Translations under genes and position numbers: made by a program
Notes under the pieces: generated by a model
Seen by the model: only the letters and a program-made list of their open reading frames with translations
The model's database searches: none
Told to the model about the DNA's origin: nothing
In this document: one piece after another, positions 1-62,278 of the stretch
How positions within the stretch are numbered: the first letter of the stretch is position 1
Layout: the number at the start of each line of letters is the position of its first letter
IMG/VR virus record: IMGVR_UViG_3300049893_000311
Location: 1 to 62,278 of that record
DNA length: 62,278 bases
Origin: a virus
Lineage: Duplodnaviria; Caudoviricetes
Reading direction: 5' to 3' (one strand)

Positions 1-2
1 CG

Positions 3-75
3 TGGCTCCCCAGGGAATCGAACCCTGCTCTCTCGGGCTTCAACCGAGCGTATCTTCCGCTTCTACTTAAGAGCC
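3..75 (-). tRNA. tRNA-Phe(GAA)
   Basis: Acceptor GGCTCTT/GGGAGCC-A; anticodon arm CTCGG-TTGAAGC-CCGAG; T-loop TTCGATT. Confidence 0.9.
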
Positions 76-78
76 ATG

Positions 79-152
79 TGGCACACCACCCAGGTACTGC
101 CCCCGGTTTTGCGGGTTTGGAAGCCGCCGTGTCACTTTAACACTTGTGGTGC
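79..152 (-). tRNA. tRNA-Trp(CCA), non-canonical T-loop
   Basis: Acceptor GCACCAC/GTGGTGT-G-CCA; anticodon arm GCGGC-TTCCAAA-CCCGC (one mismatch); T-loop GGCAGTA. Confidence 0.8.
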
Positions 153-156
153 ATGT

Positions 157-528
157 TCATTGTAGCAGATGTGCGAGCCTGTTGTCAACCCAATTGCCCC
201 TGAGGGCTGTTCTGCGTCTGTGACAGAGAACACACACCAAGTTACATTTTTCTATCTCTTCCTTCAAAAGTCTAAGCGATCCATTCTGTACAAAATACTG
301 TATGCTATTAGACTTATCTCTCACATGATCAAATTCCAACAGCCAGGGCTCTCCTGGGAACCTAGCCCCGCAATCGAAGCAGGGCGTAGAGTCTTTGATA
401 TCTAGCACATACTGTCTTAATTCCGCTATTTTCTTTTGGTTCCTGTCATAATACTGCTGCTTATTTTTGTAGTAGTGCCTTAGTCGGGCTTCTCTAGCCC
501 TAGGATCGTTAGGATCTTTGTACGCCAT
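157..528 (-). CDS. HNH endonuclease (leaderless start MAYKDPND...)
   Basis: CxxC...EFDHV...CNLVCVLCH HNH motif; ATG at 528 lies 6 nt after a -10 box; longer ORF-track start overlaps tRNA-Lys. Confidence 0.85.
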   Translation of the reverse strand: MAYKDPNDPRAREARLRHYYKNKQQYYDRNQKKIAELRQYVLDIKDSTPCFDCGARFPGEPWLLEFDHVRDKSNSIQYFVQNGSLRLLKEEIEKCNLVCVLCHRRRTALRGNWVDNRLAHLLQ

Positions 529-534
529 CCAAAC

Positions 535-563
535 AGTGTAGCATAGTTTGGATTCTCTGTCAA
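535..563 (-). promoter_or_regulatory. sigma70-type promoter TTGACA-17-TACACT (leaderless HNH)
   Basis: Consensus hexamers, 17-nt spacer, TGn extension. Confidence 0.8.
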
Positions 564-564
564 G

Positions 565-635
565 TACCCCCAGATCGTACCGACCGATCTTCTCTCGGGT
601 AAGAGCCGAGTGCATCACCTTAATGCTTTAGGGGC
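565..635 (-). tRNA. tRNA-Lys(CTT), variant T-loop
   Basis: Anticodon arm CTCGG-CTCTTAC-CCGAG; T-arm GATCG-GTCGGTA-CGATC. Confidence 0.85.
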
Positions 636-639
636 ATTC

Positions 640-765
640 GGGCCGTCTTGCCGACCCTTGTAATCCTTCACGCGGTATTACATACGCCTTCGGTGAAGCG
701 GCACCGAGGACCAGGCCAGTTAATTACCTGTAACTGGACAGGATTAGGGGATTGCAAGATACCCC
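640..765 (-). ncRNA. Structured RNA between tRNA-Asn and tRNA-Lys (long stem plus three hairpins)
   Basis: TCTTGC/GCAAGA and TAATCCT/AGGATTA enclose CCAGTTA/TAACTGG, TCGGTG/CACCGA and a third hairpin. Confidence 0.6.
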
Positions 766-769
766 TACG

Positions 770-840
770 CTCTCCCGCAGAGATTCGAACTCCGATTCGT
801 CGGTTAACAGCCGACCGTTCTGCCATTGAACTACAGGAGA
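770..840 (-). tRNA. tRNA-Asn(GTT)
   Basis: Canonical cloverleaf; GTCGG-CTGTTAA-CCGAC; G73. Confidence 0.95.
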
Positions 841-841
841 A

Positions 842-928
842 TGGTGGGAAGATTTTGTGAAAAGAAAGCCTCTTGGCAATCGATTCTTTTGTCCCGTCAT
901 CATGTTGCAGCATGACTCTGCTCTTCCC
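842..928 (-). ncRNA. ACCA-ended tRNA-like RNA without T-arm
   Basis: Perfect 7-bp GGGAAGA/TCTTCCC followed by ACCA, 1 nt from the tRNA-Asn 5' end; internal hairpins GTCATG/CATGAT and AAAAGAA/TTCTTTT. Confidence 0.6.
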
Positions 929-972
929 AGAAAGCCCCGAGAATCGACTGCAATCGAGCCCGAGGAGTAACG

Positions 973-1045
973 CGGTCCCGAAGGGAGTTGAACCCTCTAT
1001 TTTACCGTGACAGGGTAACGTGTTAAACCGTTACACTACGGGACC
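973..1045 (-). tRNA. tRNA-Asp(GTC)
   Basis: GGTCCCG/CGGGACC-G; TTACC-CTGTCAC-GGTAA. Confidence 0.95.
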
Positions 1046-1048
1046 ATA

Positions 1049-1078
1049 TGGAGTTTTTCGCTGAGGACTCCAACCTCA
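1049..1078 (-). other. H-type RNA pseudoknot upstream of tRNA-Asp
   Basis: Stem1 TGAGG/CCTCA; loop TGGAGT pairs downstream ACTCCA. Confidence 0.6.
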
Positions 1079-1104
1079 TCCAAATCACCCGAAGGCGGTG
1101 CGAG

Positions 1105-1176
1105 TAGCCCCAGAGAGAATCGAACTCTCATCGCAAGGGTGAAAACCTTGTATCCTAACCACTAGACGATGGGGCC
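1105..1176 (-). tRNA. tRNA-Glu(TTC)
   Basis: CAAGG-TTTTCAC-CCTTG; canonical D and T arms. Confidence 0.95.
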
Positions 1177-1179
1177 ATG

Positions 1180-1236
1180 CTCACGTTTTCTTACTACTTA
1201 GCCGAGACACAGAAACCGTGAAAAACACTTTCTCGG
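1180..1236 (-). other. Probable pseudoknot upstream of tRNA-Glu
   Basis: Stem CCGAGA/TCTCGG; loop TTCACG pairs downstream CGTGAG. Confidence 0.45.
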
Positions 1237-1254
1237 TACTCCAAGCGGAGCGCG

Positions 1255-1325
1255 TACCGGATGAGGGAATCGAACCCCCGAATTTAGTGTGTAAAACTAA
1301 TGTTATGCCATTTAACTAATCCGGT
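1255..1325 (-). tRNA. tRNA-Val(TAC)
   Basis: ACCGGAT/ATCCGGT-A; TTAGT-TTTACAC-ACTAA. Confidence 0.95.
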
Positions 1326-1330
1326 AGGAT

Positions 1331-1407
1331 ACTGGTGGTTCAGCGGGTAGTGAGTGCCATCTTTACTTCAAGGCGAGGTGACACTCAACACTTCTCTTTG
1401 CACCAGT
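1331..1407 (-). ncRNA. Long bulged hairpin RNA starting at predicted +1
   Basis: ACTGGTG/CACCAGT and TGAGTGTCA/TGGCACTCA stems; 5' end 6 nt after -10 box at 1414-1419. Confidence 0.5.
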
Positions 1408-1413
1408 ACCTCT

Positions 1414-1442
1414 ATCTTACACTACTTCTGAAAGTCTGTCAA
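1414..1442 (-). promoter_or_regulatory. Promoter TTGACA-17-TAAGAT for tRNA array
   Basis: Consensus match. Confidence 0.75.
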
Positions 1443-1709
1443 GTTCACATCTGAAACATTATACTTGACCTCTACCTTGGCCCTGCCAATGCACGGCTGA
1501 TTTCTAGCAATCCAGTGCGTCGAGCCGGAACCGCTACTGAATCTCCACATAGACTTCAACGGCTTACCGGTTTTAGAGATTCTAGAGGCAAGGTACGAGT
1601 ATTCTGTCTCTGTGTATAATGTCATATCATATCTTGCTTGATAGGAGGATGCCTCTAAGACCACCCACTTATCTCCATCGATTTCAAAGATATCACCACG
1701 TTGTAGCAT
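1422..1709 (-). CDS. Hypothetical protein
   Basis: 95-aa ORF, TAATG coupling to upstream small ORF. Confidence 0.7.
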   Translation of the reverse strand: MLQRGDIFEIDGDKWVVLEASSYQARYDMTLYTETEYSYLASRISKTGKPLKSMWRFSSGSGSTHWIARNQPCIGRAKVEVKYNVSDVNLTDFQK

Positions 1710-1804
1710 TATGCCTTATCCTTCATAACCTCGGTGCGCTCTCTATAGGCTGCAATAGCATCACGAGCCACCTTAAGAATCTGTATCTCGAACCAACTCG
1801 TCAT
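1709..1804 (-). CDS. Small hypothetical protein (31 aa, MTSWFEIQILKVARDA...)
   Basis: Not in ORF track; AAGGA upstream; stop overlaps next ATG. Confidence 0.45.
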   Translation of the reverse strand: MTSWFEIQILKVARDAIAAYRERTEVMKDKA

Positions 1805-2006
1805 TAGTAAACAATCCTTTCAAAGACATAGCAAACCAGTTGAAGGCTGTCGCTGTTGCGGCTGCCGCGATTTTTTCATCATGAGTCATGTATCCAGAGT
1901 CTATGGCCTCTTGGCTTACTTTAACAACAAACTCTGCCGACTCCACAATATCTCTTAATTTGGGAGGAGAGTTAGCCTGCGAGATAGTATACCCTGGTCC
2001 ACGCAT
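1773..2006 (-). CDS. Hypothetical protein
   Basis: 77-aa ORF, TGATG coupling. Confidence 0.6.
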   Translation of the reverse strand: MRGPGYTISQANSPPKLRDIVESAEFVVKVSQEAIDSGYMTHDEKIAAAATATAFNWFAMSLKGLFTNDELVRDTDS

Positions 2007-2245
2007 CAGTAAACGTCTCCGTTCTCTTCGATCTTCTGATCCTCATAGGGGGCTGCCACGCGCCGGTAGAACTCCAACTTAGCACCCTCTAGAGCACCGA
2101 CAACATCATTGATAGTTTGATATGACAAGCCCTGTTTTTCTATATAATCGGTAATTGCCTCGGTGAAAAGAAAGTTCAGTTCACCAGGACCCTTGGGTCC
2201 AAGCAAATACGTATACTTCCTGTCTTTCTCAGAAATATATGGCAT
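2006..2245 (-). CDS. Conserved phage small protein (MPYI...GELN...AKLEFYRR..PYED.KI.ENGDVY family)
   Basis: Recognisable phage family motif; leaderless promoter upstream. Confidence 0.8.
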   Translation of the reverse strand: MPYISEKDRKYTYLLGPKGPGELNFLFTEAITDYIEKQGLSYQTINDVVGALEGAKLEFYRRVAAPYEDQKIEENGDVY

Positions 2246-2250
2246 TACTT

Positions 2251-2279
2251 ATCCTATCAGTAGATGAATGGATTGTCAA
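2251..2279 (-). promoter_or_regulatory. Promoter TTGACA-17-TAGGAT, leaderless
   Basis: ATG 5 nt after -10. Confidence 0.75.
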
Positions 2280-2283
2280 CGGG

Positions 2284-2371
2284 CGGAAGCGAAGAGGTTC
2301 GAACTCTTACGGGCATTATCCCCAACTGTTTTCAAGACAGCGGCCGTCTCCGTCATTCGGCTGGCGCTTCC
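2284..2371 (-). tRNA. tRNA-Ser(TGA)
   Basis: GGAAGCG/CGCTTCC-G; GCTGT-CTTGAAA-ACAGT; long variable arm. Confidence 0.9.
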
Positions 2372-2375
2372 AAAT

Positions 2376-2457
2376 GTCGCATCACCACTCGCATCCCACC
2401 GCCTTGTTGTCCTCGTCCATAGGGGACTCATGCGCCTAAGCCTTGTCCGTGTGCGAC
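2376..2457 (-). ncRNA. Structured RNA starting at predicted +1
   Basis: GTCGCA/TGCGAC, CGCAT/ATGCG, GTCC/GGAC stems; 5' G exactly 6 nt after -10 box. Confidence 0.5.
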
Positions 2458-2463
2458 TAGACT

Positions 2464-2492
2464 AGTCTATCAAACTATCCTAAGTCTGTCAA
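2464..2492 (-). promoter_or_regulatory. Promoter TTGACA-17-TAGACT
   Basis: Consensus match. Confidence 0.75.
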
Positions 2493-2495
2493 GTC

Positions 2496-3449
2496 CTACT
2501 TCAACCAGTCGGTGAATCCGAATTGACGACCGTACCCAGCCGCATTCACCGGACCCAACGATACTCCGTAAGCATTATTAATTTCCCACGGAATGTACTG
2601 ATTAACAGAATATAGAGGAGGGTAAGCATTGATGGACTTCATAAACTCACCGGCCCTCTTCAATGCGTTGTTCCCCCACGAATATGCGTCTGGATATCCA
2701 GAGTTAGAAAGAATTCTGGCAGTAAGAGTTGCCCCACCAATAAACTCCCACGAATATGTCTTTCCGGTATCGTCAACTGTCGGATATGAGCCTGCTGATC
2801 TAGAGATATCTTCTACACAGGCACCAGACTTTCCTGGGAATCCGGCAGGATTAATAGGTGTCCAACTTGTTGCATTTACCGCCCATGTTGGATCGAAGTC
2901 TGCGGTCTTTCTAAATCCAGCATAAACAGTGTTATCAGAATACCCCTTGAAAATCTTAGCACAGACTGCAAGGTCTGCGGTATCTCCAAGATAGGCGCTT
3001 GCTGCGGTCCTGCTGGCAAGAGCCCAGCCGCCCCAGTTATTTGCAGAATCTGAACTGGTAAAATCAATCTTATACCACCTAGAATGTCCACCAATATTGT
3101 AGGTTCTCATAGACGACACCCATGCTACAAAAGCCGGGTCTCTGTAGCCTACTAGGTCTGCGGCTGCAACGAATCCTGCGAGTTGCCTGGCTACTGATAG
3201 CACCCGAGCATTTGCAAGAGAGGCTGTCGGCAACTGCTTAAGAATATTGACAACCTTATCCTTGTGCGCCATCGAGCCAGTCCTGGCATAAACTAATGCT
3301 GCGGCCAGGGTCCTGGCGGGAGTGGTAGAGTTTTGATCCGAAAGATTGATATACCCCATACTTCCATCAGCAACGGACTTCATTTTTGTCCACGGCGTTC
3401 CTGTAACTGGAAGTGTTTGGAGTTTTGTATTAGAAATTATGATTGACAT
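2496..3449 (-). CDS. Alginate-lyase-like (alpha/alpha toroid) protein
   Basis: Helical protein with NNW, E.SR and downstream Y pattern of alginate-lyase-family proteins; start coupled to upstream stop (TAATG). Confidence 0.55.
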   Translation of the reverse strand: MSIIISNTKLQTLPVTGTPWTKMKSVADGSMGYINLSDQNSTTPARTLAAALVYARTGSMAHKDKVVNILKQLPTASLANARVLSVARQLAGFVAAADLVGYRDPAFVAWVSSMRTYNIGGHSRWYKIDFTSSDSANNWGGWALASRTAASAYLGDTADLAVCAKIFKGYSDNTVYAGFRKTADFDPTWAVNATSWTPINPAGFPGKSGACVEDISRSAGSYPTVDDTGKTYSWEFIGGATLTARILSNSGYPDAYSWGNNALKRAGEFMKSINAYPPLYSVNQYIPWEINNAYGVSLGPVNAAGYGRQFGFTDWLK

Positions 3450-4354
3450 TATTGCCACCCCTTAGGTAGAACGATAAAGTCGTCCCAGGTTATGCCCTTT
3501 AAGGCATCAGATTTTAAACTAGTCCCCCACACAGGAGAAACTGCTGACTCCTGCTCTGCTTTAAGACTGGACGCGCCGCCAGAGTTATCACCGATGTAAC
3601 ACCCATATCTTTGAAGGGTGTTTGCAATTACTTTACCGTATGTAGAAAGAGGTAGTGCTGAAACATTAAGGTCTGGGCGAATAGCAATTCTTAGCCCTTC
3701 CGCGCCGAATCCATAATTTCCAGACTCTGCACCAGTCATGGGGTGGCAGTAGCCAGCGCTAGTTAGCGTCTCGCAGATAAATAGATGCAGGGTATGACCC
3801 AGGTCACCAGAACCGGCAACGGCAGCGTCCGCAAGGCTCTTCCTAATTACCATAGCATCACTAATTCTTCCCCTACTAGTAATATTTCTGACGTCATTAC
3901 TCTTAGGGTTCCTGTAATCCAACCCGTTGCTTGAGTGATATGTTACACCAGCAGATGCTACGCTAATAGTATATGGAGCGACAACCTTAGCCTGAGTTCC
4001 AAATACTGTAAACCCATTGGCTAGATCTAGGACTGCGAACGGAGAGTCTGACGTTCCAGTTAGCCTCTGTCCGAAATTTGCTGGTGCCCTGAATCCGCTA
4101 GTCTTTAAAACCCCAGCCTTAGTAGCAACTGTTCCAGTAAGTTTCCATACTGGATCAGCAGAAGTTCCCTCTGCGAATGTTGTTCCCCACTTATTACTAC
4201 CTACACCGCGAATAATTGGATACGGATAACCCTTCTGATCGGGGTGAGTCTTCATAAAACTACGAAAAGTTGCTGTTGCTACAGAATCAACTGGAGCCCC
4301 AACAACTTTAGATTTAAAGAATGAGTCTGCTGTATATGGCAGATATGTTGACAT
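3449..4354 (-). CDS. Hypothetical protein (actinobacterial-like; GHTL, EG.R, LQ.YG.YI.DN.G motifs)
   Basis: 301-aa ORF with GGAGG SD and own promoter. Confidence 0.8.
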   Translation of the reverse strand: MSTYLPYTADSFFKSKVVGAPVDSVATATFRSFMKTHPDQKGYPYPIIRGVGSNKWGTTFAEGTSADPVWKLTGTVATKAGVLKTSGFRAPANFGQRLTGTSDSPFAVLDLANGFTVFGTQAKVVAPYTISVASAGVTYHSSNGLDYRNPKSNDVRNITSRGRISDAMVIRKSLADAAVAGSGDLGHTLHLFICETLTSAGYCHPMTGAESGNYGFGAEGLRIAIRPDLNVSALPLSTYGKVIANTLQRYGCYIGDNSGGASSLKAEQESAVSPVWGTSLKSDALKGITWDDFIVLPKGWQ

Positions 4355-4380
4355 ATGATTACCTCCAAGATGATATCAAG

Positions 4381-4409
4381 ATCATATCACCCATTTGGCC
4401 TAATGTCAA
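4381..4409 (-). promoter_or_regulatory. Promoter TTGACA-17-TATGAT
   Basis: Consensus match. Confidence 0.8.
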
Positions 4410-4421
4410 GATCGTTTACGG

Positions 4422-4492
4422 TCGCTCTAGATAGAATCGAACTATCGAATAGGGATTATGAGACCCTCGGTTTACCATTAGCCTATAGAGCG
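4422..4492 (-). tRNA. tRNA-Met(CAT) (Met vs Ile2 not resolved)
   Basis: CGCTCTA/TAGAGCG-A; AGGGT-CTCATAA-TCCCT. Confidence 0.85.
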
Positions 4493-4516
4493 TTAAACCT
4501 ACCACCTACGCTTTCT

Positions 4517-4620
4517 GCAACATGAGATTGACCTATCCCTTATTTGCACTCCACGGCGGGTCAGGCGGTAACCGACATATTATCCGCATTTGATGCGTTC
4601 ACACAGGGGGTCAATCCTGC
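4517..4620 (-). ncRNA. Structured RNA between tRNA-Arg and tRNA-Met
   Basis: GATTGACC/GGTCAATC and CCCT/AGGG enclose CGCAT/ATGCG and GTCGG/CTGAC hairpins. Confidence 0.5.
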
Positions 4621-4637
4621 TTCACCGCACCCGAGCG

Positions 4638-4709
4638 TCTCCCCGGCTGGAATCGAACCAGCATCTTTAGTTCCGTAGACTAACGTCGTATCCTTTGGAC
4701 CACGAAGAG
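4638..4709 (-). tRNA. tRNA-Arg(ACG)
   Basis: TTAGT-CTACGGA-ACTAA; canonical T-arm. Confidence 0.9.
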
Positions 4710-4710
4710 A

Positions 4711-4785
4711 TGGGGTGTCTAGAGGGTACTGCCCCCTCTTCTCTACTGTCACAGAGTAGCACATCACTTTAATGCTTTAGACACC
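4711..4785 (-). tRNA. tRNA-His(GTG), non-canonical T-loop
   Basis: G-1:C73, encoded CCA; CTACT-CTGTGAC-AGTAG; T-loop GGCAGTA. Confidence 0.9.
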
Positions 4786-4797
4786 ATGTATCCAACG

Positions 4798-4869
4798 TCC
4801 GCCAGGAGTGAATCGAACACTCTACCTCTCGGTCCCAAGCCGAGCGACCTCCCATTAGCCCACAGGCGG
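4798..4869 (-). tRNA. tRNA-Pro(TGG)
   Basis: CTCGG-CTTGGGA-CCGAG; canonical T-arm. Confidence 0.9.
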
Positions 4870-4870
4870 G

Positions 4871-4945
4871 TGGAGCGTGTGCGGGGAATCGAACCCCGAT
4901 CTCTTGCTTGGAAGGCAAGGATAATGGCCTTTATATGACACACGC
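4871..4945 (-). tRNA. tRNA-Gly(TCC)
   Basis: GCGTGTG/CACACGC-T-CCA; CTTGC-CTTCCAA-GCAAG. Confidence 0.95.
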
Positions 4946-4946
4946 A

Positions 4947-5711
4947 TTAGTAACTCTCGTATGCTACATCATAGCACTTTGAGTCAATCCTGTCAAGTAG
5001 TTCCTGAGCAGGACTTGTTTCTAACCCATCAAGTACCATACTACCATTCCAATCGCGTACTGTCAAGTCGGGTTCATTGAATGGGGTCAGATAGGTGGCA
5101 TCAGTCGGCTCACCGCCCCATTTCTTACGGAAGTAGCCCCTGTGGGCTTCGAACCTCTCAGTAGTCACGTTGGGATTATACTTATCAAACTTTTGGGTCA
5201 TAGATCCCTCATGAATAACATCAATGTCTGTTCTGACGTATCCCTTAACACCGGCAAGGATCATCCTTCGGTGCATATCATTGTCCTCAAAGTAAGCGGG
5301 GTAGAAGTTCTGATCGAACCACCCGGCCTGCTCTGTGACCTGTGGAATATCGATAAAGAAACAGAAAAAGTCTGCACCTTCACGGAGCCCCTCATTCTCA
5401 AACATGTGCTGACGTAGTGGTAGCCTTACCTGATTAGGAGACACGACTCCGGCACCAGTCTCGACAATTGTCTTGTAGAGTTCCTCGATTGCGCCGGGTG
5501 GATACTTAAGATCATCATTAGAAATAAGTGCCCATCTATAACCCAAGTCCCTGGCCCTTCTCATGCCCTCGTTCCAGGCTCCCGACACGCCGCGATTATT
5601 GCGCCATGCATCTATAACGATTGGCCTAATGGCTGTGTCAACAGTTTCAATTGTTTCGGTAAACATATCAAACCGGTTAAGACAGGGGATGATGAATGGA
5701 ATACCGATCAT
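4947..5711 (-). CDS. Glycosyltransferase family 2
   Basis: N.GVSGAWN.G, SNDD (DxD-like), FD.NFYPAYFEDND; ATGA overlap at 5711. Confidence 0.85.
   Translation of the reverse strand: MIGIPFIIPCLNRFDMFTETIETVDTAIRPIVIDAWRNNRGVSGAWNEGMRRARDLGYRWALISNDDLKYPPGAIEELYKTIVETGAGVVSPNQVRLPLRQHMFENEGLREGADFFCFFIDIPQVTEQAGWFDQNFYPAYFEDNDMHRRMILAGVKGYVRTDIDVIHEGSMTQKFDKYNPNVTTERFEAHRGYFRKKWGGEPTDATYLTPFNEPDLTVRDWNGSMVLDGLETSPAQELLDRIDSKCYDVAYESY
4968..5066 (-). promoter_or_regulatory. Tandem promoters (TTGACA-17-TAGTAT 5038-5066; TTGACA-17-TATGAT 4968-4996) for tRNA block
   Basis: Two consensus matches within the 3' end of the glycosyltransferase gene. Confidence 0.7.
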
Positions 5712-6718
5712 ATTGTCAACCACTCCGGGTGGTCTAGTGTCCACTCGACAGTCCTCTGCAGAGATTCCTCTAGGGGCAGTGGGGCTTTCCAGCCTGTTGC
5801 CTCGATGTTATCACAATTAAGTGCATATCTTAGATCGTGTCCTGGCCTAGAACTGTGGAAGTCTACAATCTCATAGTGTAGAGGATTGCCAATGAACTCT
5901 GCAATAAGTGTTGCTAGTTCCAGGTTGTCTACCTCTCGCTCACCGGCGATGTGCAGGCGTAGTGGAGTCTCAGCCTCGCCGTACTTCGGGAATGGCAGGG
6001 AGGCGACGTGCATTAGCCCGTCAGCCTGGTTCCTGGCGTGTAGGTAAAAGCGTGAACCGATACGCCCATCTAGCGAGCCGTGAATCTGTACCAATTCCTC
6101 ATTCAAGATACGCTTAATCACCATAGGAACAAACTTCTCGGGATCCTGCGTCTCACCAATAATGTTCATGGTGTTAGTGATAGCCAGCGGAAGTCCGTAG
6201 GTTCTCCAATAAGAAAACGCAATATCTTCCTGTGCAGCCTTGGAAGCGGAGTACGGATTGCTCGGTAGGTGTTGGTCCTGCCACTCACGGTGGGCGTACC
6301 CATCAGGGGCTGGCCCATAAACCTCATCAGTAGAAATTTGAATGAACTTCTCAATATCAGAGTTACGAGCCCAATCCAAAATGTGTACCATCAAGGATAC
6401 GTTATTGATAATGAACGGTGCCGGTTCCTCGATGCTTCTGTCAACGTGTGACTCACTGGCAACGTTGAACACATAATCGATCTTGCCGAACTCTCTGGCC
6501 GTCAGCGTAGAGATAGGCGAGGTGAAGTCACACCTGATAACCTTGGTGCGGGCATAATCTTCATCAACCTCACGAACGGCGTGACGAATTCTATCCTGCA
6601 GCCCCTTGTGAGTGAAGGTGGTTGGGCATACAATGTCCCAATCAGTATTAACTAGAAAGTGGCGAAGCACATGGCTGCCAACAAAACCGGAAGCACCGGT
6701 CAGCAAAACCCTTTTCAT
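5708..6718 (-). CDS. rmlB: dTDP-glucose 4,6-dehydratase
   Basis: GASGFVG, ASESHVDRSI, STDEVYG, YSASK, RPGHDLRY. Confidence 0.9.
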   Translation of the reverse strand: MKRVLLTGASGFVGSHVLRHFLVNTDWDIVCPTTFTHKGLQDRIRHAVREVDEDYARTKVIRCDFTSPISTLTAREFGKIDYVFNVASESHVDRSIEEPAPFIINNVSLMVHILDWARNSDIEKFIQISTDEVYGPAPDGYAHREWQDQHLPSNPYSASKAAQEDIAFSYWRTYGLPLAITNTMNIIGETQDPEKFVPMVIKRILNEELVQIHGSLDGRIGSRFYLHARNQADGLMHVASLPFPKYGEAETPLRLHIAGEREVDNLELATLIAEFIGNPLHYEIVDFHSSRPGHDLRYALNCDNIEATGWKAPLPLEESLQRTVEWTLDHPEWLTI

Positions 6719-6733
6719 CTGTCTCCTGTCGTC

Positions 6734-7429
6734 CTATCCATTATACCCTATCGGAACAATTGGGGCAACAGCATTTTGCTGACCTAGTTCTATGGTATCC
6801 TGGTGCAGTCCGCTGAATGGGACCGAATATCTATCTGCTATATCACTAATCTTATATCCACTAGCAGTCATATTATCGAGAAAGTGTACCTGATTCCACT
6901 CTACCCCCGAGTAGTTGTGCGCCGGGGCGATAAGCAGTGGAGAACCATGATGCTTAACCATCAACCTTGCTGCCTCGCCACTCAGAAGCCCTACGCTATG
7001 TGCAGCGTGAGGCTGTCCATGAGTATCCAGAATCTTCGGACATACATATGCTACCCCATCAGTCATCCTTTCATAAAATATGTCTATAAAATTATCTACT
7101 GCGGGAACATAATCATCTTCCATCAGAAAATAATCCGTTTCATTACCGGCCCTGACGCTGGCATCTATAGCACTATTCCATCCTCCGTAAGAGAAATCTT
7201 GATTATTTCTTATAATAACAGATAGGTCAGTATAGTATGGTTTATAAGGCTGAACCTCTCTGGCAAAATTTACTATATCATCCTTAGAGTCTGCGTTTAA
7301 GACTAGAACTACCCTGTCTAAGGGAGCGTTTGCGTTACTCAGAAAATCTAGATGATCTCTGACGTGGCACGCAGGTCCAGCGGAGCGTCTCTCCCCCATA
7401 TAGAAAACACTTATATAGGTAACGCTCAA
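6734..7429 (-). CDS. Putative GT-A fold glycosyltransferase
   Basis: R.N...SYGGW and FLMEDDY motifs; context. Confidence 0.5.
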   Translation of the reverse strand: MSVTYISVFYMGERRSAGPACHVRDHLDFLSNANAPLDRVVLVLNADSKDDIVNFAREVQPYKPYYTDLSVIIRNNQDFSYGGWNSAIDASVRAGNETDYFLMEDDYVPAVDNFIDIFYERMTDGVAYVCPKILDTHGQPHAAHSVGLLSGEAARLMVKHHGSPLLIAPAHNYSGVEWNQVHFLDNMTASGYKISDIADRYSVPFSGLHQDTIELGQQNAVAPIVPIGYNG

Positions 7430-8502
7430 CGATATCTCCGAATGCTCTCAATGATAAAATCTGTATCATCATTAGTTAGCCACCAACCACATGGAACATT
7501 TGTTTGGTGTGTAGAGAAGTAGTCCAGTCCTGGCAAGGTTCTAGTATCAAACTCTTTCGTGACACTGTACTTATCATTTCTAGTGTGTACCTGTGCTGCC
7601 TGGATTCCATTGGCATTAAGGTATCTCTCAAAGTCGTCACGATCTATACCGTTATTCACCACAAGTGGGAAGATCCAGTATGAGGTGTCCTCGTAGTAGG
7701 GCGGTACGAACAGCCAATCCAAATCCTTTAAGGCTTCGTACATATGCTTGGCGTTGTTCCTGTGAACGTGAACTCCCATTGCTGCAGATCGCATATTAGC
7801 CAATGCGATAGTTGCGCTGATATCATTCATATTGTACTTATAGCCGATGGTGTTGATATCCTGCATCGACCGGAAACTTTCATTATTATCTCTGTCTAGA
7901 CCATACCAGCGCTTCATACGGGCAAGCCTGTGAGTTTCTTCCGGAGTTACCAGGAGTCCGCCGTCGCCTGCCGTCAGGAACTTAATAGCCTGTAGGCTAT
8001 AAGCAATATAGTCTCCACGAGGCATGTTGTGATCGTATGTGTCCCAGGTGTGGGCGGCATCCTCAATTACTGTGGGTGCTAGCAGTTTGAGAGCATCATA
8101 CTCAGCGAACTGACCAGCCCAATTTACTCCGACAATCGCCTTAGTCTTATCAGTGGCAATTCTTTCAACATCAAATACGCTAATGTTTCCGGTGAATGGG
8201 TAAACATCTGCCCACACAATCTTAGCGCCGCGTCGCATAAGCCCTGCGTTAGTAGCATAGCAGGTCATGGGGGTAGAGATAACCTCGTCACCTGGCTCGA
8301 TTCCGGCCAGGTCGAATGCTAGATCAAGTGCTGACGTAGCAGAGTTGACAGCAACAGGCTCACGAGGAAGATTAAGATACTGATGGGATACGGCCTCTAG
8401 TTCGTCCACCCTCGGGCCCTGCGTGACGAAGCCTGAGGAGAGTGTCTCTGCAACCTTCTCGTTGGCGACCGGTGACATATTTACTTTGAACAGTGGGATC
8501 AT
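7426..8502 (-). CDS. DegT/DnrJ/EryC1/StrS PLP-dependent sugar aminotransferase
   Basis: VNSATSAL, IEDAAH, SLQAIK.L..GDGG, GYKYNMND; leaderless start after TATAAT. Confidence 0.9.
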   Translation of the reverse strand: MIPLFKVNMSPVANEKVAETLSSGFVTQGPRVDELEAVSHQYLNLPREPVAVNSATSALDLAFDLAGIEPGDEVISTPMTCYATNAGLMRRGAKIVWADVYPFTGNISVFDVERIATDKTKAIVGVNWAGQFAEYDALKLLAPTVIEDAAHTWDTYDHNMPRGDYIAYSLQAIKFLTAGDGGLLVTPEETHRLARMKRWYGLDRDNNESFRSMQDINTIGYKYNMNDISATIALANMRSAAMGVHVHRNNAKHMYEALKDLDWLFVPPYYEDTSYWIFPLVVNNGIDRDDFERYLNANGIQAAQVHTRNDKYSVTKEFDTRTLPGLDYFSTHQTNVPCGWWLTNDDTDFIIESIRRYR

Positions 8503-8508
8503 AGTAAC

Positions 8509-8537
8509 ATTATACCAACTCTGTGTCGGTCGGTCCA
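8509..8537 (-). promoter_or_regulatory. Promoter TGGACC-17-TATAAT, leaderless
   Basis: ATG 6 nt after -10. Confidence 0.6.
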
Positions 8538-9238
8538 TCGTCAATTACAACGAAATGATTTGACCTCTGCCCCAATTGATCTGAAAAGACGCCCTTATAC
8601 TGCACAACCATTTCGTTGAATGGGCATGGACCGAAGGCTTCGAACATTTGTGAGTATACCTCAGCGTCTAATGCTGCTGTCTGAGGTGCCGGGAACTTTA
8701 TGCCAGCCTCTTTCCAGTCCTTGATTCGCCAGGATACCTGGCTTGCATCTACCCTGCAGTATGGATCAATTGGCCAAGTGTGGGCGTTTAGAAATGTTCC
8801 ATAGTCGAACGGCATATTATCTATTGACGGATATGTAGTGGGGTCATAGACGCTAACGTGCCCATAACTATACTTGACATCTTGATTGGCAGTGTAATAT
8901 CTGTCCAGACCATTTATATATCCGGGTACCAGGGCGTCGTCGTCACAAAGCATGATTCCTAAATCTGCGTCTGTGTCCTCTATCGCCTTGTTCCAGAAGG
9001 AACCAAATCTGCTCCCTCCCTGAGCCAACTTCTGCTCTACGGAATCGTTAGTGTTATAAAGAGTAACGTCGCCAATTGTCCAGACATATTGATCTATTAC
9101 ATCTCTGAGTGGCTTGGTGGAACCATCATCCACAATCGCCAGGTGGTAGTCTGCATCCCCCTGAGCACAGATAGAGTCTAGCGCCAGTTTGACCATTTCA
9201 GGTCGCTCATAGTATGCCATTAGAATAAGTGTCTTCAA
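8510..9238 (-). CDS. Glycosyltransferase family 2
   Basis: AYYERP, VDDGST, LCDDD motifs. Confidence 0.85.
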   Translation of the reverse strand: MKTLILMAYYERPEMVKLALDSICAQGDADYHLAIVDDGSTKPLRDVIDQYVWTIGDVTLYNTNDSVEQKLAQGGSRFGSFWNKAIEDTDADLGIMLCDDDALVPGYINGLDRYYTANQDVKYSYGHVSVYDPTTYPSIDNMPFDYGTFLNAHTWPIDPYCRVDASQVSWRIKDWKEAGIKFPAPQTAALDAEVYSQMFEAFGPCPFNEMVVQYKGVFSDQLGQRSNHFVVIDDGPTDTELV

Positions 9239-10077
9239 TGATTTATTCGCTCCAATATTTCTGGATTATGCCTATATCTTTCGAGAATGGCCGCTCTTGT
9301 TGGCTCCACCCACTCAAACAAAGACTCGTCCCGGCCTATTGGAATATCATGCGCCAAGGACCACTGAAAGTCTACATCTGGTCTTCTAGAGTCCTGACAC
9401 TCCACCCGATCAAGTACGCCTTTATTCATCTTGACCTCGAACTCCTCTTTAGAAAGAGTAATGTAGTGGTATAGTTTTAACTTGTTCATTGTATAATCGT
9501 CGGGAGAAAATGCTCCATATATTGCATTGTGGTTTTCTGTCACAGAAAAAAGACCTGGCTGGTACAGGAAGTTATGTGGGTGACCGGCGTGTTGGAGGGC
9601 TAGGTGCGGTTGGAAAATAGTCTTTATATGATACATGGGATCCTTAGCAGCATCGAAATAGTTCTCCATCAACAACCCCTCCGGACGATAGATGTGTCCA
9701 GAGGAGTTTATTAGTTGCCATGCTACACTAACTCCCCCATAGTTCTCGTATTCTGACAGCATCTCTGGCAGACTTTTCCCTGTCGGACTAATCAAGCGTT
9801 CATCAATAGCATGATAGTGTAGCCACCTGGTCTTGAATGCTTGCTCCTGAATGCAGTAATCCATCACCCAACTGTTCTTGCTTATGTTTAATCCATCAGG
9901 ATAAGTTCGTAACTCTACCAGGTCTCCGTATGGCTCTAAAATTTCCCTGGTCCCATCCGTGGAGCCATTGTCGTAGAAGATAAAATGGTCGAACCCCTGC
10001 ATGAGATGAAACTCTAGATATTCTGGAAGATATCTCCCTTCATTTTTTATCCAATAAATTCCAGTTAGGTTATACAT
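9235..10077 (-). CDS. Glycosyltransferase family 92-like
   Basis: KNE.RYL.E.LEFH...GFDHF.FYDNGSTD; IDE; HY.T.S.EEF..K. Confidence 0.8.
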   Translation of the reverse strand: MYNLTGIYWIKNEGRYLPEYLEFHLMQGFDHFIFYDNGSTDGTREILEPYGDLVELRTYPDGLNISKNSWVMDYCIQEQAFKTRWLHYHAIDERLISPTGKSLPEMLSEYENYGGVSVAWQLINSSGHIYRPEGLLMENYFDAAKDPMYHIKTIFQPHLALQHAGHPHNFLYQPGLFSVTENHNAIYGAFSPDDYTMNKLKLYHYITLSKEEFEVKMNKGVLDRVECQDSRRPDVDFQWSLAHDIPIGRDESLFEWVEPTRAAILERYRHNPEILERINH

Positions 10078-10513
10078 TTATATACTCCAATGGGTAGTCT
10101 GTACAGATTCCTAAGAGGTTGTCGGTCGGCTCCCACAATTCTGGTAATACAGAGATGCTGTTTTCCAGCGGTGGTGCCGATGGGTGGGTCCATACCACCC
10201 CGTTACTTACCAGGGTGTACGAATCTGTGATATGGAAAAAATACCTCAAATCCTTAAGGAACGAGTTAGAAACCTTTTCTAGCGCAGTGCCGTTCTTGCA
10301 GTGGATCCAAAGGTTGTCTCTGTAGTGGTGCAGCCATTCTGCAGACACCTCGTACTGCAACTCATCGTGTCCTAAATAGAAGCAGCCATTAACCCACCAC
10401 AGGTCTACCTCTACATCAAGCCCTAGGTGAATCACGCTCTGTATCTGCTTGGGTGAATTCTCGGAATTTGGGTCGGGCCCGTACAGGTTGCCCCGGTGAG
10501 AAATAATTACCAC
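10070..10513 (-). CDS. GDPD/PLC-like phosphodiesterase-fold protein
   Basis: ISHRGN, DVEVD, LGHD, WIHCKN, GICTDY. Confidence 0.75.
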   Translation of the reverse strand: MVIISHRGNLYGPDPNSENSPKQIQSVIHLGLDVEVDLWWVNGCFYLGHDELQYEVSAEWLHHYRDNLWIHCKNGTALEKVSNSFLKDLRYFFHITDSYTLVSNGVVWTHPSAPPLENSISVLPELWEPTDNLLGICTDYPLEYINV

Positions 10514-11880
10514 CGATCCTCCTTTAAAAATTCTTCCAGATCTTCTGGTGTGCCGAGACCATGCATATCATCAACATCGAACGTCTTAAACTTTAAACCG
10601 CCCTGTATTCCCTCATTAAATGCCGGACAGACATAAAACTCATTATTAGTTCTAATGTTTTTATCAATCATCTGCTTGGCAGAGGCAACGTAGTCGCTAC
10701 CGCGCTTCCAGTAATAAATACCGACAGTCGCATTATGCGAAATAGGATTTTTTTCGGCTACTCTTTCAACGTATCCATCCTCCCCAACCTTAGCGAACGA
10801 CCACTTGGGGTGAGTGGACTTGAATGTCACTATTCCCCCGTCTGTAGCCGACTCCTGCATAAAGTAGAAGAAGTCTGAGGGCGACCACTCTACATACTGG
10901 TCCGAGTTTGCCAGTAGAAGCGGGCTCTCGTTGTCTATAAACTCTGACGCTAACAGAGTGGTAACTGCTGCGCCCTCCGTCAGACCATCAGTTTCCACGA
11001 TTTTGACCTGACCAGGCGTGATAAGTTGTAGCATTGTGTCAAGATTGTACTTCTGCCGATGTTCTGATCTAACAATGTAAATAAATGTCGCGTCCTGTAT
11101 TCCAAGATTTTCAACAACCACCTGAATCATTGGTTTTCCCCTGACAGAAATCAGAGGCTTAGGAAAAGTATATCCGGCACTCTCAAATCTAGATCCGGCT
11201 CCGGCCATAGGAATAACTACGTTCAGGCTTGACTGTGACCATGAAGAATTCATTTTACCATTATACCCTCCGATTCTAGATTCCACAAACTCTTTTGTCA
11301 CCTCTAGCGGGTCGGAGATTCTTAATGTGTTTGCTCCGGAGAGCGTGGCAGCCCTTAGTCCGACCGGAGAGTCTTCTAGGATCAATGTTTCTTCTGGAAG
11401 AACCCCATAAAGAGACATAACCTTCCAGTACATTTCCGGGTGTGGCTTAGAATTTTTCACATCTTCGTTAGAGACAATGATATCAAAATATTCTTTTATA
11501 CCCAATCTCTCTAGCACGAGGGCCGTAGTGGATCTGATGGAGTTGGAGCAACAGGCAATCTTGACCCCTCTTGCTGTCAACGACCTCATAAGATCTACGA
11601 GAATGTGATTTACGCCAACAGACCTATTTATCACCTCGGCTGTAAACTCCTGCTTTCTTTTCCAGATAGAATCATGGGCTCCTCGTGGGAGTCCACGCTT
11701 TTCTGACAGCATGTTTAACTTCTCGGTAGTCTTTAATCCGTCAAAGACGGACAGGTGCTCTTTCTCGGAGATAACATACTGTGCCCCCTGCTCTTTAAGG
11801 GCTTCGTTCAGGGCGTGAAAATGAATATCTTTAGTAGATACAAGAACTCCATCAAGGTCGAACGCTATAAGTTTTATCAT
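10507..11880 (-). CDS. HAD hydrolase / sugar nucleotidyltransferase fusion
   Basis: N-term FDLDG...SNS...KP.P...EDS; C-term PMAGAGSRF..AGY..PKPL, NSDQ, GLGTPEDL. Confidence 0.9.
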   Translation of the reverse strand: MIKLIAFDLDGVLVSTKDIHFHALNEALKEQGAQYVISEKEHLSVFDGLKTTEKLNMLSEKRGLPRGAHDSIWKRKQEFTAEVINRSVGVNHILVDLMRSLTARGVKIACCSNSIRSTTALVLERLGIKEYFDIIVSNEDVKNSKPHPEMYWKVMSLYGVLPEETLILEDSPVGLRAATLSGANTLRISDPLEVTKEFVESRIGGYNGKMNSSWSQSSLNVVIPMAGAGSRFESAGYTFPKPLISVRGKPMIQVVVENLGIQDATFIYIVRSEHRQKYNLDTMLQLITPGQVKIVETDGLTEGAAVTTLLASEFIDNESPLLLANSDQYVEWSPSDFFYFMQESATDGGIVTFKSTHPKWSFAKVGEDGYVERVAEKNPISHNATVGIYYWKRGSDYVASAKQMIDKNIRTNNEFYVCPAFNEGIQGGLKFKTFDVDDMHGLGTPEDLEEFLKEDRW

Positions 11881-11890
11881 CTATACAACC

Positions 11891-12343
11891 TTATACCGTA
11901 CGCCTAACCATAGAGACTACGCCATTATGCTCAGCAGTCTCGACAAATCCGAGTGATCGATAGAGATTGATTGCCTTATTATTAGTAGAAAGAACGTCCA
12001 ATTCTGGTACGAACTGGTCATCATTAGTCAGATCAATTAGAGTCTGGAACAGTTTTTTCCCATGACCCTGCCCCTGATACTCTTCCAGAATTGCGCCGGT
12101 TAAGAGAGCAGCCGAAGCATCCTGCCTGTTAATAATACCATAGCCAATCGCCTTGCCTTGACTAAAATAAAGAAACAGTCTCAACCTTTCATGGTCGAGA
12201 CTGCTATACCACTCTATCTGCTCACTCTCTGTAATCATTTTGGTGTTATTAGTCATAAATTGACGAACACTATTACGAATCAGGCGGGCCGCTTCAAGTT
12301 CTCGCTCTAGGTTTGGCCTATCAGGAGTAATTTCTACCAGCAT
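11891..12343 (-). CDS. GNAT N-acetyltransferase (PseH-like)
   Basis: RN..RQFM...I...EQ..W; QGQGHG; N.KAINLY.SLGF. Confidence 0.85.
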   Translation of the reverse strand: MLVEITPDRPNLERELEAARLIRNSVRQFMTNNTKMITESEQIEWYSSLDHERLRLFLYFSQGKAIGYGIINRQDASAALLTGAILEEYQGQGHGKKLFQTLIDLTNDDQFVPELDVLSTNNKAINLYRSLGFVETAEHNGVVSMVRRTV

Positions 12344-12344
12344 A

Positions 12345-12626
12345 TTAGAATGTTTCTGTGTTTACTGTTACCGTGTGTCCATCGTCATGATTGATGGTAT
12401 ATGTGTATGGGTCCGCCTTGGTAATGGTGCCGTGGGAGACTATAGGATTCTGCCAGTACGGAGTATAATCACCGGCACCATAAGTCGTCTCAACAACTGT
12501 TTCCTTGACTAAATTACCCTTACCATCATATTCTCTGGTAGTGGTAATTGTCTTAGTAGTACGCGGGTAGTTGTACTGTCCGTAATCGACTACATTCGTT
12601 GGCGGGCCAATCGGATTAATCATCAT
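12345..12626 (-). CDS. Hypothetical protein (start uncertain)
   Basis: ORF directly downstream of tRNA-Ala. Confidence 0.6.
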   Translation of the reverse strand: MMINPIGPPTNVVDYGQYNYPRTTKTITTTREYDGKGNLVKETVVETTYGAGDYTPYWQNPIVSHGTITKADPYTYTINHDDGHTVTVNTETF

Positions 12627-12627
12627 G

Positions 12628-12700
12628 TGGAGCATTAGGGAGTCGAACCCTATCCTATTCCTTGCAAAAGAATCGTGCCATCCCTTAACACCTATGCCCC
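12628..12700 (-). tRNA. tRNA-Ala(TGC)
   Basis: G3:U70 pair; ATTCT-TTTGCAA-GGAAT. Confidence 0.95.
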
Positions 12701-12705
12701 TCTAT

Positions 12706-12776
12706 ACGAGGTGTTCTTTTTTGAACTACCGGAGTCTCGACTTCCAGGCAATGAATTTCACATTGCGTTTCCTCGT
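12706..12776 (-). ncRNA. Circularly permuted tRNA-like module (YrlA-type topology)
   Basis: ACGAGG-AAAC-[GCAATG-TGAAATT-CATTGC]-[CTGGA..TCCGG]-TA-[GTTC-AAAAAA-GAAC]-A-CCTCGT. Confidence 0.65.
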
Positions 12777-12849
12777 GGCTTCGGGTCAGAGGGTCGAACT
12801 CCGATTCGTAGATTCAAAGTCTACTGTCCTGCCATTAGACGAACCCGAA
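12776..12849 (-). tRNA. tRNA-Gln(TTG)
   Basis: TTCGGGT/ACCCGAA-G-CCA; GTAGA-CTTTGAA-TCTAC. Confidence 0.95.
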
Positions 12850-13266
12850 TTAAATTAATTCTTTGCAATTACCCTTCCATGTTCTGATGCGGTGGCAGTT
12901 GCTACACACAACATCACACTTAGAAATTTCCTTTTCGATCTTTTCTACGCTTCCGAGGTTAATCATCTTTGCAATTGTGAACTCTTTATCCGCCGGGTCT
13001 CGGTGATCAAAGTCCATAACATAGAATGGATATTTGACTCCACAATCCATACATGGAACGTCTCTAGCCACTCTAGTAACTTTTCTTAGAGCATCTTGAC
13101 TCGCCTTGTTTCTAGTATACAGTCTTTCTCGCTCCTTGTCAACCGAGTTGTAGTATTCCTTATACCACATCTTTTGACACTCACGACACTTAGACTGATA
13201 CTTGTCCCTTTTCCGATTGAACTGGTCTACCGGCTTTGAAACACCACACGAATTGCAAGTTTTCAT
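12850..13266 (-). CDS. HNH endonuclease with N-terminal Zn finger (leaderless start MKTCNSCG)
   Basis: CxxC pairs, MDFDH...CDVVCSNCHRIR. Confidence 0.85.
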   Translation of the reverse strand: MKTCNSCGVSKPVDQFNRKRDKYQSKCRECQKMWYKEYYNSVDKERERLYTRNKASQDALRKVTRVARDVPCMDCGVKYPFYVMDFDHRDPADKEFTIAKMINLGSVEKIEKEISKCDVVCSNCHRIRTWKGNCKELI

Positions 13267-13272
13267 ACCATG

Positions 13273-13301
13273 ATTATACATGGATTCGAACCCTATGTCA
13301 A
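13273..13301 (-). promoter_or_regulatory. Perfect consensus promoter TTGACA-17-TATAAT, leaderless
   Basis: ATG 6 nt after -10. Confidence 0.85.
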
Positions 13302-13311
13302 GTTCGAGGGG

Positions 13312-13385
13312 CTCGGCGGGGAAGGATCGAACTTCCGACTTCAAGATTCAGAGTCTTGCTGCATATGCCAACAATGCGCCGCCGA
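13312..13385 (-). tRNA. tRNA-Gln(CTG)
   Basis: TCGGCGG/CCGCCGA-G; CAAGA-CTCTGAA-TCTTG. Confidence 0.9.
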
Positions 13386-13397
13386 ATAACTATTATT

Positions 13398-13426
13398 AGT
13401 TTAGCACACTATATAAAGCGTGTCAA
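13398..13426 (-). promoter_or_regulatory. Promoter TTGACA-17-TAAACT
   Basis: Consensus match upstream of tRNA-Gln(CTG). Confidence 0.75.
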
Positions 13427-13429
13427 CTT

Positions 13430-13504
13430 TGGTGCATCCGGACGGTGCTGCCCCGCCGACATTCGCGTTTAGAGTGCGACGTTCTACTGTTGAACTACGG
13501 ATGC
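13430..13504 (-). tRNA. Amber-anticodon tRNA(CTA) #1, full cloverleaf
   Basis: GCATCCG/CGGATGC-A-CCA; TCGCA-CTCTAAA-CGCGA; T-loop GGCAGCA. Confidence 0.85.
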
Positions 13505-13505
13505 T

Positions 13506-13657
13506 TGGTGGGCATATGCGTTACTAGCGCAACCTAGCAGATCAAGGAAACGGACTACCTATAGGATATCCTTCCGCAGCCTGGGCCTTGGATATAGGCG
13601 TTTATCGTGTGCTGTCACTACTAGAGGAAGGCGTTACTAGCAATACCTTCGCTGCCC
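13506..13657 (-). ncRNA. 152-nt ACCA-ended RNA with two CU-AGU-AA loops
   Basis: GGGCA/TGCCC-ACCA; GAAGGT..G-CTAGTAA-C-GCCTTC; CTAGTAG/CTGCTAG; TGCG-CTAGTAA-CGCA; fills the space between two tRNAs. Confidence 0.75.
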
Positions 13658-13658
13658 G

Positions 13659-13725
13659 AGCCCCGGAGGGGAATTGAACCCCAAGTCTGGCTTTTAGAGA
13701 GCCGTCTTGCGCCTGCGTCCGAGGC
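13659..13725 (-). tRNA. Amber-anticodon tRNA(CTA) #2, 67 nt with reduced D-arm
   Basis: GCCTCGG/CCGGGGC-T; GGCT-CTCTAAA-AGCC; GGGG-TTCAATT-CCCC. Confidence 0.7.
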
Positions 13726-13728
13726 AGA

Positions 13729-13756
13729 TGAGCAGTTTTAGTCATGCTCAGGACTA
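13729..13756 (-). other. Compact H-type pseudoknot upstream of tRNA(CTA) #2
   Basis: TAGTC/GACTA stem; loop TGAGCA pairs TGCTCA. Confidence 0.65.
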
Positions 13757-13790
13757 GGGATAAAAGATTTTATCCTCCACCACTTAGTTG

Positions 13791-13820
13791 TTACTAAGTC
13801 TATGTCTAGGTCTATGTCAC
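13791..13820 (-). CDS. Minigene GTG-ACA-TAG-ACC-TAG-ACA-TAG-ACT-TAG-TAA (M-T-X-T-X-T-X-T-X if amber is read)
   Basis: SD AGGGGGTG 7 nt upstream; repeat varies only at the Thr wobble position; ends in TAA. Confidence 0.65.
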
Positions 13821-13861
13821 GACTCACCACCCCCTATAAGAGATTGGCGTTTCGCCTTAAC

Positions 13862-14416
13862 CTATGGGTCTAGAAAATCCCCATCTAGAACAGTTTTCAT
13901 TGCCGCCTCGCGTGGAATCATACCCAAGTAACACATCCAACAGTGCCACGGACCTGAGTGTGGACATTCCTTAGGACGCAACTGGTAGACTGCCGGAGCA
14001 GTTGCAGGCTGCGGTCCAGATCCACAGTCAGGACATTCCTCACCAATAAGCAGGATGCGTCCAGACATACAGGTATCGCAAACATCTAGACGCCCAGCAC
14101 GCTTTTCAGCGCGGCGCTTAAACGTGCTCTGACGGCGCTGTGGAAGCGTGCCGTCCTTGTAAGGAACCATATCACCCTTAAGTTGGTTACACTTGCGATG
14201 CATCAACTTTAGATTATCAAGATCCCACGTTCCGCCATTAGAAAGCGGATTCCAGTGGTCTAGGGTAACGGCCCACCTGTTGTTCTCATCTTCGTAATCG
14301 ATAGAAAAGTCTAGTGGCTCCCCACACTCCGGGTGCATACAAAAATCGCCGTCCCTCTCACGAAGGAATGCGATTCGCTCTTCTCTCGATGGAGCGCGAG
14401 TCTCCACGGTTATCAC
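13862..14416 (-). CDS. HNH endonuclease with C-terminal Cys/His clusters (start 14416 or 14407; in-frame ATG-ACT-TAG at 14440)
   Basis: RDG..C...CG, TLDH..PLS.GG...DNL...H..CN..K. Confidence 0.85.
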   Translation of the reverse strand: MITVETRAPSREERIAFLRERDGDFCMHPECGEPLDFSIDYEDENNRWAVTLDHWNPLSNGGTWDLDNLKLMHRKCNQLKGDMVPYKDGTLPQRRQSTFKRRAEKRAGRLDVCDTCMSGRILLIGEECPDCGSGPQPATAPAVYQLRPKECPHSGPWHCWMCYLGMIPREAAMKTVLDGDFLDP

Positions 14417-14444
14417 CTTTTCGCTAGTGTTCTAAGTCATGGGT

Positions 14445-14651
14445 CTATTGTAGCACATCACCGGTCAGTAGGTCAAGTTGGCCCACAATTGGGGCGTAGG
14501 CACAGTCATCGTCAACGTCTGGACGATTATAGTCACTGACCTCACCACAGTATTTACACGTCAAATAATCTACCTCGTCTGGATCTAAGTTGTCCAGATC
14601 GTCCAGGTCCATGCCTGGAAAGATCGCCCTATCGTGCCATGCGTGCTTCAC
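14445..14651 (-). CDS. Hypothetical acidic protein with CxxC
   Basis: GTGA overlap with upstream stop. Confidence 0.6.
   Translation of the reverse strand: MKHAWHDRAIFPGMDLDDLDNLDPDEVDYLTCKYCGEVSDYNRPDVDDDCAYAPIVGQLDLLTGDVLQ
14447..14476 (-). promoter_or_regulatory. Promoter TTGACC-18-TACAAT; ATG-ACT-TAG at predicted +1
   Basis: TGn extended -10; ATG 6 nt downstream like other leaderless genes here. Confidence 0.7.
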
Positions 14652-14881
14652 CAGAAATCATACCCTTCGAATACTTCCCCCATCGCTGATACGGGGAAAC
14701 CTGATTTTGTGTAGTTGCACCAGCCAGAGTGCTTGCGCTTCTCAAAGCAGTACAGTGTCCTGCCAATCCACTCTATCTTGTCTGCACACCGGCCATGCCA
14801 GTCCTGTAGGTGAGCCATGTACTCCTGCTCTGTGAACCTTTCGTGGTCGATATTGCAGTTCTGATTGAACCGCTCTATCAT
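14648..14881 (-). CDS. Hypothetical protein (Cys/His-rich)
   Basis: AGGAGG SD. Confidence 0.7.
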   Translation of the reverse strand: MIERFNQNCNIDHERFTEQEYMAHLQDWHGRCADKIEWIGRTLYCFEKRKHSGWCNYTKSGFPVSAMGEVFEGYDFW

Positions 14882-14889
14882 CGTACCTC

Positions 14890-16677
14890 CTAGATCAGTC
14901 TCATGCGATCAAGGTAATCCTCGATCTCAGGGGGCATCCTCTTAGGTGCCTGAATCACACCCTCATCATACTCCCTCTTGTCCAAGTTGTCAATAGTAGT
15001 TAGATCACGAGGTTCGTAGATCTCAATGACCGGGTTAAGATCCTTCGGGGTCAAAGAAATTGCATTGAATATAGCACCACAGGTGGCGTCAGCCAAGTCC
15101 TTACTGCCTTGCCTTGGGTGGTCAACCTTGTCCTTATTGATCCTTAGTTTCAGAAGTTCCCTGATGAGGATGGGAAGGTGCGGTCCCTTTACCCTGTCCT
15201 CATAAACGGCCAGTGCCATATCCTCGTAATGCTTTTTAGCAACCGATAGAGTCTCAGACTTCAAACCATATTCACGGAGTTGCTGCATCATATCGTGGCT
15301 GTTCCAGCGGTCGAAGGTGACCATTCGGATATCGAAGCCGAGCCTCTTAAGGTTCAGAATGTAGTCCTTAACCTCTGTGAAATCAACCGATTTGTCTGAC
15401 GAAGGTGTCCAGTAACGTACCGCGTCAACAATAACATACGGAGCAATGATATTTGTCTGCCCCATGATCCTCTGATTCTTCCAGTGGTCAACGTGGGCCA
15501 TAGCAACAGCACAACGGTCATGCTTCTGAGCCAGGTCAACGTGAAGGTAGTAGGCCTTGTCATGCTCCGGCTTAAACCAGTCAGCGAACGATCCATGCTC
15601 TGTAATGGCAATGTTCATTTCTCGGAAAGCCTTCTCTACCTTTTCCTTAGACTTGAAGAATGCGTCGATGGCCTCGGGAGGCATGCACGCAAATCGAGAC
15701 AGAGCATCTACCGAGTCAGTGAGGAATGCGTTTTTCAGGTCGTCCAGGTTGATCAGTGGGTTAACCTCCCACGTTGGGCGCTTCATTGCGAACACCTTTG
15801 GGTACTTGTAGGAGATAATTCTATCCTCTTCCCACTCGATTGTGAACTCGTTATCTGGTAGCCCGCCCGGAAGTGACTCATCAATTTGGAAGGTGTAAGT
15901 TTGGATGACCGTTTCCTTGTCTGCAATAACTTCGTTGTACCTTTGCTGGATGAAGTCCTCTTTATATCGGGGGAAGGATAGCAGCAGAACCTTGCCGAAT
16001 TGCGGGAATCGTGAGTCTACGGAGCCCCTATACATCTTGTAGATGGCGTCAGCGGTCTTAGCGTTCTCGTTTCCAGACATATTCTCGATTGCGAAACCTG
16101 AAATCTCGTCAAGGATGACCAGGATAACGTTGTATCCCTCCCAGGACTCTCGCTCAGAGTGGCCGGAGTGTACGGTCACGTTCTTGATAAATGATACCGC
16201 GTCGGCCTTCTGTGTGTATTTACCTGCGAACCAGGGTGACTTTTCAATCCTGTTCTTGAAGCCCTTGAAGAAAACGTTGCGAGCCTGCTGGCTGTTAATA
16301 GCAATGTTCAGAATGTCAATGGAGTCGCCAGGTGGCTTTCCATAGTACCGCGCCGGGTCTTTTAAGCAGAGCAACAGATAAACGATATAAGCACACGCAA
16401 TTGTCGATGTATAGTCTTTCCCCGAACCCTTCCCCAACTGCATGATGATCTCGGTATATGTCTGCTTCCACCGCCTGTTTCCTTCCTCCGGGCCATAAAG
16501 GTTGATCAGCGTGTCATACTTATAAATCTGTGATGACGCCTCAATGATCTTATACTGATTCTCAGACAGCGGTGGAAGCCCCAAATACTTGTCAGAGGTA
16601 ACGAATTCCTTGACCGGAACCGGCCTTTCATCGAACTCGTCACCACTAAGAATATCTAGAAAGTCAGTCAGACTCAA
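14890..16677 (-). CDS. terL: Terminase large subunit
   Basis: Walker A GKGSGKD, Walker B VILDE, nuclease HVDLA, FDRWNS, KVDHP..GSKDLADA. Confidence 0.9.
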   Translation of the reverse strand: MSLTDFLDILSGDEFDERPVPVKEFVTSDKYLGLPPLSENQYKIIEASSQIYKYDTLINLYGPEEGNRRWKQTYTEIIMQLGKGSGKDYTSTIACAYIVYLLLCLKDPARYYGKPPGDSIDILNIAINSQQARNVFFKGFKNRIEKSPWFAGKYTQKADAVSFIKNVTVHSGHSERESWEGYNVILVILDEISGFAIENMSGNENAKTADAIYKMYRGSVDSRFPQFGKVLLLSFPRYKEDFIQQRYNEVIADKETVIQTYTFQIDESLPGGLPDNEFTIEWEEDRIISYKYPKVFAMKRPTWEVNPLINLDDLKNAFLTDSVDALSRFACMPPEAIDAFFKSKEKVEKAFREMNIAITEHGSFADWFKPEHDKAYYLHVDLAQKHDRCAVAMAHVDHWKNQRIMGQTNIIAPYVIVDAVRYWTPSSDKSVDFTEVKDYILNLKRLGFDIRMVTFDRWNSHDMMQQLREYGLKSETLSVAKKHYEDMALAVYEDRVKGPHLPILIRELLKLRINKDKVDHPRQGSKDLADATCGAIFNAISLTPKDLNPVIEIYEPRDLTTIDNLDKREYDEGVIQAPKRMPPEIEDYLDRMRLI

Positions 16678-17200
16678 CCCTGATTACAGTCCCCTCTGCC
16701 GTATTTGTAACCCTGCCAAGTTCCTTGCGAATAAAGGCGGCAGCGTCAGGATACTCATTCGCAACTGTGCGTAGAATATTAACAAGGATCTCCTGCTTAC
16801 GCTCAGTCTCCACAACCTGCTGAGCCAACTCCTGATTGTCCAGAAGTCCAGACTTCTGCAACATTTCGATCCTATTCTTCTCAATGTCAGAAATCATCTT
16901 TAGGGTCGAAGCCTTGACCTTTAGGTCGCTATTAGCGTTAGCCTCTTCGACAGTCTCCCAAAGCCGGTTGATAATCATGTTGTAGTGCTGATCTGTGGCT
17001 ACCAGGGCGTCCCTCGCCCGGTCAGCGATATGCTCACTGTTCCGCGCAAAATCCTGCCACTCAGCAATATACCTATTGACCTCGACCTGCTTAAGACCCA
17101 GTTCCTTGCTGATTGACCTAGGGGTTTCCCCCTTCAACATTCTCTCTACAACCTTGTTCATCATATCATAATGATCAACAAGGTCCAGATCACTCACCAA
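16664..17200 (-). CDS. HTH/helical protein, candidate terminase small subunit
   Basis: N-terminal HTH then helices, directly upstream of terL. Confidence 0.5.
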   Translation of the reverse strand: MVSDLDLVDHYDMMNKVVERMLKGETPRSISKELGLKQVEVNRYIAEWQDFARNSEHIADRARDALVATDQHYNMIINRLWETVEEANANSDLKVKASTLKMISDIEKNRIEMLQKSGLLDNQELAQQVVETERKQEILVNILRTVANEYPDAAAFIRKELGRVTNTAEGTVIRVESD

Positions 17201-17486
17201 CCTTTTTCCTCCTGCTACGCTTAGGCTTTACCTTTCGCTGGATTCTATCCAGGGAAAACGAGTGCCACGACCCACGAGATACGCTCATGCAATCAATCCA
17301 GGTCGTATCATTCTTAATGTGATGCGCTAACCTGAGAAAGTGGTATGTATCGCGGTCGAATTTAATTTTGATTTTATCACCTGGGACAATAATGTCATTC
17401 TTGAATTTCAATTCATATTCCACATAAACATTGTCATTGTTCCTATATGGAATATATTCAATTGGTGTACGCTTTTTAGAAGCCAT
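17190..17486 (-). CDS. Hypothetical protein
   Basis: 98-aa ORF with basic C-terminus. Confidence 0.75.
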   Translation of the reverse strand: MASKKRTPIEYIPYRNNDNVYVEYELKFKNDIIVPGDKIKIKFDRDTYHFLRLAHHIKNDTTWIDCMSVSRGSWHSFSLDRIQRKVKPKRSRRKKVGE

Positions 17487-17495
17487 TATCTTCCC

Positions 17496-17666
17496 TTATC
17501 TGTGCCCCCCGGCGGTGGGTGCCCACACAGTCCCGGTGAATGAAACAACTCTTTCGGTATTGGACTCACACTGACGGCAGCACGGCGGCTCATCCCTCTG
17601 TGCAATTACCCTGATATAAGTATCCCGATATCCACATTCGGTACACCTGTATTCATAAGTAGGCAT
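17496..17666 (-). CDS. FmdB-family zinc-ribbon protein (56 aa)
   Basis: Not in ORF track; MPTYEYRCTECG...CRQC; ATG 5 nt after TATAAT. Confidence 0.85.
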   Translation of the reverse strand: MPTYEYRCTECGYRDTYIRVIAQRDEPPCCRQCESNTERVVSFTGTVWAPTAGGHR

Positions 17667-17672
17667 GATTAA

Positions 17673-18224
17673 TTATACCATAACAATGCTGCCGAGTAAT
17701 TCTATAATTCGGTCAGCCCTTTCCTCTGCGGTACCATTAGGTACAGTGTGATAAAAGAAACCCAACTCGTCTGCGAAATCCCTAATGTAATAATCAATGG
17801 CGTCCTGGTAGTTAACGTCCCCATCCCTGGTCCCATCCTCTTCCGGATGAAATGTTACAGGGAAGTAAAATAGTGCCGTGTATCTCCACATGGTATTACG
17901 AACAAGGTTCTTAGACTCATTGATGTAAATGTCATGTGTCTCCTGCCAAATGTTGTCTATCTGATACTGAGTGTATGCCAACGAGTCTAGTGGCGTCCGG
18001 TCGGCCACATAAAGCCCAGGGGTTCCAGAATAGTGCATCGCCTGGTTCCCACGAGCCGTGGTAATCAGCAACTGGCTCAGATGTGATGCCTCTCTATTGA
18101 TGGGCATAACCTCCCCGACGTCACGCGACTTAGAGGTCAGAGCAGTGCAGCCAGTCTTTTCACTAATAATGTCTGCTGTAGTTGTCTTGCCGGTTCCATG
18201 CGAACCAAAAAATCCTATGATCAC
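17673..18224 (-). CDS. P-loop nucleotide-kinase-like protein (AAA_28/NadR type)
   Basis: GSHGTGKTT, DRTPLD, EEDGTRD; GTGA-overlap start. Confidence 0.8.
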   Translation of the reverse strand: MIIGFFGSHGTGKTTTADIISEKTGCTALTSKSRDVGEVMPINREASHLSQLLITTARGNQAMHYSGTPGLYVADRTPLDSLAYTQYQIDNIWQETHDIYINESKNLVRNTMWRYTALFYFPVTFHPEEDGTRDGDVNYQDAIDYYIRDFADELGFFYHTVPNGTAEERADRIIELLGSIVMV

Positions 18225-18379
18225 TTTAACTTCCTTGGGTTTAGTATTAGTCCAAACTTGACTAGGTGGTTGTAGATCGTCTGGCCGGAGCATCCTGCTT
18301 CCTTAGCCATCTCGTCTAGGCTCTTCCTCTGAACAGTATACCTCAGATAGAGCCAGTCCCGCGACTTGTAAAGTTTCAT
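18221..18379 (-). CDS. Small HTH DNA-binding protein (52 aa)
   Basis: Not in ORF track; MKLYKSRDWL...SLDEMAKEAGCSGQTIYNHL; overlaps both neighbours' start/stop. Confidence 0.8.
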   Translation of the reverse strand: MKLYKSRDWLYLRYTVQRKSLDEMAKEAGCSGQTIYNHLVKFGLILNPRKLK

Positions 18380-18945
18380 CGTGTCATCTCCTCGTAGGCG
18401 TAGAACGCCACTCCAATAGCGTCAGCCACATCGTTGTCATCATTGATGATATCATACTCGTCATTGAAATAGTCTATCGTGTACTGCTTCCTAAGCCTAC
18501 GAATTTCTTCCTTTATCCAAGAGTCGGACTTTCCAGGGTTGTTTGCCTTAAGTTCGGCCTTCTCCGCTTTAGTCCAATTCTTATTTCCAATATACGACTG
18601 CCAACTGATTGGCGGAACCTCTACAACAGTGGTGTGGTCCCTAAGCACCGACGCGATTACGACACCTAGGGCCATGCCCATCTTGATTGCTGTACCGACG
18701 CCAGAGCGGGCCATGATAGCCTTTTCTACAGCGATGTAGTCAACCTCAAACTGGTCGCTCAGCGCCAGCAACTTAGCCTGCGAGTCAGCCAGTCTATCGT
18801 AGGCAGAGTTTCCATCGAAGAAAATCTTACCATACTTTATTAAGTGCCCATCCTGAATAATAGCAAAGGCAAGGCTATGGGTGGACGAATCTATCCCCAT
18901 AACCGTAGTCTGCTTCTCTTTGACCAGTGTAGATATTATTCCCAC
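18376..18945 (-). CDS. ruvC: RuvC-like Holliday junction resolvase
   Basis: GIDSS, AVEK, DNDVADAIG acidic motifs. Confidence 0.8.
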   Translation of the reverse strand: MGIISTLVKEKQTTVMGIDSSTHSLAFAIIQDGHLIKYGKIFFDGNSAYDRLADSQAKLLALSDQFEVDYIAVEKAIMARSGVGTAIKMGMALGVVIASVLRDHTTVVEVPPISWQSYIGNKNWTKAEKAELKANNPGKSDSWIKEEIRRLRKQYTIDYFNDEYDIINDDNDVADAIGVAFYAYEEMTR

Positions 18946-19232
18946 ACAATCACCGCTATCTGATTCATGAGAAGCGTCTTTCCGTCCTCGACAGTCCTTG
19001 CTTCACAGGCTGAACACACCTTGCCAAGATTATACTTGGACAGGGTGGCCGAGCATTCCTTGCACCGCCTGGGCGCACCTGATCGCAGACGCTTGTTCTC
19101 ATAATATCTGTCCATGATTTTGCGGTTAGTCGCCTCCCGGCAACACTTATCAGAACAGTATTTTTGATTGTGAGTTTTCTTTTTAAAGGTATTCTCGCAA
19201 CCATCATTAGCGCAGATGTTGCTATACTCCAC
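18936..19232 (-). CDS. Cys-rich Zn-binding protein
   Basis: Multiple CxxC, KYCS..C. Confidence 0.75.
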   Translation of the reverse strand: MEYSNICANDGCENTFKKKTHNQKYCSDKCCREATNRKIMDRYYENKRLRSGAPRRCKECSATLSKYNLGKVCSACEARTVEDGKTLLMNQIAVIVWE

Positions 19233-20017
19233 TAAGGCTTAGGCACCTCCAATACCGGCAACTCTACTACACCAGGCCCGAATTCTTCGAAGCAGGCCTT
19301 CTGCACAGGGCAGCCTTGACACACCTTAGCGTTCTTCCTTGTCCACGGACGTACAGGCAACTGGCCATCTTTGTATGCGTCGAAAGTATTTTCCATCCAC
19401 TCAAAGAGGTAGTTGACGATTTCCTTGTTCCGCTCGCTTACCACGATTGGAATGACCAGGATCTCCTGCGTGTCCTTGTTCTCATAAAGAAGAAATCCCT
19501 CGCGGGATTTTGTAAGTTTTAGGTAAATTAGAAACTGGACGAAGTGGCTATCGGAAGGCTTCCCCGTATTTGTCCTAAACTGGAAACTGTTACTGTTCGC
19601 AGTCTTGACCTCTACAGGGAGATCCATTTCCTTCCAGTCGATGATAGCATCAATAAACCCTCTGATTGGAGGGTATTCGTTCGTTACTTCTAATTCCTTG
19701 TGCTTTAGCACACCCATAGTCTCTAGGTTGGCCTGAATTCGCTCGTGCGAATACGAACCATTGTCCATGTTGGCCAGCGACTTCGAATCGAACGTGTCAT
19801 CGAAGTGGGCTCCGGTGAAGGCTATGAACCAATACCGAGGGCACGTCCCGTGCCCATACCCTAGGGTAGATGGTGAAAATGACTTCTTCCTCTTGAATCC
19901 AGACCTGTTTCCAGCATCGACATAGGACTTCTCATATGCCTTAATGAACTCTTGGGGATCAAATTCGCCAGGCCCCTGACGCTGCATCATGCCAATAATG
20001 CTCTTCTCTTTGGCCAT
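19232..20017 (-). CDS. Cas4-like PD-(D/E)xK exonuclease
   Basis: CPRY, G...HE, GFID, EVKT, Q..IY, C..CP....C. Confidence 0.85.
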   Translation of the reverse strand: MAKEKSIIGMMQRQGPGEFDPQEFIKAYEKSYVDAGNRSGFKRKKSFSPSTLGYGHGTCPRYWFIAFTGAHFDDTFDSKSLANMDNGSYSHERIQANLETMGVLKHKELEVTNEYPPIRGFIDAIIDWKEMDLPVEVKTANSNSFQFRTNTGKPSDSHFVQFLIYLKLTKSREGFLLYENKDTQEILVIPIVVSERNKEIVNYLFEWMENTFDAYKDGQLPVRPWTRKNAKVCQGCPVQKACFEEFGPGVVELPVLEVPKP

Positions 20018-20023
20018 AATTAA

Positions 20024-20359
20024 TTATACCACTCCGTATCTCGCTGAATATTTCAGAGCATCCACAATCTTGTCCAATGCCTCAGACGTAGAGTAGTAGA
20101 CATTCTTTTTGTGTGCGTTGGACGATCCAGACGCACCCTTTTTAACCGTTGTATATATGACTGCCATAATCCTCATCTTGGCTGCGATGGCCTGCAACTT
20201 TACGATTAGCGGAATCGCCTTGGTCGCTGGAACCTCAGGGTATGAGATCAATTTCACAACAAGTGACAGAGCCTCATCCAGTTCCTTGTCGTCCATGAAG
20301 TCGTGCAGTTCAACGAACTCGTCAATCTGATTGATCAGAGACAGTGTATCCTCAGCCAT
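20024..20359 (-). CDS. Hypothetical helical protein
   Basis: ORF with GGAGG SD before MAEDTL. Confidence 0.75.
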   Translation of the reverse strand: MAEDTLSLINQIDEFVELHDFMDDKELDEALSLVVKLISYPEVPATKAIPLIVKLQAIAAKMRIMAVIYTTVKKGASGSSNAHKKNVYYSTSEALDKIVDALKYSARYGVV

Positions 20360-20654
20360 ACTTTTCCTCCCAAGCATCTCTCATCTGCTGAAACATTTCA
20401 TCTTCAATAACCCATAGTCTAGTTTTGTAGTTGCCTTCACCAAGGACAATCTTTAGGGCTGGTTCCCGCCTGCCCGACCGAAATGCGTCGTCGCAAATCT
20501 TAGCCCACACGTCCTTAGACAGTGAAAAGGACTTACCGTACTCTTTGATATCGTAACAGAATGGGCCCAGTAATGCATCCCCCTTTTGAATCTTACCCCT
20601 GCCGGAATTCTTCTGAGCCTTGCCGCCATCGCGCTTGATTTCTTCCTTCTCCAT
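20352..20654 (-). CDS. Hjc-like PD-(D/E)xK resolvase/nuclease
   Basis: E......G....NSG......GD.......D.KE pattern. Confidence 0.65.
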   Translation of the reverse strand: MEKEEIKRDGGKAQKNSGRGKIQKGDALLGPFCYDIKEYGKSFSLSKDVWAKICDDAFRSGRREPALKIVLGEGNYKTRLWVIEDEMFQQMRDAWEEKYG

Positions 20655-20842
20655 CAGATCTTAAAGGCAATACTGTTGTTGTGTCCGTCTGGACAATCCC
20701 AATACAACCTTTCCTCTCTGCGGTTATAGATAGCGCTGGCGACAACCTTAAAGCACACATCGCACTCAAAGGCCCCGGTGATGACTGAGCCGACGATCTT
20801 CTCCTGACGAGGCTGGTCGTCGGGGTCCCTGAACCTGCTCAT
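20654..20842 (-). CDS. Small Zn-finger protein (62 aa)
   Basis: CDVC...CPDGH; ATGA overlap with recA stop. Confidence 0.7.
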   Translation of the reverse strand: MSRFRDPDDQPRQEKIVGSVITGAFECDVCFKVVASAIYNRREERLYWDCPDGHNNSIAFKI

Positions 20843-21831
20843 GCTACCAGTTCCTTTAGAATCTTCTCCTGTAGCCCTAGATCCTGCCTCAGCAATTCTA
20901 GAGCCTTCACGCGGCCCTGAGCCTGCACACCGTCTACGGTATACCAAGCGCCCTTGCGCTGGACGATGCCGTACTTCTCAGCAATGTCGAGCAGTTCACC
21001 AACAGCGTCGATACCGATAAACTCTCCATCGTAGTAGAAGTCATAAGTTCCAGTGTGGTTAGGTGACCCTAACTTGTTGAACTCGATTAGCCAGTTCACC
21101 GGACGACCAACAGCCTGCTTGAAAATCTTATTGCCAACGTGAACCTCACCAGTCAACTGGTCAGCCTCACGAGCAGACGAGGTTAGCCTAATGGCTGTGC
21201 TACTAAAGAATGAAACCGCATTTCCACCAGTAGGCTTCTGACTCGCTCCGTATGAGTGAATCTGATTCCTGATCTGCGAGATTAGGACAAGTGCTGTGTG
21301 GCTGTTTGAATAGTTAAGCATACGAACAGCGTTAGCCATATCCCTAGCCTCAGAGCCGATCTGCTTGGTGCCTTCCAATTCCTTGAGTTCCTCGTCCTTA
21401 GAGAACCACGAGGTTGGAAGTAGTGATGAGATCGAGTCAACGACAATGATATCCACCCCTGCCTTCATAAGTTCTGTGCCCACCTCTGTCATATCAGCGA
21501 TGGTCTTTACTTCTGAAATAAGAAGTTTTTCACTATCGACGCCGAGCCTGGCTGCCCAGGCGGGGTCGTAAGACTGCTCTGCATCAATCCAGGCAGCAGA
21601 ATAACCCTTCTCCTGCGCCTGTCCGATCATTTGCAGACAGAAAGCAGACTTGCCAGAAGACTTATTGCCCCATAGGAGAGTCTGTCTCCCGAATCCAATT
21701 CCACCCTTTAGATCCTGATTCAAGGAAATGCTGGGTGTTGGTAACTTTTCGATAACGATTTCCGAGGCCGCATGGACCCTTTCCCTCGTTTTCGGACTTA
21801 AACCACCTATAATTTCTGAAACGTCTATCAA
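20839..21831 (-). CDS. recA: RecA/UvsX-like recombinase
   Basis: GNKSSGKS, IDAEQ, VVDS, SQIR, TGGNA, GAWY. Confidence 0.95.
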   Translation of the reverse strand: MIDVSEIIGGLSPKTRERVHAASEIVIEKLPTPSISLNQDLKGGIGFGRQTLLWGNKSSGKSAFCLQMIGQAQEKGYSAAWIDAEQSYDPAWAARLGVDSEKLLISEVKTIADMTEVGTELMKAGVDIIVVDSISSLLPTSWFSKDEELKELEGTKQIGSEARDMANAVRMLNYSNSHTALVLISQIRNQIHSYGASQKPTGGNAVSFFSSTAIRLTSSAREADQLTGEVHVGNKIFKQAVGRPVNWLIEFNKLGSPNHTGTYDFYYDGEFIGIDAVGELLDIAEKYGIVQRKGAWYTVDGVQAQGRVKALELLRQDLGLQEKILKELVA

Positions 21832-22043
21832 TCAAAGTCTCCTCTTTCCTCTATTGTACCATTCCAAGCAACATAAGGTCTATCCCAAAAAAGCGTATGG
21901 AGCCTTATGTCCTCCCCGTTCACATTGTCTAACGGGCAGGTTTCACACACGACAACTCCTAGCCTGCTGTGGCGAACATAGCCTTTAGCGCCTATCATTT
22001 CGCCGCATACCGCGCAATCTCTGAATCTATCCTCGTACGCCAT
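21828..22043 (-). CDS. Small Zn-binding hypothetical protein
   Basis: CAVC...CETC. Confidence 0.6.
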   Translation of the reverse strand: MAYEDRFRDCAVCGEMIGAKGYVRHSRLGVVVCETCPLDNVNGEDIRLHTLFWDRPYVAWNGTIEERGDFD

Positions 22044-22365
22044 GCTTGTGTGGCCTCTTCTTATTTTTCATTGACTTCTCGATGATCGCCCTGTCGAGAC
22101 TCAGATCCTTACTGATCTCCCCGGTCACCTTTAGACCCTCAAAGAGATCAAGAGTCCGAATAACCAAGTCTGCAATCTCTTCCAATATCTCATCTTCGCC
22201 CTTGTCCTTCCTAATAGCCTCCATGATCTCAGTCGCTTCCGAGTGGATCATGGCGATCTGCTTGGCATAGAAAATGAAGGGCTTGTCTGCATCAAAGTCG
22301 TTCCAGAACCCCTTTTCCATAGCGGTGGAGTTCAACTCTTTAGCCAATGTGTCCAACTTAGTCAT
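22027..22365 (-). CDS. MazG-like NTP pyrophosphohydrolase
   Basis: IHSE..E..EA.RK, EEIAD..IR..D, K...N..RP..HG. Confidence 0.85.
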   Translation of the reverse strand: MTKLDTLAKELNSTAMEKGFWNDFDADKPFIFYAKQIAMIHSEATEIMEAIRKDKGEDEILEEIADLVIRTLDLFEGLKVTGEISKDLSLDRAIIEKSMKNKKRPHKHGVRG

Positions 22366-25300
22366 TTAATATATCCTTTACATATAGTGCGTCGTCCTGT
22401 GTACGACCTAGGCTCAACTTCACCACGGCACCGCGCTTGAATCGGTCGAGAGCCTTCGGGTAAACCTTGGTGAAGATGATGACCCTGTGCATGTTCTTTT
22501 CCTTGTCAGCAATGACAGCGTGGGCATATTTCTTTCCGGCCTTGGTGCTCATCGAATTGAATGACAACACCACCCACTTATCATCCGGAATCCTGATCTC
22601 ATCAGCCTCCAAGAACCTGATAAGCGCATCGTCCTGATTCTCGTCAACCTCATCGATTGCAATAAACCTAGAGATACGGTTATCAGCAGCAAGAACTAGG
22701 TACATCTGCCCCGGCTCGATGGAGGTCTGTTCCTTGTGGAATAGACCAATGGTGCCAGTCTCGTCAACCAACTCGACCCTGCTCCACCCCTTACCACGCT
22801 TGATATCTGTCACCATCGCCAGGTGAATGAAGCAACCCTCTTCCTCGAAATCATCGAGTGGAGAGATCCTGTTCATAATCTTCGGAGATAGATTGCCGTT
22901 CTTAAACTTGGGTACACTCAGATATTCGTACAGGTTGTTTGACTCGTCCCCTCTTAGCGGATTGTCCTTAAACGATGCCGCCCCAATAGCATTGAGCGAG
23001 TCAATCATCCTGCTGTTTATCCCACTGCCCTTCTGACCGGAATACTCCATGAAAACCGAGTATGACTCGTATGGAGCACCGGCCATAATACGGATAGCAC
23101 CCTTCTCCGGAGAAATCGACTTGATATCCCCAAGACCGAACCTGATAGCGTCACCCTCCAACTGGAAGTCTGGACCAGACTTATTGATATGTGGCAGAAG
23201 AATCTTGATGCCTAGACGCTTGGCCTCGATGAAATACTTTAGCCGAGTCTTGTCGTTCTTCTCGTTCTTGAGAATAGCATACATAAATTCTGTCGGATAG
23301 TAATATTTTAGCCATGCCGTCCACATCGACACCATCGAGTACGCTACAGCGTGAGACTTGTTGAACGAGTACCCAGCGTGCGCCTCGAAGTCATGCCATA
23401 GCCTTTCGGCTACGGCCTGCGAAACGTGCTGAGAAGCACCCGTAACAAACTTTTCACGGTACTGCTCGAACTCTTTAACGTCCTTTTTCTTACCGATAAT
23501 CTTACGGATCTTATCGGCTTCCGACCAGGACATACCCGCCAACTTCACACAGGCCTGCATAACCTGCTCCTGGTAGATAATCACACCATAGGTTTCCTTC
23601 GTGATCTCCTCTAGGATCGGGTGGTCGTACTTAACCTGCTCCCTACCGTCCTTACGAGCAACGAACGAGGCACCTACCGTATTCATAGCACCAGGACGCA
23701 CCAGAGCGTTAGACGCAGCCAAGTGGTCAAACTTTGAGGTGCCCATCTTCATGATGAGATTTGTGTACGGCACAGCCTCAACCTGGAACACTCCCTTGGT
23801 AAAGCCAGCAGAAAGCATAGCGTGAACCTTGGGATCATCCAGATCAATTTCAAGCAAGTCGATATCTTGGCCAGTACGTCCCTTAATTGCCTTAAGAGTG
23901 TCATCGATGACCGAAAGCGTCTTAAGACCTAGAAGGTCATACTTGATCAGTCCAATATCTGCGACCTGATCCATGCTGTTGGCTGTTACGATTAGTCGTC
24001 CGCTGACCGCATTTCCGCTGTCGCTACGAGTCTCGATGGGTGTGTACTTGGATATGGAGTCCTTTGCAACAACAACCCCAGCGGCATGAGCACCAGTTCC
24101 GCGAATGCGTCCGCGCAATTTCTTAGCATACTCTAGCACCTCCGGATACTTTTTCCTGAATTCCTTGGTGTTCGGACTAGTCTCAAAGTCCTCGAACGAG
24201 TCCACCGTCTTAAGTGCCTTGTTTACCTCACCCAGCGGGACGTGGAACACTCTAGCGGTATCGCGCAACACACCCTTATCCTTGAAGTATGAATAGGTGG
24301 CGATGCTGGCTACGTTCTTGAACTTCCGTGCCAGATATTCCTTTACCTCTCCACGACGGGTGTCCTGAAAGTCGGTGTCAATATCTGGGAAGTCATTACG
24401 CTCCTCATTGATGAACCTCGCAAAGAGCAGGCCGTACTTGATTGGGTCAACCTGTGTAATACCTAGTAGGTAGCACACTAGGCTTCCTGCTGCGCTACCG
24501 CGACCAGGACCAACGAGGATACCCTTGCTGTTCGCCCACTTGATCATATCGGCTTCGATCAGGAAGTAAGACGAGAACCTCTTGTTCTTGATTACCTCCA
24601 ACTCGATGCCAAGACGCTTGACATACTCCTCGTTCTTGTCCAGCCCACGCTTTTTCATAGCAGCGTTGCACATAGACACGAGCCTGTCATCAGGGTCGGT
24701 CTTCGGCACAGGCAGCAACTCTAGATTCTTATTGTAGTCGTAGTCCCCAACTTCGTCAGCAATTGCCACTGTGTTCTCGAAGATATCTTCACGAGTAATT
24801 CCCTGCTCTGCCAGAGTCTTGGCCGCATCCATTCGTGACTGAATAAACACATCAATCTCAGCGAAGGAAATGGGGCGGTCAGGGTACAGGTAGTTGTACC
24901 TCTCGAATACGTCCTTGATTTCCTTGGACTTAGCGTAGGTGGCACCGTCAGCCAACTTCGGCTTCGTGGACAGAATCAGGAGCGCCTCTTCTACGGCCCT
25001 CTGGTCCTCTGTGGCAAAGTGGCAGTCGCTCGTGACTACCGGCTTCACACTGTAAAGGTCTGCCAATTCTAGAAGCGTGTGATTCAATTCGGCAGGGTTG
25101 TGTGGCTGAATCTCCACATAAAAGTTCTGATCGAAGTTATCCTTGAACCAGCGCATCCACCTGTGAGCGTTGTCCATATCTCCGCGCTCGATAGCCTTGG
25201 ACACAATTCCATTCATGCATCCAGACAGCACAATAAGGCCGTCAGCATTCTCTGAGAGAACCTCGGCGTCAATTCGTGGCTTGCGATAAAATCCTTCCGT

Positions 25301-25651
25301 CCAGGCAACCTCTGACAACCTATTCATATTTGCCAGACCCTTCTGATTCTTGGCCAGAAGGATGATGTGGTTGAACACCTGGGTATTGTCGTCGCGGTTC
25401 TTGACAGCGCGACGGTCGAAACGGTCTGTCTCAGAAATGTATGCCTCGACTCCGAGGATTGGCTTTAGGCCTGCTTCCTTAGCAGCCTCCTGTGCCTCTC
25501 TGTGGACCGACAACGTTCCGTGGTCTGTGAATGCTAGGGCGTGGTGGCCAATACTCTTGGCGGCGTCCAGCAACTCTGCTGGCGTACACAGCCCGTCCAT
25601 AAGTGAATACTGCGAATGGCAGTGAAGATGTACAAAATCTCCTGCGTACAA
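22358..25651 (-). CDS. dnaE: DNA polymerase III alpha subunit
   Basis: PHP HLHCHS/TDHG, GPGRGSAAGS, PDIDTD, KYDLLGL, YSFNKSHA. Confidence 0.97.
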   Translation of the reverse strand: MYAGDFVHLHCHSQYSLMDGLCTPAELLDAAKSIGHHALAFTDHGTLSVHREAQEAAKEAGLKPILGVEAYISETDRFDRRAVKNRDDNTQVFNHIILLAKNQKGLANMNRLSEVAWTEGFYRKPRIDAEVLSENADGLIVLSGCMNGIVSKAIERGDMDNAHRWMRWFKDNFDQNFYVEIQPHNPAELNHTLLELADLYSVKPVVTSDCHFATEDQRAVEEALLILSTKPKLADGATYAKSKEIKDVFERYNYLYPDRPISFAEIDVFIQSRMDAAKTLAEQGITREDIFENTVAIADEVGDYDYNKNLELLPVPKTDPDDRLVSMCNAAMKKRGLDKNEEYVKRLGIELEVIKNKRFSSYFLIEADMIKWANSKGILVGPGRGSAAGSLVCYLLGITQVDPIKYGLLFARFINEERNDFPDIDTDFQDTRRGEVKEYLARKFKNVASIATYSYFKDKGVLRDTARVFHVPLGEVNKALKTVDSFEDFETSPNTKEFRKKYPEVLEYAKKLRGRIRGTGAHAAGVVVAKDSISKYTPIETRSDSGNAVSGRLIVTANSMDQVADIGLIKYDLLGLKTLSVIDDTLKAIKGRTGQDIDLLEIDLDDPKVHAMLSAGFTKGVFQVEAVPYTNLIMKMGTSKFDHLAASNALVRPGAMNTVGASFVARKDGREQVKYDHPILEEITKETYGVIIYQEQVMQACVKLAGMSWSEADKIRKIIGKKKDVKEFEQYREKFVTGASQHVSQAVAERLWHDFEAHAGYSFNKSHAVAYSMVSMWTAWLKYYYPTEFMYAILKNEKNDKTRLKYFIEAKRLGIKILLPHINKSGPDFQLEGDAIRFGLGDIKSISPEKGAIRIMAGAPYESYSVFMEYSGQKGSGINSRMIDSLNAIGAASFKDNPLRGDESNNLYEYLSVPKFKNGNLSPKIMNRISPLDDFEEEGCFIHLAMVTDIKRGKGWSRVELVDETGTIGLFHKEQTSIEPGQMYLVLAADNRISRFIAIDEVDENQDDALIRFLEADEIRIPDDKWVVLSFNSMSTKAGKKYAHAVIADKEKNMHRVIIFTKVYPKALDRFKRGAVVKLSLGRTQDDALYVKDILND

Positions 25652-25652
25652 A

Positions 25653-25811
25653 CTAATCTCTCCTCAATATTGCGATTACCGCAATCGTAGTGAGTCCCGT
25701 TACTCCAACAACGACATACGGGATCTCGATAACTAAGTATCCTATTAAAACTACTAGTGCAAATAGTACCAGAAGTGTAAATGCACCAGCAAGTATCTTT
25801 TCAAAGAACAT
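25653..25811 (-). CDS. Small membrane protein (52 aa, two hydrophobic segments)
   Basis: Not in ORF track; AGGAG SD; MFFEKILAGAFTLLVLFALVVLIGYL... Confidence 0.7.
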   Translation of the reverse strand: MFFEKILAGAFTLLVLFALVVLIGYLVIEIPYVVVGVTGLTTIAVIAILRRD

Positions 25812-25828
25812 AATATCTCCTAATGAGT

Positions 25829-25852
25829 GAGGGGCCGGTTTCCCGGCCCCTC
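25829..25852 (-). terminator. GC-rich hairpin after SSB gene
   Basis: GAGGGGCCGG-GAAA-CCGGCCCCTC; no U-tract. Confidence 0.6.
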
Positions 25853-25857
25853 CCCAA

Positions 25858-26550
25858 TTACCAAGCGATATCTGTGGTATCCTCTGAGGAACCTGAGTCC
25901 TCTTCCTTCTCCATGCCGTAGAACTTGGCCTGCTCCTCGTAAGGAACGCTGCGGGTGCAGATAGCCTCTAGGTCATAGAGTTCGTAGTGGCTCACATCTT
26001 CGTCATCCTTATTGGGTAGAACCACAAGGCTGTACGAGGTGTTGTTGAAGCCACCGCCGTTCCTTTTAATGCGGAACTGGTTTTCAGTGATACCGCCGTA
26101 CTCATTGGAAATCTCAATAAGAGTCGGGGTGATCGACTTCGGGCCAATGCCCTGGCGCAGAATGGCAACATACGGGTCACCGTCAACCGGCGTTACAAGA
26201 ACGTTGGCGTACAGGCTAGTCTTGCCGTACCACGAATTCGAGCGCTCTTCCTTAGGAAGTGCGTTGTCCTTCCTGTTCATTTCACATGCGAAGCACTTAC
26301 CCTCATCTGCGGTGCAGAGAGCCTTTGTGCGGAAATCTCCGGGTGCTGAGTGCTCAATGGCAACGAGTACGCTGCCCTTCTCCGGGTTGTACGAGGCTGA
26401 ATTCTCGTCAAACTCTTGGAGGAAACGGACCTTGGCAGACTGACCATCTTCCAACTTGAACCAGCGTGCCTTCGGACTGTCGTCCGAGTCCTTGTTGTTG
26501 CTCTTGTCAACCAACTTCGAAATTGCGTCAATACCTTTTACTAATCCCAT
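25858..26550 (-). CDS. Single-stranded DNA-binding protein (gp32-like)
   Basis: W.KLEDGQS..VRF, H/C Zn site, I.R.G....T.Y, acidic tail ending in W. Confidence 0.75.
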   Translation of the reverse strand: MGLVKGIDAISKLVDKSNNKDSDDSPKARWFKLEDGQSAKVRFLQEFDENSASYNPEKGSVLVAIEHSAPGDFRTKALCTADEGKCFACEMNRKDNALPKEERSNSWYGKTSLYANVLVTPVDGDPYVAILRQGIGPKSITPTLIEISNEYGGITENQFRIKRNGGGFNNTSYSLVVLPNKDDEDVSHYELYDLEAICTRSVPYEEQAKFYGMEKEEDSGSSEDTTDIAW

Positions 26551-26606
26551 TTTATGTTATTCTCCTAGTTATGTAGTTGGGCGCGTTAGTGGCCCTGTAG
26601 ATACCA

Positions 26607-27626
26607 TTATACCATAGTTGAAGCATACTCAAAGTGCGAAATGGAGTTGTTGATGCACTGTGCTACAGCATCTTCTCCATACCCCTTAAGTATGTCTGTG
26701 GCGTCCTTTAGGTCGCCTGGGTAGGTCTGCTCCCAGTTATACTGGGCAAGCAGGATCTCTTTGTGGCGACCTAGACGCTTGATCATCTTTTCGATGTAGG
26801 CTTGTCCAGCCTCATCGTAGTCTCTATTGTCCACGAACAGGATGATCCTGTCAAAGTATCTGGCCAACAGATTATACTTCTCGTCCGACATAGCCGTGCC
26901 TAGTCCTGCGACTACGTTCGGGAAACCCGACTGATAGACAGCCAGCGCGTCAAACGACGACTCCACAACAATTACTGTTGCGCCTATGCGCTTTGCGCGA
27001 TGCAGGTTAAAGAAAACTTTTGAGGTTGGCAGGCCGACACTGTTCTTGAATGCCTTGCCAGTAATCGACCTACCAACCACCCCAACAGGGATGCCATTTG
27101 CTGAATGAACCGGGACTGCAACCATATTACGCTTAGCGGAATATCCGATCTTAAACTTCTCTACGGTGTCATCCGTGAATCCTCTACCATTCATGTAAAC
27201 CATACCGGGGTTGCCGGGGACTAAAATGTCCTTGTGCATCCTGTCGAGGGTTTCCTGACTAAATTCTGTGAACTCGGGTGTGTCAGACAGAACGATAGTC
27301 AGGTCTTCCTCGAAATTATCCTGCTCGGAAGGGCTGTGGTTCAGGATAAACCTTGTGGCCTCGAAAGCGTTTCTACCCGTTACCTTACCTACAAGGTCGA
27401 GCAGCGTACCGGATGCGCCACATGCAGCGTTGAAACAAATATATCCGTCCTTGGTCTTGGACACGCTCATGCTTGGCGTGTTCCTATTGCCGTGAATAGG
27501 ACAGAAGCAGAGAAAATCGTGGCCAGTCTCGGTGACAATCGTGACACCAATATCCCGAAGGATCGCCTTTACTTGGCGTTCGGAGTATTTTTTGGTATCA
27601 GTTTGCTCCCGCTGAAACCTTCCCAT
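26607..27626 (-). CDS. dnaG: DNA primase (Zn finger + TOPRIM)
   Basis: CPIH..RNTPS, CF...CG.SG, VES.FDA, D..D.AG, KDA.D. Confidence 0.9.
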   Translation of the reverse strand: MGRFQREQTDTKKYSERQVKAILRDIGVTIVTETGHDFLCFCPIHGNRNTPSMSVSKTKDGYICFNAACGASGTLLDLVGKVTGRNAFEATRFILNHSPSEQDNFEEDLTIVLSDTPEFTEFSQETLDRMHKDILVPGNPGMVYMNGRGFTDDTVEKFKIGYSAKRNMVAVPVHSANGIPVGVVGRSITGKAFKNSVGLPTSKVFFNLHRAKRIGATVIVVESSFDALAVYQSGFPNVVAGLGTAMSDEKYNLLARYFDRIILFVDNRDYDEAGQAYIEKMIKRLGRHKEILLAQYNWEQTYPGDLKDATDILKGYGEDAVAQCINNSISHFEYASTMV

Positions 27627-27865
27627 TGATATGCCCTTTTCTTCCCTAAATAGATTCCATAGACAGAGAGGGCAAACAGCCATCTGTCGTTATCAGCATC
27701 GTACTCTGTCGCCCATTGTGTGTCAAGATCCAATACCGGGACGTATCCCTTGGACCTCAAATCATGCACAAGCAGGGACTCATACTGAGCCCTTATGCGG
27801 GGAATGTCTGAGTCTTGCCTCAGAACCCCGTCGATACTGAACTTGCTGATGTTCTTATGTTTCAT
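27569..27865 (-). CDS. Conserved hypothetical phage protein
   Basis: ORF between helicase and primase. Confidence 0.75.
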   Translation of the reverse strand: MKHKNISKFSIDGVLRQDSDIPRIRAQYESLLVHDLRSKGYVPVLDLDTQWATEYDADNDRWLFALSVYGIYLGKKRAYQWEGFSGSKLIPKNTPNAK

Positions 27866-27888
27866 TCAGGCATAATTCTGTAGGGGAG

Positions 27889-29118
27889 TTAATCGATTTC
27901 CTCGAAACTCTCCTCAATTATACCCTCATTCAGATTAACATTCAAATATACGTTGAACTCTGTTCCGTGCCTATTCTTGCGGGACACCACCTCAATAATG
28001 TCGGTGTCCTGGTGTCTGTGGACAGACATAGCCATATCAGCATCATATTCGATGGCCTTTGACCAGGCCACCTGGCTCAGAAGCGGCGGGGTGTCCTGGG
28101 TATTAGTGTCATCCATAGTCACAGCAGAGATAGCCATGACAGGAATATTATTCCTCGTGGCCATCAACTTCAATTCTCTGGACAGGTTCATCATCCTAGG
28201 CGTCAGACTCTCAGACATTCTATTGTCCGAAAGCAACTGCATGTAGTCACAAACCACTAGATCAGGCTTGTGCTGGTCGATCTTGGACTGGATAACCGCA
28301 GGGGTGATCTCGCCCTCACCGGACGCATTTGACACGATTGGGAAACTCTGTCTATCCTCTAGAGTTTTCTTAGCCCAATTCCTGAACTCGTCAGGGTCCA
28401 CATCGCCCTTCTGAAAATCTGACACCCGGAACAAACCGGACGCCATAAGCGCATAGATTCTGTTACGCATATCGTCTGCGCTCATCTCAGCGGACACGAT
28501 CATGGGCTTGAATCCCTGCTGCCAGGCCTTGACCGCCAGGTAAGCGGTGAACCACGTCTTACCCCTCGACGGATACCCGATCACCACAATGTAGTGACCA
28601 GGAGCCATTCCAGTGGGGTAGGACAAATCAATAGAGTCGAAGCCGGTCTTGATACCAGGAGAACCTCCCATTTCCAGAGAGCGCTTCCTGACCGCCTCCA
28701 TGTGGACCTCTGCCTCTTTCCAGTCAGTCAGGTCCATATCCTTGATAGCGTGAGTGTGCTTGGCAATATCTGAAAGGTCAGCCTCAAGATTGGTAATGAC
28801 CTTCTCGATTGGATTGCTCTTAAGCCTCTGCCCAGCCTTCATCAGCGCGTCCCTGAGACGTGCGCTGGCATAGTCGTTCTTTAGGTTATCCAGATAATAC
28901 TGGGTCGGTGATGTTACCGGAACCGCGTCAAAATCCCTGAACTTGTCCTGCAACTGGTCAATCGAGGGAACCTCACGATACTTATTCCAGTGGTCTTTGA
29001 TCTCTTCCCATACGTCGCCGTGTGACTCAAATAGTCTGTCTACATCTGCATCTACGATAAGTGTGCCAATATCCTTGTTCTCGCACAGCGCGGAGATAAC
29101 TGCTGCTTCGTTGTTAAT
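27889..29118 (-). CDS. dnaB: DnaB-like replicative helicase (probable ATT start at 29118)
   Basis: GYPSRGKT, SAEM, DYMQL, IEYDAD, KNRHG; frame open 55 codons upstream of the called TTG to an SD-preceded ATT. Confidence 0.9.
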   Translation of the reverse strand: MNNEAAVISALCENKDIGTLIVDADVDRLFESHGDVWEEIKDHWNKYREVPSIDQLQDKFRDFDAVPVTSPTQYYLDNLKNDYASARLRDALMKAGQRLKSNPIEKVITNLEADLSDIAKHTHAIKDMDLTDWKEAEVHMEAVRKRSLEMGGSPGIKTGFDSIDLSYPTGMAPGHYIVVIGYPSRGKTWFTAYLAVKAWQQGFKPMIVSAEMSADDMRNRIYALMASGLFRVSDFQKGDVDPDEFRNWAKKTLEDRQSFPIVSNASGEGEITPAVIQSKIDQHKPDLVVCDYMQLLSDNRMSESLTPRMMNLSRELKLMATRNNIPVMAISAVTMDDTNTQDTPPLLSQVAWSKAIEYDADMAMSVHRHQDTDIIEVVSRKNRHGTEFNVYLNVNLNEGIIEESFEEID

Positions 29119-29458
29119 TTTTCTGCTCCTCCACTCTTCTCTTCGTGTTCCTCAATAGTGTAGCACGACGCTCTTTGTCAGCCGTGATGATGGTTAAATT
29201 GTTATCTAACTTATCAAAGTTCTTGTAGAAGAACTCTAGGGAGTGGTCAGTCTTGGTGCGGAAGTAGTATTCCAACACCTCACCGGCGCGCTCAGCGCCG
29301 AGACTATCAACCACGTCAGCCATACCCCACTTAGCAGAGTACCTATTTACTACCGGCTTCCTACCATGCACCTCCCTATATAGGGCGATGTACCTAGAAA
29401 TCAAAATGTACGCTAGGCGGTGCTTCTCTTTATCGCTTAGTTCTCTTAGGTCTGACAT
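29114..29458 (-). CDS. Hypothetical protein (replication module)
   Basis: 114-aa ORF coupled to dnaB. Confidence 0.75.
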   Translation of the reverse strand: MSDLRELSDKEKHRLAYILISRYIALYREVHGRKPVVNRYSAKWGMADVVDSLGAERAGEVLEYYFRTKTDHSLEFFYKNFDKLDNNLTIITADKERRATLLRNTKRRVEEQKN

Positions 29459-29684
29459 AAATCTCTTCCACCTCTGCCTTAGTATTTTCCATCTTCTCCA
29501 TCAACTTCGCCTGGACGTACTCGTAGATTCGCTCTACGGCCTCGTCTGTGGTTTCCTCAGCGCGAACATGGTCCGTCAGACCAATACTAACATTGACAGA
29601 ATTATAGTTCCAAGTCGATTTGAAACTAAGGTTTATCTCAACCTTCGGGGGAGTCGGTGGAGGGCTCAGCCTCTTCTTTTCCAT
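29430..29684 (-). CDS. Hypothetical protein
   Basis: AGGAGG SD before MEKKRL; promoter TTGACA-18-TATAGT at 29761-29790. Confidence 0.75.
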   Translation of the reverse strand: MEKKRLSPPPTPPKVEINLSFKSTWNYNSVNVSIGLTDHVRAEETTDEAVERIYEYVQAKLMEKMENTKAEVEEIYVRPKRTKR

Positions 29685-29979
29685 GATTGTGTCCTCCTGC
29701 AAATCCGAATACCATCTCTTGATCGTGCTTCCCAGCGAAAGCAGCAGTCTCTTCCTCATCACTATACACCAACTCGACCCCATGTGTCAAGAGTTGGTTT
29801 CCAATCTCTGCCCAGGCATTCGCAATTTCTACCATCTGAGCAGACTCTTCACGCTGCATGGCAAACTTTTGAGCATACGCAAGCGCGTCCATCGCTGACA
29901 CATAGGCCAGAGGAGCGTTGATATTTACTACTATTGGTTCTTCGTGGTGAATATGCTTCTTTTTCTTTTTCTTTGCCAT
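29638..29979 (-). CDS. Hypothetical protein with poly-Lys N-terminus
   Basis: TAATG coupling. Confidence 0.65.
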   Translation of the reverse strand: MAKKKKKKHIHHEEPIVVNINAPLAYVSAMDALAYAQKFAMQREESAQMVEIANAWAEIGNQLLTHGVELVYSDEEETAAFAGKHDQEMVFGFAGGHNHGKEEAEPSTDSPEG

Positions 29980-30494
29980 TACCAATCTTCCGCTAGGTAT
30001 ACAGGGACAAACTCTCCATCCTCTGTCCGGGCGTACAACTGCATATCATGCTTCACAGCAGCGCGAACATCAGACTTGCCAAGAACATTCTTGGGCTTGA
30101 TCAATCCATCCTTACGGGGGCGTCCTAGGTGCTTGTTTGCCATGACCTCCTGAATCTGGAAGATATTTTCTTCCGAGAAGATCCTACGCACCGGCCTACC
30201 GTCTACCTGAGAGTATAGCATACCGTCTGATTCTATCTCACCCGCCATTAGGTAGTTGTGAATCTGGCGGGTGGTACGGTTGACGATCTTGGACACCTGA
30301 CCGATGGTGAAGCCGCGTGAAGCGTGCCGCCTTACATCTGACCATGCAAACATTCGCATGGTACTATCCTCTAGACATAAGGCGACCGCCTCATCACGAG
30401 CATAGATAACTCGAACAAGTTTATATAGTTTTCCGTCGATGAAGAAATACTTCCATTTCTTCTTCAACTTGACTACGCTTGGTCGCTTAGCCAA
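29979..30494 (-). CDS. MerR-like HTH DNA-binding protein
   Basis: FTIGQVSKIVNRTTRQI..Y...G.I...R.FSEE.I. Confidence 0.75.
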   Translation of the reverse strand: MAKRPSVVKLKKKWKYFFIDGKLYKLVRVIYARDEAVALCLEDSTMRMFAWSDVRRHASRGFTIGQVSKIVNRTTRQIHNYLMAGEIESDGMLYSQVDGRPVRRIFSEENIFQIQEVMANKHLGRPRKDGLIKPKNVLGKSDVRAAVKHDMQLYARTEDGEFVPVYLAEDW

Positions 30495-30653
30495 CTATGC
30501 CTTGCTCCTCTCATAGAGCCATCGTCCAAACGGGTTGTCGTATTTACTGACGTACACTCTCTTGCCACACATGATGCAAAATACATCAATTTTGTTAGCC
30601 TCAGAGAACATGGCGTCAACATACATACGACCACCACATTTCTTGCAGTGCAT
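30495..30653 (-). CDS. Small Zn-ribbon protein (52 aa)
   Basis: Not in ORF track; MHCKKCGGRMYVD...FCIMCGKR. Confidence 0.8.
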   Translation of the reverse strand: MHCKKCGGRMYVDAMFSEANKIDVFCIMCGKRVYVSKYDNPFGRWLYERSKA

Positions 30654-30949
30654 TACGCCTTCTTAATTGAGGTGGCGTTCTTGATAGCAGTGTCGAGGCC
30701 TGTCGGGTTGTAGAAGCCTGAGTACGCAGCAACAGCAGCAACGAAGATTGCAATGGCTGACGTGCCCCAAGTCTCTAGCGATAGTCCCTCAGCAGACTGA
30801 GCAGCAACCACAACACCAGTAATACCGGCGAGAACGGTGGCTACTACAGCGTTAACCTTAGAAGACCACCCCTGCTGCTTTACAAGAGCCGCTACAATCG
30901 GAAAGAACACTCCGATAAAGGCGCTCACCTGTACTAGATTCTCATTCAT
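30653..30949 (-). CDS. Holin-like membrane protein
   Basis: 98 aa, three hydrophobic segments, charged C-terminus; strong SD. Confidence 0.7.
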   Translation of the reverse strand: MNENLVQVSAFIGVFFPIVAALVKQQGWSSKVNAVVATVLAGITGVVVAAQSAEGLSLETWGTSAIAIFVAAVAAYSGFYNPTGLDTAIKNATSIKKA

Positions 30950-30977
30950 TAATTTGTTTCCTCCTCTTTATATGTCA

Positions 30978-31736
30978 TTAGGCGGTGTATTTCTTTCCAC
31001 CTACAAAGCAATTATACCCCTCATCAGTCTCTTTGATCGGAACTAGTTCAAGAAAATGTTGTCCCCCTGAAATATATCCATAAAGAAATCCCTGTTGCCA
31101 GTTCCTCTGATTGGAGTAATCTGCCTTCTCAACCTTCATCATGTGACCGATTTCATACCCTTCCAGGCGCTGACCGGTAATTTCGTAGGTCTTGAAGTAG
31201 TCCCCGAGCCTGTGCGAGTGACCCCTGATTAAGGACACCCCCCAGGAATCAATGTCTGCCTTCACGGATTCGCCGGAGTGCTTAGAAACGGCTACGCCGT
31301 GATGAACGTACATATCGTTAAACCTGTTGTAAGGAAGGTCGCCATAGTAGTGGAACTCCACCCCATAGTCACTGTGCTTGTACAGTGTATCAGGCGTGAT
31401 CTGTCCTGCGAATTGCGGGGCATTGTCCTTGATAAACTTGTCGTGCCTAGTCCAGCCGTGGTTACCGTCAAACAAGTGGATATCACCCTTAGGAGCAATA
31501 CCTCTAATTGTTTCCAAGAACTCTCTCGTAGCCTTGGCACCGGCCTCATCCACGCTGATCATTTTCTCAGGCCCAACCGCCCAGCGAGAGGTACTGTCGG
31601 AGTCATCAAGGTCGCCCACAAGGTCAATCATGTGGGGCTTGAAGCCCTTTAGTACACTCAGCCAAAGGTTGACAGCCCTATCGTCCTGTAGTGGAAACTG
31701 AATGTCACTACAGGCCAGATATCTTAAATCCGACAT
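30978..31736 (-). CDS. Calcineurin-like metallophosphoesterase
   Basis: SD.Q, GD.DD, GNH, HHG, GHSHR. Confidence 0.9.
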   Translation of the reverse strand: MSDLRYLACSDIQFPLQDDRAVNLWLSVLKGFKPHMIDLVGDLDDSDSTSRWAVGPEKMISVDEAGAKATREFLETIRGIAPKGDIHLFDGNHGWTRHDKFIKDNAPQFAGQITPDTLYKHSDYGVEFHYYGDLPYNRFNDMYVHHGVAVSKHSGESVKADIDSWGVSLIRGHSHRLGDYFKTYEITGQRLEGYEIGHMMKVEKADYSNQRNWQQGFLYGYISGGQHFLELVPIKETDEGYNCFVGGKKYTA

Positions 31737-31984
31737 TTATCTCCTTTTTGGAAGTTACATTCCGCGTGGGCCGACTGTACGTTATCGTAAGTGTGTGCGC
31801 CACCGATGGCCACTGGAACGATGTGATCCAGAGTTGCAGCCTTTGGGTGCGGTAGTCTAAGTGTACTATCAATCGGCTCATCGCACAACTTGCAAATCCA
31901 CCCATCCCGCTCAAACACCAGAAGCCGGTCAACCCTGTCCCCGCGCATATAAATGCGTCGTCTGCGTGGGGAATACTTTCTCAA
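31724..31984 (-). CDS. HNH endonuclease
   Basis: VFERDGWICKLC, TLDHIVP...GG.H..DNVQ.AH..CN..K. Confidence 0.9.
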   Translation of the reverse strand: MRKYSPRRRRIYMRGDRVDRLLVFERDGWICKLCDEPIDSTLRLPHPKAATLDHIVPVAIGGAHTYDNVQSAHAECNFQKGDKCRI

Positions 31985-32415
31985 GCGGTGGCTTTTGGTC
32001 CTACCAAGACGATAGACAGCCCCCTGAGGTCAATGTCTCCGGTTGTAGCACCGACCGACCTCACGCTCACTACCGCCCCATCGCCATCAAGTGACGAGAT
32101 CGATGCCATAAGAGGCTTGTTTGCGATTGGTAGCACAGACATTGCTGGCTGCTTAGAAAATGACACAGGGAAGTTGACGCTAACGTTCTTGTCAGTTTCA
32201 CCCTCACGAATTGTCATCGTGTCAAAAATTTTAATGAATCCTATAACCTGAACGTTGTCCCCATCTCTGGAGTCCTTACGCTGGTTGCCATCGGTTGACC
32301 GCCGAACCCAAAGTACCCTGGCAGTCTGATCCTTTAGTTCTTTCAGATACTCGATCATATCATTGAACGGATCAACACTTACAGGGGTACCCTCATAGAA
32401 ATCGCTCAGAGCCAT
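31981..32415 (-). CDS. Hypothetical, possible tail-associated protein
   Basis: V.FP..FS..P motif seen in tail-fibre C-terminal modules. Confidence 0.6.
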   Translation of the reverse strand: MALSDFYEGTPVSVDPFNDMIEYLKELKDQTARVLWVRRSTDGNQRKDSRDGDNVQVIGFIKIFDTMTIREGETDKNVSVNFPVSFSKQPAMSVLPIANKPLMASISSLDGDGAVVSVRSVGATTGDIDLRGLSIVLVGPKATA

Positions 32416-32810
32416 TAAATTTCCTCGCCGTCAAGATGGAATTCAGCCTCGGCGTCCGAAACTTCGATCACTTGCGAGTAATCAAACCCGTAATCGCCCA
32501 GAGGGGCGGTGACCAGACATTTCTTAGCATTGCTGATTATGTATATTTTACCATCTTTGGCGTTCTGAATCAAGGTTCCGTCTCTGAACCCGAGTGTTCC
32601 GACAATTTTGCGTGGGAACGAATCGGCCAACCTATCCAGAGGATAGACGGGAAGCCCCCATGATGCCAAGGCCCGGTCACTATAGAATCTATATCCATTA
32701 CCACCCTTAGCCATAAATACTATAGAACCCCAAGAATAGACTAATCCATCAATTACCTTATCTATAGGATAATATAAAATTTCTTGATCTCTTTGTTTCT
32801 TAAAGAACAT
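32415..32810 (-). CDS. Hypothetical protein (leaderless)
   Basis: GFRDGTLI......G.IY.I motif; promoter upstream. Confidence 0.75.
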   Translation of the reverse strand: MFFKKQRDQEILYYPIDKVIDGLVYSWGSIVFMAKGGNGYRFYSDRALASWGLPVYPLDRLADSFPRKIVGTLGFRDGTLIQNAKDGKIYIISNAKKCLVTAPLGDYGFDYSQVIEVSDAEAEFHLDGEEI

Positions 32811-32816
32811 ATCTAT

Positions 32817-32845
32817 ATGGTAGCCCCTCGCTAATAGCCTGTCAA
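32817..32845 (-). promoter_or_regulatory. Promoter TTGACA-17-TACCAT, leaderless
   Basis: ATG 6 nt after -10. Confidence 0.75.
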
Positions 32846-32849
32846 GTAG

Positions 32850-35800
32850 TTATTCTACGACGTTGTAGGTGATGCGGAGACGACGCACTCCGACCATTAC
32901 CTCGGAGCCGAAGTAGACAGGACTTCCGTCATAGGCACTCAGCAGAACGCCTCGGTACCTAGTTCCAGTAGTGCTGGTCCCCCAGAGAGACTTGGTTCCC
33001 ATGTTTGAAATATCAAACCAGGCCACTCGTGATGGGGAGGTAAACCTTGAATACTGTGACGTTAGATTTGGAATAGAAATGGAGTTCGGATAATTTGAGG
33101 CATATGGCGTCGTAGCCCCGGTCGATCCTTGGAAGTAAATACTGTTCGGCTCACCAGTAGAAATTTCTAGTTCCATTTCTACCTTTACGATAGAGGAGTC
33201 TGGATAGACACCTGAAGTATCAGTCGAAGATACCAACTGGTCATAAATGGTGTAAACGCTATTCTTCAGGGTCCCCTGCATTTCCCCACCGATGTGTGCC
33301 TCTGTTGTAACCATTTCTCCTGTTCCATTAGAGATAAGGGCTCCGTCCTGACCGTAATAACCCCACCACTTCGGGCTAAAGTACACCGTTTTTGTGATCT
33401 TCCTCGTATCAGCGTCCGTTCCAGAAGTACGAGAAACTCCGGAGGGAGCCACGTTAATTCCAACGTCCTCAATAACCAGTTGTGCAGGAGAGTTAGACGC
33501 ACCGTCAAATCTAATGGTTCCTCCTGGGGCACTCACGTCAGACCCTCCATAAATCAAGAACCTATAGTTCCCAGATGTGGGTGGGTTAAAGATTCTTGAC
33601 ACATAACCCATAGTTATATTCTGGTTCGCCTGCTTTCCAAGGCGGTATTTCATGATAACATCGTCTAGTCCAGCGCTAGTATCTGCACGAGGAATAGCGG
33701 GTATCGTAGTTGCGTTAAATCTATATCCGACCATAACATCAACGAACGTAGTGTTCGCATTTGTGTTGTAAATTCGGAACGGGCCAGCGGAGATTTTATA
33801 CATTCTTCCGGAATCCAAGTTGTCAGCAGAAACTTCAAGATATGGCACTCCGGAGGAATAGGTGACGCCACCTGACCAGTTGGTGTGTGGCACTTCGGCG
33901 TTTACAAAGTCCTGATTGCTTGACCTATTACCTCGTGCCACAACCCCTCGACCAACATCTGTAAGATATTCTACAAGGCTAGTGCTTCCAACCGTCACAT
34001 CATCTGTGAATGATCCAGCCTCAGCCTGAATACTTGATGTGGCTCCGTCGAGAACCATATTTCCACCAAGTTTAATGAAGTCTCCTGAGTCAGACGAATC
34101 AGCCATAAGACTAACCGTTTCATTTCCGTGCTCGTCAAACAGGCGGATACCAGCATCGGTTAGTTCTCCGGAAGTTCTTCCATCGATAGAGAGCCATACA
34201 TCTTCTATATACAGGAGACCCTTTTCTGCCGTTCCCGTGTTTTTGAATACCGCGCGTACATACCCCGCACCGGGGCTGTCCCACTTTAGCAGACTAGTGC
34301 CAGCGGTCGCAGGAGTTAAACTTTCAGTCAATGTTACGATTCCCCCAGTTGGTACGGTAACTGTTGGTGATCCGAATGCCAGCGTAGCAGAATATTCAAA
34401 GGTTACCTGCAACTGCTGGTTAATATCTCCATAGTAGTAAAACCCGAGGTTGTAGGTAGAGTCTGCTGTAATCTCAACAGGATCAGATGTTAGGCTAGTT
34501 CCATGAGTAGTTGTTGTTGAACCTTTTCCAAGAACGGCCTTGGCTAGTCCACTTCTCGCCCTGCTGGTGAAGGTGAACGGGTCTGTAACCGCTGTTGTCC
34601 CGTATTTCAGAGTAGCCGTGTCAACGAGAGTATTCATCGAAGAGGTGGCCGCAGTAGCAACGACTAGAATTGCCACCCTAATAGAATCGAAAAATCCGTT
34701 GGCGGTGAAGTTGACCGTTGGGCTGGTCTGCCACGAGCCGGTGGTAGTTAAGGCTGCTGACTGCACCATGCTTGCAGTATCGGTAACCTTGGCTGCACGG
34801 GGGCTCCATGTTCCATTGGTAGCGCCAGATGTAGCATATGTAAAGGTTGTTGTGCCGGTGACAGTAATAGTCTTTGCACCATTAAAGTTTTGTAGTGTTG
34901 GGTCGTTGTTGTAGTACACACCCTCAATTTCTACCGAGTCCGAAGTGGCCAGCCCGTGTGGAGCGACCGTTGTCACTGTTACTAGGTTGGTTCCAGAGGT
35001 AGTCACAGAAGAAATACCGATTTGGCCGGTCAACCTGAACCTAAGGTCTGCTGTTGTGCGAGAGGAAATATTGTATTTAAAGTTTCCCGCCATAACACTT
35101 GTAGAACCATAAGCAATTGGGACAGACTGAACAACACCATAAATTGCTCCGGAAGCCATTGCTGTTGGGTTCAATTTCTGAGTACGGCTGTATGACAGGT
35201 ACCCGTTAGGCGTTGCTGCGCTGTAGGAGTCTGACACAGATGTACCGGCGGTGTAGGCAACTCTATAAGTTGGGCTTATGGGAACATAGGTAACAGATGA
35301 ACCTGTACCAGTAATATCAAGTGCCGCACCGCCAGGGCTAGCAGAAAGTTGGAAGGTGGTACTCGTCGCATTAATGATATAGTACGTCGTATTTGTAGAG
35401 ACTCCTGTGGTGGTTCCCAGGCTAGAGAAGAATATAGAGTCTCCATTTTCAAACGTGTGGGGGTTGGTGGTTGTGAATAAGTCTGTGGCGGTCGTGCTTG
35501 TGGCGGTTAGGCTTCCCCAGACCATCTGCGTGCCGGTGTAGTTTGTCAAGTCTGTCACCGTAAAGCGATCTGCGGTAGAAATGGCGATCTTGTTTTCAAG
35601 AGTCACGATCCTGTTGGTGGTGGTAGACTCCTTGAATAGAATCCTATTTGTTGGGCCAGGAGTGCTACCGTTATAGTCAATTGTTGCAGATGGAGTTACT
35701 GTTCCAGAAGTATATGTCGCCCATCCGGTGCTTACCGTCGGATTTGTAGAGTTTACAGGAACGTACTCAAACCACGGGTTTACCACGAGGTTGTCATCGG

Positions 35801-38800
35801 TTGAATAATCTCCCCATTCTAGAGAATGGAAGGACGCTGAATCGCCGCCAATTCTTGCCGTTGTCCAACCAGGAATTGTTCCGGAGTTGGAAAGCGTTAC
35901 CGGGGAGCGCTGCTTAACCCTTGGATATACCCCAGTATCCTCAAACGATCCATTTTGGACTAGGTTAGATCCGAATAGACCGAGACTGATCTTATTTGTT
36001 GCCAGCGAGCCCGTGCTGATTGAATTTCCATCAATAACCGTCAGAGCCGCGCCGGTAAATGGAGAAGGGGTTGATAGATAACCAACCTGCTTCTCGATCA
36101 TCATTCCATCGATGTAGTATGTTCCTACAGCACTAAATGATCTAAGTCCTAGAACGGCAAGGTCGTCTGACGCACCGGTCGTAAATGATGCGTAGATTCT
36201 TTGCCATGATCCGGAAGGAATTGCCGTGGTGCCACCAACCACCGTCGCGGCATAGTCGTTATTCAATCCGGTGCTCTGAGGCTTATACCTAAATGAAATT
36301 GTCTGGGTTGATCCAGTCCCCTGATAAATATATCCAGAGATTATGTATGTTGTACTGGGAAGAACTCTAAAGTTATAGTCAGTATTGTTAACCCCCAGAA
36401 ACACAGTATTGTTAGGTTGAACTGTTGTTACAACCTTGATAGACTGTGATCCGAATTTCTCCTGCTCTGTAGATGCCAGCGCGGTAGCGTTAACACCATC
36501 CATCTTTCCAACGTAGTAATAATCCTCCCACTCAAAGTCCGACCACTGTGGGGGCAGAAGATTGTTGCCCTGTCCACCGATCAGCACCTTATCTGCGCTT
36601 AGGCTCCCAGCAGCAATTCTTGCGGCGTTAAGCGTGCCGGTCGTGATATTGTCAGCATTGAGTGCCGTTGTCGCAATTCTAGCCGCATCTAGAGTTCCAG
36701 TGGTTATGTTTGTTGCACTTAGATTTGTGACAGAAACCTGTGAAGCGTTAAGTGTGCCTGTAGTAATTTTATCAGCGCTTAGTGTTCCGGTGACAATCTG
36801 ACCACCGTCAATCACTGTTCCTGGCTTTACAAATCCTGACGGGGTGTTCTGTGTTCCAACTCTTTCCTCCATCATTACACCGTCAATATACTGGACCCCT
36901 GAGGTTGCCGCAAAGATGATACTGATGTTTACCGTTGTGTCGGCTGCCGCCGTGTAGGTACCATATACTCTAGTCCAGGTGCTTGCGGTAGTGTCATCGA
37001 CAAGGTTCGACAGAGTGGTGTCTGCTCCGCCGCTCGGCTTGACCCTTAGGGTCGCTCCGGTGCCGCTCGTGATTGTCGAATATACATATGCTGAGATAAT
37101 ATATGTCTTTCCATTTAGAACAGGAATATTGTAGGTTGTGGCGCTGGTATTGAAATATACACCCTCTGATGCCGCGTCTACGGTTACAGCCAGAGCACGC
37201 GCACCGAACTTAAACTGGGTTGCTGATGTCTGAACCAGTGTCGGGGTTCCAACAAATGCTGGCCTTAGTGCTCCTCCAGAATCGTACATCGTGCTTGTAA
37301 GTTCGAAGTCTGCCCACTCTTGGGGAACCATGTTTGAAGCATTTCCACCAATATTTATCTTGTTTGCATTAATTCCTGTTGCGTTAATATGGTTGGTATC
37401 GATTTCACCAGCCTTGATCTTTGCAGCAATCACCGCGTCGGTGGCAATTTGGGTAGCAGTAATAGCATTGGCATTAATATCGGCAGTGTCAGCCTTGGAC
37501 AATTGTACTGCGCTAGAAACCGTTCCAGCCGCAGCGGAGCCATCAACATCCTTCGCAATAATCTTGAAAAAATAATCTGTAGAATATGCAAGGGCGGCTC
37601 CAGACCCATCAGTCTTAACGAACATATATGTTCCATCTATCTCTCCAACCTTCGTACTTCCAGATGGAGTAAATCCTGATGCCGTTCCAACATGGACCTC
37701 GTAGGTCACAGGATTAGTGTTTGCAACCGCAGACCATCTAACGTGTACTCCGTTAATTCCAGAGATAACAGATCCGGCGGCAGCGAGACTTGGGCTGGAA
37801 GCCGGTGCTGCACCATCCTTTATTACTACAGAGGACCCAACTGTTATGCTCGCCGGAGTTGTAGCAACCCATCCCGTATCTGTTGTTGGGTTTCCAACAG
37901 CATCAAGAGTTCTTACCCTTGCCCAGTACGGAGTTCCTGGGGTGAGTCCGGTAAATGATTCTACACCGGAGGCTCCTGCCAGACCTCCTGGCTGAATCTT
38001 GGTAACCTTGCCAGTTGTAAATCCAGAGTTTGTAGCAATTTGGATTTCTGTTCTTCCATTTCCGTTAATGAAGTCAGTATCAGACGGTCCAGTCCATGCC
38101 ACCATAAGGCTTGTAGCACCTGTAGTTAATGTAACAGAGGTTGGGGCTGCCGGGGCTGTAGTGTCTACAGCCTGTGTAACCGGAGAGCCGGTGGAGGCTA
38201 CCCATGTTCCAGAAACTCTACCCATAACATCATAAGATGCCATTTCAACCGTGTAAGCAACCCCAACAGAAAGGCCTCTAATAATGTATGTTGTGGCAGA
38301 CTTATTGATATCAATTTCTGTGTATTGACCAGCAGTATCGCTAGACTTTCTATACCTAACTTTAAATCCAGCAAGAATCGGGCTAGACGGTCCAGAAATA
38401 GAGGTGAGAACAATCTGTGCTGTTCTATTGGTCGGATCATTTGTATCATAACTTCCAGTTGCGGTGCTGGTTGGTCCAGTTAACGTACTTGTAGCAACAA
38501 TGCTAACTTCTGTGCTGTACGATGTGCTGTAGCGTCCGAACTTATCACGAGTTCTTGCTCTAAAGTAATATGTCCCAGAGTATGCAGATGGCAGGGCATA
38601 TCTAAAGAATGTTGCATTTCCAGTATAGACAACCGTGGTGCTTCCTGTTCCAGTACCGTATAGTTCATATGAGTCAAGTATGCCGCTAGTGTCTGAAACC
38701 GCTGGCCATGAAATATAGATACCACCAGCATCGATAACTGGCGTAGCAAGCACCGGCGCTGCCAGCGCAGCAGGAGCAGCATCGGTCGCGGCAGCGTTAA

Positions 38801-39863
38801 GTTCAGTATATGTTGCAGAGATATTGCCAGAAGCATCAATCGCCCATACTCGAACGTAGAAGGGGTCGAGTTCAACAGACCCGAAGGCATTGATATTATC
38901 CTGCAGGCTAAGTTCAAATCTCGGACCCTCGGAGTAGAAGGTTTTTGTAACAGTGTTTCCGTTGTTTCTTATATCGATCTGATATCTTACAACATCTAGA
39001 TCCGCAGGAGGGGTCCAGGTCAGAACATATGAAGTACCCTGCCAGGCGTCAGCGAGCGCAGTTGGAACCGCTGGCGGGGTAGTGTCTGTTCCAACAGACC
39101 CGGCAGTCTCAGAATCCTCAGCAGACCATGTAGTCTGACCAAAGATATCAACGGCCCCAACACGGTAGTACCTAAGTCCAGTGGTTATATGATTAAACTC
39201 TCTAACCTTACCACGGTAAATCTCTGTACCAGTGACAGGGGGATTCGCCATAGACGCTGTGTGAGACTGTAGGACATATTCCACGGTATCTGCTCCACCG
39301 GCTGTCCATGTGAGGTTAATTCCTCCACCGAACGGTGTGCTAGTAATCGTTCCTACCGACGGTGCCGCGTTTGTGGCGTTAGCGGTATCAGGAGCCGAAC
39401 GGTTGTTAGTAGTATCCCTAGCATAAATTCTTGCATATAGAGTTGGAGTTGCTGTTCCGTACAACTCTTTATTCATCTTATATGTGAATTCAAACTGGTG
39501 GGCCCTATCTACCGCTGAAAGATCCTTAGGTTTATTATGTTCTGGAATAAGATATGTCGCATCTGCTGTTCCGAAAGTAACATCGCTTACCTCTAGAATA
39601 TAGTCCTTCATATCATTTAGAACTGTTCCGTCCGCATTGTATATTGGGGCGGTCCATGTAATTATGAACGAGTCAATTGTTGGTGTGACAGTTAGGTCAG
39701 TTACGGCTGCCGGAGCCTTGTCGCCGGTTCCTGCTGATGTATCAGAGAATACATCGATCTCATAAGTTGGTGACCATTCACCGGCCTGTCCATCGAAAAT
39801 ACCACGAACACGAACGTCGTACTTGAAACCTGGCGCTAGGCCATTGATACCTAGTTCTGTCAC
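32850..39863 (-). CDS. Large minor tail / host-specificity protein (FN3 repeats, carbohydrate-binding-like domains)
   Basis: Repeated FN3 motifs (W..P, Y..RV.A.D..G..S), ITTGTL.A..I repeats, two W.RIY/YIDG.M.E domains. Confidence 0.8.
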   Translation of the reverse strand: MTELGINGLAPGFKYDVRVRGIFDGQAGEWSPTYEIDVFSDTSAGTGDKAPAAVTDLTVTPTIDSFIITWTAPIYNADGTVLNDMKDYILEVSDVTFGTADATYLIPEHNKPKDLSAVDRAHQFEFTYKMNKELYGTATPTLYARIYARDTTNNRSAPDTANATNAAPSVGTITSTPFGGGINLTWTAGGADTVEYVLQSHTASMANPPVTGTEIYRGKVREFNHITTGLRYYRVGAVDIFGQTTWSAEDSETAGSVGTDTTPPAVPTALADAWQGTSYVLTWTPPADLDVVRYQIDIRNNGNTVTKTFYSEGPRFELSLQDNINAFGSVELDPFYVRVWAIDASGNISATYTELNAAATDAAPAALAAPVLATPVIDAGGIYISWPAVSDTSGILDSYELYGTGTGSTTVVYTGNATFFRYALPSAYSGTYYFRARTRDKFGRYSTSYSTEVSIVATSTLTGPTSTATGSYDTNDPTNRTAQIVLTSISGPSSPILAGFKVRYRKSSDTAGQYTEIDINKSATTYIIRGLSVGVAYTVEMASYDVMGRVSGTWVASTGSPVTQAVDTTAPAAPTSVTLTTGATSLMVAWTGPSDTDFINGNGRTEIQIATNSGFTTGKVTKIQPGGLAGASGVESFTGLTPGTPYWARVRTLDAVGNPTTDTGWVATTPASITVGSSVVIKDGAAPASSPSLAAAGSVISGINGVHVRWSAVANTNPVTYEVHVGTASGFTPSGSTKVGEIDGTYMFVKTDGSGAALAYSTDYFFKIIAKDVDGSAAAGTVSSAVQLSKADTADINANAITATQIATDAVIAAKIKAGEIDTNHINATGINANKINIGGNASNMVPQEWADFELTSTMYDSGGALRPAFVGTPTLVQTSATQFKFGARALAVTVDAASEGVYFNTSATTYNIPVLNGKTYIISAYVYSTITSGTGATLRVKPSGGADTTLSNLVDDTTASTWTRVYGTYTAAADTTVNISIIFAATSGVQYIDGVMMEERVGTQNTPSGFVKPGTVIDGGQIVTGTLSADKITTGTLNASQVSVTNLSATNITTGTLDAARIATTALNADNITTGTLNAARIAAGSLSADKVLIGGQGNNLLPPQWSDFEWEDYYYVGKMDGVNATALASTEQEKFGSQSIKVVTTVQPNNTVFLGVNNTDYNFRVLPSTTYIISGYIYQGTGSTQTISFRYKPQSTGLNNDYAATVVGGTTAIPSGSWQRIYASFTTGASDDLAVLGLRSFSAVGTYYIDGMMIEKQVGYLSTPSPFTGAALTVIDGNSISTGSLATNKISLGLFGSNLVQNGSFEDTGVYPRVKQRSPVTLSNSGTIPGWTTARIGGDSASFHSLEWGDYSTDDNLVVNPWFEYVPVNSTNPTVSTGWATYTSGTVTPSATIDYNGSTPGPTNRILFKESTTTNRIVTLENKIAISTADRFTVTDLTNYTGTQMVWGSLTATSTTATDLFTTTNPHTFENGDSIFFSSLGTTTGVSTNTTYYIINATSTTFQLSASPGGAALDITGTGSSVTYVPISPTYRVAYTAGTSVSDSYSAATPNGYLSYSRTQKLNPTAMASGAIYGVVQSVPIAYGSTSVMAGNFKYNISSRTTADLRFRLTGQIGISSVTTSGTNLVTVTTVAPHGLATSDSVEIEGVYYNNDPTLQNFNGAKTITVTGTTTFTYATSGATNGTWSPRAAKVTDTASMVQSAALTTTGSWQTSPTVNFTANGFFDSIRVAILVVATAATSSMNTLVDTATLKYGTTAVTDPFTFTSRARSGLAKAVLGKGSTTTTHGTSLTSDPVEITADSTYNLGFYYYGDINQQLQVTFEYSATLAFGSPTVTVPTGGIVTLTESLTPATAGTSLLKWDSPGAGYVRAVFKNTGTAEKGLLYIEDVWLSIDGRTSGELTDAGIRLFDEHGNETVSLMADSSDSGDFIKLGGNMVLDGATSSIQAEAGSFTDDVTVGSTSLVEYLTDVGRGVVARGNRSSNQDFVNAEVPHTNWSGGVTYSSGVPYLEVSADNLDSGRMYKISAGPFRIYNTNANTTFVDVMVGYRFNATTIPAIPRADTSAGLDDVIMKYRLGKQANQNITMGYVSRIFNPPTSGNYRFLIYGGSDVSAPGGTIRFDGASNSPAQLVIEDVGINVAPSGVSRTSGTDADTRKITKTVYFSPKWWGYYGQDGALISNGTGEMVTTEAHIGGEMQGTLKNSVYTIYDQLVSSTDTSGVYPDSSIVKVEMELEISTGEPNSIYFQGSTGATTPYASNYPNSISIPNLTSQYSRFTSPSRVAWFDISNMGTKSLWGTSTTGTRYRGVLLSAYDGSPVYFGSEVMVGVRRLRITYNVVE

Positions 39864-41050
39864 AGGTTAAACACCAACTTATATTCGATATCCATTACCT
39901 TTCCGGCGCTCTTGATGGCTAGCGGAGGAGCATAGTAAACACCTGTTCCATCAGCAGTTAATAGATCAATGGCTGCGCCACCAACTGTCAGTGCGACCTG
40001 AAATGTATTGGTTGTTGGATTAACAACATAGTATTTTGTATTCGCTGAAATTCCAGTGGTAGTAGTAACCGTCTTAAAGATAATTTCATCTCCGGCACGA
40101 AGCCCGTGATTATTGTATGTAACAGTATTGGGAGTGACCTGGAAGGTACATGAAATTTCAGTACCAGCAGCAACCCTGGAAACAAGTACCGAGTTTAGGT
40201 TAAGGTCGTCCTTGTCGAGCATTCCAATGAAGTCCCATGCACCCTGACCGTATGCAGAGGTTCCAGCAGAAGCCGAACCGTTTGTACGAACAGTGATCTT
40301 GACTATATTAGACCAGTCGAATGCAGCATTTGATAGAGTAAAGTTACCCTTATTTACCCTATAGATATTGTACTGTGCCACCCCTTCCGCCGGAACGTGT
40401 GTGGTAACGTTGGTCGTTGGAATTGTTGCAGTATAGCCAGCGCCATCAGTAAATGTAAGTACGAGAGTAGACAACTTAGCGGTCCATGAAATGTGACCGA
40501 ACACGACCTGATCAGTGGAAGAATATCCGCTAAGGTCTAGATTCTTGTAGTAGTCATAACTGATCCAGCCGCTGTTGGTCTGGATGCTTGCATACTCATA
40601 TTCTGTTCCAACCCTAGCAGGTGCGTATGAATATGCGTCTGTCTGCACAACAGTACCGCTGGTAGAGGCTGTCCAAGTTTCGTAGGGCGCGAAGGTGGTG
40701 ATGATCTGTGTGGCATATGCACCTGTTAGACTATCTAGTTTCAGGGTCGAAAGTCCACTCTCATAAATTCTACCGGCCCAGTTTGAGTCTAGCGTGGCCT
40801 TAAATAGCACGGTCTGGTTGGTGTAATCAACAGACTTCATAATCACCGGAGCCGCAGCCGTCTGGTACCCCAGCCTCATATCTCCCACAACTGGGGCGGT
40901 CCCATCGAGCCCCACGAGAATTGACCCAGCATAGTCCGGAACCATCTTGGCTAGATACCTGAGAACAGCCGACTTACCAGCCGTTGTAATCAGATTATCT
41001 CTCTGACCGACTAGTTCGCCATCCTCATAGAAAGAAAATGTACCCCTCAT
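39860..41050 (-). CDS. Minor tail protein
   Basis: N-terminal NLITT.GK motif; position in tail module. Confidence 0.7.
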   Translation of the reverse strand: MRGTFSFYEDGELVGQRDNLITTAGKSAVLRYLAKMVPDYAGSILVGLDGTAPVVGDMRLGYQTAAAPVIMKSVDYTNQTVLFKATLDSNWAGRIYESGLSTLKLDSLTGAYATQIITTFAPYETWTASTSGTVVQTDAYSYAPARVGTEYEYASIQTNSGWISYDYYKNLDLSGYSSTDQVVFGHISWTAKLSTLVLTFTDGAGYTATIPTTNVTTHVPAEGVAQYNIYRVNKGNFTLSNAAFDWSNIVKITVRTNGSASAGTSAYGQGAWDFIGMLDKDDLNLNSVLVSRVAAGTEISCTFQVTPNTVTYNNHGLRAGDEIIFKTVTTTTGISANTKYYVVNPTTNTFQVALTVGGAAIDLLTADGTGVYYAPPLAIKSAGKVMDIEYKLVFNL

Positions 41051-41391
41051 TGCTTTGCCCAGATCACCTCGTATTTAGTAGCACCAACGTCTGAAACGTC
41101 GAATTTGATATCGTATACAACCTCGCCAGTCGCCAAAACTCTGCGGGTCTTGGTAACGCTGGTCAAGTCTATTGTCGGTACCGGATAAAACCCGGTTCCG
41201 GTGGTATCAATTGGCAGTTCTAGACCCGCTAGGCTGCCATCCAGATCTGGGTCGATGTATCCAACATCGCCCTCTACAAGAACATCGTCAAAGTCGTCAA
41301 CATCTACGGTGTCAACATAGGCCTCGTTAATCTCTAGAGATTGGGCCTTGGTATCTTCTACGGTAATCTTGGGAGGTAGTTTTTCCGCCAT
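41047..41391 (-). CDS. Acidic hypothetical tail-region protein
   Basis: Leaderless promoter TTGATT-17-TAGAAT at 41399-41427. Confidence 0.7.
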   Translation of the reverse strand: MAEKLPPKITVEDTKAQSLEINEAYVDTVDVDDFDDVLVEGDVGYIDPDLDGSLAGLELPIDTTGTGFYPVPTIDLTSVTKTRRVLATGEVVYDIKFDVSDVGATKYEVIWAKQ

Positions 41392-41423
41392 ATCTCAAAT
41401 TCTAGCATATCAGACAGCATAAA

Positions 41424-44400
41424 TCAAACGGAGTCTACGGCCTGCGTGGTGTAGCCAGGAGGCTTGGCGGCGTTGGCCTCTACGCTGTCATCGTTAGTTG
41501 TGTAGTTCTTGGCCGGTGGACTGGTAATTCTCATTGACATAGAAATGTTAGTATCCAGACCATTATTCCAACCGTTAGAAACCTTGGTTACCACATAGGT
41601 AAAGTTAGCAATCCTCTTACCGGGCCAGTACACGCTCACAATGTCACCCACCTGGATTAGAGGGTTTCCATAAATTTCAAGATCATAATTGCTGGTCTGG
41701 GTTCCGAACCTGTCCCTAATAAACTTTCCAAGGTCTTCCGCCGACTCTCGGCGTTGAATCCAGGTACCAGTCAACTCCACAGTCTTTTCACCGAACTGAT
41801 CAATAAGATCCTTGTCTTTATAGTCTAGAGTCTGCTCAGCACCCAGGAACAGCGTGCTTCCCGCAATTAGGAAGGTTTCATTTCTTCTGGCGTCAGCAAC
41901 ATTAGTCTCCCTCTCTCCGTTAACCATCTGCAACTTCTCGCTTCTATTGTGGAGCGTGAACGATGCCCCGAGGGGACGCTTCTTATAACGACTCACCATA
42001 ACATTCTTATTACTTGAAATGATTTCCTGTGAGGTGGCTGGCATCTCAAAGTCCGCCTTGTAGTGGGCGATCTCTCTGGCCGTAGCCCACCCGCCGTGGT
42101 TAAAGTTGTAAACCCAACACCTAGCGTCGCTCTTCCTGCTCATCCAATGCTGCAAATACTTGTTGAACAACTTATCCCCAGGAGCAGCCTTATCGCTATG
42201 TGCCTTGTCCTTACGGGAAAGGTTATACAGGTACCCTCGCTTGTAGTCATTAATTCCAACCGTATTCACAACATAGAATTTGTCCACAAGAACCTTGCCG
42301 TCGCCCTTGACGAAGAATTGTGCCTTCTTCGTTCTTGAGAGTGTGGCGTCAGACTTATCCGCCCACTCGCCTACGAAGTTTCCGTTAATGAATACGGCGA
42401 AGCGCCAATCCTTGTCGTTTCCTGTAACCAAAACCTCTAGATATGTCCAGTCCGTCTTGGTTACTCTCGGAGACTCGTATGTCTTTTCCTGGCGGTAGTC
42501 TGCGAACTGAACGAAGTCAATTGTTCTTGGCAGTTGCTTTTCCCCACCGGTTCCATTTACCCTGACAACATTCACGTCGGAGGCTAGCGTGCTCAGATTA
42601 ACCCTGTCACCGTCAACGCCCGGAAGAGGTCCGAAGATTTGCGGTGCCACAGAAATATGGTATCCCCCTGCGAAGTGATTTCCTGTGGGGAAGATTACGA
42701 CTCCAATTTCAGGATCATCACCGTCAGCAAACTTGAACTTCACACCAACCCTGTCATACTTATCGTATGAAGCACTGTCCTTCCAGATCTTATACCTAGA
42801 ACCTCCGGTGAAGTTTGTGGTGATCTTTAGGTACCCGCCCTTGTCGCCGCCACTGTCTCTCCTGACAAACTTGATCGGAGCCATATCGTTCTGGCCTGTT
42901 CCGGAGTCCTTAGCAAACTTCATGCACTTCCAGTTCTGCCTGAACTCGTAGTAGATTGCGTTAATTCCAGCAGCAGCAGGGTCGGGAAGTCTTAGCCAGC
43001 CGGTGAAGGTTGGCCTAATTCCGTTGTTCTGTTCAATGGCGTAGATCATATCTGTGTCGCTAGATACCCATACGGTTCCCCCGCCAAACAACTGATACTT
43101 CTTGGCGTCGTATTCGTACATCTTTCCGGTGTCTTCAACAACGAATCTTCCACGGTATTTGAACAGGGTGTCATCAACTGTCTGCACCTTGATTTGTGTA
43201 GCACCCTGCGCGAAACTCTGAATAATCTCTGCAGCACCGACAAACATTGGATCTTCTGCCTTCCACATCGGAGCCCTAGTTGTTCTCCTGTGTCCACGGG
43301 CTGTAAAGAACTTGTTAGCAGCCTTGTACTTGACCTTAGCCCAGTTAAAGATTTCAGACTCCTTACGCTGATCTGAAATAATGTTAGATAGGTGAGCGCC
43401 AGACGGAACTCCGTATAGCGTCAGGTCTGATGTGGTGCCAGACGGCAATTCTGAGTCCCTATCAAATAGGTACTTGCGTGTAGTGATCTGTAGCCTTCCG
43501 AATTCATCAAAGTAGACCGCCAACTGGAAGGAACTTGCGATCTCCTGAATAATCTCCCAGACCTTTTTATCTGGGTCAGCCCAGAACCACTCAATCATAT
43601 AGTCGTCTTCGGTGGCGGTTGACCTGTTAACGTCAGCCCTTCCGAACCCGGCTCCGTCGCACAGAAGCCAGATTGCAGCGAACGCTGGGATATTAGTAAC
43701 AAGCGTCTCCTGAGCATTGGTTTCCTGTAGAGCCTTCGAGTAGTCAACGAGGTTGACTGTGGTGGTGTCCTGGCTCTCCGAGGTCCAGTTATCGCTTACC
43801 ATTGTCAATTGGCGAACGGTCCTGTCTGTGGCTGTTCCACCGATACTAGAGTTGTAGATTAGGTTGACCTGGAACTCTACGAACTCGTCAAGTTTTCCGT
43901 TTAGTAGCGACTGTGAACTTACGGTGTCGAGGAAGCCATCGTCGTTAGAGAATACAATGTTTCCGGTATTTGTGGAAGCAGAGCCAATCATCAGGTCGCC
44001 GTTCTCCATGCCCAACTCGTTGTCAACAGAATATGACTCTGTTCTTTCTGAAAGGTCAATGACTAGGCGAGGAGTGAACTCGATAAGTTCTAGGCTGGCA
44101 TTGACAGCATTTTCTGTTGCAGCAGACGGTAGAATTCTAAGCATAGAGTCAACCGACATTCTGATGCCCTGAATTGATACGCTGTTCGGCGCTGCTGTTG
44201 TGTAGTAGACTGGTGTGGTGGTCCATGTTCCACCGGCTGCCGGTCGATAAATCTCCACGACTCCGTTATCCGAACAGTTAATTCCTGTTGCTACAGTGGT
44301 CCACGAACCTGAAATCTTAACCTCAAACTTAATTCCCTGGGGATTTCCGATGTGCGTATTCATCTTGGCGACAAGTTTATTAGCATCTACCGCTGTGTCG

Positions 44401-44906
44401 AACTCGATAGTTACTCTAAGCGCTCTAGAACCATCTGCGAGTTCGCAGGAAAACTGTCCCGGTGTCCTACCATTAGCGTCAGTCTTGGCTAGCGTTCTAG
44501 CACTAGAAATCCAGTATTGGAAAACATTGTCCCTACCGGCAAAGTAGCAGCGAGGATACTTCTTGTTATCTGTGCGCTTAGTTTCGTTTAGCGAATACTT
44601 AGCGAACTTAACGGTATTAACGCCCTCCTGGTTTTGCGTAGAGTAATTGGTGCCCCAGGAGTCGTACAGTGTCGAGTAAACAATTCCTGGGTCGCGCTGT
44701 GGCCTTGTAATGGAGGTAATTGGGAACAGATCGTCGTATCCACGGTCCACACCCCACGCCTTCTGCTCATCGGTTTGAGTAGTCCTTGGGAAGTCGGCTG
44801 TTACTGTGGTATACCTAATCATGTTCCACTCACCAAGAACCTGCGGAACAGCGTTGTTGGTGCTGGTATCCTCAATAGCCGTTTTAATAAACGGCTTGGA
44901 AATCAT
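41424..44906 (-). CDS. Minor tail protein (tail-tip/hub-like)
   Basis: AVYFDEFGRL and GNPLIQVGDIVSV motifs; after tape measure. Confidence 0.75.
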   Translation of the reverse strand: MISKPFIKTAIEDTSTNNAVPQVLGEWNMIRYTTVTADFPRTTQTDEQKAWGVDRGYDDLFPITSITRPQRDPGIVYSTLYDSWGTNYSTQNQEGVNTVKFAKYSLNETKRTDNKKYPRCYFAGRDNVFQYWISSARTLAKTDANGRTPGQFSCELADGSRALRVTIEFDTAVDANKLVAKMNTHIGNPQGIKFEVKISGSWTTVATGINCSDNGVVEIYRPAAGGTWTTTPVYYTTAAPNSVSIQGIRMSVDSMLRILPSAATENAVNASLELIEFTPRLVIDLSERTESYSVDNELGMENGDLMIGSASTNTGNIVFSNDDGFLDTVSSQSLLNGKLDEFVEFQVNLIYNSSIGGTATDRTVRQLTMVSDNWTSESQDTTTVNLVDYSKALQETNAQETLVTNIPAFAAIWLLCDGAGFGRADVNRSTATEDDYMIEWFWADPDKKVWEIIQEIASSFQLAVYFDEFGRLQITTRKYLFDRDSELPSGTTSDLTLYGVPSGAHLSNIISDQRKESEIFNWAKVKYKAANKFFTARGHRRTTRAPMWKAEDPMFVGAAEIIQSFAQGATQIKVQTVDDTLFKYRGRFVVEDTGKMYEYDAKKYQLFGGGTVWVSSDTDMIYAIEQNNGIRPTFTGWLRLPDPAAAGINAIYYEFRQNWKCMKFAKDSGTGQNDMAPIKFVRRDSGGDKGGYLKITTNFTGGSRYKIWKDSASYDKYDRVGVKFKFADGDDPEIGVVIFPTGNHFAGGYHISVAPQIFGPLPGVDGDRVNLSTLASDVNVVRVNGTGGEKQLPRTIDFVQFADYRQEKTYESPRVTKTDWTYLEVLVTGNDKDWRFAVFINGNFVGEWADKSDATLSRTKKAQFFVKGDGKVLVDKFYVVNTVGINDYKRGYLYNLSRKDKAHSDKAAPGDKLFNKYLQHWMSRKSDARCWVYNFNHGGWATAREIAHYKADFEMPATSQEIISSNKNVMVSRYKKRPLGASFTLHNRSEKLQMVNGERETNVADARRNETFLIAGSTLFLGAEQTLDYKDKDLIDQFGEKTVELTGTWIQRRESAEDLGKFIRDRFGTQTSNYDLEIYGNPLIQVGDIVSVYWPGKRIANFTYVVTKVSNGWNNGLDTNISMSMRITSPPAKNYTTNDDSVEANAAKPPGYTTQAVDSV

Positions 44907-45391
44907 ACTTCCTCCAAGGAAAGGCTAACGTTCCAGAGGTCCGTTATTACAGAAACTCCTCTTTCCATCCTGACATTACGCTTTGCAATGTCGTAGGAGA
45001 AGTCAGAAAACCTCATGGTATATCTGTCACCGGCTGAAATGACCGCTGACTCTAATGTGCCTCTTGCTGCTAGGTCGCGGCTGTAAAGGAATACATAAAA
45101 TTCCTTGTCATAGTATGATCGGTAAAAGTCTAGAATATCCCAGCCGCCCTTGTATCCGTCGAGTGTGTGCTGATATGTCGCTGGGAGGCCGTCCCACGAA
45201 ACCTGGAAGGAAGTTTTCTGTGCCACAACGTATGAGCGCATTGTTCCATTTACAGTGCGCTTACGGTTTTCAATGATTTCCTCGGTAACATTTAGTTCGC
45301 TGCGGTTATGCTCAGAAAGGAAGCCGTCCTTTGCACCGGCTCCGGTGTCCTTAAAATAGATAAGACTATTTACGGGTAGAGTCAATGGCAT
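44903..45391 (-). CDS. Minor (distal) tail protein
   Basis: LSEHNR, R..NGTMR, WNVSLSLEEV; directly after tape measure. Confidence 0.7.
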   Translation of the reverse strand: MPLTLPVNSLIYFKDTGAGAKDGFLSEHNRSELNVTEEIIENRKRTVNGTMRSYVVAQKTSFQVSWDGLPATYQHTLDGYKGGWDILDFYRSYYDKEFYVFLYSRDLAARGTLESAVISAGDRYTMRFSDFSYDIAKRNVRMERGVSVITDLWNVSLSLEEV

Positions 45392-48300
45392 TAGATTCTC
45401 CTACTCCTTCCGCTTCTAACCTGCTGCTTCCTTTCGTGCTTTACAACGAAGCGCTCGAACGCACGCTCAAGGTCAACTTCCGAACTTAGATTTTCGATGG
45501 TCACATCAAAATTATACTCGTTTCCGCCCAAGTTTGCAATGTTATCCTCCAACTTGTCGCTAAGAGTCTTGGTTAGAACGGTTTCGCCCTTGTGTAGATT
45601 AGCAATAGTGTTGTCGTAGTTAATTCTTCCACCGGACCTTAGTCCCAACTGGTTCTTAAGACCTGGGATTGGGGCTAGGTGTGGTCCGTAGTATGGGCTA
45701 CTTCCACTAAGACCATTGCTGCTCATATCAATATATGCCTGCCTCTGCCACGCGGCGGTAGGTGATGGATTCGGAGAGAACAGCGAAATAGCGTGAATGT
45801 GTGGCTCCCAGTCTCCGTGCTGTGGACCACGCCACCAGGCCGCGAATCCGGCACGCTGTAGAGCCCTAACACCAGGACCATACATTCCTCCGTATGGCGG
45901 CGTGTCAATTGTTCCGCCGCCCATGTGAGAAGTTCCACTATAAGATGTTTCTTCCTGATATGAACCCTGTGTTACAGAGAATCTCTGTCCAAGTAGCCTA
46001 CCGGCGATCTTGAGTTGCTTAGCAACCAACTGGTCAATTGGCTCTCCATCCCAATAAACTCTATCTCCAGTTGGGGCAGACTTCATTCCACCGAACTGAT
46101 CCACCTGAGCCCGTGCTGCTTCGGCTCTCTTAGACGCCTCTGCCTTAACCACCTTGGCCATAGCCTGACCCGCTGGCTTAAGAATACCGCTGGAAATTAC
46201 TGGCCAAACAATTCCGCCCTTAGCGTAACCTCGCTGACCAGCGCCGCTACCTGGAGCGCCGCCAACATTGTGCCCACCATTCAACTTGTCAAAGAACGAC
46301 TTTCCATACTTCTGAACCTTAGCCGCCTTAATAACATATTCTCCATTGGACAGTTTAGCAGGAATTGAGTCTGATGTTCCAGATCCAGGGCCACTTACAA
46401 ATCCACCCGTAGCCATTCCTGTAGGACTAGTTGCTGGATTTCCGGAGCCAGGCGATGAGCCACCAGGATCATCATAGACCGACTTCCAACTAGCAAGGTC
46501 CGCGAGTTCCTTATTGCTCATCCCCTCAATCTTCCCCTTCATCAACTTCTGCAGAAGATCCCAGTTTCCATTCATAATAGACGAAGACACGGAATCATAA
46601 AGTTTGTCCGGAAGGAATCCAAACTGCTTAGCAACGAAATCAGAAATAAGAGCAGAGCGCTCTTTAGCATTAATTCCTAGAGCCTTAGCCTCTTCTCGGA
46701 AATCCTTCATCCTGCCCTTTATTAGAAGGTCGAACAGTTTCTTACTGTCAGCAGCAGCATCCTCTTCATTTTCAGCAATCTTCTTATTCTTGTCCTCGGC
46801 CAACTTAATTTCTTTCCTATTCTGCCTTTCGGCAGCCTCGATAGCGGCCTCGGAAGCCTCCTGTGCAGCCTCAATCTTAGCCTCAGACGCCTCTTGTGCA
46901 GCCTCAATAGCCTTCTCGTTGGCGCGCTGCTCGGCACGAAGTTCCTTGTTCAGAATTCTGATCTTCTCATTCTTTTCCTTCTCAAGAATCTTTACTTTCT
47001 TATCAGACTTCTCCTGACTCTTCTCTGCCCTACTTTGAGACTCTTCCTGCTTCCTGATGGCCTTAATGTCCATACGAATTCTAGCAGCCTCAAACAGTTG
47101 ACCAGTAGCAATCGCCTCCTCGTAAGAGATCTGCATATTACGCATCTCTTGACGCTTTTGAGCACGCTCCTCTTCGTTAGCAAACGCTTCCTGTCGCTTC
47201 TCTTCCGCCCTCTGAATCGCAGCAATTTCCTTGTTGTACTCTCTCTCAACCTGATTGATTTCCTTCTGGATTGCATTTTCGCGCTTTTCAGCAGCCCTCT
47301 GCATCTGCTCTAGCCGCTCATCCTCAGCCTCCTGCAGAGCGTCCAACTTGTCCTGCTCATGCTCCTGCATAAGTTCCATTTCCCTGGACTGCTGACGCTC
47401 CAACTGAGCGATGTTAACCTTATCAGCAGACGTTGGGCCGGTAGTATTCATATACTGCTGGGCAAGGTTGCCGAACGACAGCGACATATCAGCAGTTCTT
47501 GCTGCAATTTCAGCAAGTACAATTGCCTGATCAACCGCAGAAACTGCCCCGGCAGCCTCTTCCGCATCAGCAACAATACTCTTAAACTCAGGTCCAAGTG
47601 AATCCCTTAGGCTGTGGGCCAATGTAATAGATGCCTGCTCAGCCGCAGTTACAGTGTTAGCAAATTGGGGATCTAGTCCGTTATTTCCAAGCAGTGCCTC
47701 TCGCGCATCCGGGCCAAGCCTGATAATTTCCTGCAGAACCTCTTCAACACTCTTTCCCTCTACAGAAATTCCCTGCTCTGCCAACAATTCGACGTTTCTA
47801 GCGGTGAACGCAGCCTCTTCTGAGATAGTCTTAGCGGCATCCTTTGCAATTTTGTCGAGGCTCGTTTTATAATATTCACTAATATCTCCAGTGTTCTTGA
47901 TTGCTCCACTCTGCATACCGTTTTCAAATCCATCAGCGTAGGCTGTTCCAGCAGCAACGCCGGACTTTGCAGCAGCCTCTAGGTTTGCTTCTGCTGTAGC
48001 CGCGCTATATGTTTGACCAGGAGTTAGTTGAACGTCTCCAATTCCACCAACAACGGCATTATTTGTACCAACAGTTTGGAATGCACTGCTCACCTGAGAC
48101 TTAACAGAATCATCAATAAACTTGATGGCCTTTGAAACAGTATCAATGTCTGCAGACATAACTTCTACGAACTCGCTTGTCTTACCAGCGGCACTCATAA
48201 TTTCATATATAATTCCGCGAGCCTCTTCGGGAGAAACTCCAGACCTAATTAATTCAGCAAGGATTCTCTGTGTGTATCCAACCGAATCTGTACCATCCCT

Positions 48301-51300
48301 AATGGTTTCAATTTCCTTGCTGAACATTTCCTTTAGGGCCTCTACGCGACTTTCGTCAACCTCCTCTACCGGCATCCCGCTCGGCATTGTTAGGTCCATT
48401 GTCACGTCATTCTTTATATCAATACCCATTTCCTTAAGACCAGGAACGTTTAGGTCAATGCTAGAGAAGTTCTGGTCCCAGGTGGCTTCGGCCTTTCTAA
48501 GTTCTTCTGCAGCATCAGCATTTATCTTCTTGAAGATTTCTGTAATACCACCAACAGCAAGACCTGCGATTCCTCCAATTGCTAGGCCCCAAGGCCCAAA
48601 CATTCCGCCGACTCCTGCTCCCATCATGGTCATATTCGCTATATTAGATGCTGGTCCCTGAGGAAGAAGCATTGAGCCCATCATGGCACCGCCCATTAGT
48701 GCTCCACCAGCCATCATAGACTTATTGTTCTTCATATAGTTCATTATTCCACCGCCTGCTGGTGCTGCTGCACCAGCCATCTCAGACGCGGCACTAGCAT
48801 TGTTTGCAGTAACCTCTCTATATTCAGAAGATGCACTAGCCTCATTAGCACCGACTTCAGCAACTTCAGCAGCAGTATCTAGTTCGGTAGCAGAAGAGTG
48901 GGCCCTGGTTGCAGTTTCATCTACAACAATGGCGTCGGTAATACTTCTACGCTGCTTTTCCTCTACCTGCATAGAACCCGTTGTGTCTGCCAATGCAGCA
49001 TTTAGATCATCAAGGTGCTTGGCGTTGCTCTTAGCAGCAAGGGAGGCGGTTCCCCCTGCGTCTGTAATAAGGAATGAAGACTCCTTAATTACGTTTCCTG
49101 CTTGGTCGAGTGCAACCGCGTATCTCTTTCCGGCGGCGGTAACCTCTGTAAACGTTACCCCCTCCACCTTTAGTGCGGCTTCCATCATAGCCTTTTCTAA
49201 TCTATCAACACCATTAGCATTCAGACCATTAACGTTTCCGACGAACTCGCTTACCTCTGCGGTTACCTTTTCCATCCAGGCGTTAGCCTCGTTGACGTTC
49301 TGGTTGAATCTAGCAAGTACCGATGCCAACTCGTCTTCTGTAAGTCCGATCTTGTCTGATGTATTGGCACGCTTAAGAACTGATGCCTTCAAATCCTCTA
49401 GGTTGAGTCCGTACTCTTTCTCCATAGAGGTAATCATTGTCATTGCATCTTCTACGGTCTGAGTCTTACCGATCAGGTGCTCTAGTTCTGCAGCCAGTTT
49501 ATCCCCGGCAGCGGCTAGCACTGAAAGTGTTTCATTAGATGTAAGAGCCTTAAACTTAGTAGCGTCTAGGTTCGCAGGTGCGGTTTGACCAGGCATAACT
49601 GCGCTGGCAGCAACAGCGTTGAGAGCCATAAGCCTTGGGCCGAGGTTTCCAGACTGCATACTCTTTTCTGTCTGTAGCCTCATCTCCCTCGCTACAAGTT
49701 GAGCAGCGTATCTTCCTGGGTTATTTTCTGCCGATGCAAATTCCTTGGCGTATGCTGCCTGAACTGACGGATCGTTTACAGCCCTAACGACCATATCATT
49801 CCAAGCCTCAGGAGCGCCTCCCTTAGCAGCGGTCAGCGCAGAACTGGCAGCAGTTGTAGAGTTTCCAGAAACACCCGGAATAGTAACTCCACCAGTTTCG
49901 ATCATTCTCATTACTAGGCCCATTCTTGCTAGTTGCTGTGGGCTCATCTTTGAGAGTTCTGCCGGAGTATAGTTTGCTATTCCGGCGCGGTTTCTACCCT
50001 GGTTATTGGCCTCTGTTCCAAGCAATACGCCCTTTGTCTTCGCCCTTGGCTGCGCCCCCATAAGCCTTGTGTACTTATCGGCCATCAGAGGATCAGTAAT
50101 ATTCATTGCGGAAACTGCGGTAGAAGTGCTACGCGCCTGACTCTGTAGCATTTCTAGTGCAAGTGTGTATTCTTTGACTGCTTGGGTGAGAACTTCCTGA
50201 GCGGTCTTCTGCTCATACATGCTTCCGGTAAGTTGTTCTACTGCCGTGTCCGCCTGGAACGACTCTGCTGTTAGAACCTCAAATGTCTTACCAATTCCGC
50301 CGCCACTTGCCAGAACCTTAAACATATTAACAAGTCTTAGACCACCCTTGGTAATCATACCAAGCATGTTTCCGAATAGACCCATAAGCATAATTACGGG
50401 ACCAATGGCCGCTGCCGCCATTCCAAGGTATTTAACAAGATTTAGCAGCCACTCGTTTTTAGACACGAATCCGAAAATATCGTTGAATATATCTACTACC
50501 ATTGTTCCAAGTTTCAGAAGGTCTTCTCCGATTACTGCAATGTTAATCTTGAAGTCTTCCCAAGCACGCTCCCACTTTCCAGAAACAGACTCGGCCTTGG
50601 CACCGGCCTCCTGGTCGGCCAATTTTCCAAGATCCTCTATGCTTGCGCCCATAAGGTCAAATACCTTCTGAGTTTGAGAGCCTTGCGCTCCAAGGTTATT
50701 GAAAAATGCGTTCATCCTTGCGAACTGGTACTTACCGAACAACTTTGTGATTACTTGCTGACGAGCCAAGTCGTCCAGTTTCTTTAGTTGCTCTTGGAAG
50801 GCTAGAAGCGTTGGAGTAAGTTGTCCAGCGTTTTCCTGAACGATCTTTGGAAGGTTAATGCCGAATTCTTTCATGAATTCTGTGGCAGCCTTCGGAGGAG
50901 CAATAATGCTAGAAAGACCGGACTTTAGAGCGTTAGCACCCTCCGCTGCTGAGATACCGCCCTCACGCATCGCCACCATGTATAGGGCGAGGTCTTCTAC
51001 GCTTCCGCCTAGACCTTCTACAACGGTTCCAGCACGAGGGATAGCCTCTACCAAATCGTTTAGGCTGGCAGATGTTTGGTTTTCCACTGCGTTCAAGAAT
51101 AGAACAGAGTCAGCAACCTCGTCTGTGGACATTTTGAATGCGGATTGTAGAGCAACTGTGGCCTTCATTGCCTCTTGACGGTCAACCTCTCCAAGTGTTG
51201 CAAGTTTTGTAGTCTGCTCTGTCATCTTCATAAGGTCTTCACCCTCGAAGCCTGTAGCAGCCAGATCAGCCATCAGAGCAGCAGTTTCTGTTCCGGCCTG

Positions 51301-52056
51301 ACCATAGGCCTGTGCCATATCGTGAGCCATAGCGATAGCAGCGGTGCGAATTTCCTCTGACTGCTTCTTAAAGTCGTCTCCGAACGTAAAACCGGATCCA
51401 TAAACCTTCTGTAGCCTTACAAGTTCCTCGTCAAGTTCCTTAAACGTCCTTGCGGCCAGTCCACCGGCGATCATAAGCGGCACGGTGAAACCAACCATCA
51501 ACTGACGACCAGCCCACTGAGTATTCTTACCCCAGTTAACCATCTGAGTGGCACCCTGCTGTGCTGTAGCGTTAAAGACCTCCCAGGACTTATTGGCCAC
51601 GCGCATCTGGGTTGCGAAGTCTTTATCGAGTCCGGTCGGTGTAACTACACTAGCAGTAACCTTTCCTGTCGGGCTAACTCCGTGAGGCATAACAACAGAG
51701 TTCTGCATCATTACCTGCTGCTTAGCGAGATCCCTAACAAGACCGCCTCGTCCTGTTACATATCTACGAGCCTCTGTAAAGGCCTGACGCATTGTAACAT
51801 TCTGCCTCTGAATTGCCTCAGCGAACAGGTCTGTGGAGGTTCTCATTGTAACCATCTGCTGAGTGAACTGTCCAGAAGTTGTCAGCATTCGTCCGAACTG
51901 CGCGTTTGCAGATTGCAAATCGATGTTGGACATACTGCGGTCAACCGCAGTCATGGTGCCAGCAACACTCATCAACTCGGCGTTAAGAGTCTGAACCTGC
52001 TTGTGCAGGCTAGACATATTACCAGTTACAAGAAAATCAATCTTTACTTGACTCAT
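45391..52056 (-). CDS. Tape measure protein with C-terminal peptidase-like domain
   Basis: 2221 aa helical/coiled-coil; TP901-type core; A.GG.V.GPG..TSDSIPA.LSNGEYV. Confidence 0.92.
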   Translation of the reverse strand: MSQVKIDFLVTGNMSSLHKQVQTLNAELMSVAGTMTAVDRSMSNIDLQSANAQFGRMLTTSGQFTQQMVTMRTSTDLFAEAIQRQNVTMRQAFTEARRYVTGRGGLVRDLAKQQVMMQNSVVMPHGVSPTGKVTASVVTPTGLDKDFATQMRVANKSWEVFNATAQQGATQMVNWGKNTQWAGRQLMVGFTVPLMIAGGLAARTFKELDEELVRLQKVYGSGFTFGDDFKKQSEEIRTAAIAMAHDMAQAYGQAGTETAALMADLAATGFEGEDLMKMTEQTTKLATLGEVDRQEAMKATVALQSAFKMSTDEVADSVLFLNAVENQTSASLNDLVEAIPRAGTVVEGLGGSVEDLALYMVAMREGGISAAEGANALKSGLSSIIAPPKAATEFMKEFGINLPKIVQENAGQLTPTLLAFQEQLKKLDDLARQQVITKLFGKYQFARMNAFFNNLGAQGSQTQKVFDLMGASIEDLGKLADQEAGAKAESVSGKWERAWEDFKINIAVIGEDLLKLGTMVVDIFNDIFGFVSKNEWLLNLVKYLGMAAAAIGPVIMLMGLFGNMLGMITKGGLRLVNMFKVLASGGGIGKTFEVLTAESFQADTAVEQLTGSMYEQKTAQEVLTQAVKEYTLALEMLQSQARSTSTAVSAMNITDPLMADKYTRLMGAQPRAKTKGVLLGTEANNQGRNRAGIANYTPAELSKMSPQQLARMGLVMRMIETGGVTIPGVSGNSTTAASSALTAAKGGAPEAWNDMVVRAVNDPSVQAAYAKEFASAENNPGRYAAQLVAREMRLQTEKSMQSGNLGPRLMALNAVAASAVMPGQTAPANLDATKFKALTSNETLSVLAAAGDKLAAELEHLIGKTQTVEDAMTMITSMEKEYGLNLEDLKASVLKRANTSDKIGLTEDELASVLARFNQNVNEANAWMEKVTAEVSEFVGNVNGLNANGVDRLEKAMMEAALKVEGVTFTEVTAAGKRYAVALDQAGNVIKESSFLITDAGGTASLAAKSNAKHLDDLNAALADTTGSMQVEEKQRRSITDAIVVDETATRAHSSATELDTAAEVAEVGANEASASSEYREVTANNASAASEMAGAAAPAGGGIMNYMKNNKSMMAGGALMGGAMMGSMLLPQGPASNIANMTMMGAGVGGMFGPWGLAIGGIAGLAVGGITEIFKKINADAAEELRKAEATWDQNFSSIDLNVPGLKEMGIDIKNDVTMDLTMPSGMPVEEVDESRVEALKEMFSKEIETIRDGTDSVGYTQRILAELIRSGVSPEEARGIIYEIMSAAGKTSEFVEVMSADIDTVSKAIKFIDDSVKSQVSSAFQTVGTNNAVVGGIGDVQLTPGQTYSAATAEANLEAAAKSGVAAGTAYADGFENGMQSGAIKNTGDISEYYKTSLDKIAKDAAKTISEEAAFTARNVELLAEQGISVEGKSVEEVLQEIIRLGPDAREALLGNNGLDPQFANTVTAAEQASITLAHSLRDSLGPEFKSIVADAEEAAGAVSAVDQAIVLAEIAARTADMSLSFGNLAQQYMNTTGPTSADKVNIAQLERQQSREMELMQEHEQDKLDALQEAEDERLEQMQRAAEKRENAIQKEINQVEREYNKEIAAIQRAEEKRQEAFANEEERAQKRQEMRNMQISYEEAIATGQLFEAARIRMDIKAIRKQEESQSRAEKSQEKSDKKVKILEKEKNEKIRILNKELRAEQRANEKAIEAAQEASEAKIEAAQEASEAAIEAAERQNRKEIKLAEDKNKKIAENEEDAAADSKKLFDLLIKGRMKDFREEAKALGINAKERSALISDFVAKQFGFLPDKLYDSVSSSIMNGNWDLLQKLMKGKIEGMSNKELADLASWKSVYDDPGGSSPGSGNPATSPTGMATGGFVSGPGSGTSDSIPAKLSNGEYVIKAAKVQKYGKSFFDKLNGGHNVGGAPGSGAGQRGYAKGGIVWPVISSGILKPAGQAMAKVVKAEASKRAEAARAQVDQFGGMKSAPTGDRVYWDGEPIDQLVAKQLKIAGRLLGQRFSVTQGSYQEETSYSGTSHMGGGTIDTPPYGGMYGPGVRALQRAGFAAWWRGPQHGDWEPHIHAISLFSPNPSPTAAWQRQAYIDMSSNGLSGSSPYYGPHLAPIPGLKNQLGLRSGGRINYDNTIANLHKGETVLTKTLSDKLEDNIANLGGNEYNFDVTIENLSSEVDLERAFERFVVKHERKQQVRSGRSRRI

Positions 52057-52436
52057 ACGATGTTGTAGTTAAGACCTCCTTCGATTCCGATTCCAAACCC
52101 TTCCTCATGTGCAACATTTCCGCTAAGACCTAGGATATCGTCAGGGTCACCGCCCTGTGCGCGAATAGCCGCATCACGCCTGATCTGCTCGAAGGTTCGT
52201 GGACCCTCTTCGCCAGGCTCCTCAGGAATAGTGATGCCCTGCATCGCTGCCTGAAAACGGTAATCCTTCCACTTGACCTTGCGGGAAGCCTCCAAGGTGG
52301 CCAGTAACTCCGGCATTGACAAATCCTCTTCCAGATCCTGATAATTCTTCCAGTGTCCGAGTAGGAATGCCTCTGCCTCCATTTCTGCCAGGTTTAAATC
52401 AGCCCAGGTAGGGCCGCTTCCCTCTGTGGATTTGGG
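52053..52436 (-). CDS. Tail assembly chaperone, -1 frameshift extension (gpGT-like)
   Basis: Frame open from slippery C-CCA-AAT (52430-52436) through TWADLNLAEMEAEAFLLGHW. Confidence 0.8.
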   Translation of the reverse strand, partial: PKSTEGSGPTWADLNLAEMEAEAFLLGHWKNYQDLEEDLSMPELLATLEASRKVKWKDYRFQAAMQGITIPEEPGEEGPRTFEQIRRDAAIRAQGGDPDDILGLSGNVAHEEGFGIGIEGGLNYNIV

Positions 52437-52747
52437 CCACCGAGCGAAATACCTGCCGCCACCTCCAAAATCTTCCAGATTGTCGGAATGTCTAGAGCCT
52501 CTTCAAACTTGTCGTCATCCTTCACCAAATCTGGGAGTTGCTTCTCCAAGCAAATCTTTGTGGCTGCAATCAGGAACGATAGGTTGTCCTCATCGTTCTC
52601 TGCGACTGGCTCATCACCAGTAGCCGCATTCATATCCTCAATAACCTTCATTACTTTACGAAGACGCTTTAGATCGAGCGGACGCACCTGTACTTCTGTG
52701 CCGTCCTGCAATTCTAGATCCAAAATGTCATATACAGTAGTTGCCAA
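52394..52747 (-). CDS. Tail assembly chaperone (gpG-like)
   Basis: AAGGAGGT SD + TTG start; between major tail and tape measure. Confidence 0.85.
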   Translation of the reverse strand: MATTVYDILDLELQDGTEVQVRPLDLKRLRKVMKVIEDMNAATGDEPVAENDEDNLSFLIAATKICLEKQLPDLVKDDDKFEEALDIPTIWKILEVAAGISLGGPNPQREAALPGLI

Positions 52748-52799
52748 AATGACCTCCTTATTGTCTTTACAATTATATGGCAATTAGCCCTATAACGCA

Positions 52800-52832
52800 A
52801 GGTGGCCACCCCCTCACCGGGGGTGGCCACCT
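52800..52832 (-). terminator. Strong hairpin after major tail gene, followed by promoter TTGCGT-17-TATAAT
   Basis: AGGTGGCCACCCCC / GGGGGTGGCCACCT. Confidence 0.7.
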
Positions 52833-52853
52833 GACAACTACTGTATTTAGTTA

Positions 52854-53558
52854 TTAGGAAACATCTACTACTCGACCATAAGAAGAGTAAGATGCAAGTG
52901 TGTCTGGAAGGAGACGGAATGACACCGGGAAAACCGTTGCCTCGCTGCGGCGCATTGCGCTGCTAGAAGCCTCTACGGATAGAGCACGGGTTGCCAAGTA
53001 TACGCGCTGCTTGTATGAAGTAGCCGTGTTCGGAGCGTTTCCAACGAATAGTAGACACTTTTCAATCGGAGCCTCACCGAGAGCACCACCAGACATACGA
53101 ACCTCTTCACCAGCGGTACCGGTGAACTTAGTTCCTGTGCCCTGTGCCCAAACGGTCAGAAGGTTGTCCAGTGTTGCCTCCGCGAATGTGGTAGCAACAG
53201 AAACTGTCATCCTCTGCTTGAACAACTTAGCAGCGTCTAGCAACTGGTCTACCTCAACCTCACCGAAGTCTGGCTGGTACTGTACCTCTACACCCTCCTG
53301 AGTAAGACCAACGTCCTTGAACTGAATGTTACCTGCTGGGGTCGGAGAGGTACCTCCTGCACCAGTCATAGAAACCGGGGTTGCAGCACCAGAAGATCCG
53401 CTAAGGCTGCTAACCCATCCACGGAAGTCCTTTCCGGCACCTACGGCACCCTTAACAACTGTCCATACCTGGTCGCCATTTCCTGCGAAGTCGTGAGAGT
53501 ATGTTCCAACGGCTAGGTTGGCTGCACCAACGAGAATATTGCTTGTACTTTGCGACAT
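52854..53558 (-). CDS. Major tail (tube) protein
   Basis: NILVGAA, DVG.T..G.E..YQPDFGEV.VDQLLD, FPVSFRLLP; strong SD and terminator. Confidence 0.85.
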   Translation of the reverse strand: MSQSTSNILVGAANLAVGTYSHDFAGNGDQVWTVVKGAVGAGKDFRGWVSSLSGSSGAATPVSMTGAGGTSPTPAGNIQFKDVGLTQEGVEVQYQPDFGEVEVDQLLDAAKLFKQRMTVSVATTFAEATLDNLLTVWAQGTGTKFTGTAGEEVRMSGGALGEAPIEKCLLFVGNAPNTATSYKQRVYLATRALSVEASSSAMRRSEATVFPVSFRLLPDTLASYSSYGRVVDVS

Positions 53559-53630
53559 ATTTTATATTTCACCTCCCTGTGTCATGGGTTATTTCTTGCT
53601 TCGCCAGTTCTTATAGTACCGTGAATATTC

Positions 53631-54143
53631 TTATGAAGCAAACCTGCCGTTAGCGCCTACCGGCCCTGTGTACTGGTAAGAAATGACCATGTTTAATCCA
53701 TACCTGCCGAGCACCATATCGATATTGCTGCTTGGTAGGCCCATCATAATGTCAAAGTAGTGGAACTTGTATGTTGTGCTGATCTGGTTTACGTCCTCCG
53801 CTGTCAGGTCAAATCTGCGGAACAGGTCGTAAAGAAAGTCCTTAACCTCCATTAACTTTTCAATATCATAGTCGTAAATCCATAGCACCACTTCATCCCT
53901 ACAGTTCCAGTATTCGGTGTCATACCCGCCTGGAACTAGAATGTCGTATACGATAAATGGTGCATCTTCTGGCAGGCCTACCGGCGCGTCAGACTTATTT
54001 CCGAAGGCCTCTGGGATCTGCTGAATTGGGACAATTGGGGACGAATTGGCATAATCTGACTCATTAAAAATGCCAGAGGAATACAGTTCGTTGATCATCC
54101 ACTGACGAACCGTATAGAATGCGCTGTTAGAATAATCAACCAC
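53631..54143 (-). CDS. Tail terminator-like protein
   Basis: Position; P.IVYD motif. Confidence 0.6.
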   Translation of the reverse strand: MVDYSNSAFYTVRQWMINELYSSGIFNESDYANSSPIVPIQQIPEAFGNKSDAPVGLPEDAPFIVYDILVPGGYDTEYWNCRDEVVLWIYDYDIEKLMEVKDFLYDLFRRFDLTAEDVNQISTTYKFHYFDIMMGLPSSNIDMVLGRYGLNMVISYQYTGPVGANGRFAS

Positions 54144-54966
54144 TTGGCGTCAACGCCTCCGTCATTCTGCTTGCAATCGCGTTTGCATATCCATCAGACG
54201 GAGTGCTTACAGAGAGCATAACAGACGCCCGATCAGCAGCCCTAGCAGCCTTAGTTCCGTAATTAGACACATCACGATTAATTTCTTGGCCACCGATACC
54301 CGCAAAGAACGATTCGGTTGCCGCCTGTAGACCGTGGTACGTTGGTAGTCGGGAGTAGTCGATTGCCACCGGTTTAGCCGTAAATGTCAGTCCTGAAAGC
54401 GTCTTTCTTCCGTTGATCGGATTGTCAAATGCTAGGTATTGTGAAATCGTTGGCCTAATGATAACCTTCTGACCATATTCCATTACCATAGCCTTATTGA
54501 AGAATACATGGCGCTGCTCAACAGTTTTTCCTGTTGGACCGGGGGTTGCCTGAGCCTCGGTCAGGGGAACTAGCGTCTTGGATGGCCTAAACTCTAGCCT
54601 CATAGAAAAATTCGCCTTGCCACGACTCATCGGCGGAATCTTAAGGTCGAACAATCTTCCGCTGGTCTGTCCAACCTTTCCCCACTCATATGCGTGGTGC
54701 ATCGACTTCTTATTGGCCGATGCCATAGCGTTAACATAGGGGAGATACTTTCTTTTTACAGAGTTCTCGATAGTGCGCTGAATATTTTTCTGGCCCTTGG
54801 GAGATGAGATAGCCCATGCTACCGTAGCAATAGAGTTAGCAATTGCCTGTGACATTAGTGGCAGTTCATTCACTCCGCGCAACTTTCTGCCAGAAATTTT
54901 TGTCGGTGCCGGAGCCGTCAGCCTATAGTTATTAAACTCTTTGAACAGTGCGTCTAGATCGTTCAT
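54136..54966 (-). CDS. Neck/tail completion protein
   Basis: HH.YEW...G...GRLF, VF.NKA.VME.G; position. Confidence 0.6.
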   Translation of the reverse strand: MNDLDALFKEFNNYRLTAPAPTKISGRKLRGVNELPLMSQAIANSIATVAWAISSPKGQKNIQRTIENSVKRKYLPYVNAMASANKKSMHHAYEWGKVGQTSGRLFDLKIPPMSRGKANFSMRLEFRPSKTLVPLTEAQATPGPTGKTVEQRHVFFNKAMVMEYGQKVIIRPTISQYLAFDNPINGRKTLSGLTFTAKPVAIDYSRLPTYHGLQAATESFFAGIGGQEINRDVSNYGTKAARAADRASVMLSVSTPSDGYANAIASRMTEALTPSG

Positions 54967-55436
54967 ATTACGACCACCTGACTAGTTTCAGAAGAGTTGA
55001 TCTGGACTGTATCAACGCTAGAATCACCTGGCAGCCTGACATTAACCTCAGACAAGTTGCAGAGAATGTCGTACTCCATGAATGATCCGAATGGCTCATA
55101 GGTCGGTGTTACTCCGATAACAATAAACTGGATCCTGTCGTCAAGGTAGTATTGTCCGTCGGCGTCCCTAATTTTTGTTAGAATATCTCCCTCTCGCATC
55201 TTATATGCACTTTTTACTCTGAGGTAGTGGTATTCATCCAATTTGTTTCCCCAGTCCTGCTCTGTTCCTGAGTCCTTACCCCTTAGGTTAGCCAGGCCAC
55301 GAGCGATAAGAGGGACCTCTTGGTATTCTGAGTAGACAGCCTTAACCTGCCCGCTTCTAGTGTTTTGCTCGGTGGTCTTAGCATAAACTCTACCGGTCAT
55401 GTTATACTTTCCAGAAGTTAAGCAGCCACCGATCAT
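54963..55436 (-). CDS. Head-closure (stopper)-like protein
   Basis: Beta-rich small protein after adaptor. Confidence 0.6.
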   Translation of the reverse strand: MIGGCLTSGKYNMTGRVYAKTTEQNTRSGQVKAVYSEYQEVPLIARGLANLRGKDSGTEQDWGNKLDEYHYLRVKSAYKMREGDILTKIRDADGQYYLDDRIQFIVIGVTPTYEPFGSFMEYDILCNLSEVNVRLPGDSSVDTVQINSSETSQVVVI

Positions 55437-56314
55437 ATAGCCACCATGTTAATAGATCTAAAGTCTGAAAGGATTTGATCAGCGAAAAAGTTACCAGTGC
55501 CCTGGAACTGCTTTTGATTAAATACAATTCTCCAGTCGGAAGCATTGATTTGTTCCACGAAGCGCTTCTTCCAGGCCGTTTCCTTACAGAAATAGTCCTC
55601 GACTAGAAGTTGGGCGACAAAGTTAACCTCGTCAGGAACCTGCTCCCACCCATAGACACCCGAGAGCGAGTACCACTTGTACTTGTTCCAAACTGTGCTA
55701 GACGGTCCATCGGACCAGACAGGAACCTCATCAAACTTATAAGCCCTGAGCCCGTAGTTTGTGTCAGTAATCTCTACGTTTCTTCCAAAATCGTTGACGC
55801 TCGGGGTCCACACAACCTCATCTTCAAGTTTAATCTCTGTTAAACTAATAATCCTCTGCGGAAGAACGAGCACCTCCTTGTCGTTACCGTGCATTTTTAT
55901 TATGTCCGAACGCTTACCGAATGACTGCCCAGTATAATTATTTATCATATACCTGGCAAACAACTCTGCGTTCTCTACCTCGGCATTTGTCTCGTCTGGG
56001 AATTTGGCCTTCATTTCATAAAAATTGACGTATGGAGTTACTACGTTAATATAGTCGGTTTTACCAGATGTTTCTCCGGAAACCGTATATTGCCAGGTGA
56101 CACTAATCTGACACTCAAGGAGGGATTCGTCCAGTTCGGTCAGCACATAATAAACTCCAGTAGATTCGTGTACTGCTGTTCCGGTTCTTGGCGTGTTTCC
56201 AGAGCCCACGACTGTCACAGAGTACGTTGGATTATAGTCAGAATCAGTTGGAACACCGTCCTGATAAATCTTTAGATAGACCTTTTCAGTCGTGTTTACA
56301 TAGATTTGCTTCAT
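55433..56314 (-). CDS. Head-to-tail adaptor
   Basis: AE..AR..I..YTGQ.F, G.YGW..VP..V, TGN..AD.IL. Confidence 0.75.
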   Translation of the reverse strand: MKQIYVNTTEKVYLKIYQDGVPTDSDYNPTYSVTVVGSGNTPRTGTAVHESTGVYYVLTELDESLLECQISVTWQYTVSGETSGKTDYINVVTPYVNFYEMKAKFPDETNAEVENAELFARYMINNYTGQSFGKRSDIIKMHGNDKEVLVLPQRIISLTEIKLEDEVVWTPSVNDFGRNVEITDTNYGLRAYKFDEVPVWSDGPSSTVWNKYKWYSLSGVYGWEQVPDEVNFVAQLLVEDYFCKETAWKKRFVEQINASDWRIVFNQKQFQGTGNFFADQILSDFRSINMVAI

Positions 56315-56365
56315 GGAAACTCCCTAAATAAGATAAAATCATTGTATCATATCGAGCGTCTAAAT

Positions 56366-59300
56366 TCACCATACAGAGACTCCGCCGCCGGTGGTCCCCT
56401 CAGAAACAGAAACAGATTGTCCTGTCGTACCCTCTACATTAACCTCTCCAAATACGACTGTAGTAACACTAGATGAATCAATAGCGCTAATCGTAGAGAA
56501 GTCAGAGCCAGTTACAGAAATTTGAGTAATTTCTTCAACCACTACCGACTCTGACCCCTGGATTACCCCAGAATCGCTGGCCGACTTCGACACAACACCA
56601 ACTATTTCAACAGTAGAAACGTCTGCCCCATTTATTCCACCAGAGTCAAATACCTGAACAAGCGCTGAGACCGCAACTGATTCAGAAGAGGTCAGGGAAC
56701 TAGAGTCTGATGCCGCAACAGGGATCTGTGCGAAGGTGCCCGAGTCGGTACCGATTACCTGGCCTATATCGGTGGTGCTAAGTGTTACATATGTTCCAAC
56801 GCTTTCTGTACTAGAAATTGTTCCCGTGTCAGAGATGTTCGCCCTTGCCGCAATTGCTACAGACTCAGAAGATGAAATGCTACCGCTGTCACTGGTTGAC
56901 TTTGTGTCAAAGACCGTCAGCACGGTTGCAGAATCTGAACCTTGAATTACACCACTATCTGATCCCGGTAGGCTGTTAAATACCGTAACCGTGGTGTCTG
57001 TTCCAACCAGCGTGCCGGTGTCTGTCGCAGACAGGGCAATGGGTGTCTGGAATGCCCCAGAGTCGGCGGCTGCAATATTTGAGGTGTCAGAGGCTGCAAC
57101 AGATACCGTTCCGAAGGCTGTCGTTTCAGAAGAATTCAGGGTTCCAGTATCAGAGGAAGTTACAGACACTACCACAATAGCGGTCTCGCTGGATGATAGT
57201 GTTCCTGTATCAGAAGCAGTAATATCAGAAACTCCAGAGGCTACAACGGATGCAGAGTCGGATCCGGAAATTGTTCCAGAGTCACTTGTGGATATTGGAA
57301 CCATAATTGCAGACGAATCTGTTCCAATAACCGCTCCCGTGTCTGTGGTAGAATTCTTAAATACGTTTGCAGAGTCAGAACCGCTAACTGTGCTGGAATC
57401 TGTAGATGAGAACGATGCCGTTACCGACGCTATATCACTTCCAGAAATTGTCCCGGTATCACTGGCAGAAACCGTAATATTTCCAGAAATATCAATTGTC
57501 GCCGTGTCTGTTCCTACAATTACTCCAGAGTCAGACCCTGGATAATTAACAAAGATGAGGGCGCTATCTGTTCCAGAAATAGTGCTGGAGTCTGCTGCTG
57601 TTACCGACACTGTGGCAAACAGGCCGGTGTCTGTTCCTACCACCGCACCAGTATCTGTGGTTGACAGCGTGACATAAAATGCAGTGGTCTCTGTGGCGGA
57701 AACCGTGCCAGTATCGGTTGTTGATGTAGAAACTGCCGTTGCTACAGATTCAGTCGAAACTATTGCTCCGGAATCAGTTGCAGCAATTGGAACCTGAGTC
57801 GTCACAGATTCAGAAGAACTTATCGTTCCGGTATCTGTTGTGCTAAATGATGCTCTCGTTGCTACTGACTCTGTTCCGGTTACCGCGCTCGTATCGGTCG
57901 TAGACATTGTTATGCTTGTTGAAATAGCAGCATCTGTTCCAGTTATTGCTCCGGTATCGGTTGTCGAAATTGATACTGCTATTACTGACGAATCGGTGCC
58001 AGTTATTGTACTAGAGTCAGAGGCAGATACCGATACCGTAGCGAACGTTCCGACGTCAGTTCCGGTAATTGCATTAGAGTCTGATACTGTAATTGTTACC
58101 AGGGAGATGGACCCTGAGTCTGTTCCAACAACCACGCCAGAATCTGTGGTGCTTAACGAAACCGCCGTCGATACAGACTCTGCAAGGACCAGGGTACCTG
58201 TATCAGAAGCATTTACAGATATCGTTCCAGTAATTTGGACATTTGATGTGTCAGATACAGAAATTGTGCCTGTGTCCGACCCTGGATAATCTGCTCTGGT
58301 TGATACAGACTCAGAAGAAGATATCGCTCCAGTGTCACTGGCTGCCACAGCCACCGTCGAGAATGTGCCTACGTCAGAGCCAGAGATTACTCCGGAGTCG
58401 GTAGTTGACAGGGTTGCAGACGTTGCTACGGATTCACTAGAAGAGATGGCCCCTGTATCAGTGGTTGATAATGTCACGCTTGTTGATGTAACCGTATCTG
58501 TACCAGTTATGGCTCCAGTGTCTGTTGTAGAGAATGATGCGACAGGGCTGGAAGATTCAGAACTTGCAAGCGTTCCTGTGTCTGCCGCCGTGATCGGGAT
58601 TGTTCCGAATACATAAGATTCGGTAGATGAAATTGTTCCTGTATCCGAGGCCGTTGTCGTTGCAGTTATCGCTACCGACTCAGTAAGCGCTACAGTTCCA
58701 GTATCAGAAGCGCTGGCTGGAGTTATATCTAGACCTGGCTTAATTGCAAGTACCAACACTACCCTGTTTGTGGTTGACTGGTCGTATCCTCCGTCGGTGG
58801 TTGCTCCAACCTGAACACTGGCCCCTCCGGTAACCTCCTTCTGGTTTATAGCAGTGGCGAATGTTGGTGCTGCAGCAGCGTTTAGAGATGTTTCTACTAC
58901 CTCAGAATATCCCGTTGGCGCAGTTTGTGTAGTTGTGCCTGTATTATTTACTCTCCAAGAGTGGAATGCTAAGATCAGGTCGTCTGCTGTAACCGGTGTG
59001 GTCGCAGAGGTACCCCAAGTTGATGAGGCTGTTCCAGATGCGACAGCCGTTTCCTGTACATCCACCCCTCCGTCGTTTTCTACAATTACAACACCAATCG
59101 ACCATTTCTGGGAGTTTGTCAGTGTCCATGAAACATTCGTTCCTGAGTCAGATGAGGCTAGGGACTTTCTATATACCTTCTGCTGTAGAACTGTTGAAGA
59201 TGACGTAAAGTCCAGAAGGGTCCACCCGGACGGGTCTCCACGGTCAGTGGCGGTGTTTGCCTCCACGACCATGTAAGCAACATCTCCGGTGTTGATTCCG

Positions 59301-61903
59301 CTCGGAAGTGTCACATTTGTTGCCGAGGATGCTCCAGTTCCAGAGTTATTACTTGCAGAACTTTTAACTACCGGTCCCTTTCTTACCGTCACAGATTCAG
59401 ATAGTGAAATTGTTCCGGAGTCGCTGGCAGAGATTGGCACGAATGTTGCTGAACTGTCCGTTCCAACGACTGCACCCGTATCTGTTGTAGAAAATGAAAC
59501 ATTGGTTGTTACAGACTCTGTTAATGCTAGTGTACCTGTATCAGAAGCGGAGGTTACAATTGTCCCTAGAGTTCCTACGTCAGAACCCACAATTGTTCCG
59601 GAATCAGTTGTAGACATTGTAATGCTAGTTGACGCCACAGAATCAGTACCGACAACTGTTCCAGTATCAGTTGTTGGGACGGTGGCTAGCAACGTCATAT
59701 TATCTGTTACACTTATAGTTCCAGTATCTGTGGCTGATGTAACAACCTGTACCGATGCCGTGTCTGTTCCTACAATTGTTCCGGTGTCAGTAATTGTAGA
59801 TGTTACCAGAATGGATGCAGATTCGGTTGCCGAAAGTGTTCCGGTATCGCTGGCAGACTTATTGGTTGATCCACCTACCGACGTGCTCATTGTAATTCTG
59901 TTAATATTGTTTACATAATCATATCCAGTAAAATCAATAGTTACTGTGGTTCCGTCGTCGGTGAAGTCTAGAATACCGTATTGCTTATAGGTTGCTGCAT
60001 CTGCTGCGGTAGGGTATGCACCCTGAGACCAGGTTGATCCTCCTCGCACAGTAGCAGAGTTGTTTACTGGTGCCACCTGAATGGCGGGGAAGCCACCCGG
60101 AGCATTTGTGCCATTGTCTGCTGCTAGGAAGTGAGAGTCTCCTGAGACAAAGTACAGTCCGGTGATGTTATTGGAGGAGATGTAGTTCAGAAGTTCTGTT
60201 CTTTCTGTACTGTACTTGGCCCAGGTATCATCAGTTGTCGTGGTTCCGTGCCACACCATTCCAGACATTACTACCTTAACCGGTTCAGTAGCATTTAGAA
60301 GTTCTGATTTTAGCCACGCCTTTTGAGTGGTTCCGAGCATGGTTTTGGACGAGTTATCTGTGGCTGCCGGGTCTGATCTGTGAGCGCGGACGTCTAGAAT
60401 AATAAATCTGATTCTTCCAATTGTGAAGGCATGTTCTAGTGAGTCTGATACCGGAAGTGTATATGTTGGAAACATTTCTCTGACTGTAGCCTGCACCGCA
60501 GGAATACCTGGCGCTGTACCATCAATATTGTTACCGCTATAATCGTGATCGTCTGGCATATAGACCAGGGCGGTGTCTCTCAATGATGCCCTTATTGCCT
60601 GCTTCTCCATTGCCACCCTCATGGCGGTTCTTGCTAGGTTTTGGTCATTAGTTCCGATATCTTCGTAGTGGATATCTCCCATATGCAACCAGAAGGCTGG
60701 TCTGGTCGATCTGCTGGCTGAGTGGTACAGGGCTTCACCGGCTGAACCAGAGGTGATACACGATCCTAGGTGTATCGTGAAGTTTGTTGCCGTACCAGCG
60801 GCATTTGGAGTTTTTACAGCACCCTTAGAGTTTTTGTCATAATATCTCTGTCCGAGATTATCCTCTAGAAAGTAGTAATACTGAGTATTTGCTGACAGCG
60901 TTCCTGTCGTAAACTTGGTAAATCCATTCGTACCAGTATTCTGATAAGAAGTATAGGTTACTCCAGTTGCGAATGTTGAGTCGGTGGTGTATCCCATTCG
61001 AGCATTGGTTACTCCTAGGGTGTGGAATGTGACAGAGAACTGTGTTGCTGTTAGTCCTCCTGCTACGCGACTTAGAACAGTTCCGGCGTATGCTGTCTGA
61101 CCAATCCAGTCATCGAACGACATTGCAATATCATCCATCCACATTTCCTGGGTAACTGCGGCGGTGTTACCCCATCTGACCTCATCAAAGTGGGGGCCGG
61201 TATTCCTTGCGGTATACGCCCAGGTTTCTGTCGCGGTCGCAGACTGTGGACTATTGTATAGGCGCATATCGACGGTTCCCGTCGTAGCGTTTGTGAAAAC
61301 CTTACCTTCTATTCTTACCCATTGCCCCAAGGAGATGCTTGTTGTTGACAGACCCATCGACGTATTTGCAGCATCGTAACTTTGCACCTTTCCGCCGGTG
61401 CTGATGTTCAGGCCGAAGACCAGGGTGTTTGTATTATCATAAAATGCTGCTATTCTTCTGGTAGTTGATGGGTTGGCATCCATCCACAAATACAATCTAA
61501 AGTAGAAGGTCGTTGGAGGAGTCTCTCCTATTTGGAAGGCATCCCATCTAGTATAAGCGTTGGTTGTTGCATTAATATGCATAGACCTAGTTCCGTTAAC
61601 GGACCTGCTTGTGTCATAAGTTAGGGCCGATCCGGTGTCAGAAATTAGAGAGAATGAGTCTCCACCTCCCCTAGAAGTGGTAGTAGTAACAAGTGCTCCG
61701 TTAGTTCCGTTTTCAAATGTCTGCCTCAGTAGGTGCTTTGTTGGCTCTACAATTACAATCTGGGCGGTGTCTGTGCCGACTAGGGTTCCTGTATCTGTAG
61801 TGCTTGGGGTTAGGGTAGAGGGCTGATTGAATAGAACAGTTTCAATAGCGGGGTTTGGCTGCGCTATTGGCTGAATTCTAAAGGCTCTACCCAGTCTAGC
61901 CAT
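56366..61903 (-). CDS. phoD: 1845-aa protein: lectin-like domain + PhoD alkaline phosphatase + ~45 Ser/Thr-rich repeats
   Basis: GSC, HMGDIHY.D, DDHDY..NN, LD.R..R, MLG..QK.WL, D.W..Y..ER, SGDSH; xxD(T/S)Gxhxxx(D/E) repeats. Confidence 0.85.
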   Translation of the reverse strand: MARLGRAFRIQPIAQPNPAIETVLFNQPSTLTPSTTDTGTLVGTDTAQIVIVEPTKHLLRQTFENGTNGALVTTTTSRGGGDSFSLISDTGSALTYDTSRSVNGTRSMHINATTNAYTRWDAFQIGETPPTTFYFRLYLWMDANPSTTRRIAAFYDNTNTLVFGLNISTGGKVQSYDAANTSMGLSTTSISLGQWVRIEGKVFTNATTGTVDMRLYNSPQSATATETWAYTARNTGPHFDEVRWGNTAAVTQEMWMDDIAMSFDDWIGQTAYAGTVLSRVAGGLTATQFSVTFHTLGVTNARMGYTTDSTFATGVTYTSYQNTGTNGFTKFTTGTLSANTQYYYFLEDNLGQRYYDKNSKGAVKTPNAAGTATNFTIHLGSCITSGSAGEALYHSASRSTRPAFWLHMGDIHYEDIGTNDQNLARTAMRVAMEKQAIRASLRDTALVYMPDDHDYSGNNIDGTAPGIPAVQATVREMFPTYTLPVSDSLEHAFTIGRIRFIILDVRAHRSDPAATDNSSKTMLGTTQKAWLKSELLNATEPVKVVMSGMVWHGTTTTDDTWAKYSTERTELLNYISSNNITGLYFVSGDSHFLAADNGTNAPGGFPAIQVAPVNNSATVRGGSTWSQGAYPTAADAATYKQYGILDFTDDGTTVTIDFTGYDYVNNINRITMSTSVGGSTNKSASDTGTLSATESASILVTSTITDTGTIVGTDTASVQVVTSATDTGTISVTDNMTLLATVPTTDTGTVVGTDSVASTSITMSTTDSGTIVGSDVGTLGTIVTSASDTGTLALTESVTTNVSFSTTDTGAVVGTDSSATFVPISASDSGTISLSESVTVRKGPVVKSSASNNSGTGASSATNVTLPSGINTGDVAYMVVEANTATDRGDPSGWTLLDFTSSSTVLQQKVYRKSLASSDSGTNVSWTLTNSQKWSIGVVIVENDGGVDVQETAVASGTASSTWGTSATTPVTADDLILAFHSWRVNNTGTTTQTAPTGYSEVVETSLNAAAAPTFATAINQKEVTGGASVQVGATTDGGYDQSTTNRVVLVLAIKPGLDITPASASDTGTVALTESVAITATTTASDTGTISSTESYVFGTIPITAADTGTLASSESSSPVASFSTTDTGAITGTDTVTSTSVTLSTTDTGAISSSESVATSATLSTTDSGVISGSDVGTFSTVAVAASDTGAISSSESVSTRADYPGSDTGTISVSDTSNVQITGTISVNASDTGTLVLAESVSTAVSLSTTDSGVVVGTDSGSISLVTITVSDSNAITGTDVGTFATVSVSASDSSTITGTDSSVIAVSISTTDTGAITGTDAAISTSITMSTTDTSAVTGTESVATRASFSTTDTGTISSSESVTTQVPIAATDSGAIVSTESVATAVSTSTTDTGTVSATETTAFYVTLSTTDTGAVVGTDTGLFATVSVTAADSSTISGTDSALIFVNYPGSDSGVIVGTDTATIDISGNITVSASDTGTISGSDIASVTASFSSTDSSTVSGSDSANVFKNSTTDTGAVIGTDSSAIMVPISTSDSGTISGSDSASVVASGVSDITASDTGTLSSSETAIVVVSVTSSDTGTLNSSETTAFGTVSVAASDTSNIAAADSGAFQTPIALSATDTGTLVGTDTTVTVFNSLPGSDSGVIQGSDSATVLTVFDTKSTSDSGSISSSESVAIAARANISDTGTISSTESVGTYVTLSTTDIGQVIGTDSGTFAQIPVAASDSSSLTSSESVAVSALVQVFDSGGINGADVSTVEIVGVVSKSASDSGVIQGSESVVVEEITQISVTGSDFSTISAIDSSSVTTVVFGEVNVEGTTGQSVSVSEGTTGGGVSVW

Positions 61904-61906
61904 TTG

Positions 61907-62278
61907 TTACCACCTACTTGACCTGTGGCTGGCAGGAGTCCACAGTTGGGCTGATTTTGCCTCGTTCCAGCCGAAAATGGTATCTACAGTTGGTTGAAAT
62001 GCTACTGCTGTTGCAAGTACCCTAGACGATACTGTCGCTGATGGGGTAATTGCTGCTGCTGCTACCGCACCCGCCGTACCTTGGACAAGGCTGGATACTT
62101 CGGTTCCGTGGCCTGTACCGGAGGTGGTATGGTCATCAGAGCGCTCAGTATATGTAGCAACAGTAAATGTGTGTGCGGTATCGTTAACACGCATACCAAT
62201 ACCAATAACAAGTGCGTTGTTGGTTGCTGTGGTAATAGTTGGAATGTTAAAAGATGTTGTGGCTGCCGCGTCTGTTGG
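61907..62278 (-). CDS. 3' part of probable virion protein (truncated by window edge)
   Basis: Frame open to window end; Thr/Ala-rich beta-type sequence. Confidence 0.7.
   Translation of the reverse strand, partial: PTDAAATTSFNIPTITTATNNALVIGIGMRVNDTAHTFTVATYTERSDDHTTSGTGHGTEVSSLVQGTAGAVAAAAITPSATVSSRVLATAVAFQPTVDTIFGWNEAKSAQLWTPASHRSSRW

Follow-up and report, generated by a model that had tools for sequence, protein, structure and literature searches.

A conserved freshwater phage cassette that combines threonine/amber mini-ORFs with CUA tRNAs, a possible sensor of amber suppression

Several described systems resemble parts of the locus analysed here. Leader-peptide attenuators are known for trp, his and thr, and RF2 is autoregulated by an in-frame stop codon. 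The bar minigenes of phage lambda are toxic in Pth-limited E. coli, and we know of no demonstrated benefit of such minigenes to a phage. Among tRNAs of unusual shape, the allo-tRNAs carry a Ser-type long arm, and truncated metazoan mitochondrial tRNAs and tRNA(Pyl) have reduced or non-consensus D and T elements. The suppressor tRNAs of stop-codon-recoded phages are reportedly treated in a paper on theta ribozymes. Most known phage suppressor tRNAs come from gut phages in which TAG has already been recoded, which raises the question of how a phage tolerates and controls a suppressor ahead of recoding. As far as the available part of one report goes, suppressor tRNAs occur in standard-code relatives of recoded phages, and non-canonical phage tRNAs escape the usual finders (10.1101/2021.08.26.457843). 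Phage tRNAs of the 8/4 type are also reported, and natural nonsense-suppressor or regulatory roles are proposed, in the accessible portion of Mukai et al. (PMC5389517).

The cassette described here belongs to a freshwater phage, as yet uncultured, and to close relatives of it, which form an actinophage-like lineage from freshwater samples. The window, by which we mean the whole 62,278-nt stretch of DNA analysed, represents about half of the genome. The sequence features of the cassette are real and mostly conserved. Our preferred reading, which we put forward tentatively from sequence comparison, is that the cassette is genuine, conserved and serves the phage to decode the amber codon UAG, and that its mini-ORF would sense amber suppression in the manner of a leader peptide. 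Literature searches returned no description of CUA tRNAs behind a Thr/amber mini-ORF.

Layout, conservation and mosaicism of the cassette

On the minus strand, promoter P1 is followed by AUG-ACU-UAG at +1 and by an HNH gene; behind these lie the SD-led mini-ORF, a tRNA(CUA) with a truncated D arm, the 154-nt element and another tRNA(CUA), and then the next unit begins:

14476-14447, minus strand: promoter P1, sigma-70-type TTGACC-18-TACAAT, TG-extended
14440-14432, minus strand: leaderless two-codon mini-ORF ATG ACT TAG, starting 6 nt past the -10 hexamer and in frame with the HNH start
14416/14407-13862, minus strand: HNH endonuclease gene (Pfam HNH, E 5e-7; phrog_9645, E 4e-57), stop codon TAG
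13834-13824, minus strand: G-rich Shine-Dalgarno-like GGGGGTGGTGA 5' of the mini-ORF (GGAGGTGGTGA in relatives), anti-SD complementarity by reading
13830-13738, minus strand: alternative-frame ORF of 30 aa, MVSRDIDLDIDLV..., overlapping the mini-ORF
13820-13791, minus strand: mini-ORF GTG ACA TAG ACC TAG ACA TAG ACT TAG TAA, read from the sequence
13790-13726, minus strand: spacer with predicted hairpins; its 3' part is the tRNA leader and can pair with the SD region
13725-13660, minus strand: reduced tRNA(CUA), 66 nt, with a 2-bp D stem and a canonical T loop (ARAGORN -mt)
13659-13506, minus strand: UAG-rich element of 154 nt ending in ACCA, read from the sequence
13504-13433, minus strand: second tRNA(CUA), 72 nt (Rfam tRNA); CCA follows at 13432-13430
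13426-13398, minus strand: promoter P2 of the next unit, TTGACA-17-TAAACT
13386-13309, minus strand: tRNA-Gln with anticodon CUG, in the unit after P2 (ARAGORN)

Much of what the initial annotation had proposed from the letters alone is borne out. Both of its promoters were confirmed, P1 being of consensus type, its ATG-ACT-TAG lies at the predicted +1 and is conserved in relatives, and its HNH gene, its SD-led GTG-(ACN-TAG)x4-TAA minigene, its reduced tRNA(CUA) and its full tRNA(CUA) were all recovered. Folding gives only a weak prediction (z -1.8) for the hairpins that it placed behind the mini-ORF.

The start of the unit is conserved in its geometry. Relatives have their own -35 and -10 elements at the place of P1, and in all six loci that cover the region (the window, L083, L095, L096, L097 and L003) the -10 hexamer is followed after 6 nt by the ATG despite differing spacer sequences, and the leader is kept as ATG, then ACT, ACC or ACA, then TAG. 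Real genes of the window are also preceded by this arrangement of -10 hexamer, 6 nt and ATG. The HNH gene itself likely starts at the GTG at 14407, the position of the ATG in relatives.

The SD-led mini-ORF was found at six distinct loci, namely the window, L083, L003 (the same as L098), L095, L096 and L099. At each of them it is a stretch of 7-10 codons that holds three or four UAGs, is in frame behind a strong SD, is closed directly by an in-frame TAA, often doubled, and precedes a CUA tRNA by 51-76 nt. The SD GGAGGTGGTGA stands 7-9 nt upstream of the GTG. Within the repeats the TAG is invariant and the third base of ACN is A, C or T, with AAC TAG in L099 as the single non-ACN repeat; the five related contigs have three to four repeats, followed by TAA or TAA TAA, and the number shifts by whole 6-nt units. 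Taken by itself, the motif RTGACNTAG is not enriched (3 found against 4.0 expected), so that the weight of the mini-ORF motif comes from its conservation in relatives. The base after the TAG is A at all internal TAGs of the mini-ORF and at one of nine gene-terminal TAGs, a difference that is not significant (P ~0.25, estimated by hand). The region is the peak of TAG density of the whole window (18 in 13451-13900, against a mean of 5.2 with an sd of 2.6), and the window-wide maximum of CTAG, eight, is reached in the windows starting at 13451 and 13501.

The link that the initial annotation had drawn between message and adaptor is supported by their co-occurrence. All six mini-ORF loci have both, and L097, in which the leader and the HNH gene are present, is missing the mini-ORF and the CUA tRNAs together. 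Both are likewise absent from L100, whose HNH protein is 43% identical, and from BE-cluster phages, of which Francob and Phredrick have neither the leader mini-ORF nor any mini-ORF around their HNH gene. When 118 loci (927,554 bases) were scanned for hairpins and with ARAGORN -mt, CUA tRNAs came up seven times, always in a locus with the module. Outside the known contigs, IMG/VR searches with a 17-mer and with the reduced-tRNA pattern gave only chance matches inside coding DNA, and a search with the pattern of the second tRNA gave one chance match. RTG(ACNTAG)3 occurs at 21 IMG/VR loci, two of which are the module; the rest read as Asp-Leu/Val-type coding or as AT-rich repeats. GTDB genomes held no match to the mini-ORF block and five chance matches to the reduced-tRNA pattern.

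The match to other strains breaks exactly at 13505 in runs X2, X3 and X5, and at 14483 in X2 and X5, and the 979-nt block 13505-14483 acts as a single mosaic cassette; record 8 of X3 continues beyond 14483 as far as 14550, the end of the compared stretch. All strain differences from the X2 and X3 contigs (20/20 and 13/13) fall at 13886-14453, and there are none in 13505-13885. This identity could stem from recent cassette transfer instead of constraint, which weakens it as an argument for a sensor. Of the runs with small shares (X6-X24), the comparison took in only X7 (share 0.15). In this metatranscriptome run, a contig at 13510-13739 spans the reduced tRNA and the 154-nt element as far as 13510 and leaves the HNH gene uncovered; as this is one study, with assembled contigs only and possible DNA carry-over, we draw from it no conclusion on transcript ends or HNH expression.

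Such mosaicism also invites an explanation in which nothing is translated. The TAGACN hexamer repeat and its 5' single copy would then be an RNA or DNA motif, either a protein-binding or processing site or the scar or target of HNH-mediated cassette exchange, and its likeness to codons would be incidental. Besides the 979-nt block itself, this would suit the motif TGACNTAGA found on both sides of the HNH gene, the presence of several free-standing HNH genes in the tRNA region, the microsatellite-like repeat number of 3 or 4, and the 154-nt element, which is likewise TAG- and CTAG-rich. We consider it unlikely, however, as in 6/6 loci a strong SD and a start codon precede the repeat at optimal spacing and an in-frame TAA closes it, and as in 6/6 loci the leader copy opens with its ATG precisely on the predicted +1. 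Moreover, in L099 the repeat stays with the tRNA, with another ORF between it and the HNH gene, and a period of 6 bp would be ill-suited to one face of the DNA helix. The sensor reading, for its part, must contend with the fact that conservation between loci is at the nucleotide level, where codon-level selection is inseparable from an RNA or DNA motif.

The CUA tRNAs and the UAG-rich element between them

Standard tRNA finders overlook genes of this kind, and ARAGORN in bacterial mode missed both CUA tRNAs. The second one scores 47 bits with RF00005, against a gathering score of 29, and was missed by the bacterial mode even at lowered thresholds; the reduced one has no Rfam match (E<=10). ARAGORN -mt detects both and labels CUA as 'Pyl'. 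Evidence that they are tRNAs comes from their base pairs. In the reduced tRNA, 98.2% of cells are paired and 5 of 19 pairs have changed on both sides among three sequences (slid controls, 28-58%), such that the acceptor, anticodon and T helices are maintained by compensatory change; a variant anticodon stem was found in run X5. Its loops CUCUAAA and UUCAAUU are invariant and correspond to a 7-nt anticodon loop with U33 and a consensus T loop. The window, L083 and L095 carry the second tRNA without a single difference, and in L096 four of its nine D and anticodon-stem pairs are compensated. This tRNA keeps an A31-C39 mismatch, and its loops are non-consensus, the D loop being AACAGUA, with no GG, and the T loop GGCAGCA, which is not UUCRANY. 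Judged by these compensatory base-pair changes, both tRNA types of the window are real tRNAs.

The reduced tRNA possibly has an 8/4 arrangement of its acceptor and T stems; an eighth acceptor pair can be formed in 3/3 sequences (AU, UG and UA), and the alternative fifth T-stem pair in 2/3. The varying 3' base behind the 8/4 and 7/5 pairings doubles, in L003 and L099, as a synonymous position within an overlapping frame. The loop CUCUAAA recurs on three unrelated scaffolds behind the same mini-ORF, which are the reduced tRNA, the second tRNA of the window and a 75-nt tRNA of L083. Their origin left no clear trace in our searches: blastn gave no informative match, there is no close tRNA among the 222 ARAGORN tRNAs of the loci, and what model R1 matches best beyond the family is a tRNA-Lys(CUU) from phage Phredrick, at only 26.9 bits.

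Between the two tRNAs, the initial annotation had described a 152-nt, ACCA-ended RNA with two CU-AGU-AA loops and had taken it for a Thr (AGU) adaptor that, together with the CUA tRNAs, would decode the minigenes. The ACCA end and both CUAGUAA motifs are indeed there, and further in favour of such an adaptor are its identity in the strains of runs X2 and X3, which come from other samples, and the metatranscriptome contig that it shares with the reduced tRNA. The tRNA-like part of the description did not hold. By reading, one motif has a stem of 4 bp and the other of 2 bp; ARAGORN finds no cloverleaf in either mode, Rfam gives no match, and the fold is no better than that of shuffles (z -0.27 alone, +0.69 with the reduced tRNA). 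A CCA-type end at the place of the ACCA, before the second tRNA, is not retained in L083 or L095. In 5/5 related contigs the element is missing even though mini-ORF and CUA tRNAs are present, and the threonine half of the proposed matched set thereby falls to the refuting condition that the initial annotation itself had set. To our knowledge, an A34 Thr anticodon would also be abnormal in a bacterial tRNA. All this makes the adaptor model barely credible, and the sequence comparison identifies the element as a lineage-specific part of the cassette that is invariant between strains and is neither a tRNA nor a Thr adaptor. No homologue was found in the phage collection, nor by blastn-short in any examined locus. 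For the element and the spacers, tmRNA, Y RNA, T-box and ribozymes were considered and rejected, with no Rfam match at E<=10 in 12500-15000, at the gathering score in the whole window or at E<=1 in L003 and L083; ARAGORN called no tmRNA.

Amber sensing and competing explanations

The setting is a standard genetic code. Genome-wide recoding of TAG was rejected, as 28 of the 61 ORFs in the window stop at TAA, 24 at TGA and 9 at TAG, with code 11 giving a coding density of 96%. An in-frame TAG at 30497-30495 (candidate 29979-30653) was also dismissed, the stretch being two genes in different frames in BE-cluster phages. A tRNA(Pyl) system was set aside in the same way, with no PylRS or pyl biosynthesis families among the 59 ORFs scanned in the window, which is about 50% of the genome. 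Pfam likewise identified no translation factor, tRNA synthetase, Pth or RF among these ORFs.

What we observe are the sequence features and how they are conserved, the joint presence of mini-ORF and CUA tRNAs, and tRNA covariation; that the mini-ORFs are translated and read through, with insertion of an amino acid and feedback on the cassette, is inferred. Without a charged CUA tRNA, RF1 would free ribosomes at codon 3, and the mini-ORF would amount to a two-codon minigene. With a charged CUA tRNA, ribosomes would go 6-8 codons further, to the UAA, and the need to pass three or four successive UAGs would give a steep response. The run of read-through would enter an RNA domain whose predicted closing helix joins the SD and start region to the leader and 5' acceptor strand of the tRNA, and amber decoding could in this way feed back on the folding or processing of the suppressor precursor. 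With the leaderless AUG-ACN-UAG in frame with the HNH gene, read-through might also extend and boost HNH.

The folding predictions bear on this scheme in both directions. At the three loci with a reduced tRNA, the minimum free energy structure has the SD region base-paired to the leader and acceptor strand of the tRNA, and the helix changes from GGUGAG:CUCAUC in the window and L099 to GGUGGUC:GACCAUC in L003. Support is modest: a duplex of equal or greater stability arises in a fraction of 0.17 of the shuffles for the window, 0.06 for L099 and 0.007 for L003. Against the sensor reading, L083, L095 and L096 show a weak duplex or none, the spacer hairpins differ among relatives, and there is no consistent regulated protein gene downstream. 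No terminator-like site was found between the mini-ORF and the tRNAs (the sole one in 12000-15500 is at 12205-12174), and classical transcription attenuation is therefore unsupported. Other observations also tell against a sensor. L097 keeps the leader, as AUG-ACA-UAG, with no CUA tRNA nearby. Both CUA tRNAs are non-canonical, one with a 2-bp D stem and the other with non-consensus D and T loops, and their use by EF-Tu and the ribosome is only presumed. Within the T arm of L003 and L099 lies an ATG whose reading frame runs on into the next ORF, and two 3'-side substitutions are synonymous in that frame.

Seen as minigenes, both mini-ORFs encode fMet-Thr-stop and might work as a switch similar to lambda bar. 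They would cause dipeptidyl-tRNA(Thr) drop-off and re-initiation, load the host Pth and tie up tRNA(Thr) and RF1, until the CUA tRNAs turned the SD-led one into a harmless ORF of 8-10 codons that ends in UAA; the level of cassette RNA would time or limit the effect. Such a role would agree with the strong SD or leaderless start followed by one sense codon and a stop in all relatives, with Thr as the only sense codon of both mini-ORFs, and with the abundance of tRNA and RNA repair functions in the related BE-cluster phages, which are heavily equipped with tmRNA, RNA ligase, PNK and a Ro-like protein. In the available part of one study, cutting minigenes from 8 to 2 codons raised drop-off and ribosome recycling and lowered termination (PMC2490762). 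Nevertheless, we regard this switch as quite unlikely. The ACN of the leader varies between ACT, ACC and ACA, so that no single rare tRNA would be targeted, the repeats past the first UAG go unexplained when suppression is off, and the window, about half of the genome, has no Pth or RF gene. The known toxicity of bar, moreover, belongs to Pth-limited E. coli and comes with no benefit to a phage that we know of.

The repeat might instead encode a small protein in another frame, GTG GTG AGT CGT GAC ATA GAC CTA ..., that is MVSRDIDLD(I/L)..., or else its product might be a short peptide of alternating (Thr-X)n type that has its own function. The other frame is open in all six loci, its variable base yields Ile or Leu, and the AAC TAG of L099 becomes an Asp-to-Glu change, all of these being conservative; the open frame and the L099 change count against the sensor reading. 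Similar hexamer repeats in IMG/VR are also mostly Asp-Leu or Asp-Val coding. Yet the start codon of this frame would lie inside the SD, with a spacing of 0-3 nt, its C-termini are unrelated (16-56 aa), in L003 it passes through the tRNA, and it is inapplicable to the leaderless copy at 14440. A (Thr-X)n product, in turn, would be fixed neither in length (7 or 9 residues) nor in its last sense codon, which is Asn in L099. Either product is, in our view, very unlikely.

The evidence favours the sensor reading, with a trap or a peptide as less probable functions. In its fullest form, this reading would make the cassette the first natural leader-peptide sensor of stop-codon suppression, an HNH-led mobile cassette in which the balance of RF1 and suppressor is read with three- to fourfold cooperativity and gates both tRNA maturation and HNH, and perhaps an early, self-regulated step towards TAG recoding. 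We offer this full form as a doubtful extension.

Comparison with known systems

A phage clade with the standard code keeps tRNAs that apparently read amber, in three unrelated and non-canonical shapes and always downstream of one small message composed of amber codons. If this message is a sensor of suppression, it would represent a new kind of translational feedback, and the cassette would provide a natural, compact reporter of UAG read-through as well as a source of unusual and possibly orthogonal suppressor tRNA scaffolds.

As in the truncated mitochondrial tRNAs and tRNA(Pyl), the D and T elements of the CUA tRNAs described here are reduced or non-consensus, and ARAGORN finds them only in mitochondrial mode. 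Unlike those tRNAs, they belong to a bacterial phage, with no pyl genes or tRNA synthetase in the window, and the stem and loop sizes that we take to be those of tRNA(Pyl) do not fit them. Similar to the (8/4) and (9/3) allo-tRNAs, the reduced tRNA may have an acceptor branch of 8 + 4 bp; it differs from them in that it is without a long variable arm and has a 2-bp D stem and a CUA anticodon, and 7/5 pairing fits two of its three sequences.

The locus shares with recoded phages (crAss-like, Lak and others), to go by the available part of the literature on them, a CUA tRNA encoded by the phage and a host presumed to use the standard code. In contrast to them, TAG is not recoded here and the lineage is an actinophage-like one from freshwater, and the available text of 10.1101/2021.08.26.457843 makes no mention of an alternating sense/amber mini-ORF for recoded phages. 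When UAG is unsuppressed, the mini-ORFs would resemble the lambda bar minigenes, which are likewise phage-borne and lead from an SD and a start codon over a single sense codon to a stop, a likeness of sequence only. They differ from bar in that the stop is always UAG, is repeated with the sense codon three to four times, is closed by UAA and is tied to CUA tRNAs, and in that one copy is leaderless.

Finally, the cassette is comparable to the leader-peptide attenuators and to RF2 in having a short ORF, rich in the codon that would be sensed, upstream of the genes for that decoding capacity. It departs from the attenuators in that the sensed codon would be a stop, the product is a tRNA, and there is no terminator/antiterminator pair; any output would instead act by way of ribosome occupancy or of the folding or processing of the RNA.

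Co-occurrence of the mini-ORF with CUA tRNAs

The combination singled out in the initial annotation, minigenes of threonine and amber codons beside tRNAs with a CUA anticodon, is real and conserved, whereas the reading of a neighboring RNA as a threonine adaptor did not stand. In the window, the following features, several of them already claimed there, were found:

14476–14447 (−), promoter TTGACC-18-TACAAT, confirmed
14440–14432 (−), leader mini-ORF ATG ACT TAG, 6 nt past the −10 hexamer, at the predicted +1
14416/14407–13862 (−), HNH gene, matching Pfam HNH, and phrog_9645 over its full length
13820–13791 (−), SD-led mini-ORF: G-rich SD, then GTG ACA TAG ACC TAG ACA TAG ACT TAG TAA
13725–13660 (−), reduced tRNA(CUA), 66 nt
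13659–13506 (−), 154-nt element ending in ACCA
13504–13433 (−), tRNA#2, full tRNA(CUA)
13426–13398 (−), second promoter, confirmed

Relatives were sought by a terminase search of IMG/VR (80 loci), by HNH searches of IMG/VR, which gave L083, and by an HNH search of metagenome contigs, which gave L095, L096, L097, L098 (same contig as L003), L099, and L100. The mini-ORF and a CUA tRNA stand together in 6/6 distinct loci, 51–76 nt apart, and both are missing in L097.

Loci compared; HNH identity is amino-acid identity to the window HNH
Window: leader ATG ACT TAG; 4 repeats + TAA; then reduced tRNA, 154-nt element, tRNA#2
L083: HNH 88%; leader ATG ACT TAG; 3 repeats + TAA TAA; then a different 75-nt tRNA(CUA) (ARAGORN) and the same tRNA#2 as in the window
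L095: HNH 77%; leader ATG ACC TAG; 3 repeats + TAA TAA; then ~50-nt hairpin and identical tRNA#2
L096: HNH 76%; leader ATG ACT TAG; 3 repeats + TAA; then variant tRNA#2, ended by the contig edge
L003 = L098: HNH 64–66%; leader ATG ACA TAG; 3 repeats + TAA; then reduced tRNA
L099: HNH 72%, partial; leader region off contig; extra ORF between HNH and mini-ORF; ACA, ACC, ACT, AAC each + TAG, then TAA TAA; then reduced tRNA
L097: HNH 74%; leader ATG ACA TAG; no SD-led mini-ORF, no CUA tRNA
L100: HNH 43%; no leader, no mini-ORF, no CUA tRNA

A scan of 118 loci (927,554 bases) narrowed 172 candidate anticodon-type hairpins to seven CUA tRNA calls, all in loci with the module. Pattern scans of IMG/VR and GTDB genomes returned nothing beyond known contigs and chance matches, and neither mini-ORF was found in the BE-cluster phages. 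One chance match to a searched 17-mer, on an unrelated IMG/VR contig (L089, 2001–2125), is followed by an array of ~10-nt GAC-containing repeats between two ORFs. The cassette-bearing runs among those compared are labelled freshwater or freshwater-sediment metagenomes.

TAG density in the window peaks at 13451–13900 (18 vs. a mean of 5.2, s.d. 2.6), and the chance expectation of three consecutive ACNTAG units in a sequence of this size is ~1e-4 by hand estimate. The repeat is kept in frame with its SD: in this frame (frame A), a strong SD lies 7–9 nt upstream of the start, the TAGs are invariant across loci while the third base of ACN varies, repeat number differs by whole 6-nt units, and a non-amber stop closes the frame directly in all six loci. 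That these units are an untranslated repeat or a cassette-exchange scar seems unlikely. A second frame over the region, frame B (MVSRDIDLD...), is open in every locus, and the L099 change is conservative in it, as a peptide product would have it; however, its start codon falls within the SD, its C-termini are unrelated (16–56 aa), and it is inapplicable to the leaderless copy, so a peptide is a decidedly improbable product.

In the minimum free energy folds of the three reduced-tRNA loci, the tRNA leader and the 5′ strand of the acceptor stem pair with the SD/start region, closing the whole mini-ORF domain. The closing helix, GGUGAG:CUCAUC in the window and L099, is GGUGGUC:GACCAUC in L003; duplexes of equal or greater stability arose in a fraction of 0.17 (window), 0.06 (L099), and 0.007 (L003) of shuffles. 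For L083, the SD is predicted to pair with a CCUCC-type stretch just 3′ of the mini-ORF; the SD-to-leader duplex of L095 and L096 is weak. No terminator-like site was found between mini-ORF and tRNAs.

The CUA tRNAs and the cassette boundaries

ARAGORN reported 13 tRNAs in the window, none with a CUA anticodon; its mitochondrial mode called both CUA tRNAs. tRNA#2 matches the Rfam tRNA model with 47 bits (gathering score 29), and the reduced tRNA gave no Rfam match at E ≤ 10 and no ARAGORN call in bacterial mode. Aligned across the window, L003, and L099, the latter has 19 pairs with 98.2% of cells paired, against 28–58% in slid controls; 5/19 pairs changed on both sides, the eighth acceptor pair included (AU, UG, UA), and in the strain of run X5 one anticodon-stem pair is C-G instead of G-C. 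A covariance model from these three sequences, searched over 883 kb, exceeded 90 bits only at the three themselves, the next-best match being an ordinary tRNA-Lys(CUU) at 26.9 bits. The arrangement of 8 acceptor and 4 T-stem pairs is tentative, because in L003 and L099 an ATG within the T arm opens a frame running into the next ORF, in which two 3′-side substitutions are synonymous.

The window, L083, and L095 share one and the same tRNA#2 sequence; in L096, compensatory changes distinguish four of the nine D and anticodon-stem pairs, and the A31-C39 mismatch is retained. Neither CUA tRNA has close kin among the other tRNAs of the loci or in the phage collection. Three unrelated tRNA scaffolds behind the same mini-ORF share the anticodon loop CUCUAAA, which argues that amber reading is the property under selection. 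The ~50-nt spacer between mini-ORF and tRNA#2 in L095 (~860–909) and L096 (~2235–2284) folds as a hairpin, with a compensatory change in its outer stem (GCCA/UGGC to GCCC/GGGC) and a T-arm-like inner stem-loop (CGG-UUUGAAU-CCG); it may be a tRNA remnant.

The 154-nt element, previously proposed, as a 152-nt RNA, to be a threonine adaptor with two CU-AGU-AA loops, forms no cloverleaf and folds no better than shuffles; a 4-bp stem is present at only one of the two CUAGUAA motifs, and five related contigs and the phage collection hold no counterpart. An adaptor role is thus scarcely credible. Judging from sequence comparison, the element is nevertheless not junk. In runs X2 and X3, which come from other samples, contigs spanning 13505–14483 and 13505–14550 show 20 and 13 differences, respectively, all at 13886–14453 and mostly multiples of three apart within HNH; 13505–13885 (381 nt) shows none in either. 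The match ends precisely at 13505, a single base ahead of tRNA#2, in X2, X3, and X5, and also at 14483 in X2 and X5, while the X3 contig continues beyond. Because of these breaks, the stretch from the promoter through the HNH gene, mini-ORF, and reduced tRNA to the end of the 154-nt element is taken to travel as one 979-nt cassette, and tRNA#2 is, by the same comparison, a separate one. X2 also contains the window's own junction at lower depth. A 238-nt metatranscriptome contig (X7) spans 13510–13739, that is, the reduced tRNA and the 154-nt element, as evidence from assembled contigs of a single study with DNA carry-over possible.

Leader, HNH gene, and genetic code

The spacing of −10 hexamer, 6 nt, and ATG seen at the leader also precedes real window genes, behind consensus minus-strand promoters at 32845, 13301, and 563 (ORFs of 131, 138, and 123 codons, respectively). 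Leaderless translation is therefore plausible, and leaderless mRNAs seem to be in routine use in this phage. At 13301–13266 (−), the gene that starts after this spacing is a second HNH gene (12853–13266), between the two tRNA-Gln genes. The leader AUG-ACN-UAG shares its frame with the HNH start without an intervening stop in 6/6 loci, weak evidence because these loci have no indels. HNH itself stops at TAG, and its read-through frame closes at a TGA overlapping the mini-ORF GTG in the five loci where the two are adjacent. At ~5066–5020 (−), ATG GGT TAG lies 8 nt past a promoter-like TTGACA-17-TAGTAT, within the end of ORF 4947–5744 and just upstream of tRNA-Gly(UCC) (4945–4871); this Met-Gly-amber mini-ORF may be a chance occurrence.

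Nearly all genes of the window, a 62,278-base IMG/VR virus record of estimated completeness ~50%, are encoded by the minus strand. The large terminase shares 62–64% identity with its counterparts in Streptomyces BE-cluster phages (Stanwilliamsviridae), with the same gene order 3′ of it: small ORFs, an HNH gene, and a tRNA array opening with tRNA-Gln(CUG). The genome is not TAG-recoded: 61 minus-strand ORFs end in TAA (28), TGA (24), or TAG (9, terminase and HNH included), and coding density under code 11 is 96%. The one attractive candidate for an in-frame TAG (29979–30653) was rejected as a recoding sign, as the BE-cluster phages have two genes in different frames there. Pfam content includes replication, tail, and sugar-modification genes and several HNH genes; no tRNA synthetase, release factor, or peptidyl-tRNA hydrolase was found by Pfam in this roughly half-complete record.

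The sugar-modification cluster (4947–12343, inside the tRNA region) encodes three family-2 glycosyltransferases, a DegT-type aminotransferase, an epimerase/dehydratase, a HAD-nucleotidyltransferase fusion, and a GNAT protein. A 231-aa ORF without assigned function (6734–7429, −) ends in TAG, and five codons on, in frame, an NAD-dependent epimerase starts (5708–6718); amber read-through would join the two. The plus-strand CTA count is high as well at 6551–6900. In the cultured relatives (Streptomyces phage Phredrick, L124, 69500–100000), the tRNAs are accompanied by a short tmRNA (268 nt, tag ANSNFALAA) and by genes for RNA ligase, polynucleotide kinase, and an RNA-binding protein of Ro-like type, and no CUA tRNA is annotated.

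Possible working and known systems

Parts, order, conservation, co-occurrence, and tRNA covariation are observed; a two-state mini-ORF would follow if translation begins both at its GUG and at the leaderless AUG, and if charged CUA tRNAs decode UAG, two conditions that we infer. Without suppression, the mini-ORF would be a two-codon minigene; with suppression, it would be a 7–10-codon ORF ending at UAA, and three to four UAGs in series would give a steep response. The mini-ORF would influence how the suppressor precursor folds or is processed and, by way of the leader in frame with it, also HNH. We tentatively favor, at somewhat below even chances, such a leader-peptide-like sensor of the suppressor/RF1 balance. 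A rival reading, which we find quite unlikely, is a minigene of the bar type that would burden Pth, tRNA(Thr), and RF1 until relief by the CUA tRNAs.

The literature searched (supplements aside) describes no mini-ORF of sense and amber codons linked to CUA tRNAs of a phage; the relevant papers are those on stop-codon recoding (preprint 10.1101/2021.08.26.457843), allo-tRNAs (PMC5389517), minigenes (PMC2490762), and a BE1 genome (PMC5764925), together with PMC8708949 and PMC10879173. The arrangement appears new and its function is putative; its components are of known kinds, namely a phage suppressor tRNA, tRNA shapes that depart from the canonical one, and a minigene or leader peptide. In relatives, the ATG of the next ORF lies 1–3 nt after the CUA tRNA (L083 3844–3846, L095 ~981–985, L003 5704–5707, L099 ~748–751), and 3′ processing of such tRNAs would give leaderless or near-leaderless mRNA, an arrangement resembling the tRNA punctuation of mitochondria.

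Follow-up and report, generated by a model that had tools for sequence, protein, structure and literature searches.

Genes and features at the locus

The window analyzed here is the whole of a 62,278-base stretch of DNA, an IMG/VR virus record with an estimated completeness of about 50%, from a phage described as freshwater. Every long open reading frame (ORF) of the window is on the minus strand. ORFs of at least 100 aa under translation table 11 cover 93% of its length, so that recoding of TAG, the stop codon of 8 of the 63 ORFs, is not visible here, and the phage uses the standard code. Pfam families among the 60 scanned ORFs included a DNA polymerase III alpha subunit, RecA, DnaB, primase, sugar-modifying enzymes, and HNH endonucleases. 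Among these 60 ORFs, which comprise all but three giant ones, Pfam identified no domain of an aminoacyl-tRNA synthetase. A tRNA array sits downstream of the ORF at 14890-16677, which matched no Pfam family, has hundreds of relatives in IMG/VR, and was taken as a putative large terminase. Among the relatives of this terminase, a gap of 290 to 400 nt after tRNA-Met proved to be a small ORF rather than an RNA.

Within the array lies an element of 152 nt (GGGCAGC...UGCCC-ACCA), present as a single copy in its own record and situated 1 nt after one tRNA-like gene (tRNA1) and 1 nt before another (tRNA2), on the same strand as all genes. The preliminary description, which was made from the letters of the window, had placed an ACCA-terminated RNA of 152 nt at 13506-13657; both the coordinates and the length are right, and the RNA sense is the minus strand (13657 to 13506). 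On that strand the element reads GGGCAGC...UGCCCACCA. A position p of the element lies at window coordinate 13658-p. The features of the locus, in the direction of the genes, are as follows.

13862-14416: HNH endonuclease gene identified by Pfam, on one side of the element
13791-13820, minus strand: minigene GUG ACA UAG ACC UAG ACA UAG ACU UAG UAA, behind a Shine-Dalgarno-like GGGGGUGGUGAG
13659-13726, minus strand: tRNA1, a tRNA-like gene upstream of the element, with anticodon loop CUCUAAA (CUA), a reduced D arm, and no encoded CCA
13506-13657, minus strand: the element, 152 nt (p1 = 13657, p152 = 13506)
13653-13657, minus strand: 5' strand of the terminal helix, GGGCA (p1-5), predicted to pair with p144-148 at probabilities of 1.0, 1.0, 1.0, 1.0, and 0.85
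13627-13650, minus strand: hairpin 1 (p8-31), lower stem GAAGGU/GCCUUC, with the first CUAGUAA at 13640-13634
13631-13648, minus strand: direct repeat, copy 1, AGGUAUUGCUAGUAACGC
13618-13624, minus strand: CUAGUAG (p34-40), 5' strand of a long-range 7-bp stem, predicted to pair with 13540-13534
13541-13617, minus strand: central domain of 77 nt with competing pairings and the 8-nt palindromes GGAUAUCC and CCUAUAGG
13534-13540, minus strand: CUGCUAG (p118-124), 3' strand of the long-range stem
13518-13535, minus strand: direct repeat, copy 2, AGGUUGCGCUAGUAACGC
13517-13531, minus strand: hairpin 3 (p127-141), UGCG-CUAGUAA-CGCA
13506-13514, minus strand: 3' strand of the terminal helix, UGCCC (13514-13510, p144-148), and single-stranded ACCA (13509-13506)
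13433-13504, minus strand: tRNA2, downstream of the element, with anticodon loop CUCUAAA (CUA), T loop GGCAGCA, and encoded ACCA
12850-13344: putative HNH endonuclease gene on the other side of the element, assigned by reading the sequence and without a Pfam match

Judged from their anticodons, both flanking tRNA-like genes are amber suppressors. tRNA1 was found by ARAGORN in mitochondrial mode and gave a weak match to the Rfam tRNA-Sec family (16.5 bits); the helices are retained among its variants in the window and in two relatives (L009 and L102), where 8 of 17 predicted pairs show compensatory changes. tRNA2 folds into a full cloverleaf, matches the Rfam tRNA family at 47 bits, is 100% identical over 75 nt in a third relative (L089), and is also present in L102. 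The ACCA of the element is followed by one A and then by G1 of tRNA2. CCA is encoded by only 3 of the 15 listed tRNA genes of the window, and tRNA-Thr is absent among the 18 tRNA-like genes seen there. A group of tRNAs with GGCAGYA T loops in this phage escapes the standard tRNA finders.

The minigene, which starts directly after the stop of the HNH gene, is conserved in four relatives (L089, L090, L102, and L009), with three Thr-UAG units versus four in the window. The third Thr codon varies synonymously (ACA/ACU/ACC), and the minigene lies upstream of a CUA tRNA in every case. Its sequence has the look of a leader peptide that needs amber suppression for its translation. In the window the minigene ends in UAGUAAC, a string that also forms the core of both element repeats. 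This conserved (Thr-UAG)n minigene is a more interesting object than the element itself, and the setting, in which two structurally odd amber-suppressor tRNAs stand behind a conserved Thr/UAG minigene in a standard-code phage, matters more.

Predicted fold, internal repeats, and family searches

The energy model strongly supports a frame of three helices in the element, comprising the terminal helix, the lower stem of hairpin 1 (pair probabilities of 0.85 to 0.88), and the long-range stem. The terminal GGGCA/UGCCC followed by ACCA, which the preliminary description had pointed out, is present and is predicted at probabilities of 0.85 to 1.0, and the 7-bp CUAGUAG/CUGCUAG stem that it had drawn is predicted at 0.67 to 0.94. 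Its possible crossing pairings in the central domain exist as alternatives, with probabilities of 0.15 to 0.32 for CCUAUA/UAUAGG and 0.43 to 0.44 for CAAGG/CCUUG. The minimum free energy (MFE) of the element was -44.5 kcal/mol, compared with -42.8 ± 4.1 for shuffled sequences (z = -0.41), and 61 of 200 shuffles folded equally well, so that the fold as a whole does not exceed chance. End-to-end pairing of at least five pairs arose in 42 of 400 shuffles, and seven pairs in 3 of 400. The terminal helix has five pairs, not seven, and carries no stacked T-arm-like helix, which makes efficient recognition by RNase P an assumption. Taken as a whole, the predicted structure is only partly supported by the model.

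CUAGUAA occurs twice in the element, at p18-24 and p131-137, both times within an 18-nt direct repeat, AGGUnnnGCUAGUAACGC, whose copies are identical at 15 of 18 positions, 11 of them in an exact run. The preliminary description had read both copies as anticodon-like loops of 7 nt; the duplicated sequence is there, but the 7-nt loop forms are disfavored. The first could be closed by only two pairs (U-G and G-C) and had a probability of 0.00, and the second, with its UGCG/CGCA closure, reached 0.05 to 0.07. Tetraloop alternatives were favored at both sites (0.5 to 0.8), namely, a CUAG tetraloop in hairpin 1 (0.5 to 0.7) and a GUUGC/GUAAC stem with a GCUA loop in hairpin 3 (0.78). Forcing both 7-nt loops open cost 3.1 kcal/mol (-41.4 versus -44.5).

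The repetition of CUAGUAA within the element exceeds chance. Of 13 matches to the 11-mer of the repeat at ≤2 mismatches across the 62-kb window, the two copies in the element are the only exact ones, and a local alignment of the two halves of the element was equaled by 5 to 10 of 500 shuffles. On this strand of the window there are 12 copies of CUAGUA, 3 of them inside the element, and 5 copies of UAGUAAC, 3 of which are the minigene end and the two element repeats. The element further contains five UAG triplets, three 8-nt palindromes (GGATATCC, CCTATAGG, and GCATATGC), and four copies of CTAG, a count that places it among the top 148 of about 62,100 sliding windows. Reading the sequence for small ORFs inside the element turned up none with a plausible start and spacing.

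Two functions had been proposed for the duplicated loops, and neither gained support. Mimicry of tRNA-Thr toward threonyl-tRNA synthetase (ThrRS), in the manner of the thrS operator, is at odds with the thermodynamically disfavored loops, with the lack of a synthetase domain in the 60 of 63 ORFs scanned, and with the position of the element ahead of a tRNA rather than of a thrS-like mRNA. T-box-like pairing with the CUA tRNAs likewise fared poorly, given that there was no Rfam T-box match at E ≤ 10 and that duplex energies were no better than those of shuffles: when the element was paired with the CUA anticodon loop, each anticodon arm, each whole tRNA, and the leader, 300, 246, 275, 218, 247, and 65 of 300 shuffles did as well. 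By our reading, the UAG in the loops is one position out of anticodon register; it is preceded by C and followed by U, which limits pairing with CUA to 3 bp.

Rfam, whose search the preliminary description had named as a check, held no family that matched the element, whether at gathering thresholds or at E ≤ 10 on 751 bases or on 163 bases. The element is not a recognizable tRNA: ARAGORN made no call in default, intron, relaxed, or mitochondrial settings, and there was no Rfam tRNA match at E ≤ 10. Because standard programs miss odd tRNAs in this phage, we devised a cloverleaf search that takes no account of loop sequence. This search recovered tRNA2 along with three further perfect cloverleafs that the programs miss, and it found no cloverleaf inside 13506-13657. 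Two tandem or decayed tRNAs, as the length of 152 (2 × 76) could suggest, were rejected on the lack of a cloverleaf and on an unconvincing global alignment of the halves, and an intron-bearing tRNA was rejected since the intron mode of ARAGORN made no call on the element. For transfer-messenger RNA (tmRNA), the alanine identity pair is a G-U at the third position; the element has G-C at that position of its terminal helix, the tmRNA mode of ARAGORN found none, and Rfam gave no match. A T-box leader was discarded on these grounds: no match to RF00230 at E ≤ 10, a tRNA as the downstream gene, no terminator-like site in 12500-15000, and no UGGN bulge. A miniature inverted-repeat or other small transposable element was also discarded, as the inverted ends measure 5 nt, the joint shows no target duplication or shared letters, and the record holds one copy.

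Searches for homologues gave a similar picture. Distant blastn against phage GenBank records returned no match to the element, and comparisons with 80 terminase-relative loci (blastn and nhmmer) and 13 metagenome loci (blastn) returned only chance matches of 14 to 28 nt. In IMG/VR, a pattern with both loop repeats hit seven loci, all of them protein-coding repeats, and a pattern of two CUAGUAA plus CCCACCA hit two loci, both unrelated repeats; patterns for the element termini and for its middle had 0 matches, as did pattern scans of a genome collection. All copies of the element that we saw were identical in sequence. By these searches, from which records very close to the window may have been missing, the element is an orphan outside the described RNA families.

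Presence and absence in relatives and public runs

The tRNA-array region is rearranged in each relative examined. The closest relative that we found, L102, has the same HNH gene and leader, a variant of tRNA1, and tRNA2; there, only 5 nt (CGCAA) separate the two tRNAs, and the element is absent. In L009, an ORF directly follows tRNA1 and there is no element, and L089 has tRNA2 without tRNA1 and without the element.

We also compared contigs from four public sequencing runs (X3, X5, X6, and X7) with the element region; further runs (X8 to X24) contain small shares of the stretch. Two of these (X3 and X5) are DNA runs from separate studies. In both, 13505-13657 is present with no listed difference within the element, and another sequence, shared between the two runs, takes over beyond 13505, directly past ACCA-A; the minus strand of this sequence resembles the 5' end of a tRNA. 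The anticodon stem of tRNA1 differs in X5. In X6, one contig skips 13507-13656, with no letters shared at the joint, while another contains the junction between the element and tRNA2. The shorter side of the skipping contig has only 24 letters and the contig was matched at 80% likeness, and so it may derive from a relative like L102 and not from an allele of the same phage.

The remaining run (X7) is a metatranscriptome. It yielded one contig of 238 nt over 13739-13510, with three differences, which corresponds to tRNA1 plus the element; its end coincides with the final base of the terminal helix (13510). No contig from this run covered 13754-13950, and none was placed on the adjacent HNH gene. 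Since the contig includes 13 nt of the tRNA1 leader, it would represent a precursor at best and not a discrete 152-nt species; and since contigs hold no RNA-end information and RNA libraries may contain DNA, we take it as a hint of transcription only.

In all contexts seen, the element follows tRNA1. The element is a discrete, self-contained, and dispensable cassette, whose borders match both the insertion or deletion and the change of downstream neighbor. The claim of a discrete ACCA-terminated unit that is not a tRNA thus held up at these borders, and one RNA-library contig covers the element. Natural alleles with and without it make a test of its function simple.

Related RNAs and competing explanations

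A possible relative comes from the same phage lineage. Between a conserved promoter and tRNA-Gln(CUG), three relatives (L089, L091, and L092) carry a segment of about 112 nt, here named RNA-X, with a 5' hairpin followed by a long one that ends in ACCA 1 nt before the tRNA. Across the three sequences, 7 of 34 predicted pairs are compensatory. RNA-X matched no Rfam family, and its pattern had 0 matches in IMG/VR. Like the element, it stands in a tRNA-array context and has a terminal helix and ACCA 1 nt before a tRNA. On the 5' side of the terminal helix, the two also share (G)GGnnGCG(G)AAGG(A)UAU. The terminal hairpin of RNA-X opens with the motif GCG(G)AAGG(A)UAU, which is found twice in the element (p6 and p81), and of the six copies of this motif in the 1.69 Mb compared, two are in the element and two in RNA-X. 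RNA-X differs from the element in its CUCA tetraloop and in lacking both a four-way junction and CUAGUAA. Conservation of the loops had been named in advance as a check on the anticodon-like reading, and the outcome goes against it, in that the site of the first CUAGUAA is a CUCA tetraloop in RNA-X, whose homology to the element is weak. Local alignment of the element with the RNA-X of L091 and L092 scored 32.5 (best at p49-91), a score reached by 0 to 2 of 300 shuffles; however, unrelated coding tiles of the window scored 36.5, 33.5, and 33.0 against RNA-X, which is no less than the element, and the RNA-X of L089 gave nothing special. We therefore treat common ancestry of the element and RNA-X, for which the sequence similarity is weak, as a lead and not as a result. 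A second stem-closed spacer that is not a tRNA and ends in ACCA lies at 929-842, before tRNA-Asn, which means that ACCA-tailed non-tRNA units recur in the lineage.

The closest analogs among known systems are RNAD (species 2) and RNAC (species 1) of phage T4, non-tRNA RNAs of 119 to 139 nt encoded within the T4 tRNA cluster on the same strand as its tRNAs and 1 to 6 nt from their neighbors. The element has the same layout, being a non-tRNA unit on the same strand that abuts tRNAs in a phage tRNA cluster. T4 rnaD starts 1 nt after tRNA-Arg, and its annotated end is GCACC followed by A, such that ACCA is encoded (DNA GCACCA); its predicted fold is also ordinary (MFE z = -0.83). T4 rnaC has a T arm and paired ends, whereas the element lacks a T-arm-like hairpin with a UUCGAAU loop. 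The T4 cluster holds the homing endonuclease gene segB, and HNH genes flank the element, one of them assigned by reading only. In sequence, the element is not similar to T4 rnaC or rnaD, as local scores of 16.0 and 21.5 were reached by 269 and 70 of 300 shuffles, respectively. The element further differs from the T4 RNAs in lying between two amber-suppressor tRNAs and in being dispensable among close relatives, and a stable RNA is only proposed for it here. Two sources that treat the T4 RNAs still describe the roles of RNAC and RNAD as unknown after 50 years (PMC3014915, PMC9697503).

Bacterial RNase P, as described in published accounts, cleaves helices followed by RCCA at their 5' end and accepts non-tRNA and phage RNAs as substrates (PMC11143913, PMC12710915, PMC2190699), with a preference for a 3' CCA (PMC11143913, PMC12710915); pre-4.5S RNA, the C4 antisense RNA of phages P1 and P7, and phage M3 RNA are among its substrates (PMC11143913). 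These three RNAs resemble the element in having paired 5' and 3' ends followed by ACCA, and by this analogy we propose that the element could be cleaved as well. It has the helix-plus-RCCA form, with GGGCA/UGCCC and single-stranded ACCA predicted at probabilities of 0.85 to 1.0. The thrS operator of Escherichia coli and T-box leaders resemble the element only as an idea, that is, in anticodon-arm-like hairpins or a displayed triplet; those occur in the 5' untranslated regions of synthetase or amino-acid genes, whereas the element is flanked by tRNAs and its loops are not predicted to be open.

We give a probability of about 0.5 to the reading that the element is a self-contained, dispensable cassette of the phage tRNA operon that is cotranscribed with its neighbors and released as a CCA-tailed RNA of the RNAC/RNAD kind. 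The element would be transcribed on the gene strand together with both amber-suppressor tRNAs, as a single RNA-library contig suggests. Its ends resemble a tRNA acceptor end, with a 5-bp helix, ACCA, and 1-nt spacers that are seen directly in the sequence. Host tRNA-processing enzymes could then excise a CCA-tailed RNA of about 152 to 153 nt, with RNase P cutting at G1 of both the element and the following tRNA, the 5' end of each, and leaving tRNA1 with a 1-nt trailer. This arrangement would be that of RNAD and RNAC in the T4 tRNA cluster. The element may have been assembled from duplicated pieces of the lineage-specific, ACCA-tailed leader RNA-X, to which its similarity is weak. Our guess is that it serves as a mimic of a tRNA end or as a processing or stability module that travels with tRNA1, rather than as a regulator that binds ThrRS or tRNAs. 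By analogy, we regard the element as a new example of the kind of object that RNAC and RNAD represent, and the Thr-mimic and specifier readings as unsupported. If the RNA is indeed released, it would be a second, unrelated example of the RNAC/RNAD puzzle of non-tRNA RNAs that borrow tRNA processing.

The explanation that competes most seriously with a released RNA, and to which we give perhaps half as much credence, is that the element is nonfunctional filler, debris from duplication or rearrangement of leader or tRNA-array sequence that is tolerated as long as the processing of its neighbors is undisturbed. Its absence from L102, L009, and L089, its orphan sequence and ordinary folding energy (z = -0.41), the internal repeat with a patchwork look of RNA-X-like motifs, and the reshuffling of the array in all relatives examined would all fit such an origin. 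However, a terminal helix and ACCA exactly at the borders of the cassette would be unlikely in random debris, the same intact cassette stands beside two different downstream neighbors, and ACCA-tailed non-tRNA units recur in the lineage, with compensatory changes in RNA-X. We consider it rather improbable that the element acts as DNA, either as a small mobile or homing-associated insert or as a protein-binding site in which the palindromes matter and not the RNA. The precise presence or absence of about 150 bp, HNH genes on both sides (13862-14416 by Pfam, 12850-13344 by reading only), the three 8-nt palindromes, and four CTAG in 152 nt speak for this idea. They are set against a terminal inverted repeat of only 5 nt without target duplication at the joint and a single copy in the record with none elsewhere in IMG/VR or the genome patterns; moreover, borders that coincide with tRNA gene borders are expected when cassettes are exchanged by recombination in the flanking tRNAs.

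Readings in which the repeated motifs act as ligands are all less probable still. It is very unlikely that the element binds ThrRS through two tRNA-Thr(AGU)-like loops on a CCA-tailed scaffold or, as a variant, serves as a decoy for an anticodon-directed host nuclease. CUAGUAA does fit U33-NGU-A37-A38, the two identical copies go beyond chance, the upstream minigene has only Thr codons between its UAGs, and no tRNA-Thr was seen among the 18 tRNA-like genes; yet the 7-nt loops had probabilities of 0.00 and 0.05 to 0.07, neither a synthetase gene nor a regulated mRNA lies next to the element (60 of 63 ORFs scanned), and the corresponding loop is not conserved in RNA-X. The C2-G71 pair is an identity element for E. 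coli ThrRS, and the acceptor end of the element has G1-C and G2-C instead. We attach equally little weight to the idea that UAG-displaying loops pair with the CUA anticodons of the flanking suppressors, as a sponge or as a sensor akin to a T-box specifier. Five UAG triplets in 152 nt, the distribution of UAGUAAC (minigene end and two loops in three of its five copies), and the position of the element after tRNA1 in each context would suit it, but the duplex energies do not exceed those of shuffles, the C before and U after UAG hold the pairing to at most 3 bp, T-box match, UGGN bulge, and terminator context are all missing, and tRNA1 or tRNA2 occurs without the element in L009, L089, and L102. 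Slightly more credible, though still improbable, is a cassette that works as the regulatory RNA of an amber-suppression module formed by the (Thr-UAG)n minigene, tRNA1, and the element, in which a four-way junction released by RNase P would present three CUAGUA motifs in trans and tune the timing with which suppression or endonuclease expression sets in. Within this reading, the RNA could possibly divert a host tRNA-directed nuclease or ThrRS by acting as an anticodon-arm decoy, or it could serve as a C4-like antisense RNA to a single GUUACUAGAG site (13080-13071) in the adjacent homing-endonuclease mRNA. The loops of C4 RNA pair with target sites downstream within the same operon. In our window, this strand has exact 8-nt complements of the element motifs (GUUACUAG and UACUAGAG) only within the next ORF, together at 13080-13071. 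Chance alone would give roughly one of each, and the antisense-target scan found many better duplexes at other sites.

CUA-anticodon tRNA-like genes and the adjoining minigene

This phage, in which the visible half of the genome follows the standard code, carries two distinct tRNA-like genes with the CUA anticodon. Of the 63 ORFs in the window, 8 end with TAG. The D arm of the first gene (tRNA#1) is reduced, and this gene was detected by neither ARAGORN nor the Rfam tRNA model. One or both genes are present in relatives.

13659-13726, minus: tRNA#1 (CUA)
13433-13504, minus: tRNA#2 (CUA)
L009 5638-5705; L102 732-806 and 655-726: CUA tRNA-like genes of relatives
13727-13751, minus: hairpin with UAAAA within its loop, 3 to 4 nt 5' of tRNA#1; equivalents in L009 and L102
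13791-13820, minus: minigene GUG-(Thr-UAG)3-4-UAA, with a Shine-Dalgarno-like sequence at about 13823-13834

Read by eye, the stem of the hairpin remains complementary in each relative despite sequence change (GAGCA/UGCUC, GGUC/GACC, and GAUCC/GGAUC). The minigene, which adjoins the amber-suppressor tRNAs on their upstream side, is kept in the window and in four related loci (L089, L090, L102, and L009), and its third Thr codon varies synonymously between relatives (ACA, ACU, or ACC). The minigene looks like a leader peptide that would read out amber suppression. Nothing similar appeared among the papers listed in a search of the literature on phage amber suppressor tRNAs and leader peptides.

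Candidate targets of suppression and of the 152-nt cassette

A 231-aa ORF (6734-7429, minus) ends with TAG in the same frame as ORF 5708-6718 (minus), which begins 5 codons later and belongs to the NAD-dependent epimerase/dehydratase family (Pfam PF01370). Given this shared frame and the TAG stop, amber suppression would fuse the two products. The shared frame could also be due to chance, the odds of which are about 1 in 3.

We also located complements of the 152-nt ACCA-ended cassette that lies between the two CUA genes (13506-13657, minus).

13071-13080 and 13112-13117: complement site and a nearby UACUAG, respectively, inside the next gene, ORF 12850-13344, which is HNH-like by reading of its sequence only

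For the cassette motifs CUAGUAAC and CUCUAGUA, the only exact same-strand complements in the window, GUUACUAG and UACUAGAG, overlap at 13071-13080, with UACUAG 39 nt away in the same ORF. Each complement occurs once in the window, compared to about 0.95 expected occurrences, and many better duplexes with the cassette are found elsewhere. The ORF is missing in L102 (the closest relative, which lacks the cassette), L089, and L091.

Other tRNA-like and ACCA-ended units

4715-4784, 83-152, and 566-635, minus: three perfect cloverleafs undetected by ARAGORN and Rfam
842-929, minus: second non-tRNA unit with an ACCA end, 1 nt before tRNA-Asn
L089 1506-1617; L091 1928-2041; L092 495-608: RNA-X, an ACCA-tailed leader RNA
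L089 about 870-908; L090 about 2240-2283: short helix 5' of tRNA#2, GCCA/UGGC (GCCC/GGGC in L090)

The three overlooked cloverleafs correspond to a His(GUG) gene that has G-1 and encodes CCCA, a Trp(CCA) gene that carries GCCA, and a Lys(CUU) gene. They have no consecutive GG pair in the D loop (UUAAAGUGA/UUAAGGUGA), and the T loop reads GGCAGUA or GUCGGUA; the T loop of tRNA#2 is GGCAGCA. The counterpart of the His gene in L091 scores 46 bits as a tRNA.

The closing helix of the 842-929 unit has 7 bp (GGGAAGA/UCUUCCC); no homologue of this unit was found among the related loci compared. RNA-X is a structured leader of about 112 nt that runs from a conserved TTGACA...TAAACT promoter to tRNA-Gln(CUG), its 3' end formed by a long hairpin plus ACCA. 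It had no match in Rfam, and a pattern search of IMG/VR returned none; compensatory changes occur at 7 of its 34 pairs. The short helix in L089 and L090 encloses a T-arm-like CGG-UUUGAAU-CCG and, lacking CCA, resembles the remnant of a tRNA minihelix.

What the first reader, a model, noticed from the sequence alone, without database searches (positions are those of the whole stretch)
13659..13725. Miniaturised 67-nt amber tRNA with collapsed D-arm
Seen: 7-bp acceptor, U discriminator, normal T-arm, loop CUCUAAA, but a D region of about a dozen nt with no GG-containing D-loop; CAAG/CUUG could extend the anticodon stem. Established: tRNA-Pyl has a short connector, small D-loop and the same anticodon loop but G73 and needs PylRS, which is not in this window. 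Inference: orthogonal adaptor, decoy, or substrate of a phage-encoded enzyme elsewhere in the genome.
Basis: partly seen in the sequence, partly recalled or inferred. Interest (0 to 1): 0.75.

Follow-up and report, generated by a model that had tools for sequence, protein, structure and literature searches.

The report
Conserved miniature amber-reading phage tRNA
A phage that otherwise uses the normal genetic code carries a conserved 67-base tRNA-shaped gene that should read the stop codon UAG, with one of the four tRNA arms shrunk to a tiny hairpin, a design otherwise known mainly from animal mitochondria.

Summary
The 67-nt element at window 13659-13725 (- strand) is real. Standard ARAGORN and Rfam do not call it. 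ARAGORN's mitochondrial mode calls it a D-replacement-loop tRNA with anticodon CUA.

Two homologues (L001, L090) and a partial strain variant keep the fold through compensatory changes: 5 of 19 pairs changed on both sides, 98.2% of cells paired, 0 of 500 shuffles as good. The anticodon loop CUCUAAA, the D region and the T loop do not vary.

The best model has an 8-bp acceptor stem, a 4-bp T stem, and a 2-bp D stem with tetraloop AGGC.

It fails most defining tRNA-Pyl features. No synthetase, release factor or Pth gene is present.

The phage is an actinophage-like siphovirus that uses TAG as an ordinary stop. One metatranscriptome contig covers the gene.

Best reading: a working but structurally reduced amber-suppressor tRNA (about 0.55). 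Its amino acid and its purpose are unknown. It is a new structural variant of phage suppressor tRNAs.

The parts
13659..13725 (-). 67-nt miniaturised tRNA gene, anticodon CUA (tRNA position p = 13726 - coordinate)
   Evidence: Sequence; ARAGORN -mt 'D-loop' call; homologues and covariation; own covariance model R1 scores 93.9 bits
13718..13725 (-). Acceptor 5' strand, p1-8; p8 pairs with p59 in the favoured 8/4 model
   Evidence: Pairs 1-7 with 60-66 are invariant. Pair 8:59 is A-U / U.G / U-A in 3 of 3 sequences. RNAalifold predicts the same without my input
13709..13716 (-). Mini D hairpin: 2-bp stem (p10-11 with p16-17) and tetraloop AGGC
   Evidence: Minimum-free-energy fold and RNAalifold. 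Invariant in 3 of 3 sequences, so the pairing is untested by covariation
13705..13708 (-). Invariant linker AAGA (p18-21). With invariant G39 A40 it could form tandem G.A pairs that extend the anticodon helix (inference)
   Evidence: Invariant in the window, L001 and L090 and in the X5 variant
13688..13704 (-). Anticodon stem-loop, p22-38; loop CUCUAAA; anticodon CUA at 13695-13697
   Evidence: Pairs 24:36, 25:35 and 26:34 changed on both sides. Pair 23:37 is G-C to C-G in the X5 strain variant. The loop is identical in all four
13683..13687 (-). Variable region p39-43 (GA + 3 variable nt; p43 is always a pyrimidine)
13668..13682 (-). T arm: 4-bp stem and canonical loop UUCAAUU
   Evidence: Pair 46:56 is G-C to A-U, compensatory; the loop is invariant
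13659..13667 (-). Acceptor 3' strand (p59-66) and discriminator (p67: U in the window and L001, A in L090); no CCA encoded
13505..13658 (-). 154-nt spacer downstream of the mini tRNA. It is covered together with the tRNA by one metatranscriptome contig and is identical in the dominant strain
   Evidence: X8 record 24 covers 13510-13739; X2 record 4 covers 13505-14483. Its fold is not exceptional, z = -0.37
13433..13504 (-). Second amber tRNA (CUA, same loop CUCUAAA) with normal arm lengths but an odd elbow (D loop without GG, T loop GGCAGCA). It is strain-variable
   Evidence: Rfam tRNA 47 bits; ARAGORN -mt. Absent from L001 and L090. The dominant strain's contigs break exactly at 13505
13862..14416 (-). 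HNH endonuclease gene just upstream. It is syntenic in all three loci and ends in TAG in all three
   Evidence: PHROG 9645 E = 3.6e-57; Pfam HNH
13309..13386 (-). tRNA-Gln(CUG), the next canonical tRNA downstream in all three loci; tRNA-Gln(UUG) follows at 12776-12849

Best explanation
It is a functional, phage-encoded tRNA that pairs with the stop codon UAG (an amber suppressor) and is built on a reduced scaffold. [quoted passage not shown] The D stem is cut to 2 bp plus a tetraloop.

The gene sits in the phage's tRNA array and is probably transcribed with it. CCA would be added after transcription, and a host synthetase that does not need a normal D arm or a sense anticodon would charge it.

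Shown here: the gene, its conservation, the base-pair covariation, the invariant loops, and the absence of recoding in the window.

Inferred: processing, charging, EF-Tu and ribosome use, and the biological purpose. I take the purpose to be low-level or timed read-through of UAG in the infected cell, or insurance against nonsense codons, rather than a changed genetic code.
For: 1. Homologues at the same place in two other phage contigs (HNH gene, then mini tRNA, then tRNA-Gln CUG, then tRNA-Gln UUG): L001:5639-5705 and L090:1039-1105.
2. Covariation. Of 19 pairs, 5 changed on both sides; 98.2% of cells pair; 0 of 500 shuffles match; partners slid by 1-3 columns give 29-58% paired. RNAalifold finds the same structure unaided.
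3. 15 of 67 positions differ between the window and L001. 12 of them lie in six pairs that stay paired or become paired. There are 0 changes in the D region (12 nt), the anticodon loop (7 nt) or the T loop (7 nt).
4. A fourth, partial variant in run X5 swaps pair 23:37 from G-C to C-G and keeps CUCUAAA.
5. Contigs of the dominant strain in two DNA runs show 0 differences across 13505-13885 but 20 in the adjacent HNH gene.
6. One metatranscriptome contig (X8, 238 nt, depth 6.2) covers 13510-13739. The rest of the 2.3 kb laid has no cover, apart from a 38-nt patch with 5 mismatches.
7. ARAGORN -mt made 0 CUA calls in 25 shuffled windows. In 80 related loci (725 kb) its only CUA call was the L001 homologue.
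8. 8/4 tRNAs are known to work in bacterial translation and occur in phages (PMC5389517, passages read).
Against: - No gene in the 62-kb record needs UAG read through. TAG codons with at least 60 open codons on both sides number 3, against 3 for TGA and 7 for TAA.
- TAG ends 5 of 41 long ORFs (12.2%), the same share as in 79 related loci without the tRNA (82 of 658, 12.5%). There is no sign of adaptation to strong suppression.
- The discriminator differs (U, U, A), which is odd for a fixed amino-acid identity.
- Pair 22:38 is unpaired in 2 of 4 variants.
- Outside mitochondria, a tRNA with so small a D arm has not been shown to work. The 2020 review PMC7609411 describes D-arm loss only for mitochondria (passages read).
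- Standard detectors reject it, and its single-sequence fold energy is ordinary.
- Only three full sequences and one partial one are known, all close relatives.
- The RNA evidence is one contig from one study, and contigs cannot show ends or rule out DNA carry-over.
Confidence: 0.55

Rival explanations
1. It is a tRNA-shaped RNA that is not used for decoding. It could be a decoy or sponge for a host enzyme that binds anticodon loops, such as an anticodon nuclease of a defence system or a modification enzyme. Or it could be a processing signal: RNase P/Z cleavage would free the RNA that follows. In L001 and L090 an ORF starts one base after the discriminator, so cleavage there would give a leaderless mRNA.
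For: - The structure and the anticodon loop are conserved, but no UAG-dependent gene is seen, TAG stops are not depleted and the discriminator varies.
- The array also holds other tRNAs with altered elbows, and relatives keep such a copy beside a canonical one: Jay2Jay has two tRNA-His genes side by side, and also RNA ligase and polynucleotide kinase genes. This fits an arms race over tRNAs.
- An ORF abuts the tRNA 3' end in L001 and L090.
Against: - The loop CUCUAAA does not copy the loop of any sense tRNA in this array. The nearest is tRNA-Gln CUCUGAA.
- In the window the abutting ORF is absent, yet the tRNA is kept unchanged.
- A pure processing signal would not need an invariant anticodon loop.
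- All features needed for translation are kept.
Confidence: 0.25
2. It is a tRNA-Pyl-like adaptor that is charged by a PylRS encoded by the host or by the missing part of the phage genome.
For: It has a compact core, a small D loop and, in the 8/4 model, one base between the acceptor and D stems. tRNA-Pyl features are as listed in PMC1851642 (passages read).
Against: It fails most of the listed features. It keeps GG and UUC. Its variable region is 5 nt, not 3. Its anticodon stem has 4-5 Watson-Crick pairs, not 6. Its D stem has 2 bp. Its discriminator is U or A, whereas G73 to U or A costs 30- to 100-fold in charging by D. hafniense PylRS (PMC1851642). No PylRS or any other synthetase is found among 74 ORFs.
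Confidence: 0.03
3. It is a decaying tRNA remnant, or a chance hit of a permissive detector.
For: Standard tools reject it. ARAGORN -mt gives about 8 false calls per shuffled window. The fold energy is ordinary.
Against: There are compensatory changes in 5 pairs plus one more in a strain variant; the loops are invariant; synteny holds in three contigs whose terminases are only 75% identical; and there are 0 polymorphisms where the neighbouring gene has 20.
Confidence: 0.04

Closest known systems
Phage-encoded suppressor tRNAs (tRNA-Sup CUA) of stop-codon-recoded phages such as crAss-like, Lak and others (Borges et al., bioRxiv 10.1101/2021.08.26.457843, passages read)
   Same: It is a phage gene inside a tRNA cluster with anticodon CUA and presumably relies on host charging. 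That paper also reports a suppressor tRNA in a standard-code relative of recoded phages, and expects some phage suppressors to have non-canonical structures that escape detection.
   Different: This phage shows no recoding at all in 62 kb. It is a ~48% GC actinophage-like siphovirus from freshwater and sediment samples, not a low-GC gut phage. The tRNA body is reduced: a 2-bp D stem, 8/4 geometry and 67 nt.
Allo-tRNAs and other 8/4 tRNAs (Mukai et al. 2017, PMC5389517, passages read)
   Same: The 12-bp acceptor/T helix is split 8/4 and the D arm has a tetraloop. Some allo-tRNAs carry nonsense anticodons. 8/4 tRNA-Ser and tRNA-His occur in phage tRNA clusters, the tRNA-His ones with A73 or U73. 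Amber variants work in E. coli.
   Different: Allo-tRNAs have a long variable arm and a long D stem. This tRNA has a 5-nt variable region and only a 2-bp D stem. The 8/4 split here rests on a single covarying pair in three sequences.
Mitochondrial tRNAs with reduced or missing D arms, such as mammalian mt tRNA-Ser(AGY) and tRNA-Ser(UCN) and nematode mt tRNA-Ser (review PMC7609411, passages read)
   Same: Loss of most of the D arm while the acceptor, anticodon and T arms are kept; a similar overall length; ARAGORN files it under the same 'D-replacement loop' type.
   Different: It is not organellar. It keeps a canonical T loop and a GG-bearing mini hairpin, so an elbow contact is still possible. 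No specialised EF-Tu or synthetase is known to accompany it.
tRNA-Pyl (features as listed in PMC1851642)
   Same: CUA anticodon and loop, a compact core and a small D loop.
   Different: See the membership test: five of seven features tested are not met.
tRNA-Sec (Rfam RF01852)
   Same: It is the only Rfam family to align at all (16.5 bits). Both have a long acceptor stem and a 4-nt D loop.
   Different: The score is far below the gathering score of 47. There is no long variable arm, no 6-bp D stem, and the anticodon is not UCA.

Membership tests
Canonical bacterial/phage tRNA (Rfam RF00005; ARAGORN standard model) | Score at or above the curated threshold of the general tRNA model | tested here: not met
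   No RF00005 match at gathering score or at E <= 10; only the tRNA-Sec model aligns, at 16.5 bits. ARAGORN standard mode, -ps, -ps80 and -i give no call
Canonical bacterial/phage tRNA | 7-nt anticodon loop with U33 and a purine at 37; T loop UUCRANN; G18G19-type GG | tested here: met
   CUCUAAA, UUCAAUU and AGGC are all invariant in 3 of 3 sequences
Canonical bacterial/phage tRNA | 3-4-bp D stem with a 7-11-nt loop | tested here: not met
   Only 2 possible pairs and a 4-nt loop; 14 nt lie between the acceptor and anticodon stems
Amber suppressor tRNA (functional class) | Anticodon CUA in a conserved, structurally constrained tRNA body | tested here: met
Amber suppressor tRNA (functional class) | Aminoacylated, and reads UAG on the ribosome | not testable with these tools
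   Needs charging and reporter assays
Amber suppressor tRNA (functional class) | Genes in the same genome that carry in-frame UAG | tested here: not met
   No excess of TAG flanked by open frame (3, against 3 for TGA and 7 for TAA). The one in-frame TAG junction (6734) is followed by its own AGGAGA and ATG. The record is incomplete
tRNA-Pyl | 6-bp anticodon stem | tested here: not met
   4 constant pairs plus 22:38, which pairs in 2 of 4 variants
tRNA-Pyl | 3-nt variable loop | tested here: not met
   5 nt (4 in the 7/5 model)
tRNA-Pyl | Single base between the acceptor and D stems | tested here: inconclusive
   One base in the 8/4 model, two in the 7/5 model
tRNA-Pyl | No G18G19 and no T54-Psi55-C56 | tested here: not met
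   GG and UUC are present and invariant
tRNA-Pyl | Discriminator G73 with G1:C72 | tested here: not met
   G1:C72 is present, but the discriminator is U, U, A
tRNA-Pyl | Small D loop of 5 bases on a normal 4-bp D stem | tested here: not met
   4-nt loop on a 2-bp stem
tRNA-Pyl | Cognate PylRS gene | tested here: not met
   No synthetase among 74 ORFs (Pfam) or 40 ORFs (PHROGs). The host and the rest of the genome are unknown
Allo-tRNA (8/4 or 9/3) | 12-bp acceptor/T helix split 8/4 | tested here: inconclusive
   Pair 8:59 pairs in 3 of 3 with a change on both sides. The rival pair 43:59 pairs in 2 of 3. Only three sequences
Allo-tRNA (8/4 or 9/3) | Long variable arm and long D stem with a tetraloop | tested here: not met
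   5-nt variable region; 2-bp D stem; the tetraloop is present
Mitochondrial-type D-arm-lacking tRNA | D arm replaced by a short unpaired loop | tested here: inconclusive
   ARAGORN -mt draws it so. Energy models put a 2-bp hairpin there. The positions are invariant, so covariation cannot decide

The most novel reading that the evidence does not exclude
This would be the first tRNA outside organelles with an almost absent D stem that is active in translation. A host synthetase would charge it through its acceptor stem alone, making it a naturally orthogonal UAG adaptor. The phage itself uses the standard code. It would deploy this tRNA, together with a second, strain-variable amber tRNA, to weaken UAG termination in the infected cell. 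Possible aims are timed read-through, or rescue of phage genes hit by nonsense changes such as CAG to UAG. The tRNA sits directly upstream of the two tRNA-Gln genes.
Probability: 0.3. Interest if true: 0.85.

Novelty: new variant of a known kind. Interest (0 to 1): 0.66.

Why it matters
If it decodes, it shows that bacterial ribosomes, EF-Tu and processing enzymes can accept a tRNA whose D arm is reduced to eight nucleotides. Such tolerance has been documented mainly for mitochondrial translation systems with co-evolved factors.

It would also add a compact natural scaffold for genetic-code expansion.

It extends phage amber suppressors to an actinophage-like lineage that shows no recoding. 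That bears on why phages acquire suppressors before, or without, changing their code.

It is also a practical warning. Standard tRNA finders missed this gene and four other odd tRNAs in the same array, so phage tRNA repertoires and suppressor counts are underestimated.

Tried and rejected
- **Similarity to cultured phages.** blastn (distant mode, E <= 10) of the element against 50,697 phage records found no match.
- **Pattern scans of IMG/VR.** Four scans found only the L001 contig, plus one chance hit (L082) that is not a tRNA.
- **Metagenome scan.** Of 11 stretches, 2 are true: L087, which is the same contig as L001, and L090. The other 9 (three sequence types) have no complementary ends on inspection.
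- **Prokaryote-genome scan for the same scaffold with any anticodon.** It gave 35 stretches, none foldable: at most 5 of 7 acceptor pairs, and never with intact anticodon and T stems.
- **Model R1.** It found no further member in the window, in 91 loci (759 kb), or in the 24-kb tRNA region of Streptomyces phage Jay2Jay. The best non-member scores were 26.7, 21.6 and 30.4 bits, the first and third at ordinary tRNAs (L072 was not checked).
- **Promoter and terminator scan.** It gave nothing convincing in front of the gene: one 9-of-12 match at 13794-13767, not clearly conserved, and no terminator. A -10-like TAAAAC box just upstream is CAAAAC in the RNA-run strain, so I dropped it.
- **TAG read-through fusion of ORF 6734-7429 with the epimerase.** The two are in frame, but the epimerase has its own ribosome-binding site and ATG, and about one adjacent gene pair in three is in frame by chance. 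ORF 6734-7429 has no solved relative.
- **The 154-nt spacer as a structured RNA.** z = -0.37.
- **CAAG/CUUG long anticodon helix.** Not conserved.
- **Earlier scan notes.** Look-ups by place and by sequence returned nothing.
- **Amino-acid identity.** It could not be resolved. The nearest body in the array is tRNA-Gly(UCC), which shares G1:C72, C2:G71, U73 and the T stem, but this is not evidence of glycine charging.
- **Literature.** Searches for a D-arm-reduced or non-canonical phage suppressor tRNA turned up no description. Supplements of the papers cited were not opened.

Full report
**What the window is.** The 62,278-base window is the whole assembly held for this record, one contig.
- Almost every gene lies on the - strand, and GC is about 48%.
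- PHROG and Pfam matches show a tailed phage. It has a large terminase, a 2,221-residue tape-measure protein, other tail proteins, a DnaE-type polymerase, primase, helicase, RecA-like recombinase, several HNH endonucleases and a nucleotide-sugar/glycosyltransferase block.
- The polymerase is 54-56% identical to those of Streptomyces phages of the BillNye/Jay2Jay group.
- Near-identical DNA occurs in freshwater and freshwater-sediment metagenome runs.
- The record is incomplete. A tRNA starts at base 2 and an ORF runs off the other end.
- The standard code fits. Stop-to-stop frames of the - strand cover the window, and TAG ends 5 of 40 main ORFs.

**The observation.** On the - strand, 13725 to 13659 reads as a tRNA:
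- a 7-bp acceptor stem;
- 14 nt where about 20 are usual;
- an anticodon stem;
- the loop CUCUAAA (anticodon CUA);
- a 5-nt variable region;
- GGGG/CCCC around the T loop UUCAAUU;
- discriminator U, and no CCA.

How the detectors treat it:
- Standard ARAGORN, also with lowered thresholds or introns allowed, does not call it.
- Rfam's tRNA model does not reach E = 10. Only tRNA-Sec aligns, at 16.5 bits against a gathering score of 47.
- ARAGORN in mitochondrial mode calls it a 'D-loop' tRNA with anticodon cta.
- That mode is permissive. It makes 7.96 calls per dinucleotide-shuffled window, though none with CUA in 25 shuffles. In the real window, 8 of its 26 calls lie inside ORFs.
- The fold energy of the single sequence is ordinary, z = -1.37.

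So the window alone does not prove the gene.

**Homologues.**
- The terminase retrieved 80 related IMG/VR loci. Only the closest (L001, 75% identity; the rest 62-66%) holds a match, at 5639-5705. This was also the only CUA call of ARAGORN -mt in those 725 kb.
- A pattern scan of metagenome contigs found the same contig again and one new one, L090:1039-1105.
- All three loci share the order HNH gene, mini tRNA, variable insert, tRNA-Gln(CUG), tRNA-Gln(UUG).
- The window and L001 differ at 15 of 67 positions. Twelve of these lie in six base pairs (8:59, 22:38, 24:36, 25:35, 26:34, 46:56), and each pair stays or becomes pairable.
- The 12-nt D region GCAGGCGCAAGA, the anticodon loop and the T loop do not change at all.

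**Structure.**
- On the three sequences, 98.2% of cells pair and 5 of 19 pairs have changes on both sides. No shuffle of 500 reaches this, and sliding the partners by 1-3 columns drops pairing to 29-58%.
- RNAalifold, given only the alignment, returns the same structure.
- Contigs laid from other runs add a fourth, partial variant (run X5). Pair 23:37, the one anticodon-stem pair that was constant, is C-G instead of G-C. Pair 22:38 is U.U. The variable region differs. The loop is again CUCUAAA (I read the positions off the printed loose end by hand).
- 8/4 against 7/5: position 59 can pair with position 8 (A-U, U.G, U-A; 3 of 3) or with position 43 (U.U, U.G, U-A; 2 of 3). An 8-bp acceptor stem with a 4-bp T stem therefore fits better than 7/5, but on three sequences only.
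- The D element is a 2-bp stem with tetraloop AGGC. It is invariant, so its pairing is not tested.
Its CAAG/CUUG extension is peculiar to the window's copy.
- The invariant G20 A21 and G39 A40 could form tandem G.A pairs under the anticodon stem. This is my inference.

**Population and expression.**
- In runs X2 and X3 the dominant strain's contigs (depth 1,603 and 25.8) cover 13505-14483 or beyond. They show no difference in 13505-13885 and 20 differences in the HNH gene.
- These contigs break exactly at 13505, and the window-like version with the second amber tRNA has depth 40 in X2. So the mini tRNA is the constant amber gene, and the neighbour at 13433-13504 comes and goes.
- A 238-nt contig from one metatranscriptome run (X8) covers 13510-13739 with 3 differences. 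The rest of the 2.3 kb laid has no cover, except a 38-nt patch with 5 mismatches.
- This is a weak hint of transcription. It comes from one study, contigs show no ends, and DNA carry-over is not excluded.

**What it is not.**
- tRNA-Pyl features are listed in PMC1851642 (passages read): a 6-bp anticodon stem, a 3-nt variable loop, one linker base, a 5-nt D loop on a normal stem, no GG or T-Psi-C, and G73 with G1:C72.
- This tRNA fails five of the seven features tested, and one more is inconclusive. The paper reports 30- to 100-fold losses for G73U and G73A.
- No synthetase, release factor or Pth domain occurs among 74 ORFs.
- It is not an allo-tRNA, because it has no long variable arm or long D stem. 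The 8/4 split is nevertheless shared with that group, and 8/4 tRNAs are reported in phage clusters (PMC5389517, passages read).
- It is not a relic or a chance hit, given the compensatory changes.

**What it most likely does.** Everything needed for processing and translation is retained:
- the 12-bp acceptor/T helix;
- the canonical T loop with G53:C61;
- a GG to dock on the T loop;
- U33 and A37-A38;
- an anticodon stem kept paired by selection.

I therefore read it as a working amber-reading tRNA on a reduced body (0.55).

Against a strong or essential suppressor:
- Nothing in 62 kb needs UAG read through. TAG flanked by open frame occurs 3 times, against 3 for TGA and 7 for TAA.
- The one in-frame TAG junction is followed by its own ribosome-binding site and ATG.
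- TAG stops are as frequent as in relatives that lack the tRNA: 5 of 41 against 82 of 658. Those relatives have a lower GC.
- The discriminator is U, U, A.

The amino acid is unknown. The closest body in the array is tRNA-Gly(UCC).

The main rival (0.25) is a non-decoding tRNA mimic, either a decoy for a host enzyme or a processing signal.
- In L001 and L090 an ORF begins one base after the discriminator.
- The array and its Streptomyces-phage relatives keep structurally altered tRNA copies beside canonical ones.

**Novelty.**
- Five literature searches found no description of a phage or bacterial tRNA with such a D arm.
- The 2020 review of non-canonical tRNAs treats D-arm loss only in mitochondria and never mentions phages (PMC7609411, passages read).
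- Borges et al. anticipate undetected non-canonical phage suppressors and note a suppressor in a standard-code relative of recoded phages (bioRxiv 10.1101/2021.08.26.457843, passages read).
- Two earlier notes of this scan describe comparable cases elsewhere: a 66-nt D-armless amber tRNA in a lake megaphage, and an 8/4 CUA tRNA-like gene without a D stem. I did not test them and do not count them as support.
- I rate this as a new structural variant of a known kind, phage suppressor tRNAs. Only three full sequences and one partial sequence are known so far.

Noticed in passing
window 13433-13504 (-): A second amber tRNA (CUA, same loop CUCUAAA) with normal arm lengths. Its D loop lacks GG and its T loop is GGCAGCA. 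Rfam tRNA scores it 47 bits, but standard ARAGORN misses it. It is absent from L001 and L090 and from the dominant strain in runs X2 and X3, whose contigs break exactly at 13505.
   Followed up: partly
window 79-152 (-), 564-635 (-), 4711-4784 (-): Three further tRNAs (Trp CCA, Lys CUU, His GUG) sit in gaps of the array and are missed by standard ARAGORN and by Rfam even at E <= 5. They share an altered elbow: D loop UUAAAGUGA-like without GG, and T loop GGCAGUA or GUCGGUA. The His gene matches 26 phage records at 80-84% identity, 25 of them Streptomyces phages. It is annotated as tRNA-His in only 2 of the 15 listed, and in Jay2Jay it lies next to a canonical tRNA-His.
   Followed up: partly
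window 13796-13830 (-); L001 about 5545-5580; L090 about 1165-1200 (-): A conserved ~35-nt block (GGAGGTGGTGAGTCGTGACATAGACCTAGACATAGA-like) lies 75-105 nt upstream of the mini tRNA in all three loci and is unique in the window. In L090 it forms the end of an extra 84-residue Cys-rich ORF. Its role (promoter, ORF remnant or endonuclease site) is unknown.
   Followed up: partly
L001 5707-6090 (+); L090 654-1037 (-): A ~127-residue ORF (MEPINDIND...) starts one base after the tRNA discriminator, so tRNA 3' processing would leave a leaderless mRNA. The L090 copy has an in-frame TGA where L001 has AGA. The window has a 154-nt spacer plus the second amber tRNA in its place.
   Followed up: no
window 6734-7429 (-) and 5708-6718 (-): A 231-residue ORF of no known family ends in TAG and is in frame with the following NAD-dependent epimerase, with 5 codons between them. 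The epimerase has its own AGGAGA and ATG, so this is probably coincidence.
   Followed up: partly
window 13862-14416 (-) and its homologues in L001 and L090: The HNH endonuclease gene upstream of the mini tRNA ends in TAG in all three loci. Between strains it carries 20 substitutions, while the adjacent 380 bases carry none.
   Followed up: no
window 4947-12343 (-): A block of nucleotide-sugar and glycosylation genes is wedged between two parts of the tRNA array. It holds glycosyltransferases, an epimerase, a DegT-type aminotransferase, a HAD-nucleotidyltransferase fusion and a GNAT acetyltransferase.
   Followed up: no
L095 (Streptomyces phage Jay2Jay, 83453-107529): The relatives' tRNA region has many duplicated isoacceptors (His x2, Tyr x2, Met x2, Lys x3), a tmRNA, and Ro-like protein, RNA ligase and polynucleotide kinase genes. 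This looks like a tRNA repair and replacement tool-kit.
   Followed up: no
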